Shown: one piece after another, positions 1 to 37,804 of the stretch
Position numbering within the stretch: position 1 is the first letter of the stretch
Layout: each line of letters opens with the position of its first letter
Assembly (NCBI GenBank): GCA_024280785.1
Contig: JAJRPK010000236.1
Coordinates: forward strand, 1 to 37,804
Direction: 5' to 3'
DNA from: Gammaproteobacteria bacterium
Lineage (GTDB): Bacteria > Pseudomonadota > Gammaproteobacteria > Pseudomonadales > UBA7434
Length of the DNA stretch: 37,804 nt
Made by a program: the position numbers and the translations under genes
Notes under the pieces: model-generated
Told to the model about the DNA's origin: nothing
The model's database searches: none
The model's input: the letters and a program-made list of their open reading frames with translations, nothing else

Positions 1-1
1 G

Positions 2-541
2 ACGGTTGATGGGCAAACGCTACCGCTGCCCGAGCCCTTTTTTGTTATAGCAACACAAAACCCGCAAACGCAATCTGGCACTTACCCGTTACCTGAATCA
101 CAACTTGATCGATTTTTAATGCGCATTGAATTAGGTTACCCGAATTCCGATGCCGAGCGACAAATGTTGCGAGGCGGAGACGGGCGGGCACGAATGCATG
201 AGTTGAAACAGTGTATTGATTTAGAGACTTTAAACGCGCTGCAGCAGCAAGTTGAAAAGGTTAAAGCCTCAGAGGCGGTGCTCGATTACTTACAGCGGCT
301 AGTCGACTATTCGCGTACAGGCGCCGACTTTGTTTATGGTTTGTCACCCCGAGGAACTTTAGCGTTATTGCAGTCGGCAAAAGCTTGGGCTCTGTTGCAC
401 AAGCGTTCACATGTCATTCCCGAAGACATTCAAGCGGTGTTGCCAGCGGTAGCTATTCATCGACTGGCGGCCACTGGCGGGGTTCACAGTTCAGGAAAGT
501 CGTTAGTTGATCAGATGCTGGAATCAGTGAATGTTATTTGA
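2..541 (+). CDS. MoxR-like AAA+ ATPase, C-terminal part (5' end lies outside the window)
   Basis: The frame is open from the window edge. The translation TVDGQTLPLPEPFFVIATQNPQTQSGTYPLPESQLDRFLMRIELGYP is the typical MoxR (AAA_3) sensor/arginine-finger region and is followed by the lid domain. The downstream DUF58 and transglutaminase genes match the known MoxR operon architecture. Confidence 0.85.
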   Translation, partial: TVDGQTLPLPEPFFVIATQNPQTQSGTYPLPESQLDRFLMRIELGYPNSDAERQMLRGGDGRARMHELKQCIDLETLNALQQQVEKVKASEAVLDYLQRLVDYSRTGADFVYGLSPRGTLALLQSAKAWALLHKRSHVIPEDIQAVLPAVAIHRLAATGGVHSSGKSLVDQMLESVNVI

Positions 542-647
542 TGCTTCATTTGATGGCATGGCCAGCTCGGTTGTCGATTGTTTATTAGCTGTGATGCCGT
601 TATTTTTACGGTTGTCTATACGGTTATTTACATCAAAAGCATAAGTA

Positions 648-1745
648 ATGAACATACCCGATGATTTACACCGGGTTAACCCTGGTGATCGAAGAAAAGC
701 AACGGATACACGCTACCGCATTCACTGGCGACAACGCTGGCGACAGTGGATCGATCGGCGACTGCCCGCGAGCAGAGAGATTACTCTAAATCAACGTAAT
801 GTTTTTATCTTTCCTACCCCCGCAGGGTTCGCCTTTATCGGTTTTTTATTCATCGTATTGTTAGTGGCGATTAATTTTGAAAATAGTCCGGTCTATGCGT
901 TAACGTTTTTACTCTTCGGTATATTTGTTGTTTCTATCCTTCATACCTTTAGTAACTTGTCGGGCATTACCCTTACGGCAGCACATTCAGAACCCGCATT
1001 CACAGGGCGAGATGCAACTTTTCATGTTGTGTTGTCCAAGCGAGGTTCTCGCACTTATCAATGCTTGCAATTGTCTTGGCAAGAAAATACCCCTGTATGG
1101 GTGAGTCTCATTGACAAGCATGAAGAGTGGATTGCGCTGCGTTATCGTACAGGCCCACGAGGATACTGTGATCCTGGCCGTCTAAAAGTTGAAACTCGAT
1201 ATCCAATAGGGCTGCTGCGTGCTTGGACCTGGGTTGATCTCGATATGCAAACGGTAGTTTATCCACACCCCGTCGCTGCGGGCCACTTGCCACATACCGC
1301 AATGATTAGTCATGATTCTGGTCATGTCGAACAGCCTGGGAGCGACGATTTTTATGGTCTGCGGGATTATCAGCCCGGCGATACAATAAAATCAGTGGCC
1401 TGGAAAAACTACGCCAAGACGGGCCAGTTAAGTGCTAAGCAATTTATCGATCCGGTAGATCATCGCCTGTGGTTACGTTGGGACGATACTCAGGGCGAAC
1501 AAGAGCAGCGTTTATCTCAACTGTGTTACTGGGCTTTAGAAGCCGAACGCGGGCACAGTGAGTACGGGTTAGATATACCGTCTGCCCGACTTTCGCCATC
1601 AAGAGGTCAGCACCATTTACACGAATTGCTGCGTGCATTGGCGTTATATAATGTAGTTAATACCCGCAATAGTTTTAAAGCGTTAGATAAATCCGGTCCG
1701 AATTCATCTGCTGGCGAGCGCGATGTTGGATTGGCGACACAATGA
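648..1745 (+). CDS. DUF58 domain protein (MoxR-associated, vWA-like), membrane anchored
   Basis: 365-aa ORF with two N-terminal hydrophobic helices and the DUF58 signature DDFYGLRDYQPGD. Its stop overlaps the next start (ATGA at 1742-1745). Confidence 0.85.
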   Translation: MNIPDDLHRVNPGDRRKATDTRYRIHWRQRWRQWIDRRLPASREITLNQRNVFIFPTPAGFAFIGFLFIVLLVAINFENSPVYALTFLLFGIFVVSILHTFSNLSGITLTAAHSEPAFTGRDATFHVVLSKRGSRTYQCLQLSWQENTPVWVSLIDKHEEWIALRYRTGPRGYCDPGRLKVETRYPIGLLRAWTWVDLDMQTVVYPHPVAAGHLPHTAMISHDSGHVEQPGSDDFYGLRDYQPGDTIKSVAWKNYAKTGQLSAKQFIDPVDHRLWLRWDDTQGEQEQRLSQLCYWALEAERGHSEYGLDIPSARLSPSRGQHHLHELLRALALYNVVNTRNSFKALDKSGPNSSAGERDVGLATQ

Positions 1746-3811
1746 GTACTTCGGCACAGATTCCTCGCAGCAGTATTATCTGGATGCTATTGACGCAATT
1801 TGCGGTGATGCTTTCGCATTTACCGCGCTTGAGTTGGTGGATGATTGCCATCTGGTTACTCTGTGCTACTTGGCGAATGGCCATGTTTCGAGGTCAGGCG
1901 AGTTACCCCGGTCTGGGTATTCGTTTGCTGCTAGTGGTATTGGGTTGTGGTGGAATCGCCATTGAATTCGGTAGTCTAGGATCGTTGGATATCGCCGTTG
2001 CATTGCTTATGCTGGCTTTTTCCTTAAAAGTGATTGAAGTCAAAGAGCGACGCGATTTATTCATAGTTTTATTTTTAGCGTATTTTATTGTCGCTGCCGC
2101 CTTCTTGTTTTCTCAATCGCTATTTTTTGCTGTATATCAACTGGCGTGTGTCGTGTTTATCACGGCAGCGCTAGTGGCAATGCAGCAAACTCAGCACGAT
2201 CAGTCGTCGATACGCTCGTTAAAAACCTCGCTAAAGTTAGTGGCGCAGGCAATTCCAATAATGCTGGTGTTTTTTTTAGTCTTTCCTCGGCTCGGGCCAC
2301 TGTGGGCCGTGCCCGATAGTAAAGGTAATTCATCGACCGGTATGAGTGATAATATGTCGCCGGGTGATATTGCTGAATTATCTCGTTCACCCGAGGTGGC
2401 TTTTAGGGTGGTTTTCGAAGGCGCTATTCCAGAGCGAGAACAGCTATATTGGCGAGCTACTACACTGTCGTACTTTGACGGCAGAACGTGGACTGCAAAC
2501 CCCATACTACAGGGAGCCGCGGGTAAGCAACAGCGCCAAAACGAGAAAAGAAAAGGTTGGCACACTCAGGCGCAAGCAGCCGCTACCGAAATTACATTAC
2601 TGGGAAAACCGGTACGTTACGAAATTAACATGGAACCTAACGAGCAGCATTGGGTGTTTGCTTTACCCATCGCCGCCATATCTGAAGATACTAACCGAGT
2701 CACAAGTCGCCGCAAATTAATAGCCACCAATGATCTGTCGATAAAATCCAAAGACCCTTTTTATACGCGTTCTCTGTTGTCGCTAGAATCTTATCTTAGT
2801 TATCGTGCCGAGCCGACGATGACTGACAGAAGGCAACGACAAGAAACGGCGCTACCTGCCAAATCAAATCCTCGAACACGGCAAGTGGCCGAGAATTGGT
2901 ATCGAGAGGCAGGGTCACCCGAGGCGTATATTAATAAGGTGCTATGGTGGTTTAGAGAGCAAGACTACTACTATACCTTGAAGCCGCCTAAGCTGGGTCG
3001 ATACAGCATTGACGAATTCTTGTTTGATACAAAAATGGGGGTTTGTGAACATTATTCTAGTGCCTTCACCTTCATGATGCGTGCTGCGGGTATTCCTGCT
3101 CGGGTAGTGATTGGCTATCAGGGCGGCGAAGAGAACCCGTTTAACCAATCGTTGATTATCCGCCAATACGACGCGCACGCATGGGCAGAAGTATGGCTGG
3201 AAGGAAGCGGTTGGCAGCGATTTGACCCAACCGGAGCTGTTGCACCCGAACGAGTCCTGTACGGTTTAGAAGAGGCGCTGTCCGATCGCAGCGAGTTCAT
3301 GACTGACAGTTTGTTCTCGCCGTTGCGTTATCGAAATATTGCATGGTTGAATGGTGCCCGTTTGCGACTCGACGCACTGAATTACAATTGGCACAAATGG
3401 GTTATTAATTTCGATTCGCAGCGCCAGCTCAACGTATTGCAAGCCCTATTGGGAAATGTCACTCCTATTCGTATGGCATTAGTAATGATGGTAACGCTTT
3501 GCTCGATTTTGGGCCTGGTGGCGATTAGCCTTTTACGGCATCGTGTATCGGCCTCAGTACCCGCCGAGACGCGGCTATATTGGCTGTTTTGTCAGCGGCT
3601 AGAGCGCTTAGGGCTAGAGCGAGCGCCGGGAGAAGCGCCGGGTGATTACGCTTTGCGAGTGATTCAGCAGTATCCTCATTTGGATTCGGCGGTAAGCAAA
3701 ATCACTGGGCACTATCAAGCGATACTGTACGCCGGTGATGCGAGTTTGCAAACGATGAAAGACTACAGGGCCGCTGTTCGGCATTTCCGACCAAAATCTG
3801 TAGCGCGCTAG
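1742..3811 (+). CDS. tgpA: TgpA-like membrane transglutaminase (DUF3488 + transglutaminase core)
   Basis: 689 aa with multiple N-terminal TM helices. The transglutaminase Cys-His-Asp context is present (GVCEHYSSAF, DAHAWAEVW, RFDPT), and there is a C-terminal TM helix. The gene order MoxR-DUF58-TGase matches Pseudomonas. Confidence 0.8.
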   Translation: MSTSAQIPRSSIIWMLLTQFAVMLSHLPRLSWWMIAIWLLCATWRMAMFRGQASYPGLGIRLLLVVLGCGGIAIEFGSLGSLDIAVALLMLAFSLKVIEVKERRDLFIVLFLAYFIVAAAFLFSQSLFFAVYQLACVVFITAALVAMQQTQHDQSSIRSLKTSLKLVAQAIPIMLVFFLVFPRLGPLWAVPDSKGNSSTGMSDNMSPGDIAELSRSPEVAFRVVFEGAIPEREQLYWRATTLSYFDGRTWTANPILQGAAGKQQRQNEKRKGWHTQAQAAATEITLLGKPVRYEINMEPNEQHWVFALPIAAISEDTNRVTSRRKLIATNDLSIKSKDPFYTRSLLSLESYLSYRAEPTMTDRRQRQETALPAKSNPRTRQVAENWYREAGSPEAYINKVLWWFREQDYYYTLKPPKLGRYSIDEFLFDTKMGVCEHYSSAFTFMMRAAGIPARVVIGYQGGEENPFNQSLIIRQYDAHAWAEVWLEGSGWQRFDPTGAVAPERVLYGLEEALSDRSEFMTDSLFSPLRYRNIAWLNGARLRLDALNYNWHKWVINFDSQRQLNVLQALLGNVTPIRMALVMMVTLCSILGLVAISLLRHRVSASVPAETRLYWLFCQRLERLGLERAPGEAPGDYALRVIQQYPHLDSAVSKITGHYQAILYAGDASLQTMKDYRAAVRHFRPKSVAR

Positions 3812-4056
3812 CACGGTTACTGGCTGCGAGACCGCCTGTGACAGCAGCATAAACACTCAAATAATAAAAAATCACTGATAATAAATCGATCGCAGATAAT
3901 ACGCCTGAAGCTAGCTAAACTTTGCCCAGCTGGTTAAACTAGCGAGACAGATTTTGGACTCTTTTAGGCCGCGATATTAGGCCGCCAGTAAGTCTGTTCT
4001 GGAGTGATTCACTCTGTGAAAACTCACGAATTTATCGATTGATAGTTAGTTAACTA

Positions 4057-4533
4057 ATGAAACTGTTTAACCGCATCCATACTCCTTGCATTGGCGTCTG
4101 CTCTACTGGCATTGGCGATTCAGTGTGCAGAGGCTGCAAGCGGTTTGACTACGAAGTTATTCGCTGGAACAGTTATTCAGAACAACAAAAGGCCTCAATT
4201 GATAGCCGTTTAGCCGAGTTATTGGCAAGTGTTGTCGGTTGGCGATTTTTGATTCGCGACGTGGATCTATTAGCGCAGCAACTCAAGCTACAGCAAATTG
4301 AATATGCTGATTATCGCGACCCCTATTGCTGGCTTTACGAATTGTTGCGTGCAGGCGCGGGTCAAATTGATGATTGCTCACTGTATGGTTTTAAAAAAAT
4401 GCCGTTAGTGCAAAGCCAGTCATTGGTAGACATTCGTAGTGATATCGATGCTGAGTTTTATTCTTTATCGGTCGGGCATTACGAGCGCTATATTGTAGCT
4501 AACTCTAAGCGGGCTAACTGCGTTACTGCATGA
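4057..4533 (+). CDS. DUF1289 domain protein (putative Fe-S/Cys-cluster protein)
   Basis: N-terminal PCIGVCSTGIGDSVCRGCKRFDYEVIRW is the DUF1289 cysteine motif. The ORF is 158 aa, longer than the minimal domain. Confidence 0.7.
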   Translation: MKLFNRIHTPCIGVCSTGIGDSVCRGCKRFDYEVIRWNSYSEQQKASIDSRLAELLASVVGWRFLIRDVDLLAQQLKLQQIEYADYRDPYCWLYELLRAGAGQIDDCSLYGFKKMPLVQSQSLVDIRSDIDAEFYSLSVGHYERYIVANSKRANCVTA

Positions 4534-4581
4534 ACTTTATTCGTAGAGTTTGAAAGGGTGGCGTTCTCATAAAAGGGTTCA

Positions 4582-5232
4582 ATGACTAGTCAATCGAAAC
4601 CGGATTCAATCAAAGTCAAACAACTTAGCATTGATTTAAAGGTAATAAAGGATTTTCTTTATTGTGAAACGCCCGATGCTTGGGTTACTGTTGCCTTAGA
4701 AAATCAAGAGACTTTGTTAATAGACCATGCAAACTGTGAAAAAAAGGCAGCGTCGACGGCGCTCAATTTGCTTTATCGCTACATCGATTATCCTGAGCTG
4801 CTCAACAAGCTGTCTCGCTTGGCACGCGAAGAACTACGTCATTTTGAACAGGTTTTAGCGATTATGCGTAAGCGGGATATTGTTTATACGCATGTGAGCC
4901 CTTCGCGATACGCGTCTTCGCTAAGAGAAGGGGTAGCAACATACGAGCCGAACAAATTGGTCGACATTTTAATTGTCGGCGCTTACATTGAAGCGAGGTC
5001 TTGCGAGCGTTTTGCCAAGCTAGCGCCTTTGTTAGACGGCGAGCTAAAAACTTTCTACCTGTCGCTGTTAAAGTCGGAAGCACGGCATTTTAAAGATTAC
5101 CTATTGCTGGCTAAGCGTTATGCCAACGAAGATATCGAGCACCGTATTCAATATTTTGGTGAGAAAGAGGCAGAGCTTATTGTTGCGACGGATACTGAAT
5201 TTCGATTTCACAGCGGGCCTTTGCTCAACTAA
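4582..5232 (+). CDS. miaE: tRNA-(ms2io6A37)-hydroxylase MiaE (ferritin-like diiron enzyme)
   Basis: Diiron-ligand motifs DHANCEKKAAS, EELRHFE, IEARSCERF and SEARHF occur at MiaE-like spacing. Length is 216 aa. Confidence 0.8.
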   Translation: MTSQSKPDSIKVKQLSIDLKVIKDFLYCETPDAWVTVALENQETLLIDHANCEKKAASTALNLLYRYIDYPELLNKLSRLAREELRHFEQVLAIMRKRDIVYTHVSPSRYASSLREGVATYEPNKLVDILIVGAYIEARSCERFAKLAPLLDGELKTFYLSLLKSEARHFKDYLLLAKRYANEDIEHRIQYFGEKEAELIVATDTEFRFHSGPLLN

Positions 5233-5312
5233 AATTAATCATTTTCACGATTACAGATAATAACTTATCGAGGGTAGCGGTTCTTTTTAATGACTTTTTC
5301 CATGGTTAGACC

Positions 5313-6326
5313 ATGATAAATTCTGAATCTAATCAGTCCGTCTACGTGGCATCGCTTGCTAATGTGTTGCAGGCTGCCGAAAGTTTGGGTGCCGATCGTG
5401 ATGAGCTACTGAAAAAAGCGGCTATAGATCGTGCTAGTTTATCGCAGCCCGATAATCGTGTTGCCGTTGATCAATTGTTTCGTTTGTACGAAACGGCTGA
5501 AAGGGCAACGGATAACCCCGATATTGGCTTATACAGTGGTCGCGTTGCTTATATCAGCGGTTTGAATTTACAGCTTTACATGTTGAGTATTTGCGATAGT
5601 TTTCGTGACTACCTCAATTTAATGCCCAGTGTATTAAAGCTACGCGGAGACATCGGCGCGGTAAAAATGGAGCGTGACGGCGTATATATTATTATGGAAT
5701 GGCATCCGTTATTGCCTGCAACGGCAGCTAGCCGTTATCTTAGCGACACTGTATTAGCGGCATCGGCTACGATGGTTAATACGATCTGTATTAAACCAAT
5801 CGACATCGTTAAGGCCTGTTTTAGCTATCCGGAACCCAGAGACCTAACGATGCTAGTCAGTGTCTTTGGTGAGAATATTAGCTTTAACCAACCGATAAGC
5901 TGCCTGTTCTTCCATCGAGCATCACTTAATCACAAGGTCGCGCGGTTGGACTACGAACTTAGCGAGCAGTTCACATACCCCATGCGTAAACTGTTTGATG
6001 GGGGAGATCCGGCGGATAATTTTGTTATCGATCTTCGCCAATCTATTATTCGACTGTTGCCCACAGGCGATATTAGTATCGATACTGCAGCGGCTGAACT
6101 CAATGTTTCTCGACGAACATTACAGCGAAGATTATCTGACCGCGACACGCAGTTTTTACAGGTCTTGCAGCAAGTAAGATTTGAATTGGCCGTTCGCTAT
6201 TTAAGTGATAGTCGGTTGAGCATCACCGAAATTGCTTTTTTGCTGGGCTACACTGATCAAGGATCGTTTTCGGGAGCCTTTAAATCGTGGCAAGGGGTGT
6301 CTCCTCGCGAGTATCGCCAGACCTAG
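5313..6326 (+). CDS. AraC-family transcriptional regulator
   Basis: C-terminal double HTH (ISIDTAAAELNVSRRTLQRRL ... ITEIAFLLGYTDQGSFSGAFKSWQGVSPREYR) with an N-terminal ligand-type domain. It lies directly upstream of the acyl-CoA cluster. Confidence 0.85.
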   Translation: MINSESNQSVYVASLANVLQAAESLGADRDELLKKAAIDRASLSQPDNRVAVDQLFRLYETAERATDNPDIGLYSGRVAYISGLNLQLYMLSICDSFRDYLNLMPSVLKLRGDIGAVKMERDGVYIIMEWHPLLPATAASRYLSDTVLAASATMVNTICIKPIDIVKACFSYPEPRDLTMLVSVFGENISFNQPISCLFFHRASLNHKVARLDYELSEQFTYPMRKLFDGGDPADNFVIDLRQSIIRLLPTGDISIDTAAAELNVSRRTLQRRLSDRDTQFLQVLQQVRFELAVRYLSDSRLSITEIAFLLGYTDQGSFSGAFKSWQGVSPREYRQT

Positions 6327-6543
6327 CCGGCAAAATTATGCAAACACCTTTAGTCATCAATGATGAAAGAATGGTGAAAATGGACAATAAAAGGTCACCT
6401 CAGTAGCAATATCTCGCACATTGGCATCGATTCCTAATACTTTGGCACCAAATACCCAGCCGTCTCATCATGGGCAAATTACACTGTGCAGTCACTTTCT
6501 GTGATCCGTCTTGCGGCGGATAGATGCTGCCCGAGGAAAACTT

Positions 6544-7716
6544 ATGTCTTTAGATTTTGACAGTGCGCGCTTACCCAACCCTTATCTGACACCAGAACAC
6601 GAAGAGTGGCGAACTCATTTGCGACGATTTATCGATACTGAAATCATGCCTTATGCCGCTCAGTGGGATGAAGACGGAGCGATTCCCGATGAGCTGTGGG
6701 CCAAGGCGGGAGCAGCGGGAATTTTGGGCCTAGGCTATCCGGAGCAATACGGTGGTACGTCCGAAGATATCGATATCTGGCATATCAATATTCTTAGCGA
6801 AGAGATGGGGCGTATAGGCGTCGGCGGCGTTCCGTCGACCTTATTAATTCACGGTATTGGTTTGCCTCCCGTCGTTAATTTTGCAACTGATGCGATTAAA
6901 GATGAAGTTGTCGCCAAAGTTCTCAGTGGGGAAAAACGAATTTCCTTAGGCATTACCGAGCCGAGCGGTGGATCAGACGTGGCTAATCTATTGACGACGG
7001 CTGTGCGAGACGGCGATCACTATATTGTCAATGGCTCCAAGACCTTCATCACTGGCGGCATGAATGCCCATTGGTTGACGACCGCCGTGCGTACGGGAGG
7101 CAAGGGCGCTGCGGGTGTCTCAATGTTGTTAATCCCGACCGATGCGGAAGGCTTTACTCGCACGCTGTTAGATAAAAAGCAAGGTTGGTGGTGCTCGGAC
7201 ACCGCGACATTGTATTTTGACAATGTTCGCGTTCCAGTTGGCAACCTTATCGGTGAAGAAAATCAGGGCTTTAAAGTCATCATGACTAACTTTAACGTCG
7301 AACGCATGGCGATGTGCGTGTCGATGGAATCACAAATGCGCGTGTGCTTAGAAGAAGCCGTGATCTGGGCGCAACAGCGCAATACTTTTGGTAAGCGTTT
7401 GGCCGAACACCAGGTGATACGGCACAAAATTGTCCAAATGAAGCAGCAAATCAACGCTGCCCAATCTTACTTGATCATGTGTTCTCAGCAGATCCAGGCG
7501 GGTACGCCTAACGCGGCAGACATCGCCCTATTAAAAGTTCAGTGCAGCGAAGGTATGGAGTTTTGTGCTCGAGAAGCCATGCACATAATGGGCGGCATTA
7601 GTTATATGCGTGAAAGTCGAGTCGAACGTATTTATCGTGAAGTCCGGGTTAACGCAATCGCAGGTGGGTCCGAAGAAATAATGCGTGAGTTAGCGTCGCG
7701 TCAATACGGGGTTTAG
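6544..7716 (+). CDS. Acyl-CoA dehydrogenase
   Basis: ACAD motifs are present (GITEPSGGSDV, GSKTFITGG, C-terminal IAGGSEEIMRE). I prefer the ATG at 6544 (MSLDFDS...) to the TTG at 6511 in the ORF track. Confidence 0.85.
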   Translation: MSLDFDSARLPNPYLTPEHEEWRTHLRRFIDTEIMPYAAQWDEDGAIPDELWAKAGAAGILGLGYPEQYGGTSEDIDIWHINILSEEMGRIGVGGVPSTLLIHGIGLPPVVNFATDAIKDEVVAKVLSGEKRISLGITEPSGGSDVANLLTTAVRDGDHYIVNGSKTFITGGMNAHWLTTAVRTGGKGAAGVSMLLIPTDAEGFTRTLLDKKQGWWCSDTATLYFDNVRVPVGNLIGEENQGFKVIMTNFNVERMAMCVSMESQMRVCLEEAVIWAQQRNTFGKRLAEHQVIRHKIVQMKQQINAAQSYLIMCSQQIQAGTPNAADIALLKVQCSEGMEFCAREAMHIMGGISYMRESRVERIYREVRVNAIAGGSEEIMRELASRQYGV

Positions 7717-7717
7717 C

Positions 7718-8377
7718 GTGAGCAAGATAAAACTCTGGCACTGTCACGACGCAAGGTCGTTGCGACCTCTCTGGGCATTGGAAGAAATGGGTGTTCCCTA
7801 CGAGGTGGAAGTGTTGCCATTTCCTCCCCGGATGTTTCAGCGAGAGTATTTAAGCGTCAATTCCCTGGGTACCGTTCCGTACTTCGTAGACGGTGAAACC
7901 CATATGACGGAGTCCAGTGCCATTTGCCACTACCTCGTAGAGAAATACCCACAGACAGTAGAAAAACACCCGCAGAGTGATTTAGGCCTATCGGTAGGTC
8001 ATCCAGAATACGGCGATTACTTGAATTGGTTATATCACAGTGATGCTACGCTAACGTTTCCACAAACTATCGTCATGCGCTATACCTTGTTAGAACCGCC
8101 AGAGCGCCAGCAACTGCAAGTGGTAGAGGATTACCGAAAATGGTTTATTGCCAGACTAAGGCGGCTGGATGCGCATATAGAGCATAGAGAGTTTCTTTGT
8201 GATGGGCGTTTTACCATAGCCGATATCGCTATCGGCTATGCACTGCATTTAGGTGACGTATTGGGGCTGTCTAGTGAATACAGTCCGCAAGTTCATAGTT
8301 ACTTGCATAGATTAAGAGACCGGCCGGCCTTTAAAAGGGCGCAACCTATCGGTGAGGACCAGAGTCCGTTTAAATAG
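7718..8377 (+). CDS. Glutathione S-transferase family protein
   Basis: N-terminal thioredoxin-like fold (KLWHCHDARSLRPLWALEEMGVPYEV, GTVPYFVDGETHMTESSAICHYL) plus a C-terminal alpha domain (FTIADIAIGYAL). GTG start sits one nt after the upstream stop. Confidence 0.8.
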   Translation: MSKIKLWHCHDARSLRPLWALEEMGVPYEVEVLPFPPRMFQREYLSVNSLGTVPYFVDGETHMTESSAICHYLVEKYPQTVEKHPQSDLGLSVGHPEYGDYLNWLYHSDATLTFPQTIVMRYTLLEPPERQQLQVVEDYRKWFIARLRRLDAHIEHREFLCDGRFTIADIAIGYALHLGDVLGLSSEYSPQVHSYLHRLRDRPAFKRAQPIGEDQSPFK

Positions 8378-8507
8378 CGGCTTTGGTTTGGTTGACAAGC
8401 AGCAGGCGAAAGATATTTTTCTATTTCGGTGGCAGCTAATTAGGATGCTGGACTACAAGAAACTTAAAAACACCACAATAACAACATGATAAACGTTAGG
8501 ATAAAAA

Positions 8508-9677
8508 ATGAAATTTACTGAAGAGCATGACGCCATTCGCAATACGATAGCGCAGTTCGTCGATAAGGAAATTAACCCTTATTGTGATGAATGGGAGAAA
8601 GAAGGGGCTTTTCCTGCCCATGATTTGTTTAAAAAAATGGGCGATCTGGGGTTGTTAGGTATAGCAAAACCTTCTGAGTACGGTGGCTTGGATCTTGATT
8701 ATAGCTACCAAATTATTTTTTCAGAAGAGTTAGGGCGAATCACCAGTGGTGGTGTTTCCATGGGAGTCGGTGTGCAAACCGATATGGCGACACCGGCGCT
8801 AGCTAAATTTGGTAGTGATGAACTACGCGAGCAATTTTTGGCCCCTGCTATTTCAGGCGAAGCTGTATGTTCTATTGCTGTTAGTGAACCTCAGGCAGGT
8901 TCGGATGTGGCTGCGATTAAAACCAGGGCGAAGAAAGACGGCGATGACTATGTTGTTAATGGCAGTAAAATGTGGATCACCAATTCCACTCAGGCCGATA
9001 CTTTATGTGTGCTGGTAAACACCAGCGATGATCGTCCACATAAAAACAAATCGTTGCTGATGATACCGGCCAATACTCCAGGCATATCTTTTTCTGCCAG
9101 ATTGGATAAGTTGGGTATGCGCTCATCCGATACTGCGCAAATATTCTTTGATAATGTTCGCGTGCCGCAGCGTTATCGAATTGGCGAAGAAGGGGCGGGC
9201 TTTCTTTATCAAATGTTGCAGTTTCAGGAAGAACGTTTGTTTGCTGCTGCGGGTAGTTTGAAGGCGATGGAAGCCTGCATCAACACAACGATCGAATACA
9301 CTGGCGAGCGTAAAGCGTTTGGTCAATCCATTTTAGATAACCAAGTAGTGCACTTTCGCTTGGCCGAACTACAAACCGAAGTTGCCGCATTGCGGGCACT
9401 TATCTACGATGCGGTTGAAGGCTATATCGAGGGTGAAGACGTTACCTTAAAAGCGTCAATGACTAAATTAAAAGCCGGTCGTTTATTTCGAGAGGTGAGT
9501 GATTCCTGTATGCAGTATTGGGGTGGAATGGGATATATGTGGGACAACCCCGTTGCTCGAGCTTTTCGCGATGGCCGATTAACCTCGATTGCCGGGGGTG
9601 CCGACGAAGTTATGTTAAGTATTATTTGTAAGCAGATGGGAATCCTTCCCGGTAAGAAATCAACAGCGAAACCTTAA
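8508..9677 (+). CDS. Acyl-CoA dehydrogenase (isovaleryl-/citronellyl-CoA dehydrogenase-like)
   Basis: Motifs VSEPQAGSDVAA, GSKMWITN and IAGGADEVM. It sits directly upstream of the carboxylase beta subunit, as in liu/atu clusters. Confidence 0.85.
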   Translation: MKFTEEHDAIRNTIAQFVDKEINPYCDEWEKEGAFPAHDLFKKMGDLGLLGIAKPSEYGGLDLDYSYQIIFSEELGRITSGGVSMGVGVQTDMATPALAKFGSDELREQFLAPAISGEAVCSIAVSEPQAGSDVAAIKTRAKKDGDDYVVNGSKMWITNSTQADTLCVLVNTSDDRPHKNKSLLMIPANTPGISFSARLDKLGMRSSDTAQIFFDNVRVPQRYRIGEEGAGFLYQMLQFQEERLFAAAGSLKAMEACINTTIEYTGERKAFGQSILDNQVVHFRLAELQTEVAALRALIYDAVEGYIEGEDVTLKASMTKLKAGRLFREVSDSCMQYWGGMGYMWDNPVARAFRDGRLTSIAGGADEVMLSIICKQMGILPGKKSTAKP

Positions 9678-9680
9678 GTT

Positions 9681-11306
9681 ATGGCAGTTATCACTTCTAC
9701 AATCGATACTCAGTCTGAACAGTATCAGCGCAACGTCGAAATAATGACAGCGGCAGTGGACGAGTTTCGCAATATCGAAAGAAAAGTATTAGCAACAGCA
9801 GAAGAAAAGGTTCCCCGCTATCGTAAGCGAGGATTTATTCCGCCGCGAGATCGACTGTCTTTACTGCTGGATCCCGGCGCGCCGTTTTTGGAAATGTCGA
9901 CACTGTGCGGCTATATGCAAGAAGAAGACACCGACGGCTCTGCTGCCGGCGGAAGTTGCATAACCGGTATTGGGTATATCGCGGGAACTTGCTGCATGAT
10001 ACTCATCGATGATTTTCTCACCAAGGGCGGGAGTATTACGCCATTGGGGAGTGAAAAACGTCAACGCATGATCAAACTCGCCAACGACAATAAGCTGCCG
10101 GTTATAACGCTAGCACAAAGCGGTGGTGGAAACTTAAAGATGTTGGGTGATTTTTTTGGCCCTTCGGGTGCTGGTTTTGCCAGTCAATGCCGTTTATCGG
10201 CCGCCGGCATACCGCAAATAACTGTAGTTCATGGTAGTGCCACTGCGGGTGGGGCTTATCAACCGGGGCTTTCCGATTACGTAATAATGATTCGCCAACA
10301 GTCAACTATGTACCTGGCTGGGCCGCCACTATTAAAGGCTGCGACGGGAGAGATAGCTACCGATGAAGAGATTGGCGGTGCAGAAATGCACGCTGAGGTA
10401 GCGGGGACCTCTGATTACTTGGCAGAAAATGACAGCGATGGTATTCGCATTGCACGAGAAATTACTGCGCGGCTAGATTGGAATAAAACGCTTCCAAGCG
10501 GTTTTATCTCGGAATCACCGGTTTCTTTTCAATTACCACGGTATAGCAAAGAAGAGCTTCTCGGTGTAGTTCCTGACGATTCCAAGATTCCGTATCAGGC
10601 GCAAGAAATCATTGCGCGCATTGCCGATGCCTCAGAGTTTCTCGAGTTTAAGGCGGCTTTTGATGGCGCTACTGTGTGTGGTCATATTTCGATCGAAGGG
10701 CATAGCTGTGCGGTTATTGCTAACAATGGCCCGATTACGGCTAACGGAGCGGCAAAGGCGGGGCAGTTTGTACAGCTTTGCGAGCAGTCTGATACGCCGA
10801 TACTGTTTTTACACAATACTACGGGTTTTATTGTTGGAACCGAATCCGAGCAAGCCGGTATTATCAAACACGGCGCCAAAATGATTCAGGCTGTGACCAA
10901 TAGCACGGTGGCGAAAATCAGCATTGTCGTCGGTGGCTCTTATGGTGCTGGAAACTACGCAATGTGTGGTCGCGGCATGGACCCCAGTTTTATGTTTGCC
11001 TGGCCCCGCTCAGTGGTATCGGTGATGGGGCCGGCCCAAGCAGGCAGTGTATTGCGAACGGTCGCCGAAGCCAAGATGAAACGCATGGGCGAAGTCGACA
11101 ATGGATTGTTGGACTTATTAGAAAAAGACACAGTCGATACTATGGAAGAAAAATCCCGGGCGCTCGCTAATACTGCACGTTTGTGGGATGACGGCATAAT
11201 TGATCCGAGAGACACTCGCGCGATACTGGCATTTGCTCTGCGTATATGCCGCGAGGGAAGGCAACGAACAGTAAAGACCAGCAGTTTTGGTGTTTCTCGA
11301 TTTTAA
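9681..11306 (+). CDS. Acyl-CoA carboxylase carboxyltransferase (beta) subunit, methylcrotonyl-/geranyl-CoA carboxylase type
   Basis: 541 aa with duplicated crotonase-like carboxyltransferase halves (FLTKGGSITPLG, VVHGSATAGGAYQP, VVGGSYGAGNYAMCGR, DDGIIDPRDTR). Confidence 0.9.
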   Translation: MAVITSTIDTQSEQYQRNVEIMTAAVDEFRNIERKVLATAEEKVPRYRKRGFIPPRDRLSLLLDPGAPFLEMSTLCGYMQEEDTDGSAAGGSCITGIGYIAGTCCMILIDDFLTKGGSITPLGSEKRQRMIKLANDNKLPVITLAQSGGGNLKMLGDFFGPSGAGFASQCRLSAAGIPQITVVHGSATAGGAYQPGLSDYVIMIRQQSTMYLAGPPLLKAATGEIATDEEIGGAEMHAEVAGTSDYLAENDSDGIRIAREITARLDWNKTLPSGFISESPVSFQLPRYSKEELLGVVPDDSKIPYQAQEIIARIADASEFLEFKAAFDGATVCGHISIEGHSCAVIANNGPITANGAAKAGQFVQLCEQSDTPILFLHNTTGFIVGTESEQAGIIKHGAKMIQAVTNSTVAKISIVVGGSYGAGNYAMCGRGMDPSFMFAWPRSVVSVMGPAQAGSVLRTVAEAKMKRMGEVDNGLLDLLEKDTVDTMEEKSRALANTARLWDDGIIDPRDTRAILAFALRICREGRQRTVKTSSFGVSRF

Positions 11307-11355
11307 TCAATGTTAGCGGTGTAATAACGTTATTGGATAACTCTGGAAATTAATT

Positions 11356-12216
11356 ATGACATTAGCAGTATGCAAGGATATTGTATTAGATCTTAATAAT
11401 GGAGTGTTAAATATTCTTCTCAATCGACCACGCAAACGCAATGCGATGAGTCGAAATATGGTCGATGAAATCATGGCTGTATTTTCTTCTATTGCCGATG
11501 ATCGCAAGATTAGGGTCGTGGTGTTGAAGGGGGCAGAAGGTCACTTTTGCGCGGGTGGCGATATATCGAGTATGAATCGTGCTGCATCATCTACAGTATC
11601 ATCGACTAAGGAAACGGGGGATGATGTTGTAGATGAAGGTATTTCTGCACAAACGGTCGATCAAACTATTTGGGAATTCAATCGTATTTTTGGCCGAATG
11701 ATTAGTCAGGTGAATCGCGCACCCCAGCTTGTAGTGACTTTGTTAGAAGGGGCGGTGTTAGGCGGTGGTTTTGGTTTGGCCTGTGTTTCTGATATAGCGA
11801 TTAGTGATAAAGAGGCGCAGTTCGCGATGCCAGAAACGGGCTTAGGGGTTATTCCCGCGCAGATCGCACCGTTTGTCGTTGCTAGAATTGGAGTAACTCA
11901 AACTCGTCGCTTGGCTCTTTTAGGTGAGCGAATAGACGGTGAACAGGCTTGTCAAATCGGCGTAGCACACTATGTTACCGGTAGCCCGGAAGAGATGCAG
12001 GAAAAACTCGAGCAAGTTGTTAAAAAGGTAAAACGTTGCGCGCCAGAAGCAAATGCGGCGACCAAAAAACTCATTTTAGATGTTAGTGATTTAGTGACCG
12101 AAAAGTTGCTAGATCGAGCGGCTGATGAGTTTGTCGAAGCGATGGGCGGTAAAGAAGGTATTGAGGGGACAACAGCCTTTTTACAAAAGCGATTACCCTA
12201 TTGGGCGGAGCAGTAA
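11356..12216 (+). CDS. Enoyl-CoA hydratase/isomerase family (methylglutaconyl-/isohexenylglutaconyl-CoA hydratase-like)
   Basis: Crotonase motifs (FCAGGDI, GAVLGGGFGLA, MPETGLGVIP). It carries a Ser/Thr/Asp-rich insertion of about 25 aa after the first oxyanion-hole segment. Confidence 0.8.
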   Translation: MTLAVCKDIVLDLNNGVLNILLNRPRKRNAMSRNMVDEIMAVFSSIADDRKIRVVVLKGAEGHFCAGGDISSMNRAASSTVSSTKETGDDVVDEGISAQTVDQTIWEFNRIFGRMISQVNRAPQLVVTLLEGAVLGGGFGLACVSDIAISDKEAQFAMPETGLGVIPAQIAPFVVARIGVTQTRRLALLGERIDGEQACQIGVAHYVTGSPEEMQEKLEQVVKKVKRCAPEANAATKKLILDVSDLVTEKLLDRAADEFVEAMGGKEGIEGTTAFLQKRLPYWAEQ

Positions 12217-12221
12217 TTTCA

Positions 12222-14207
12222 ATGAATAAAATCTTAATTGCCAACCGAGGCGAGATTGCTGTTCGCGTGATTCGTACAGCTCGGGATTTAGGCTTTCGAA
12301 CGGTTGCCGTTTATAGCACTGCCGACGCGGATGCTATGCATGTTCACGAGGCCGATCAAGCTGTTTGTATCGGGTCCGAGCCGGCAAGTGAATCTTATCT
12401 GCGAGTGGATAAAATTCTCGCGGCTGCGGCACAAACAGGTGCCGATGCCATTCACCCGGGTTACGGCTTTCTTTCTGAAAATGGCCAATTTTCCAGTGCT
12501 TGTAGTGAGGCAGACATCATCTTTATTGGCCCGGATAGCGCGGCGATAGAGCTGATGGGTAGTAAACGCCTATCAAAAATTGCCATGATAGAAGCAGGTG
12601 TACCCTGTATTCCAGGGTATCAAGGAGAGGAGCAAGACGATGAGAAGTTGCTACTAAAGGCACAAGAAATCGGCTTTCCCATTATGGTGAAAGCCTCATT
12701 TGGTGGCGGCGGTCGCGGTATGCGTTTAGTACATCAGCCTGATGAATTGGCTGAACAAATGAAGATGGCGCGGTCAGAGGCACAAAATGCATTTGGCAGT
12801 GGTGAACTCATTCTTGAACGCGCGATAATTGAACCGAGGCATATTGAAATTCAAATCTTTGCCGATCGCCATGGCAATGTAGTTTATTTAGGTGAGCGAG
12901 ATTGCTCAATTCAGCGTCGTCACCAAAAGGTAGTGGAAGAAGCACCGTCTCCCTTTGTCGATGAGTTGCTGAGACAAAAGATGGGCGAAGCTGCTGTCAA
13001 TGCAGCAAAATCTTGTCAGTACGTTGGCGCCGGTACGATAGAGTTTTTGGTCGACAAGGATAAAAACTTTTATTTTTTAGAAATGAATACGCGCTTACAG
13101 GTAGAGCACCCGGTAACCGAGTTAATTACTGGCCTTGATCTAGTGGCTTGGCAGTTAATGGTTGCTGCCGGACAGCCGTTGCCATTGGTGCAAGATGATA
13201 TCCATTTGCGGGGGCACGCTGTGGAAGTGCGCCTTTATGCCGAAGACCCGCGCAATAATTTTATCCCACAAACGGGAACCGTATTGTGCTGGCGAACGTC
13301 TCATGCTGATGCGAGTTCCAATATACGCATCGATCACAGTGTTGCTGAAGGGCAAGTGGTCAGCACTCACTATGACCCTATGTTAGGAAAGGTTATTGCC
13401 TATGGAGACGATCGCCAAACCGCAGTGAGGCGCTTGGCCTCGGCGGTGCAAGATATTGTGTTGCTAGGTGTTAACACCAATAAACATTTTTTACACAAGG
13501 TTCTAAGACACCCCGTTTTTACTGCCGGTGAAGCAACTACAGCTTTTATCGAACAACAATTTTCTACCGACTCAAGCGTTAAAAACTCGACACCCGAATT
13601 GGCAACAGTGGCCAAAGCGGCCTTGCTGTTTTATCTACAGGGAGCTAAGTCCGCCGGCATGTCTCACGGTAACCCTTGGCAAACGGCGGTTGCAACAAGT
13701 TACTCTTTTAAGCTTGAACATGCGGGGGAGGTAATGGGTGTTCAATTGAGTTGTGAAGCAAATTGTTTTCAGATATCACTCGGCGATTATCGAGAGGATG
13801 CCGCGCAATCATTAACGCTAGAGTGGGTTTCTTGTAAAGATAATCGCTGTGTCGTGGTGGAATCGGGTGTGCGGCAAGCGTTTGACTACGTGTTTGATAG
13901 CTCATGTTTGTTTTTAGACGATGGCAGCGGCCACTATATTTTTGACAACATAACGCATCAACCGGCGAGTGCTGGTGGCGGTGTAGGCAATGGTGAAGTT
14001 GTCGCGTCGATGGACGGCTCAATTGTTGAAGTGTTAGTTAAGACTGGCGATGTGGTTGAACAAGGGCAAACGATTTTAGTTATTGAAGCGATGAAAATGG
14101 AGCATCCTTTGAAATCGGATATTTCTGGTATCGTCAAATCGCTAACAGCTAGTGTCGGTCAGCAAGTCAAATCGAAACAGTTGTTGGCAACGGTTATAGA
14201 CCAGTAA
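12222..14207 (+). CDS. Acyl-CoA carboxylase alpha subunit (biotin carboxylase + biotin carboxyl carrier domain)
   Basis: MNKILIANRGEIAVR start, ATP-grasp loop GGGGRGMR, FLEMNTRLQVEHPVTE, and the C-terminal biotinylation motif EAMKMEH. I prefer the ATG at 12222 to the TTG at 12201. Confidence 0.92.
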   Translation: MNKILIANRGEIAVRVIRTARDLGFRTVAVYSTADADAMHVHEADQAVCIGSEPASESYLRVDKILAAAAQTGADAIHPGYGFLSENGQFSSACSEADIIFIGPDSAAIELMGSKRLSKIAMIEAGVPCIPGYQGEEQDDEKLLLKAQEIGFPIMVKASFGGGGRGMRLVHQPDELAEQMKMARSEAQNAFGSGELILERAIIEPRHIEIQIFADRHGNVVYLGERDCSIQRRHQKVVEEAPSPFVDELLRQKMGEAAVNAAKSCQYVGAGTIEFLVDKDKNFYFLEMNTRLQVEHPVTELITGLDLVAWQLMVAAGQPLPLVQDDIHLRGHAVEVRLYAEDPRNNFIPQTGTVLCWRTSHADASSNIRIDHSVAEGQVVSTHYDPMLGKVIAYGDDRQTAVRRLASAVQDIVLLGVNTNKHFLHKVLRHPVFTAGEATTAFIEQQFSTDSSVKNSTPELATVAKAALLFYLQGAKSAGMSHGNPWQTAVATSYSFKLEHAGEVMGVQLSCEANCFQISLGDYREDAAQSLTLEWVSCKDNRCVVVESGVRQAFDYVFDSSCLFLDDGSGHYIFDNITHQPASAGGGVGNGEVVASMDGSIVEVLVKTGDVVEQGQTILVIEAMKMEHPLKSDISGIVKSLTASVGQQVKSKQLLATVIDQ

Positions 14208-14208
14208 T

Positions 14209-14256
14209 ATTAGACCAATAACATTAGACCAATAACATTAGACCAATAACATTAGA
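14209..14256. repeat. Tandem repeat, 14-bp unit ATTAGACCAATAAC x3.4
   Basis: Three perfect copies at 14209-14222, 14223-14236 and 14237-14250, plus a partial ATTAGA. A degenerate 10/14 copy at 14195-14208 covers the stop codon of the upstream gene. Confidence 0.95.
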
Positions 14257-14305
14257 GAAATATTAATGTAGCGGTTATATTTGCGTTTATCGAGGAGTAC
14301 TTAAG

Positions 14306-16123
14306 TTGGCAGAAAAAAAAGTTCGAATCGGCTGCGCTTCCGGATTTTACGGCGATAGTCAGCTGGCCGCTAGGCAACTTGTCGATAAGGGCGATATTGA
14401 TTATCTGGTGTTTGATTATCTAGCTGAAGTTACGATGGCGATTTTGTCACGCGCGAAAAACAAGAATGAGAATTTGGGTTTTGCCGTCGATTTTGTCACC
14501 GTAGCGATGAAAGATGTGCTCGCTGACTGTGCTAAAAAGGGTATCAAGGTGATTGCTAATGCGGGAGGGGTGAATGTTCCTGGATGTATTTCTGCGTTAG
14601 AACTTCTCTGTAGCGAGTTAGATATCACTTTAAATATTGCCGGCGTGTACGGTGATAACTTAGCAGATCGTATCGATGAACTTTCGCCTACCGAATATTC
14701 TGAATTACAAACTAACGAACCCTTGCCTGGCAAACTTTCTAGTCTCAATGCATACCTGGGCGCGCAACCTATTGCCGATGCCTTAGCGGCGGGTGCAGAT
14801 GTGGTGGTGACGGGCAGGGTGGTGGATAGTGCGGTGATGTTGGGTCCGTTGATTCACGAGTTTTCATGGTTAGAGCAAGATTACGATCGTTTGTCCATGG
14901 GTTCTTTGGTCGGGCATGTGTTGGAGTGCGGTGCTCAGTGTACGGGGGGTAACTTTACTGATTGGCACTTGGTTCCCGATTTTTCAACGATGAGTTATCC
15001 TATTGCTGAAGTAAGCTCTAGCGGTGAATTTATAGTGAGTATTCCGCCAGGCACGGGAGGCATGGTAACGACGGCCACCGTAGGCGAACAAATTCTTTAC
15101 GAGATAGGTGACCCAGCTAATTATTTATTACCGGACGTTGCCTGTGATTGGAGTAATCTGACACTCGAACAAGTGGCTGACAATAAAGTGCGGGTGGCTG
15201 GTGCTAAAGGTCGAGCGCCGGGTAAGTACTATAAACTGTGCGCCACTTATATCGACGGTTATCGATTAATGGGCTGTTTTTACATGGGAGGGCTTCGGGT
15301 TGCTGATAAAGCACGCACCGCATTAGACGCATGGGTAAAACGGACTCGCCAAGTATTTGCCGAAAAAGGGTTGGCCGATTATCGTGAAGTATGTATAGAA
15401 ATTGTTGGTGCCGAGGATACCTATGGCCCTCATGGGCAGGCAAATAAAACTCGCGAGGCAATGGGCAAATTTGGCTTGCATCATGACAGCAAAGAGGCTT
15501 TGCAGTTCGCCAGCGCCGAGATGGCGTATCTGGCGACGTCTGGCCCGCCGGGGCTTAGTGGCTTTGGCAGTGGTAGGGTGCGACCGCAACCACTAATGAA
15601 AATACATTCGTCGTTGATAGCTAAAGATCTTGTGCCTGTTACTGTGCAGTTGGGAGAGCAGGTAATCGCAGAGAAATGTTATGCGATAACAGAGCAATCC
15701 CCCGCGACAGCTAAATGCAAAATGAGCATCGATCCGTTAGACTTGGCTGATGCTAAACAGCGAGAAGACTGGGTCAAGGTACCCTTGGCGCGTTTAGCTT
15801 ACGCTCGCAGTGGCGACAAAGGCAACAATGCTAATATAGGGCTTATTGCCCGCAAGGCGGAATATTTGCCACTGTTGTATTTGCAGGTGACAGCTCAAGC
15901 CGTGGATGATTACTTTGCTCACACGGTAGCGGGAGAAGTCGAACGATTTGAACTGCCGGGTTTTCATGCTTTTAATTTTTTTATGACCGAAGCGTTAGGT
16001 GGCGGGGGTACGGCGTCGTTGCGGTTAGATTCTCAAGGTAAAGCGCTAGGGCAAATGTTGTTGTCGATGGATATTGCGGTTCCACCGGCCTGGTTGGATT
16101 CATTGGTTGGTGTTGATGCTTAG
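14306..16123 (+). CDS. atuA: AtuA-family protein (DUF1446, acyclic terpene utilisation), long fused form
   Basis: N-terminus VRIGCASGFYGDSQLAARQLV...IDYLVFDYLAEVTMAIL is typical DUF1446/AtuA. The TTG start is preceded by GAGGAG with an 8-nt spacer. Length is 605 aa. Confidence 0.75.
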   Translation: MAEKKVRIGCASGFYGDSQLAARQLVDKGDIDYLVFDYLAEVTMAILSRAKNKNENLGFAVDFVTVAMKDVLADCAKKGIKVIANAGGVNVPGCISALELLCSELDITLNIAGVYGDNLADRIDELSPTEYSELQTNEPLPGKLSSLNAYLGAQPIADALAAGADVVVTGRVVDSAVMLGPLIHEFSWLEQDYDRLSMGSLVGHVLECGAQCTGGNFTDWHLVPDFSTMSYPIAEVSSSGEFIVSIPPGTGGMVTTATVGEQILYEIGDPANYLLPDVACDWSNLTLEQVADNKVRVAGAKGRAPGKYYKLCATYIDGYRLMGCFYMGGLRVADKARTALDAWVKRTRQVFAEKGLADYREVCIEIVGAEDTYGPHGQANKTREAMGKFGLHHDSKEALQFASAEMAYLATSGPPGLSGFGSGRVRPQPLMKIHSSLIAKDLVPVTVQLGEQVIAEKCYAITEQSPATAKCKMSIDPLDLADAKQREDWVKVPLARLAYARSGDKGNNANIGLIARKAEYLPLLYLQVTAQAVDDYFAHTVAGEVERFELPGFHAFNFFMTEALGGGGTASLRLDSQGKALGQMLLSMDIAVPPAWLDSLVGVDA

Positions 16124-16317
16124 TTTGGTTTATTAGTTTATCGGATTTTGGTAAAAATGATTGATATATTTATCTGTCTTTAGCTGTAAGTTTTTAGTGA
16201 TAGTTGGCGAAAAGTCTTCGAGATCGGCGTAAAAGTTACGGGATATAAAGTAAAAGAGGGTGTTTTCGGATAGGGCCAGTGTGATACAAACATAAGAAAC
16301 TGTTAGGAGGCAATATT

Positions 16318-16791
16318 GTGAACTGGAATGCTATTGGAGCAATTGCAGATTTGGTAGCCGCGACGGGAGTTATTGCATCGCTACTTTATCTCGCCGTCCA
16401 GATTCGTGCTAGCACCGTGGCTTCATCCGTAGATGCAAAGCTTGCGTCAGCGAAGCTCCTCAACAATTTTATCGATTCACTCATTGAGAATCCAGTGTTA
16501 AACGAACTCTATATGCGGGGTATCAAAGACCTCGATTTGCTTTCAAAAGAGGAATACATGCGATTTTCGAATATGAGTATGAAGGCGTTCTGGTTTTTTT
16601 CGGCTGGGTACTTCCAGTTTAGGTCGGGAACGTTGAGCGAAGACGAATTTCATGAATTAAAGTCCGTACTTCGTTATTGGCTGCGCGGAGCGGGCTGTCG
16701 TGCATGGTGGGAAAAAATTGGCCGGGAATCGATGTCACCGGTATTTCGTGAATTTGTGGAATCCGAAATCCGGCAGACTGATGTCTCCTAA
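16318..16791 (+). CDS. Hypothetical membrane-anchored protein (one N-terminal TM helix)
   Basis: GTG start preceded by AGGAGG with an 8-nt spacer. Hydrophobic N-terminus IGAIADLVAATGVIASLLYLAV, Trp-rich C-terminus. I recognise no catalytic motif. Confidence 0.55.
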   Translation: MNWNAIGAIADLVAATGVIASLLYLAVQIRASTVASSVDAKLASAKLLNNFIDSLIENPVLNELYMRGIKDLDLLSKEEYMRFSNMSMKAFWFFSAGYFQFRSGTLSEDEFHELKSVLRYWLRGAGCRAWWEKIGRESMSPVFREFVESEIRQTDVS

Positions 16792-16858
16792 CAAGCAGCT
16801 GTCCCAGAATTTCAGAATTTATTTGATTTAATTGCTAGGTGATAAGAGAACGATCAAG

Positions 16859-17680
16859 ATGAAGCAAGCCGAACTGCACCAAGGGATCGCGATAGCCCGT
16901 GAAGGGGTAAAAATCGCGTATCAATTTTCGGGAGTTGGGCCAGCGCTCGTGTGCTGCCATGCGATGGGCTGGGACCACACCATGTGGAATCCACAACGGG
17001 CGGAATTTTCGAGATCCCATCAATTTATCACTTTCGACCAGCGCGGCAGCGGAAATTCCGAGCATCCGCCATTTGAATCGATAGCGGGTAGTTTGTACAC
17101 CGTTGAAAGTTTCGGAGACGATCTTCGGGCGGTACTTGATGAGCTGGGAATCGAGAAAGCGCGCATACTTGGCTTTTCCATGGGCGCGGTAGCCGCACTT
17201 TCATTCGCCACACGTTGGCCAGAGCGTGTTGAACGCCTGGTATTGGTATCGGCAATGGCGTCTCGTTTACCCGAAGATATCATTGCGAGAGCACGGCTTG
17301 TTGAGGAAGTCGTAGATACGGATGGCATAGTCAAAGCATACGAATTTTATTTTTCCGGCCCTCTTTTTGAAGGGCTGGGAAAAGGTGATTCTTTTAGGCG
17401 TCAGTTGGAGGGCGTGGTGGCAAAGGCAACACCTCACGGCTTTAAGGGTTGCTTTCGCGTGACAATTGACAGACCGTCACTGCTGGAGAAATTACAGGTG
17501 ATAAATGCTCCAACACTCGTTGTTGTGGGGGAACGAGACAAACACTATCTAACCGAGGCCGACCGGATGAGCGAAAAACTTCCAAATGCCAAAAAAATCA
17601 TCATTGCGAATGCCGGGCATCCCATAACGATGCAGCAACCAGATGCGTTTGAAAGAGAAGTGCTGTCATTTCTCTCATGA
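16859..17680 (+). CDS. Alpha/beta-fold hydrolase
   Basis: Nucleophile elbow GFSMGA, HG-type oxyanion region (CCHAMGWDH), and C-terminal GERD...NAGH (Asp/His). I prefer the ATG at 16859 to the TTG at 16832. Confidence 0.8.
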   Translation: MKQAELHQGIAIAREGVKIAYQFSGVGPALVCCHAMGWDHTMWNPQRAEFSRSHQFITFDQRGSGNSEHPPFESIAGSLYTVESFGDDLRAVLDELGIEKARILGFSMGAVAALSFATRWPERVERLVLVSAMASRLPEDIIARARLVEEVVDTDGIVKAYEFYFSGPLFEGLGKGDSFRRQLEGVVAKATPHGFKGCFRVTIDRPSLLEKLQVINAPTLVVVGERDKHYLTEADRMSEKLPNAKKIIIANAGHPITMQQPDAFEREVLSFLS

Positions 17681-17709
17681 ATTCATGCGCATGCGAGTTG
17701 TTTTCGGCA

Positions 17710-18921
17710 TTACAACCCCTCTCCACAACACCTCCCACTCGCCCAAGCCCATTGAAAATTAAACCCCCCTAACCACCCGGTAACATCTAACACTTCACCA
17801 ATAAAATACAAACCGCTGACTTTCTTGGCTTCGAAATTCTTCGAGCTAATCTCATCGGTATCTACACCGCCCACGGTCACTTCGGCTTTTTTGTAACCCG
17901 CCGTACCGCTAGGAACAAACCGCCATTGATGAAACAACCCCGCAATGAGTTCAATTTCTTTGTGGGTGCATTGCTTTATCGGCTTTAAACTATCGATTTT
18001 TTCTGCCGCTGTACCGAGTAGAATGCTCGCAATAAAACGCTGCGGTAAATGCGCTTGAAGCAGGGTCTGTAGTTGTTTGTCGGGAGCGTCTTTTTGTGCT
18101 TGAATCAGCAGGTCAATCAAATTATGGTCGGGTAAGCAATCGACACTAACGGTATCACCGGGTTGCCAATAGGAACTGACTTGCAGCGTAGCAGGCCCAC
18201 TAAGCCCTTTATGGGTGAATACTAAGTTCTCTGAGAAACTTTGGCCATTGCAAGCCATGGTGCAATGAAAATGAATGCCGGCTAATTCCTCAAATTGCTT
18301 TTGCTCTGGAGCATCAAAGTTGAGCGGGACCAAACCCGGTGCGGTAGCAGTGACATTAAGCCCAAACTGTTTGGCAACACGATGGCCAAAATCGGATGCC
18401 CCCATGGTAGGGAATGATAGTGACCCTGTCGCGATGACTAAAGACTCACATTGATAAAGATGTTCTGAATTCGTCGTTTTTAATACGGCATCTAGCTTAA
18501 AGCCGCCGTTCTTGGTTTGCGCAATATGGATGACGCTGCAGTTGAGCTGAATTTCAACGCCCAGAGCATCGCATTGGTCGAACAGCATATTTAGGATGGC
18601 AATACTCTTATTGTCGCTAAACAAATGGCCGACTTTCTCTTCGTGCCAAGGCAGTTGCGCAGCGTCGACTTCGGCGACAAAGTCCCACGGGCTGTAGCGG
18701 CTCAATGCCGATTTACAAAAATGCGGGTTGCCACATAAATAGTGTTTGGGTTCGGTGTACATATTGGTAAAATTACAACGGCCGCCACCACTAATCAGAA
18801 TTTTTTTACCCGCTTTATTGGCATGCTCCAATATTTTTACTCGTTTGCCTTTTTTGGCGGCAGCTATTGCACACATTAGACCTGCGGCACCAGCACCAAT
18901 AATAATGACCTCTGTAGACAT
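17710..18921 (-). CDS. YhiN/HI0933/BaiN-family NAD(P)/FAD-dependent oxidoreductase
   Basis: N-terminal Rossmann motif IIIGAGAAGLMCA and the family signature ILISGGGRCNFTN. C-terminal GLYFIGEVLDVTGWLGGFNFQWAWASG. Confidence 0.88.
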   Translation of the reverse strand: MSTEVIIIGAGAAGLMCAIAAAKKGKRVKILEHANKAGKKILISGGGRCNFTNMYTEPKHYLCGNPHFCKSALSRYSPWDFVAEVDAAQLPWHEEKVGHLFSDNKSIAILNMLFDQCDALGVEIQLNCSVIHIAQTKNGGFKLDAVLKTTNSEHLYQCESLVIATGSLSFPTMGASDFGHRVAKQFGLNVTATAPGLVPLNFDAPEQKQFEELAGIHFHCTMACNGQSFSENLVFTHKGLSGPATLQVSSYWQPGDTVSVDCLPDHNLIDLLIQAQKDAPDKQLQTLLQAHLPQRFIASILLGTAAEKIDSLKPIKQCTHKEIELIAGLFHQWRFVPSGTAGYKKAEVTVGGVDTDEISSKNFEAKKVSGLYFIGEVLDVTGWLGGFNFQWAWASGRCCGEGL

Positions 18922-18925
18922 GTTG

Positions 18926-18958
18926 TTACTTCATCGTTACTTCATCGTTACTTCATCG
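18926..18958. repeat. Tandem repeat, 11-bp unit TTACTTCATCG x3 (minus strand CGATGAAGTAA x3) in the yhiN-family leader
   Basis: Three perfect copies at 18926-18936, 18937-18947 and 18948-18958, ending 4 nt from the start codon at 18921. Confidence 0.95.
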
Positions 18959-19084
18959 GTAAAACAGCGATGGTAACAAAATATGCCGTCAACCGCTGAA
19001 TTCTGTTTTGTCAGACGTGGTAAACTCGCTTCCGTTTTATTCGTTCGTCCATCTATTTATTCATTGCTACCGTTAAATTGACTC

Positions 19085-20710
19085 ATGCTTAGACTTACCA
19101 ACATACAATTACCGCTGGACCATGGCGACGAAGACCTTCTTGAGTCGATTGTCGAGCGGCTCGGTATAGAGCAGGGCGATGTGGTCAAGATTAGCTTATT
19201 TAAACGCAGCCACGATGCGCGCAAAAAAGGCCGTATCAAATTAATTTATAGTTTAGATGTTGAGCTCTTTGAAGCTAAAGAAACGGCCGTTTTAAAACGT
19301 TTGGGTGGGAGTGACGCTGTCCGTATAAGTCCTAACACCCAATATCAGTTTGTCGCGAATGCCGCAGAGACTTTTCCTCAAGCTGAGCAGGATCGGCCGG
19401 TGGTGGTTGGTTTTGGCCCTTGTGGTATTTTGGCAGCGCTACTGCTGGCGCAAATGGGCTTAAAGCCCATTGTGCTTGAACGTGGTCAGGATGTCAGGCA
19501 GCGAACCAAAGATACTTGGGACTTTTGGCGTAACCGGGAGTTAAACCCGGCTTCTAATGTGCAATATGGCGAAGGAGGGGCGGGAACCTTTTCTGATGGC
19601 AAGCTCTATAGTCAGATTAAGGACCCCCATCATTATGGCCGCAAGGTGTTGCAAGAGTTTGTTAAAGCGGGTGCTCCCGAAGAAATATTGTACGTCAGCA
19701 AACCTCACATTGGCACGTTTAAGCTGGTTAAAATGGTCGAGGCTATGCGGGCTGATATTGTGGCGCTGGGTGGAGAAATTCGCTTCGGTCAACAGATGGA
19801 GAGCTTGCTGCTTGACCAGCAACAGGTTCGAGGTGTCCGCTTGTGTTCTGGCGAAGAGATCGCGACTCGCCATGTGATTATGGCTGTGGGACACAGCGCG
19901 CGTGACACCTTTGATTCCTTGTTAGATTCGGGCGTTTATATCGAGCCTAAACCGTTTTCAATTGGCTTTCGTATCGAACACCCGCAATCGCTTATCGACA
20001 AAGCGCGATTTGGCGGGCAAGCGGGCCATCCCCTTTTGGGCGCGGCGGATTATAAATTGGTTCACCATTGTGAAAATGGGCGCAGTGTTTACAGCTTTTG
20101 CATGTGCCCCGGTGGCACGGTCGTTGCCGCTGCTTCAGAACCCGGACGTTTGGTAACTAATGGTATGAGTCAATATTCGCGCAACGAGCACAACGCCAAT
20201 TCGGCGATTGTTGTGGGCATTGATCCTGAGCGGGATTACCCAGAGCATGTATTTGCGGGAATTGACTTACAGCGCCGGCTTGAAGAGCGTGCCTTTGTGT
20301 TGGGTGGAGAAAATTACAATGCACCGGCGCAGTTAGTGGGCGACTTTCTGGCGAGCAAGGCTTCGACAACAGCGGGAAGTGTTGAACCTTCATATCAACC
20401 GGGTGTCACTTGGGGTGATGTGAGTCAACTGCTACCCGCGTTTGCGGTTACTGCGATTCGCGAAGCGATTCCTGCTTTTAATAAAAAAATAAAAGGCTTT
20501 GCGATGAGTGACGCCGTACTCACGGCCATAGAAACCCGCACCTCCTCACCCATTTGTATTAAGCGTGATAAAGCGAGCTTGGCCAGTGTGAATACGGTGG
20601 GCTTGTACCCAGCGGGCGAAGGGGCCGGTTATGCGGGGGGTATTCTATCGGCCGGTGTGGACGGCATTAAAGTGGCCGAAGCTGTGGCTAAAGATTTGCT
20701 TGGCATTTAA
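19085..20710 (+). CDS. FAD-dependent protein of the COG2509 type (uncharacterised FAD-dependent dehydrogenase)
   Basis: 541 aa. The N-terminal MLRLTNIQLPLDH...EDLLESIVERLGI is the typical small N-domain, followed by the dinucleotide-binding motif VVVGFGPCGILAAL and C-terminal GLYPAGEGAGYAGGI. Confidence 0.8.
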   Translation: MLRLTNIQLPLDHGDEDLLESIVERLGIEQGDVVKISLFKRSHDARKKGRIKLIYSLDVELFEAKETAVLKRLGGSDAVRISPNTQYQFVANAAETFPQAEQDRPVVVGFGPCGILAALLLAQMGLKPIVLERGQDVRQRTKDTWDFWRNRELNPASNVQYGEGGAGTFSDGKLYSQIKDPHHYGRKVLQEFVKAGAPEEILYVSKPHIGTFKLVKMVEAMRADIVALGGEIRFGQQMESLLLDQQQVRGVRLCSGEEIATRHVIMAVGHSARDTFDSLLDSGVYIEPKPFSIGFRIEHPQSLIDKARFGGQAGHPLLGAADYKLVHHCENGRSVYSFCMCPGGTVVAAASEPGRLVTNGMSQYSRNEHNANSAIVVGIDPERDYPEHVFAGIDLQRRLEERAFVLGGENYNAPAQLVGDFLASKASTTAGSVEPSYQPGVTWGDVSQLLPAFAVTAIREAIPAFNKKIKGFAMSDAVLTAIETRTSSPICIKRDKASLASVNTVGLYPAGEGAGYAGGILSAGVDGIKVAEAVAKDLLGI

Positions 20711-20757
20711 CCCTTAAGATATGTTGGGACATCTGGGGAGCGTCCATTATGTCCCGT

Positions 20758-20946
20758 TCAATTTTGCTTCTCTTCATCGACAGCTCTAAACAGAAGAGGG
20801 GTTTCACTCAAAACAGCGAAGTGGTCGAGGAGGGCATCATAGTATTTGTCGGCTTGGGCCTCACCCCATTGGGTGTAGCCGTCTTCATAAAGACTATCGA
20901 GGTCTTGATCTGCTTCGGTGGATATAACCAGTCGAAATTTAGGCAT
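20758..20946 (-). pseudogene. parE: ParE-family toxin remnant (only about the N-terminal two thirds remains)
   Basis: MPKFRLVISTEADQDLDSLYEDGYTQWGEAQADKYYDALLDHFAVLSETPLLFRAV matches the ParE N-terminal helical hairpin, but the ORF stops at 62 aa and no frame continues the beta-sheet core. The start overlaps the parD stop by 8 nt. Confidence 0.65.
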
Positions 20947-21184
20947 TGCCGCCCAATCGCTTTTTGGTATCCTGACGGATTTTCTCAGGACTGCGGCCAC
21001 TAAATCCACTTTGTTCGGCGCGAATGAGCTTTGCTCGGAGTAGATCCAGTTCTCCTTGTTCTTTTCTGGCCTTGCGAATTAAGTCATTCACCACATCGCT
21101 TTTGGTGCTGTATTCCTGACTATCGACTTGGGCTTTCAGCCAGTCGTCATTCGGTGGGGTGAAAGTGACACTTTGGCGTGACAT
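20939..21184 (-). CDS. parD: ParD-type (ribbon-helix-helix, COG3609) antitoxin
   Basis: 81 aa. The N-terminal RHH segment SVTFTPPNDDWLKAQVDSQEYSTKSDVVNDLIRKA is followed by a helical tail. AAGGAG lies 9 nt upstream of the ATG. Confidence 0.8.
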   Translation of the reverse strand: MSRQSVTFTPPNDDWLKAQVDSQEYSTKSDVVNDLIRKARKEQGELDLLRAKLIRAEQSGFSGRSPEKIRQDTKKRLGGNA

Positions 21185-21207
21185 GAAGGGAGTCTCCTTG
21201 GGTAATT

Positions 21208-21237
21208 AACCTATGCACCATATTTGCACCTTGTCAA
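21208..21237 (-). promoter_or_regulatory. Putative parD promoter with direct-repeat operator
   Basis: On the minus strand: TTGACA (21237-21232), an 18-nt spacer, then TAGGTT (21213-21208). The spacer holds two GGTGCA direct repeats 11 bp apart (plus-strand TGCACC at 21214-21219 and 21225-21230). Confidence 0.4.
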
Positions 21238-21372
21238 TAAATAAACAATATGCTACATGAAATTTAGACCACACCCTACATTTCATACTTTCAACAGTAT
21301 TATTAGCGCGTGAAATGTAGGCCGGAGAACACCATTTTTTCGGGAGACCCTATTTTTCCTACTTAGATGGTA

Positions 21373-21414
21373 TTGACGTATCCATATATATCCATTAATC
21401 TAGATATATGGATA
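21373..21414 (+). promoter_or_regulatory. Putative arsR promoter plus palindromic ArsR operator overlapping the start codon
   Basis: TTGACG (21373-21378), 17-nt spacer, TAATCT (21396-21401). An 11-bp inverted repeat TATCCATATAT (21379-21389) / ATATATGGATA (21404-21414) brackets the -10 and includes the arsR ATG (21408). Confidence 0.5.
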
Positions 21415-21788
21415 TAAAAGAAGCTATTCCGCTATTTGACGCCTTGTCTCAAGAAACCAGACTAAGGGCTTTTCGGCTATTGGTGCAGGCTGGTCAGCAG
21501 GGATTGCCTGCCGGAGAGCTGAGCGAAAAGCTCGGAACACCGCAAAACACACTGTCGTTCCACCTCAGCCATCTTTCAAATGCGGGAATTATTCGTTCCC
21601 GCCGTGAAGGGAGATCAATCATTTACTCAGCGAACTACGATGTGATGCACGGGTTAATCAGCTTTATGGTGAAAGATTGTTGCAGTGAAGATTTAGCCAG
21701 TATCCATGAAGACAAGAGCAACGGCTGCTCAATCATCGAGCTAGCCGATTGCTGTGATTTGATAGATAAACGAGAGGAAAAAAGATGA
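21408..21788 (+). CDS. arsR: ArsR/SmtB-family metalloregulator
   Basis: The wHTH core LFDALSQETRLRAFRLL...LSEKLGTPQNTLSFHLSHLSNAGII is present, with a Cys-rich C-terminus (DCCSED, NGC, DCCD). Its stop overlaps the arsI start (ATGA). Confidence 0.88.
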   Translation: MDIKEAIPLFDALSQETRLRAFRLLVQAGQQGLPAGELSEKLGTPQNTLSFHLSHLSNAGIIRSRREGRSIIYSANYDVMHGLISFMVKDCCSEDLASIHEDKSNGCSIIELADCCDLIDKREEKR

Positions 21789-22177
21789 AACGTTTGCATA
21801 TCCATGTTGGTGTTGATCGCCTCGATCAATCCATAGCATTTTACAGCGCTTTATTTGGCGCGCAGCCTTCCAAGACGAAAGAAGATTACGCAAAGTGGTT
21901 GCTGGACGATCCGAGTATCAATTTTGCGATTTCGACTAGGGGCGGTAAAACGGGTATTGACCACCTAGGAATTCAAGTCGACGAAGGCCACGAATTAGCT
22001 GATCTTCGAGAGCGATTGAAAGATGCCGATTTATCCCTATTTGATGAAGGTCAAGCCGTGTGTTGTTACGCGCGATCAGACAAGTCTTGGGTCGAAGACC
22101 CCACAGGTCTTGCATGGGAAGCTTACAAGACAATGGAAGATGCCCAATTTTTTAGCGGTGATGCAGACAACAAATAA
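21785..22177 (+). CDS. arsI: ArsI/CadI-family VOC (glyoxalase-fold) metalloenzyme, probable organoarsenical C-As lyase
   Basis: MKRLHIHVGV...SIAFYSALFGAQP, IDHLGIQV, and the vicinal cysteine pair in AVCCYARSDKSWVEDP that characterises ArsI. It sits inside an ars operon. Confidence 0.8.
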   Translation: MKRLHIHVGVDRLDQSIAFYSALFGAQPSKTKEDYAKWLLDDPSINFAISTRGGKTGIDHLGIQVDEGHELADLRERLKDADLSLFDEGQAVCCYARSDKSWVEDPTGLAWEAYKTMEDAQFFSGDADNK

Positions 22178-22254
22178 GGGGCTTGCTGTGTGCCAGAAAG
22201 TAGCGCTGTAAAATCAGGTAGCCTAGCCGAAAAATCGAGCGGGTGCTGTGGGTG

Positions 22255-22665
22255 ATGAAATCAATCCTTATATTGTGTACGGGAAACTCTTGCCGCTCTG
22301 TCATGGCAGAAGCGCTCGTTAATTATCTAGGCTCTGGGGAATACAAGGCTGTGAGCGCAGGAAGCAATCCAGCAGGGTACGTACATCCAAAGTCACTAGA
22401 AACATTGCAAAAGCACGGTATAGCAATGAGCAATCCACGCAGTAAATCGTGGGATGAGTTTGCCGACCGGCACTTTGATACGGTGATTACCGTCTGTGAT
22501 CAGGCTGCAAGTGAGAGCTGTCCACTTTTCCTAGGGGATTACGAAAAGCTGCATTGGAGTACTCCTGACCCAGCTAAAGTTGAAGGCAGCGAAGAAGACA
22601 TAGACACCGCGTTTGAAGAGGCTTTTCAAATACTCAAGAAACGCATAGAGAAAGAACTGTTATGA
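22255..22665 (+). CDS. arsC: Arsenate reductase, LMW-PTPase type
   Basis: P-loop CTGNSCRS in [17 protein letters not shown] and a downstream Cys pair in [12 protein letters not shown] prefer the ATG at 22255 (MKSIL...) to the GTG at 22243. Its stop overlaps the acr3 start (ATGA). Confidence 0.88.
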
Positions 22666-23705
22666 CCGCTGAAAATACATCGCCTATGGGATTATTTGAG
22701 CGCTACTTATCGCTATGGGTGGCATTGTGTATTGCTGCGGGTGTAGGGCTGGGCATTATGGTGCCTGACCTATTCAATATGATTGCTGGCATCGAGTACG
22801 CTAGCGTTAATCTTGTCGTTGCTGTTTTTATTTGGGTGATGATTTACCCAATGATGGTGAATGTTGATTTTGCCTCTTTGAAAGATGTTGGGAAAAAACC
22901 CAAGGGACTATGCATCACTCTAGTGGTTAACTGGCTGATTAAGCCCTTTACCATGGCCGCGCTCGGCATACTCTTTTTTGAGCATGTTTTTGCAGGGTTT
23001 GTAGAGCCTGAGACTGCAAAAGAATACATCGCCGGAATGATCTTACTCGGCGTAGCTCCCTGTACAGCGATGGTCTTTGTTTGGAGCCAGCTAGTGCGTG
23101 GGGATGCGAATTACACACTGGTCCAGGTTTCCATCAATGACATTATTATGGTGTTTGCTTTTGCCCCTATTACCGCGTTCCTACTAGGGGTCACAAATAT
23201 TATTGTCCCGTGGGAAACGCTGTTACTTTCTGTCGTTCTCTACGTGGTTGTTCCGCTTGCGGCTGGGTATATAACCCGCAGAGTACTGGATGATTCAGGC
23301 GATCATGAACGCATAGCTAACTTCACCGGAAAAATAAAACCAATTTCTGTAATGGGACTTTTGGCAACCGTGATTTTACTGTTCGGATTTCAGGCGCAAA
23401 CCATTATTGATAAACCCGTGGTGATAGCGTTGATCGCTATTCCGCTTCTTATCCAAAGCTACGGCATTTTCGTCATTGCCTACGGTTGGGCGTATTTATG
23501 GCGGGTGCCGTTCAGCATAGCGGCTCCTGCTGCGCTGATAGGGACTTCCAATTTCTTTGAATTGGCCGTTGCCGTAGCTATTAGTCTGTTTGGTTTAAAT
23601 TCTGGCGCGGCTCTTGCCACGGTTGTTGGTGTGCTCGTTGAAGTCCCGGTTATGCTGGCTATGGTAGCTATTGCCAATAGGACACGGTATCGTTTTATAG
23701 AGTGA
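22662..23705 (+). CDS. acr3: ACR3-family arsenite efflux transporter
   Basis: 347 aa with about 10 TM segments, the conserved [11 protein letters not shown] motif, and an N-terminal FERYLSLWV typical of ACR3. Confidence 0.9.
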
Positions 23706-23719
23706 TAATTGTTAGTATG

Positions 23720-23748
23720 AAAAACCCGCCGTAAAAAGCGGGTTTTTG
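23720..23748 (+). terminator. Rho-independent terminator after acr3 (potentially bidirectional)
   Basis: AAAAACCCGC-cgtaaaaa-GCGGGTTTTT: a GC stem at 23725-23729 / 23738-23742 with a flanking A-run and T-run, 15 nt after the stop codon. Confidence 0.8.
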
Positions 23749-23825
23749 CTATATATAGCTGATGACTAACGAATATGATAATGTTATTGCAAGTTAGAGA
23801 TGTCCTGCCTTAAAAAAGTTAGACG

Positions 23826-23887
23826 AATACGCTGGGAATACGCTGGGAGAATACGCTGGGACACTCATAATACGCTGGGACACTCAT
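23826..23887. repeat. Direct-repeat array, core AATACGCTGGG x4 (the last two copies extend to a 19-bp unit AATACGCTGGGACACTCAT)
   Basis: Core copies at 23826-23836, 23837-23847, 23850-23860 and 23869-23879. A hairpin follows: CTCATCG (23883-23889) / CGATGAG (23903-23909). Confidence 0.9.
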
Positions 23888-24069
23888 CGCATTAATCAGA
23901 GCCGATGAGAGTAGAAAGCTCAGGTATGAAATGGCTCGCTTAAGGTGATTCTACAAGAAAATAATAAAAAGTATGACGAATGGAAGGAATTGTTTAATTT
24001 CGGCTTATTCCAAGATAGCAGAAATCTCCAAAGCTATTCTCTGGATTTGTAAATAATGTATTGTATGAA

Positions 24070-25038
24070 TTAGGCCGCTAAGAGTGTTGTCTTATCAGCG
24101 ACAAAGCGTTGTCTGCGCACGCTCTCAAAGTCCGTTGCGCCAGATAACCATTTTTTCTTATTAATATTTAGCCGTTTTAAAATGGGTGGGAGTTGTGAAC
24201 CAATGGCTCCCCGTTTATCGGCCCGTATGACTCGCCCTGTCCAATCCACCAATTCGAGATAGTCGACCAAAGTAAACGGAATACCGGATTGATCTTGGTT
24301 TGTTGTGGCCTCATTAAACGACAATAAGGGTTTTAACTCGGTATTAAACGACTGGAAAAACCCTTGCCCCGTTAAGTTTTCAATGGCTTTAGCCAAATCA
24401 AACTGAGGTTTGATTCGCTCCTGAATACTGGTGTAGTCAGATGATTCGGGGGTTTCTGCCATCTTGGCTCTGATAGGGTTTAAATCAACATAAGCCATAC
24501 AAGAGAGTAAAGCCTCTTCGGTGAGTAAGGGGTCAGAGGTATAGCGTTGTTCAAAGAAACGGCCTTTGCAGCGATCCTCTTTGTTAGCCCGCCGAGAAAT
24601 AGGTTGGTTGAGGTATTTCATAAAGCAACTGATATCGGCGAGACTTTTTCTAAAGTGGTTCACTTGTTGAGAAACGAACTCACGCTGAAGCGGGGATAAC
24701 GGAGAACCGCTAGCATAATCTCGCACGAGTGGGTGACCCTTGAACACCGTCAACCACCGCTGTATCACCTCGTGGTTACCCAACGCCTCAATCTGTTCAG
24801 GCGATATTTTCACCACCAGATGGTAGTGATTAGACATCACCGCGTAAGCACAGATATCGATAGCAAAGACACTTGCTAATAGCCTTATTCGTTCAACGAT
24901 CCACTGCCGTCGATGTTCGTAATCGGTATGGGTTTCGTGATCATAGCCGCAGAGAAAAGAGCGTCTAACGCAGCGAGTTGTGATGTGGTAATAGGGTGTA
25001 TCTGAAAGAGAAATGAGATCCTTTCTAGCTTTTGTCAT
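24070..25038 (-). CDS. HUH/Y1 transposase-like protein (IS200/IS605 TnpA / REP-associated RAYT-like, long 322-aa form)
   Basis: YHITTRCVRRSFL, the HUH motif in MSNHYHLVV, and a Tyr motif in AYVDLNPIRAKM. No TnpB/accessory ORF is adjacent. Confidence 0.75.
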   Translation of the reverse strand: MTKARKDLISLSDTPYYHITTRCVRRSFLCGYDHETHTDYEHRRQWIVERIRLLASVFAIDICAYAVMSNHYHLVVKISPEQIEALGNHEVIQRWLTVFKGHPLVRDYASGSPLSPLQREFVSQQVNHFRKSLADISCFMKYLNQPISRRANKEDRCKGRFFEQRYTSDPLLTEEALLSCMAYVDLNPIRAKMAETPESSDYTSIQERIKPQFDLAKAIENLTGQGFFQSFNTELKPLLSFNEATTNQDQSGIPFTLVDYLELVDWTGRVIRADKRGAIGSQLPPILKRLNINKKKWLSGATDFESVRRQRFVADKTTLLAA

Positions 25039-25207
25039 GATGAAATCCTTTCATCGCTGGAGATAAGTGATTGAAATCTTAGTGCTGCCGGTGGATGATG
25101 TCAATCTAAAAGCGAGTGTTCCGTTCAATTTGTTTGTTTATTGCTAAGCTCACATTAGGCGGTCAAATGTCAAACGATGAATGTTTGAATGATATGAGGT
25201 GTCAACA

Positions 25208-25969
25208 ATGGATTATCTAAGTATTGAAGAAGGTCGCAAAGCCGATGGGCTTAGGTTGGTTTTAGTTGCTGGAACTCCAGGTGCATGGGGTGAATGTATT
25301 AAGGCCGTGTATAAGGTAAAAGGCATCAGCTACAAGGCTGTAGCGCAGCTTATGGAAAAAACAGTTGACGATTTGTGGCAGTGGACGGGCCAGACTAGTG
25401 CTCCCGTAGCGGCATACAATGATGAGCGCATTCGTGTGACTTGGGAAAATATGCTTTGGCAAGCCGAACAACTTGAACCTGAGCCCAAACTAATCCCTGC
25501 TAATGTTCATGATCGCGTTTTGATGTTTGGTATGTTACGTGAGCTGGCAGGAGAGTGTGGTTTTGCCTGGGATAGACGCTTACATTCGATTGCTATGTCA
25601 GGTGGTCCTGAAGCAAATCCTGTTCTTTCTTATTTAGCAGAAAAATACGGTTATAGTGAAAGCGAAGTTGAGGCTTCTTACTTGCGCACAGCTGACTTGT
25701 TAGCGCTTTTTTCTGAGCGACTGGAACAGCAACATAAGGCAGGTTCCCGTTATTATATCGGTGATTCACTGACCGCTTTAGATTTGTATGCTACTGTTTT
25801 GTTCGCGATTATGATTAAGCCGTTGCCGCATGAAGATATACCTATGCCAGAAGGTATGCGTTGGGGGTTTTCACAATCGCACCCATGCCTTGAAACGGCG
25901 AGCCCTGTTTTATTTGAACATCGCGATTATATTTTCGACAAGTATTTAACCTTACCGTTAGATTTTTAG
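25208..25969 (+). CDS. GST-like fold protein of unknown function
   Basis: The N-terminus is thioredoxin-like (LVLVAGTPGAWGECIKAVYKVKGISYKAV, APVAAYNDERIRVTWENMLWQAEQL) and the C-terminal domain is helical (YIGDSLTALDLYATVLF). The ATG at 25208 is preceded by TGAGGTG. Confidence 0.5.
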   Translation: MDYLSIEEGRKADGLRLVLVAGTPGAWGECIKAVYKVKGISYKAVAQLMEKTVDDLWQWTGQTSAPVAAYNDERIRVTWENMLWQAEQLEPEPKLIPANVHDRVLMFGMLRELAGECGFAWDRRLHSIAMSGGPEANPVLSYLAEKYGYSESEVEASYLRTADLLALFSERLEQQHKAGSRYYIGDSLTALDLYATVLFAIMIKPLPHEDIPMPEGMRWGFSQSHPCLETASPVLFEHRDYIFDKYLTLPLDF

Positions 25970-25972
25970 TCG

Positions 25973-26356
25973 ATGAAAGATTGCAACCAATGCGGAAAAT
26001 GTTGTGTTAATTACAGTGACGGTGGCCTACACGCTACAGCGAGTGAAATAGAATATTGGGAGATTTTTAGGCCCGCCATATATAAGTATGTTAGTGAAGG
26101 AAAAATTTGGATAAACCCGAACACGGGCAAACAAATGAAGCGGTGCCCGTGGTTGCGGCAATTGCCAAATCAAGATAAGTATACCTGTGATATATATTAT
26201 GACCGTCCTGATGACTGCAAACAGTACCCCATTGATATCAGTCAAATGGTAAAAGATGGGTGCGAAATGCTAGAAGTTCAAGATTTGGCAAAACCAAAAC
26301 AAGCCCAGAAATCTTTAGACAAACTCATGCTCGATAGTAGGCCGTCGCTGCCTTAA
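25973..26356 (+). CDS. YkgJ-family cysteine-cluster protein (UPF0153)
   Basis: CNQCGKCC at the N-terminus, with further Cys in RCPWL, YTCDIY and DDCKQYP. Starts 3 nt after the preceding stop. Confidence 0.7.
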   Translation: MKDCNQCGKCCVNYSDGGLHATASEIEYWEIFRPAIYKYVSEGKIWINPNTGKQMKRCPWLRQLPNQDKYTCDIYYDRPDDCKQYPIDISQMVKDGCEMLEVQDLAKPKQAQKSLDKLMLDSRPSLP

Positions 26357-26501
26357 GGAAATAAATGCGGGGCTGGCCAATGTATAAAAGGCGCGGAGTT
26401 AAACACACTAGCTAAGAACATAATCGAAAGACGATGCAATGGAGCTCCGGCGCCGATGTGTCTCTACCAGCTTGCAAAAGGCTAAACCAAGGGCCAAGAG
26501 G

Positions 26502-27149
26502 CTATAACCCTAGCTCCGAGCGCAAAATTTTCAATCTCAGTTTTTGTTCCGTTTTATCTAACGGTTCGGCTTTATGCTGTTCAATGGCTTTGGCGATAGG
26601 GACTTCTAGAATCTCACCTTTTCTAACGCGCTCTGCTAATAACTGAAAATTACGCTCAAATACGGGGAAAGTTCTTGCCTCCGACTCGCTGCGCAAAAAT
26701 CCCCAGCCTGTAGCTTTACCCGCGTAGTAAATAATCGGGTGGGACCAGCTGACCGCCTGTTTAGTACCGGTTGCATTGCAAGCTTGTAAGTACGCGGCTT
26801 TAATATCGGGGATGCCATCCATTGCCGCCGCGTCGGCCAATTGTCGAATGGAATTAAGCGAGGGTAAAAAATCAGAGTTGCAAAGGGCTTTTCTGCCACC
26901 TGCGATAATATGTTCGGGTTGTAAATCGACTAGCATGCGTAGCCATAACTGCTTGGCCATCGACAGCGAGCGATGGTCGGGAAAAGCCTTGTGAAATTGA
27001 TTGTGATACGCCATTTCGAGCTCGGTAAACAGTTGGCTTACCGCGTCAATATGGGCTTCAGTAGGTTTGATATTACTTGGTGCAGCGCTACTTTCACTTG
27101 CTGCACTAACGATTTGTTCCGGGGTATAGTTAGAGATTTGTTTTTTCAT
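26502..27149 (-). CDS. Lambda replication protein P-family protein (putative replicative helicase loader)
   Basis: 215 aa, colinear by eye with lambda P as I remember it: FLPSLNSI vs FLPSPGQF, GIPDIKAAYLQAC vs GLPNVSELVDMVYEYC, RVRKGEILEVPI vs RINRGEAIPEPV, plus a basic C-terminal tail. Confidence 0.6.
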   Translation of the reverse strand: MKKQISNYTPEQIVSAASESSAAPSNIKPTEAHIDAVSQLFTELEMAYHNQFHKAFPDHRSLSMAKQLWLRMLVDLQPEHIIAGGRKALCNSDFLPSLNSIRQLADAAAMDGIPDIKAAYLQACNATGTKQAVSWSHPIIYYAGKATGWGFLRSESEARTFPVFERNFQLLAERVRKGEILEVPIAKAIEQHKAEPLDKTEQKLRLKILRSELGL

Positions 27150-27196
27150 TGTGTTGTCTCTACGCTATGTATGGTTTAGATGGCGGTTTAAGCTGA

Positions 27197-28315
27197 TCAT
27201 ACTAGATCTGCCGCCCAGCTGCGATCGGTCAAGCGTTCAAAGGCATCGCCTCGCGACTGGCTATCGTTGGTATTACGTCGTGCCCATCGGTATTTGACGT
27301 GCTGTAAAAATTTGGTGTTCCAAGAGTGGTGTAGCTGATTGTTGTCGCGCCAATAAAGTACAAATTCGCCGATTAAATCGCGGGCAAACTGAGCGTCGAT
27401 ATTGGCAATCGTTAGAACGTCAAATACTTCGTGGTCTGGAATCCAATTGTCGCTAATGGCGACGGGCTCAGTGTCGTGCTTTAAGGTATGAGTGAACCGT
27501 GCCCACTGCCGTTTTACATGGTTAACAAATTTTGAGTTCCATGTTGTTTGTGCTTCTTTTCGCTCTTGCCAATACAAAATGAATTCGGCTACGGCATCAT
27601 CAATAAAGTTTTTATTGATCCCCATGCGAACCAGGATTTCAATTGCGTCGAGGCTAGGTTGCCACTGTTTTTCAATCTCTGTGCTAGCTTGGCTAATAGT
27701 ATTTTGTCGCGCCGCCTGTTCGGAACGGTAATTTTGTTCGGTTTGCCATCGGCGTGAGACATGTTGGATAAACTTGCTCGACCATGCGTGTGAAGCTTCA
27801 TCGCGCTCGCGCCAATAAAGAACAAATTCAGCGGCAGAGGCTTCAATGAAAACGAGGTCCACACCCTGCTGTGATAGCTGTGAGATAACAGAATGATCGG
27901 GCTGCCAGTTTGGCGGGATTCGTGTCGCACCTAATCCGCTGGCAGGCAGCGGTGATTGGCGGCCTTGTGGGTTATTTTGCAAGGGTGTTTGAAGCGGAGG
28001 CAGGGGTGTCTGCTGATTAATCGCCAGTTCAATAGTTTGAGTTTCTGCATTGGGGAAGCTATCGATCAGTATCATGCCTAGATCTATCAGTTTGTGCAAA
28101 ATACGTCGGAGGGCGGGAGGGCTCCAGAACGGGAGCTGTGATGACAACGTCGCTAAATTAGTGCGAGTCCACTGATAACCTTTCTTATGTTCAGTTTGCG
28201 CTAATGCCTGCAATGTCTCAATGTGCTGCAATAGAATCGCTTCTTCTAGCCCGATGGTTGCCGCCAATGAAGGCGAGACGACAATGGGGCGTTCAGGGAT
28301 AAGGGATTCATTCAT
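27197..28315 (-). CDS. DnaT-like ssDNA-binding domain protein (N-terminal wHTH-like region + three tandem DnaT-type domains)
   Basis: Three repeats of about 57 aa share W-x-P...EF(V/I)LYW(R/Q)...(S/T)W(S/N)(S/T)KF...HV...W (aa 133-191, 217-272, 290-346). They follow a Pro/Gln-rich linker. The gene sits 47 nt upstream of the P-like gene on the same strand. Confidence 0.6.
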   Translation of the reverse strand: MNESLIPERPIVVSPSLAATIGLEEAILLQHIETLQALAQTEHKKGYQWTRTNLATLSSQLPFWSPPALRRILHKLIDLGMILIDSFPNAETQTIELAINQQTPLPPLQTPLQNNPQGRQSPLPASGLGATRIPPNWQPDHSVISQLSQQGVDLVFIEASAAEFVLYWRERDEASHAWSSKFIQHVSRRWQTEQNYRSEQAARQNTISQASTEIEKQWQPSLDAIEILVRMGINKNFIDDAVAEFILYWQERKEAQTTWNSKFVNHVKRQWARFTHTLKHDTEPVAISDNWIPDHEVFDVLTIANIDAQFARDLIGEFVLYWRDNNQLHHSWNTKFLQHVKYRWARRNTNDSQSRGDAFERLTDRSWAADLV

Positions 28316-28556
28316 AATCTTGGTGATATCGTCCAGTGCACAATACTTTTGTTTGGCGGCTTATTGTAAATCTTTGCTTGATCAATCTCTAGTTCTGCCT
28401 GCAAAATCTATCTATGCCGGTGGATATTAAGTGCGGATAGCTACTGCAGAAGATAGATCTGGTCATTCGTACAGATTTTGCTTATTTGAAAAATTCTGCT
28501 CTGCTATTTGCCGATAGCGCTGATAAACTACCAGCTCGTTAACAGGATACGATTTT

Positions 28557-29915
28557 ATGGCTAAAGCTAAATCCGCTTATGTATGCTCTGATTGTGGTTC
28601 AGATTACACCAAGTGGCAGGGGCAGTGCACCGATTGCAAAGCGTGGAATACGCTGTCGGAGATTCGCCTTAGTAGCGCCACCGACCGCGGGGCCCGCTTG
28701 GTGGGTTTTGCCGGCGCCGATAGTCAGGTACAAACGCTGGGCTCTATTGATTTAACGCGTATACCCAGACAAACGACCGGTATGGCTGAATTTGATCGTG
28801 TATTGGGCGGAGGCTTGGTAGCGGGCTCCGCTATTTTGATTGGCGGTAGTCCTGGCGCGGGCAAGAGCACGTTGTTATTACAGGTGATGTGTGGTTTGGC
28901 CGCCAAGCTGTCTGCTCTGTATGTAACAGGTGAGGAGTCGCTACAGCAGGTAGCCTTGAGAGCTGAGCGTTTGGGGCTGCCCACCGATAAGCTGCAGTTG
29001 GCTACTGAAACTAATATAGAAGCTATTATTGCCATCGCACAAAAACTCAAACCGAAAGTGATGGTGGTCGATTCCATTCAGGTGGTACATACCAGCGATC
29101 TACAATCCGCCCCCGGTGGAGTGTCTCAAGTGCGGGAATGTGCCGCCTATTTAACCCGTTTCGCCAAGCAGAGTAATACGGTTGTATTTTTAGTGGGCCA
29201 TGTAACAAAAGACGGAAGCTTAGCCGGCCCGAAAGTGCTAGAGCATATGATTGATTGTTCCATTCTGTTAGAGGGGTCTTCTGACAGCCGTTACCGAACG
29301 TTGCGGGGGCAAAAAAATCGCTTTGGTGCGGTTAATGAATTGGGCGTATTTGCGATGACGGAGCAGGGTTTAAAAGAAGTTAAAAACCCCTCGGCGATAT
29401 TTTTGAGTCGCGCCGATGAGGATGCGCCTGGCAGTGTAGTGGTAGTTTTATGGGAGGGAACGCGATCACTGTTGGTGGAGATTCAAGCTCTAGTTGACGA
29501 CACTCAGTTGAATAATCCTCGTCGCGTTGCCGTTGGCTTAGAGCAGAATAGATTGGCAATGTTACTAGCAGTATTACATCGTCACGGTGGCTTGGCAGTT
29601 GGAAATTCAGACGTATTTGTCAATGCCGTAGGTGGCGTAAAGGTGTTAGAGACCGGGGTGGATTTGGCCGTGTTGCTAGCGATTGTTTCCAGTTTTCGAG
29701 ATCGCTGCTTGCCGCGCGATTTGGTGGTATTTGGTGAGGTGGGATTGTCCGGTGAAATAAGGCCTGTAACCAGCGGGCAAGAGCGTATTTTAGAAGCGGC
29801 AAAGCACGGATTTAAACGTGCGATTGTGCCTAAGGCAAACATGCCGAAACAAGCTATTCCGGGAATGGAAGTGGTGGGAGTTAGTAAGTTAAGTGAGGCG
29901 TTAGAGCTGGCTTAG
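28557..29915 (+). CDS. radA: DNA repair protein RadA/Sms
   Basis: Zinc finger CSDCGSDYTKWQGQCTDCKAWNT, Walker A GGSPGAGKST, the RadA motif KNRFG, and a Lon-protease-like C-terminal domain. Confidence 0.95.
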   Translation: MAKAKSAYVCSDCGSDYTKWQGQCTDCKAWNTLSEIRLSSATDRGARLVGFAGADSQVQTLGSIDLTRIPRQTTGMAEFDRVLGGGLVAGSAILIGGSPGAGKSTLLLQVMCGLAAKLSALYVTGEESLQQVALRAERLGLPTDKLQLATETNIEAIIAIAQKLKPKVMVVDSIQVVHTSDLQSAPGGVSQVRECAAYLTRFAKQSNTVVFLVGHVTKDGSLAGPKVLEHMIDCSILLEGSSDSRYRTLRGQKNRFGAVNELGVFAMTEQGLKEVKNPSAIFLSRADEDAPGSVVVVLWEGTRSLLVEIQALVDDTQLNNPRRVAVGLEQNRLAMLLAVLHRHGGLAVGNSDVFVNAVGGVKVLETGVDLAVLLAIVSSFRDRCLPRDLVVFGEVGLSGEIRPVTSGQERILEAAKHGFKRAIVPKANMPKQAIPGMEVVGVSKLSEALELA

Positions 29916-29948
29916 TGTTTGTTGAAAACTTCAAATCCATAACGTACC

Positions 29949-31609
29949 TCACTTTAGCTTCTTATATCTCATTCGCTTGGGTTGCGCATCTCGACCTTTG
30001 CGCTTAATAAATTCTTCGTGGTACTCGGTGTAGTTGCCGGCAAAAAATACCGCCTCTGAATCGCCTTCGTAGGCCAAAATATGTGTGGCAACGCGGTCTA
30101 AAAACCAACGATCATGTGAGATAACCATCGCGCAGCCGGGAAAGGTTAGCAGTGCTTCTTCTAATGCTCGCAGTGTTTCTATATCTAAATCGTTAGATGG
30201 CTCATCGAGCAGTAGCACGTTGGCTCCTTGTTTTAATGTAACTGCGAGTTGTAGTCTTCCTCGTTCGCCGCCAGATAATTCGCCAACTTTTTTCTGTTGG
30301 TCGGAGCCTTTAAAGTTAAATCGTCCCACATAGGCGCGAGAAGATACTTCGTAACCGCCGATTTGAATTAGTTCATGACCGCCGCAAACGGCTTCCCACA
30401 CCGACATATCATCTTGCAGTTCGTCGCGCATTTGTTCGACATGAGCGATTTGAACGCTGTCACCGATAACGATTTCTCCACTGTCAGCTTGCTCTTGTCC
30501 GGTAATCATTCTAAACAGCGTGGACTTTCCTGCGCCGTTGCCACCGATAATTCCGACGATCGCTCCTTTAGGTACGATAAAACTCAAATCGTTAATGAGT
30601 GTGCGGTCATCATAGGATTTGTTGACATGTTTGAATTCGATAACCGAGTCACCCAGCCTGGGCCCGGGTGGGATGTAAATTTCGTTGGTTTCACTGCGTT
30701 GTTGAAAATCTTGTGAGCTGAGTTCGTCAAAGCGTTGTAGTCGTGCTTTACTTTTGGCGTGACGCCCTTTGGTTCCGGACCGGACCCATTCCAGCTCTGA
30801 TTTTATCGATTTTTGCCGCGAGACCTCTTGTTTTTCTTCCATGGCCAAACGCTGCTCTTTTTGTTCTAGCCACTTTGAGTAATTACCTTCATAGGGCATG
30901 CCGCGACCGCGATCGAGTTCTAATATCAGTTTGCTGCGTTGTCGAGAAAGTAACGGTCGTGGGTGATCGCTACTACGGTGCCGGGGTAGTCTTCTAAAAA
31001 CTGCTCCAGCCAATGGACGCTTTCGGCGTCCAGATGGTTGGTCGGCTCGTCGAGTAGCAACATGTCAGGGTTGGAAATAAGTAGGCGGCACAGCGCTACC
31101 CTGCGTCGTTCACCGCCCGATAGTTTGCTGACATCGGCATCCCATGGTGGAAGCCGCAAAGCATCGGCCGCAATTTCCAGTTTGTGATCGAGGTTGTGCG
31201 CGTCAGCAGCTTGCAACAAATTTTCCAGTTTAGCCTGCTCTTTGGCCAGCGCGTCAAAATCGGCATCGGGTTCAGCGTAGGCGGCATAGATTTCGTCGAG
31301 TTTTTTCTGTGCATCGCCAACGTCGCCCAAACCATCTTCGACGTTTCCGCGCACATCTTTGGACTCGTCTAGTTGAGGTTCCTGTGGCAAGTAGCCAACT
31401 TTTAAGTCTGCTTGCGGGCGTGCTTCGCCGAGATAATCATTATCGATACCGGCCATAATTTTTAGCAAGGTGGATTTGCCCGAGCCGTTGAGACCGAGTA
31501 CTCCGATTTTGGCGCCGGGAAAAAACGACAGAGAAATATCTTTTAAAATTTCACGCTTGGGTGGCACAATTTTGCCGACGCGATTCATGGTGTAAACGTA
31601 TTGGGCCAT
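29949..31609 (-). pseudogene. ettA: Energy-dependent translational throttle EttA (ABC-F ATPase), reading frame broken by a 1-nt deletion
   Basis: The N-terminal ORF (MAQYVYTMNRVGKIVPPK...ITHDRYFLDNAAN*) and the C-terminal ORF (...ILELDRGRGMPYEGNYSKWLEQK...) together span a full EttA. The frames join at 30926-30930, where AAC TGA TAT TA would read AAC TGG ATA TTA (N-W-I-L) if one G were restored. Confidence 0.85.
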
Positions 31610-32131
31610 CAGTTGGTTCCACGGTCTATTTGGCTTCACCGTCTATCCAGTAAAGTAGCGGTGGCTGTTTTAACGTATCTATCAATTACCCGCAACGCAA
31701 TAACTAGCAACGCGCAAGCGGGTTGGATTATACGGGAGATTACGCCAACAAACGTGCTCTGATTATTCATTGGTGCAGGATTAATAAATTCACAGTTAAA
31801 GCAATGCCGTACAAGTGCTGGCAAAGTGAGTGTTCCTTAGAGAGCAGTTCTTAGGGGGCAGGCTATTGTTTGTCAGTTGCCGCCAGGGCCAGCGGTCATT
31901 GACAAATCGGGTAGGAAGCATTGAAAAACATGGGGCTAAAAGCGGCCGTGACTGCTAAAAAAGCTGATTTTGACCAGATTAATGAGGCCTGATATCAGTG
32001 CATATCGGCACTGAGTTCTGTAGAATATGCGCTCTTCTTGGTAGCTGTTTTTATCCTCAAATGATCCATCGATGTTCGCTGAATGGGCAGGTGTCGCTGG
32101 CAGTAATCTTTATTCAATTTGGAGTGTGTGA

Positions 32132-33397
32132 ATGTTCGACAAAAGCATGACAGTGGCGGGTTTTGACGATGAATTGTACGCAGCTATTGTCGCCGAAGAG
32201 CGTCGACAAGAAGAGCATATCGAACTGATTGCCTCAGAAAACTACTGTAGTCCCAGAGTTATGGAAGCGCAGGGCACTTTGTTGACCAATAAATACGCCG
32301 AGGGGTATTCGGGTAAACGTTATTATGGCGGTTGTGAATACGTCGATATTGCCGAGGATTTAGCGGTTCAACGAGCCAAAGCTTTATTTGGCGCCGATTA
32401 TGCGAATGTCCAACCTCATTCGGGTTCGCAAGCCAATAGCGCGGTGTACTTAGCACTATTGGATGCGGGAGACACTGTTTTGGGCATGAGCCTCGACGCG
32501 GGAGGTCATCTTACTCACGGAGCCAAGCCAAATTTTTCGGGCCGGGTTTACAACGCAGTGCAGTACGGATTAAATTTAGAAACCGGTGAAATCGACTACG
32601 AGCAAGTTGAAGCGCTAGCACTAGAACACAAACCCAAAATGATAGTTGCAGGCTTTTCCGCTTACTCTGGTATTGTCGACTGGGCGCGCTTTCGCGAGAT
32701 TGCCGATAAGGTCGGTGCCTATCTAATGGTCGATATGGCACACGTGGCCGGTTTAGTGGCAACAGGTTTATACCCTAATCCGGTGCCGTTTGCCGACGTA
32801 GTAACGTCGACTACGCATAAAACTCTGCGAGGGCCGCGCGGCGGTCTCATTTTGGCTAAGGCCAACGAGGTATTAGAAAAGAAATTTAATTCGGCGGTAT
32901 TTCCCGGTGGTCAAGGCGGGCCGTTGATGCACGTTATTGCGGCTAAAGCTGTTAGTTTTAAAGAAGCTATGGGTGAAGACTTTAAAGTCTATCAGCAGCA
33001 AGTGATCGACAATGCAAAAGTTATGGCTAAAACCTTTATCGACCGCGGCATTAAAATAGTGTCAGGTGGAACGCATAATCATCTTATGCTTGTTGATTTA
33101 ATCGGTAAAGAGTACACCGGTAAAGATGCCGATGCGGCACTGGGAGCCGCACATATTACCGTCAACACAAATGCAGTGCCGAACGATCCGCGTTCTCCTT
33201 TTGTTACCAGTGGCTTGAGAGTGGGTACGCCGGCGATTACTACTCGCGGGTTTAAAGAGGCAGAAGTTAAGGATTTAACTAACTGGATGTGCGACATTCT
33301 TGAAGACGTTAATAATCAAGAAGTGATTGACCGGGTCCGTGGCCAGGTATCTGAATTGTGCAAACGCTTTCCAGTTTATAAGCAACTCTCTGTATAA
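32132..33397 (+). CDS. glyA: Serine hydroxymethyltransferase
   Basis: The PLP-lysine motif [12 protein letters not shown] and LIASENY are present. 421 aa, colinear with GlyA. Confidence 0.97.
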
Positions 33398-33457
33398 GCG
33401 ATATCACCGCGTCGTGACGGCGCGTATATTTATAGGTAGTATTTTTCGGAAATTAAG

Positions 33458-33934
33458 ATGCGTTGTCCTTTTTGCTCAGAAGAAGATACCAAAGTGGTTG
33501 ACTCACGACTCGTGACTGGGGGAGATCAGATCCGCCGGCGTCGTGAGTGCCAATCCTGTTCTGAACGGTTTACTACCTACGAAACCGCTGAATTACTGCT
33601 GCCTAAAGTGATCAAGCAAAACGGTGCGCGCGAACCTTTTAACGAAGAGAAGCTGCGTTCAGGAATTTTACGAGCGGTAGAGCGACGGCCTATTAGTGTC
33701 GAACAAATCGAGGAGACTGTTAGTCATATACAGCACGATTTAATGGCGACCGGTGAGCGAGAGGTCAGCTCTTTGGTTGTCGGTGAACACGTTATGCAGC
33801 ACTTGAAAAAATTGGATCAAGTGGCTTATGTGCGTTTTGCGTCGGTTTATCGTAGTTTTCAAGATTTAAACGAATTCCGCGAAGAGATCGATAAGCTCTC
33901 AGCAGAAGAGTTGGAGAACAGTGAGCAACAATAG
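33458..33934 (+). CDS. nrdR: Transcriptional repressor NrdR
   Basis: [17 protein letters not shown] zinc ribbon (second CxxC in ECQSCSERF) followed by an ATP-cone domain. Confidence 0.95.
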
Positions 33935-35156
33935 CCCTTCATTTTCCATCGCCGATCGGCAATTCATGGCCGAGGCGATTCAGTTGGCGGGTAAAGGTTT
34001 GTACACTACAGCACCTAACCCCAGGGTAGGTTGCGTGTTAGTGAATCATGGTAAAGTCATCGGTAGAGGTTGGCATCAGCGCGCAGGTGAGGGTCATGCC
34101 GAAGTTAATGCCATTGCTAACGCTGGTGATAAAGCGCGAGGATCTACGGCGTACATCACTTTAGAACCTTGCAGTTTTGTTGGTCGCACCGGCGCGTGCT
34201 GTGATGCGCTAATGGATGCTGGCGTGACGCGAGTAGTATCGGCGATGGTCGACCCTAATCCGAAAGTTTCGGGCCTTGGCCATCATCGCTTAGAGGATGC
34301 CGGTATTGACGTTTCTTGTGGCCTTTTGGCAACAGAATCGGCGGCAATCAATCCGGGTTTTAATAAGCGGATGGAGTTCCAGTTGCCTTATGTCTGCGTT
34401 AAAATGGCGATGAGCTTAGACGGTAGAACGGCGATGGCATCGGGTGAAAGTCAGTGGATAACCGGCCCGGCAGCACGGAAAAAAGTCCAACAGCTACGGG
34501 CTCGTAGTTGCGCAATTATTACTGGCGCGGGTACTGTGATTGACGATGATCCTGCGATGACTGTTAGAGAAAATGATCTTGGTGAAGCGGTTGAACGGCA
34601 GCCTGCGCTGGTCGTGGTAGATTCGCAGTTAAGGGTTCCATTAACAGCGGCTGTGTTTTCTCGCGAACAATTGGCGGCCAGAGAAGTGATCGTCGCCTGC
34701 ACGGCGAGCGCGAGCGCGGCGGTCAAACAAAAGCTGCTCGATAAAGGAGTGCAAGTTGTTGAGATAGAGGCTGCAGAGGGAGAGGTCAATAAGTCTTCTG
34801 AAGTGGTTGGAACCGGGGTTGGAGCTGTAGTTGAAACTGTAGTTGAAACTGTAGTTGAAACGAAGAAAACCCAGCAAGTTAATTTGCCACAATTGCTGCG
34901 CGTTTTGGCTCAGCGAGAGTTTAACGAAATATTAGTTGAAGCGGGGGCGACGTTAACGGGCGCATTTGCGGCGAGTAACTTAATCGATGAGCTAAAGATT
35001 TTTATTGCGCCAAAGCTTATGGGCTCAACGGCCAGACCATTATTCGAGTTGCCCATTAATAATATGGGCGATGCTATTGATATAAAAATCAACAGTATTG
35101 TGGCTGTCGGCGATGATTGGTTGATGAGTTGTGAGCCGGTTCGTAGGGCGCATTGA
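33921..35156 (+). CDS. ribD: Bifunctional riboflavin biosynthesis protein RibD (pyrimidine deaminase/uracil reductase), with an internal insertion
   Basis: Deaminase zinc motifs HAEVNAI and [11 protein letters not shown], plus the reductase domain ([23 protein letters not shown]). The GTG start overlaps the nrdR end. At 411 aa it is about 35-40 aa longer than typical RibD. Confidence 0.9.
34827..34862. repeat. In-frame 12-bp tandem repeat GTAGTTGAAACT x3 inside ribD (encodes VVET x3)
   Basis: Copies at 34827-34838, 34839-34850 and 34851-34862; the last base of the third copy differs. Confidence 0.95.
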
Positions 35157-35195
35157 GTAACACGATTTAGCTAAGGTGATTTAGTTAGTGAAAAT

Positions 35196-35232
35196 TGAAT
35201 AAAGTAGACTGAATAAAGTAGATCGAATAAGG
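35196..35232. repeat. Tandem repeat, 14-bp unit TGAATAAAGTAGAY x2 plus a partial copy, in the ribD-ribE spacer
   Basis: TGAATAAAGTAGAC (35196-35209), TGAATAAAGTAGAT (35210-35223), CGAATAAGG (35224-35232). Confidence 0.9.
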
Positions 35233-35248
35233 CAACTTGAGTAAGACT

Positions 35249-35851
35249 ATGTTTACTGGAATCATACAAGCTAAAGGCTCTATTATTAGCACAGAAGCAA
35301 CCGCTGGTGATAAGCGCTTGCTGATCGATGTGGGCTCGCTGTCGTTATCGGGTGTTGAATTAGGCGAGAGCATTGCTGTTAACGGTGTTTGCCTTACTGC
35401 GGTTGAATTTACTGATAATGGTTTTTTGGCAGATGTCTCAGTAGAAACGTTAGATAACACTACATTGGGTAACTTACAAGTCGATAGCCCGGTGAATTTG
35501 GAAAAGTCCCTAACCCCTGAATCGTCGTTGGGCGGACACTGGGTGAGTGGTCACGTCGACGGAGTCGGTGAAGTGGTTGACCGGCACGACGATGCGCGAT
35601 CAGTACGGTTTTCTATTCGGGCGCCAGAAGGATTGGCTAAATATATTGCTCAAAAAGGGTCCATTTGTGTTGATGGCACGAGTCTTACCGTTAATGCAGT
35701 GGGCGATGAAGTGTTTGAGTTAAATATCATTCCTCACACCTTAGAGCATACATTATTTGGTGATTACCAAGTGGGGACTCGTGTAAACTTGGAAGTTGAT
35801 GTGATTGCGCGCTATCTGGAACGGTTGTCGGTCTACGGGCCCAACGAGTAA
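35249..35851 (+). CDS. ribE: Riboflavin synthase (alpha chain)
   Basis: Canonical MFTGIIQ start and two lumazine-binding repeats (SIAVNGVCLT, SICVDGTSLT). I prefer the ATG at 35249 to the upstream TTG at 35237. Confidence 0.93.
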   Translation: MFTGIIQAKGSIISTEATAGDKRLLIDVGSLSLSGVELGESIAVNGVCLTAVEFTDNGFLADVSVETLDNTTLGNLQVDSPVNLEKSLTPESSLGGHWVSGHVDGVGEVVDRHDDARSVRFSIRAPEGLAKYIAQKGSICVDGTSLTVNAVGDEVFELNIIPHTLEHTLFGDYQVGTRVNLEVDVIARYLERLSVYGPNE

Positions 35852-35918
35852 ATATCTTGATCTGCAAGCTCAAAGGTTTGGGCTTGAAATAAATGTTAAC
35901 CATCGAATCAGAAATCCT

Positions 35919-37043
35919 ATGAGTAAAAGTTATCCACTAAACACTACCGAAGAACTGATCGCCGATATCCGTCAGGGTAAAATGATCATCCTGATGGACG
36001 ATGAAGATCGAGAGAATGAAGGCGACCTGGTCATGGCGGCGGAGAAAGTGACTCCCGAAGCGATCAATTTTATGGCCCGCGAAGGCCGGGGTCTGATCTG
36101 CATGCCAATGAGTAAGCAGCGCTGTGAGCAATTGGATATACCGTTGATGGTTGACAATAATCGTGCGTCTCACGGAACCAATTTCACCTTGTCTATAGAA
36201 GCCGCTGTCGGCGTGACCACCGGAATTTCTGCTGGCGATAGAGCTTGCACCGTAACGGCTGCCGCTAACAGAAATGCCGTGCCTGCCGATATCGTTCAAC
36301 CGGGGCATATCTTTCCTTTAATGGCTCAGCCCAGCGGCGTTTTGGTTAGAGCAGGACATACCGAGGCAAGCTGTGATTTGGCTAGATTGGCAGGTTTTGA
36401 CGAATCGGCGGTGATCGTTGAAATTATTAACGACGACGGCAATATGGCACGCCGTGAAGATCTGGATAAATTTGCTGTGAAGCACGGCTTAAAAATTGGC
36501 ACAATCGCCGATTTGATTCACTACCGGTTATTGCACGAAAAAACGGTAGAGCTTATTGAGGGAGGAACGATTAATACCGATCACGGCGAGTTTGATATTC
36601 ACGTATTTCATGATAGCACCAGTAATGAAACGCATTTAGCCTTGGTTAAAGGTACCCCGGTAGGAGATGACCCTACTTTGGTTAGAGTGCACATTGGTTC
36701 GGCGGTCAGAGATATGTTCAGCGCTCAACTTAGCGACAAGCCCGGTTGGAATGTTCAGCGTTGTTTAGCAAAGATTGCCGAGCAAGGGGTGGGTGTACTG
36801 GTTCTGTTAGCCAATCCGACACCTACGACAGATTGGTTAGAAGAAGCACAAATCGCGCTCGGTAAAAAAGTCAAACCTTCTGTATTAGTCACTAAGGGCA
36901 CGGACTCATTAACCATCGGTGTGGGGTCACAGATACTGCGACAACTTGGGGTTAATAAGATGCGCCTGATGGGACCAGAGGTTCACTATTCCGGTATTTC
37001 CGGTTTTGATCTAGAGGTCGTCGAATACGTCGATTGTGATTAG
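35919..37043 (+). CDS. ribB: 3,4-dihydroxy-2-butanone-4-phosphate synthase fused to a degenerate GTP cyclohydrolase II-like domain (RibBX type)
   Basis: The DHBPS domain is intact ([19 protein letters not shown]). The C-terminal domain keeps the RibA-like fold end ([18 protein letters not shown]) but reads [16 protein letters not shown] where RibA has the HSEC...C-x-C zinc site. I prefer the ATG at 35919 (MSKSYPL) to the ORF-track start at 35805. Confidence 0.85.
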
Positions 37044-37108
37044 CCGTATCAACACCTGTCGTTTAAACCAAAGCAGTTCAATATATTTGCGAGCGGTAGC
37101 TTAACTTT

Positions 37109-37648
37109 ATGAAAACAGAAGCGGTTGATCCACGGTCAGAACAGTACCAACGGTCGCCTGAGTTACAAAGAAAAATTGATTCGATTGGGGTTACAGAAGG
37201 CCTTTGCGAAAATCAAGCCTATGCGGTCGCGGTTGTTGTAGGCCGTTGGCATCAATTTATTTGCGACCGTTTATTGCAGGGCGCATTGGAAGTTCTAAAT
37301 GAAAGTGGTATTGCTGATGATGCCATCGATATTGTTTATGTTCCCGGCGCATTTGAGATGCCGCTAGCGGTTAAGAGGATTGCCGATCGCGGTAAGCATA
37401 AGGCGATCGTTACACTTGGTGCGGTGATAAAAGGCGACACGCCACATTTTGATTTTGTCGCGGGTGAATGCGCGCGCGGTATTGCCGACGTGTCGCTCGA
37501 ATACGATATTCCTATTGGTTTTGGTGTGTTAACCGTTAATAATGTGGATCAAGCATTGGCGCGCGCCGAAAAAGGCGAAGCTAATAAAGGCCGCGAAGCG
37601 GCTGCGGCTGCGATTGAAATGACAGACTTACTCAGTAAACTTTCCTAA
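37109..37648 (+). CDS. ribH: 6,7-dimethyl-8-ribityllumazine synthase
   Basis: The core is AVAVVVGRWHQFICDRLLQGALEVL ... VPGAFEMPLA ... GAVIKGDTPHFDFV. The N-terminus is about 20 aa longer than usual and has no alternative in-frame ATG. Confidence 0.9.
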   Translation: MKTEAVDPRSEQYQRSPELQRKIDSIGVTEGLCENQAYAVAVVVGRWHQFICDRLLQGALEVLNESGIADDAIDIVYVPGAFEMPLAVKRIADRGKHKAIVTLGAVIKGDTPHFDFVAGECARGIADVSLEYDIPIGFGVLTVNNVDQALARAEKGEANKGREAAAAAIEMTDLLSKLS

Positions 37649-37804
37649 TGGCTAAACCTTCTCCGGAACAATTAAAACGTCGCACACTAGCGAGTGGCCG
37701 ACACAAAGCCCGGCATTTTTCGATGCAGGCGCTGTATCAATGGCATTTCACCGCGGCATCGGCAGTAGATCTCGAAGCACAATTTCGAGCTGATTTTAAT
37801 ATGA
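37648..37804 (+). CDS. nusB: Transcription antitermination factor NusB, N-terminal part (3' end lies outside the window)
   Basis: The ATG overlaps the ribH stop (TAATG). The translation MAKPSPEQLKRRTLASGRHKARHFSMQALYQWHF matches the NusB N-terminus, and the position after ribH is conserved. Confidence 0.85.
   Translation, partial: MAKPSPEQLKRRTLASGRHKARHFSMQALYQWHFTAASAVDLEAQFRADFNM

Follow-up and report, generated by a model that had tools for sequence, protein, structure and literature searches.

The gene pair dopC-dopE was described in 2017 (Brezellec et al., Genome Biol Evol 9:1561; PMC5509034), with DopE named for 'domesticated P element', as a phage-derived pair thought to load DnaB in marine gammaproteobacteria deprived of their usual loader. 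The host genomes of this clade were reported without dciA and dnaC/dnaI, and dopE was the only gene with a distribution that follows, through the clade, the disappearance of dciA and dnaC; according to the same paper, the DopCE clade is the clade that lost dciA, and the pair replaces DciA there (PMC5509034). Later papers cite DopE as a 'suggested' loader, and no experiments on either DopE or DopC were found in the searchable literature. DopCE has been proposed as a third kind of loader for the bacterial replicative helicase, besides DciA and DnaC/DnaI, and is an example of phage genes having taken over a task essential to the cell. Two better-known systems provide the points of reference: lambda P, whose domain scheme has been described (PMC12661323) and whose lasso helix binds the DH-LH elements of DnaB, unique to DnaB among RecA-family proteins (2025 NAR paper), and the E. 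coli preprimosome, in which separate DnaT C-terminal domains form a multi-copy filament on ssDNA.

The two genes studied here lie in a window of 37.8 kb (the whole stretch of DNA that was analysed, a single contig) and are almost certainly the dopC-dopE orthologues of an uncultured Cellvibrionales/Pseudomonadales-type gammaproteobacterium (Table 1). The original prediction, made from the sequence alone, had proposed a prophage-free, domesticated lambda O/P-like helicase-loading module, which is the published reading (PMC5509034), and all our tests agree with it; its presentation as a new candidate did not stand, since the module was published in 2017 and has been cited since, nor did its placement in a lineage expected to use DciA, as the clade has, according to that paper, lost dciA. 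The window holds no new kind of system, although the module was recoverable from sequence alone. Both minus-strand ORFs are intact and separated by 47 nt, exactly as predicted, and no terminator was found in this gap. The candidate promoter is the only promoter-like site within 26350-28600, and in the radA-dopC spacer its −10 hexamer and the adjoining GCAAAG block are kept in 8-9 relatives. The divergent neighbour is indeed radA. The rest of the window consists of metabolic and housekeeping genes, among which neither dciA nor dnaC/dnaI was found. As judged from RadA, EttA and GlyA, which are 84-92% identical to those of MAGs labelled Cellvibrionales or Pseudomonadales bacterium, the host falls within the Cellvibrionales or the dopE-type Oceanospirillales.

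Table 1. Features of the dopC-dopE locus (positions in the 37.8-kb window)
Feature	Position	Strand	Basis or remark
dopE, 215 aa, predicted lambda-P-family helicase loader, cellular clade	26502..27149	(-)	PF06992, PHROG 109
DopE C-terminal helix, aa 199-212, after extended segment	26514..26555	(-)	Model; counterpart of lambda P lasso helix
DopE helical globular core, aa 31-176	26622..27059	(-)	AF2 pLDDT ~90 or higher; corresponds to lambda P domains II-III
dopC, 372 aa	27197..28315	(-)	Winged-helix N-domain, Pro/Gln-rich linker, three DnaT-CTD repeats, C-terminal tip
DopC tip LTDRSWA, aa 362-368, candidate docking peptide	27212..27232	(-)	Disordered tail, pLDDT <50
DnaT-type repeat 3, aa 286-355	27251..27460	(-)	Pfam DnaT, repeat HMM, model
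DnaT-type repeat 2, aa 213-275	27491..27679	(-)	Pfam DnaT, repeat HMM, model
DnaT-type repeat 1, aa 132-200	27716..27922	(-)	Pfam DnaT, repeat HMM, three-helix unit in model
DopC Pro/Gln-rich flexible linker, aa 101-131	27923..28015	(-)	pLDDT 53-76
DopC N-terminal winged-helix domain, aa 1-100	28016..28315	(-)	PHROG, AF2, Foldseek
Sigma-70-like promoter candidate for dopC-dopE	28363..28391	(-)	TAGAGA-17-TACAAT
radA, divergent to dopC	28557..29915	(+)	TIGR00416, 675 bits

The colinearity of the 215-aa protein with lambda P, first noticed by eye, is borne out by Pfam, PHROG, hhalign and Foldseek, which all agree. The Pfam profile Phage_lambda_P (PF06992) aligns to aa 36-182 over positions 2-160 of its 162 with 31.2 bits, modestly above its cutoff of 26 bits, and PHROG 109 'P-like helicase loader' matches with E=1.3e-19. 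Profile comparison with lambda P chain 8v9t_V extends over the full length (E=7e-4), and both this alignment and that with the P protein of phage PAJU2 (hhalign, 99.5%) are colinear end to end. In addition, the AF2 model of DopE (pLDDT 82.5) retrieved from the PDB, as its top five Foldseek matches, lambda P chains from cryo-EM structures of its complex with DnaB (E=1e-4, prob 1.00). Note that, taken globally, the model has TM-scores of 0.34-0.44 to lambda P, and that 0.6 is reached at the domain level only. The C-terminal helix aligns to residues 208-226 of lambda P and to the C-terminus of PAJU2 P, and L209 and L213 of DopE are invariant or nearly so. DopE is 35-63% identical to its chromosomal homologues and 22-29% identical to phage P proteins; it carries the motifs HNQFHKA and AKQLWL, which are invariant in the resident clade and were not found in viral contigs, and a scan of 2.9 million viral contigs found no DopE-type protein. 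Going by identities, motifs and absence from viral contigs, DopE belongs to the resident clade and not to the phage P-like proteins.

The domain organization predicted for the 372-aa DopC was also recovered in full. Its three tandem DnaT domains are matched by Pfam DnaT (PF17948) in three stretches (235 bits, E=3.3e-71); both profile searches, DnaT and Phage_lambda_P, gave scores above the Pfam cutoffs. The model pTM is 0.39, and how the three repeats are placed relative to one another is consequently not predicted. The winged-helix-like N-terminus was confirmed by matches of aa 1-116 to PHROG 6493, 11233 and 428 (phage replication initiator / DnaD-like; E=7e-9 to 2e-5) and by an AF2 model with pLDDT >90 and a winged-helix fold, for which Foldseek returned winged-helix proteins including the RepA_N-type initiators 4pql, 4pt7 and 5kbj (prob 0.90-0.99, with weak E-values). 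However, Pfam gave no match at E<1 on aa 1-127, Phage_rep_O (PF04492) included, whereas PAJU2 O, taken as a positive comparison, scores 69 bits on PF04492. By the Pfam test DopC is therefore no member of PF04492, although it resembles O in role and fold, and 'lambda O-derived' has to be taken more loosely than it sounds. The Pro/Gln-rich linker corresponds to the low-confidence stretch and is poorly conserved in alignment A4. At the C-terminal tip, D364, S366 and W367 are invariant in alignments A2 and A4; 2080 homologues of DopC were obtained, the 120 listed being full-length. Every DopC homologue in a further listing carries a D-x-[S/D]-W tip.

At least 590 species-representative genomes contain a relative of DopE, and the 80 such genomes that were kept are all named as Cellvibrionales-, Oceanospirillales- or Pseudomonadales-type taxa. 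Among 77 informative loci, 73 have dopC as the gene immediately upstream of dopE, and all but one of these 73 adjacent DopCs have exactly three DnaT repeats (72 of 73), the remaining one being cut by the contig end. In the other four loci dopE has no dopC beside it, suggesting that a DopC encoded in cis is perhaps not strictly necessary.

Altogether, we consider it probable that the two genes form an operon that is resident in the chromosome and derives from a phage initiator-plus-loader pair, in which DopE would open DnaB and DopC would serve as the adaptor; that the pair is a DnaB loader is likely. By homology with lambda P, several copies of DopE would bind the DnaB hexamer through their helical core and open it. 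DopC would hold the ssDNA, which its three DnaT-type three-helix domains, covalently joined in one chain, would wrap as the DnaT-CTD filament does, either at a DnaA-opened oriC, at abandoned forks, or at both. The winged-helix N-domain and/or the D-x-S-W tip may then recruit the DopE-DnaB complex, much as lambda O recruits P-DnaB. A bolder and quite tentative version, which we hold to be possible though not probable, is that DopC would represent a self-contained 'pre-assembled DnaT filament' that wraps a short piece of ssDNA without PriA or PriB and docks DopE-DnaB through its disordered tip. If so, one protein pair could act in initiation at oriC as well as in the restart of forks independently of PriA, and the DnaT-repeat-plus-tip unit would be portable, with Mu-like transposable phages also using it to recruit a helicase to transposition forks.

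The strongest competitor to a primary loader is a module devoted to restart only, with DopC-DopE as the analogue of DnaT-DnaC and with another factor, or DnaA alone, loading DnaB at oriC. DnaT domains indeed occur in the restart preprimosome and take the lagging-strand ssDNA there, the order of a DnaT-like gene followed by a loader gene mirrors dnaT-dnaC, and the 2017 authors themselves raised this option for DopC (PMC5509034). However, the tracking of dciA/dnaC loss by dopE argues for a primary loader role, and lambda P itself acts at an origin. We thus regard a role in restart alone as rather unlikely; note that neither role precludes the other.

Much less probable is an anti-phage role as the main selected function, in which the resident P-like protein would grip DnaB tightly and block its hijacking by phages with their own P-like or DnaC-like loaders. 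It is known that lambda P out-competes DnaC for DnaB. In contrast, neither DopC nor DopE matched any PADLOC defence model, nor did any other gene of the window, and the pair is single-copy and core, in a housekeeping context across the at least 590 species, whereas defence islands are patchy. Blocking of phages, a speculation of the 2017 paper (PMC5509034), would at best come as a by-product of helicase loading.

The original prediction had named RadA as a possible partner. A RadA-linked recombination function, with the RadA branch-migration helicase in place of DnaB as the target that the P-like protein loads or regulates, appears highly improbable. It draws on the divergent radA that adjoins the pair in 37 of the 80 loci and on the conservation of the shared intergenic region. 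However, this adjacency is missing at no fewer than 31 loci with an intact dopCE, Oceanospirillales-type, Cellvibrio, Marinimicrobium and Pseudohongiella-type loci among them, and such a proportion indicates the synteny of a subclade without a functional link. Conservation of the pair next to radA holds within one large subclade, which shares the radA/ettA/glyA housekeeping context. In addition, dopCE is confined to a clade, whereas radA is, to our knowledge, found in all bacteria, and the lasso helix of lambda P docks on the DH-LH elements, which DnaB is stated to share with no other RecA-family protein.

Regarding mobile elements, the reported absence of phage genes around the pair extends to the whole 37.8-kb window, in which no gene for an integrase, a phage repressor, or a structural or lysis protein was found, nor any tRNA or structured RNA as island border; it should be corrected, however, for an ORF with a Y1/IS200-like transposase domain (24070-25038, a weak match) located 1.5 kb downstream of dopE. 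An ars block just downstream of dopC-dopE is not conserved, and this variable block lies outside the gene pair. No iterons were found at the locus, where the sole direct repeats (spacing 219 and 243 nt) lie inside dopC and are the DNA image of the three DnaT protein repeats; since they are purely coding and no DnaA boxes (<=1 mismatch) occur in 26502-28556, an iteron or origin within dopC was rejected. Likewise, no viral contig qualified as a phage donor with a DopE-type gene. The viral-contig scan for DopC returned only a Mu-like phage protein with two DnaT domains, which ends in a DopC-type D-x-S-W tail and has no P-like neighbour. A phage with a DopC-like initiator beside a P-like loader was also sought and rejected, as the initiator of phage vB_SmaS_QH16 is followed by RusA and PAJU2 has O and P without a DnaT domain. 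Far from occurring only in intact prophages, the homologues lie in chromosomal housekeeping contexts across the species sampled. The alternative of a decayed prophage, satellite or plasmid-like replication core, either a neutral remnant or still selfish, can point to the phage ancestry of the domains and to the transposase-like ORF and ars block next to the pair, but with both genes intact, invariant motifs kept in hundreds of species, a syntenic housekeeping context, a family absent from viral contigs and neither iterons, DnaA boxes nor phage genes at the locus, it is effectively refuted.

The resident operon, a probable DnaB loader, can be seen against the systems that it resembles. Compared with the published DopC-DopE (PMC5509034), the locus has the same gene order with a PF06992 lambda P homologue downstream, the same phage-initiator-like N-terminus and DnaT C-terminal motif in DopC, and likewise a non-prophage chromosomal setting with neither iterons nor DnaA boxes, in the Cellvibrionales and dciA-less Oceanospirillales. 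The gene pair is an ordinary copy of the module already described, and nothing essential differs, even if DopE is at most 63% and DopC 69-71% identical to any other sequence found. Our analysis goes beyond the text of the 2017 paper in small additions: the three-fold DnaT repeat is universal in DopC, its C-terminal D-x-S-W tip is conserved, the radA/ettA/glyA context occurs in a large subclade, dopE stands without an adjacent dopC in a few genomes, and phage initiators already possess the N-domain plus DnaT architecture. As an example of the latter, the 'DnaD-like primosome initiator' of the Stenotrophomonas phage QH16 (PHROG 1408 type) is colinear with DopC aa 2-202 (E=3e-18) and shares with it the N-terminal motif SLIPE-P...PSLA..GL.EA..LQ, followed by a linker and by a true DnaT domain that scores 50.7 bits in Pfam; in contrast to DopC, it has one DnaT domain instead of three, no D-x-S-W tip and no adjoining P-like loader.

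Among the loaders themselves, DopE and lambda P (8v9t, 9oa1, 9oa2) have in common a disordered N-tail, a helical core, an extended segment and a C-terminal helix, as well as a gene placed downstream of an initiator-type gene, although their identity in structural alignments is only 16-17% and DopE is cellular and resident. DopC, for its part, differs from lambda O by having neither the C-terminal domain nor the internal origin of the latter. With E. coli DnaT-DnaC, the locus shares the succession of a DnaT-domain gene and a helicase loader gene, and the ssDNA-binding fold of the DnaT C-terminus. However, DopC scores 22.6 bits on the DnaT equivalog NCBIfam PRK02854 (cutoff 201), with the CTD region alone aligned, and is therefore not a DnaT orthologue; it has no DnaT N-domain and fuses three C-terminal domains where DnaT has one per chain. 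DopE is also unlike DnaC/DnaI, as an AAA+ (IstB-like) ATPase domain is absent from both DopC and DopE. Finally, VdhL1/VdhL2 of Vibrionaceae (PMC11087808) and DciA belong to other protein families and other clades than DopE, but VdhL1/VdhL2 offer the same evolutionary picture as DopCE, in which a virus-derived, non-homologous loader with an O-like companion replaces the ancestral DciA.

The two minus-strand genes lie where the original prediction had placed them, with a gap of 47 nt, and its main interpretation, a prophage-free pair of a DnaT-like and a lambda-P-like gene, proved right: the pair is dopCE, a module already known and published by Brezellec et al. 2017 (PMC5509034), rediscovered here in a genome typical of the clade of the original description. 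That study sought a gene distributed in step with the loss of dciA and dnaC/I among Cellvibrionales and some Oceanospirillales, and only one candidate emerged, a lambda-P-like gene named dopE (PMC5509034). It was reported as always preceded by dopC, whose product has an N-terminus like lambda O and a C-terminus with the DnaT C-terminal motif; neither gene contains iterons or DnaA boxes or sits in a prophage, and both track host phylogeny and are located at a distance from the GC-skew minimum (PMC5509034). DopE is cited as a suggested loader in later papers. Our literature search found no experimental test of DopE; the remaining interest lies there and in the new details of DopC.

DopE passed the Pfam Phage_lambda_P cutoff (31.2 bits, cutoff 26, profile positions 2-160 of 162) and matched PHROG 109 'P-like helicase loader' (E=1.3e-19). 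Moreover, its family profile aligned full length with lambda P (E=7e-4) and, at 99.5% probability, with the P protein of Pseudomonas phage PAJU2, the alignment reaching the C-terminal helix. In the PDB, the DopE model (pLDDT 82.5, pTM 0.61) matched lambda P best: its top five hits (E=1e-4, probability 1.00) are lambda P chains from complexes with E. coli DnaB. Note that a protein search also returned very many short (195-201 aa) Lys/Asn/Ile-rich homologues from marine metagenomes (P0044-P0120, ~35% identity to the window DopE), which suggest that an abundant marine gammaproteobacterial lineage of low GC content has also fixed DopE.

For DopC, the three predicted DnaT domains agree with the profile search (PF17948 in three stretches, E=3.3e-71, 235 bits), and the predicted wHTH-like N-terminus and Pro/Gln-rich linker are both visible in the AlphaFold2 model (mean pLDDT 85.7, pTM 0.39), in which a confident winged helix (aa 15-100) is followed by the low-confidence linker, three three-helix units and a disordered tail. 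The first ~116 residues resemble phage replication-initiator / DnaD-like PHROG families (E=7e-9 to 2e-5), and the N-domain gave no match to Pfam Phage_rep_O. Exactly three DnaT repeats were counted in 72 of the 73 homologues encoded upstream of dopE, the last one being cut by a contig end, and the three-fold repeat is universal in the DopC family; the text of the 2017 paper speaks only of 'a domain' (PMC5509034). In addition, a D-x-[S/D]-W tip, absent from that text (PMC5509034), ends every homologue inspected among the best 80 dopE loci of relatives (L001-L080), with D364, S366 and W367 invariant and the rest of the disordered tail variable, and in Oceanospirillales-type DopC the very last residues are L[KN]DT[SD]W. 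This tip looks like a candidate protein-docking peptide.

Stenotrophomonas phage QH16 has an initiator colinear with DopC aa 2-202; its genuine DnaT domain is single, whereas DopC has three. The N-domain plus DnaT architecture exists in phages and therefore need not stem from domain replacement after domestication. As a separate observation, a Mu-like phage gene (4010-4510 of viral contig L083, IMGVR_UViG_2199352012_000202), with GemA, Mor, DUF3164 and MuB-like AAA neighbours, codes for a 166-aa protein that consists of two DnaT domains (Pfam, 128 bits) and ends in LSDRSWA, a DopC-type tip, which is intriguing because Mu replication uses the host PriA/DnaT restart pathway.

Using the DopE alignment as query on one genome per species, we found a DopE relative in at least 590 genomes. 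The best 80 of these cover Spongiibacteraceae, Halieaceae, Cellvibrio, Litorivivens, Zhongshania, Marinimicrobium, Thalassolituus, Oleispira, Bacterioplanes, Oceanobacter and Pseudohongiella as well as Cellvibrionales/Pseudomonadales MAGs without genus name; the 2017 paper describes the same clades (PMC5509034). A DopC homologue lies directly upstream of dopE in 73 of the 77 loci having an upstream ORF. In four loci (L029, L031, L070, L073), GST, P450 or GGDEF genes take its place, dopE is followed by ettA/glyA, and dopC was not found in the 6-kb flanks, which qualifies the published claim of constant adjacency; dopC may have been relocated or lost there. No DopE-type protein was found in 2.9 million viral contigs and no DnaA box (≤1 mismatch) in 26502-28556, and all direct repeats of the locus, spaced 219 and 243 nt apart, stem from the sequence that codes for the three DnaT domains.

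The -10 hexamer of the candidate dopC promoter is conserved in relatives. No terminator was found between dopC and dopE, which makes their co-transcription likely. A separate block, CAGTTTATCAGCAC (~28505-28520), kept in 8 close relatives on the radA side of the radA-dopC spacer, may serve radA as a regulatory or 5'-UTR element.

Features of the dopCE locus and its surroundings
Feature	Position	Strand	Remarks
dopC (372 aa)	27197-28315	-	ORF; Pfam DnaT x3
DnaT repeats of DopC	aa 132-200, 213-275, 286-355		repeat HMM built from window
DopC C-terminal tip LTDRSWA	27212-27232	-	conserved D-x-[S/D]-W in disordered tail
dopE (215 aa)	26502-27149	-	ORF; Pfam Phage_lambda_P
Sigma-70-like promoter candidate	28391-28363		TAGAGA-17-TACAAT; upstream of dopC
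Split ettA-type ABC-F gene	29949-31639	-	two ORFs, frameshift ~30926-30932
Variable block downstream of dopE	19000-26600		arsR-arsI-arsC-acr3 at 21408-23705
Y1/IS200-like transposase-domain ORF (322 aa)	24070-25038		in block downstream of dopE

The divergent neighbour is radA, as predicted (TIGR00416, 675 bits). Divergent radA directly upstream of dopC-dopE was seen in 37 loci (the window's nearest relatives, Spongiibacteraceae, Halieaceae, Zhongshania, Litorivivens), dopE followed by ettA and glyA with radA not upstream in 8, and another dopC-dopE context in 23 (Oceanospirillales-type, Cellvibrio, Marinimicrobium). Part of the family has thus inherited this position beside radA, near ettA and glyA, but it is not a constant of the dopCE system, and we found no support for the proposed functional tie with RadA as client. 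The C-terminal lasso helix of lambda P binds the DH-LH helices of DnaB, which according to the 2025 cryo-EM paper no other RecA-family protein has.

The remaining genes of the window form a housekeeping setting and comprise an acyl-CoA catabolic cluster, an ars operon, ettA, glyA, nrdR and ribD-E-BA-H, with no tRNA, Rfam or defence-system matches. In the split ettA-type gene, which reflects either a pseudogene or an assembly error, different frames match residues 1-226 (91% identity) and 229-553 (84%) of the intact orthologue at the related locus L002. The block downstream of dopE, which also holds a 256-aa ORF without family match and a CxxCxxCC protein, has no counterpart beside dopE in any of 80 related loci and is therefore a variable accessory region adjoining the conserved pair. 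The cluster at 6511-14207 is of an ordinary leucine/isovalerate type (two acyl-CoA dehydrogenases, carboxyltransferase, enoyl-CoA hydratase, biotin carboxylase) and has an AraC-family regulator gene upstream of it.

In the simplest model, several DopE copies would grip DnaB and open its ring in the lambda P manner, and DopC would deliver the DopE-DnaB complex to ssDNA, its three DnaT domains in one chain providing a ready-made short filament. The fusion of three domains would fit such a filament, although their mutual arrangement is not fixed by the model (pTM 0.39). The window DopE is 35-63% identical to its chromosomal relatives, with invariant HNQFHKA and AKQLWL motifs in common, whereas phage P proteins are 22-29% identical to it. 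The DopE model has the four-part layout of lambda P: ~30 disordered N-terminal residues, then the helical core spanning aa 31-176, an extended stretch and, at aa 199-212, the C-terminal helix.
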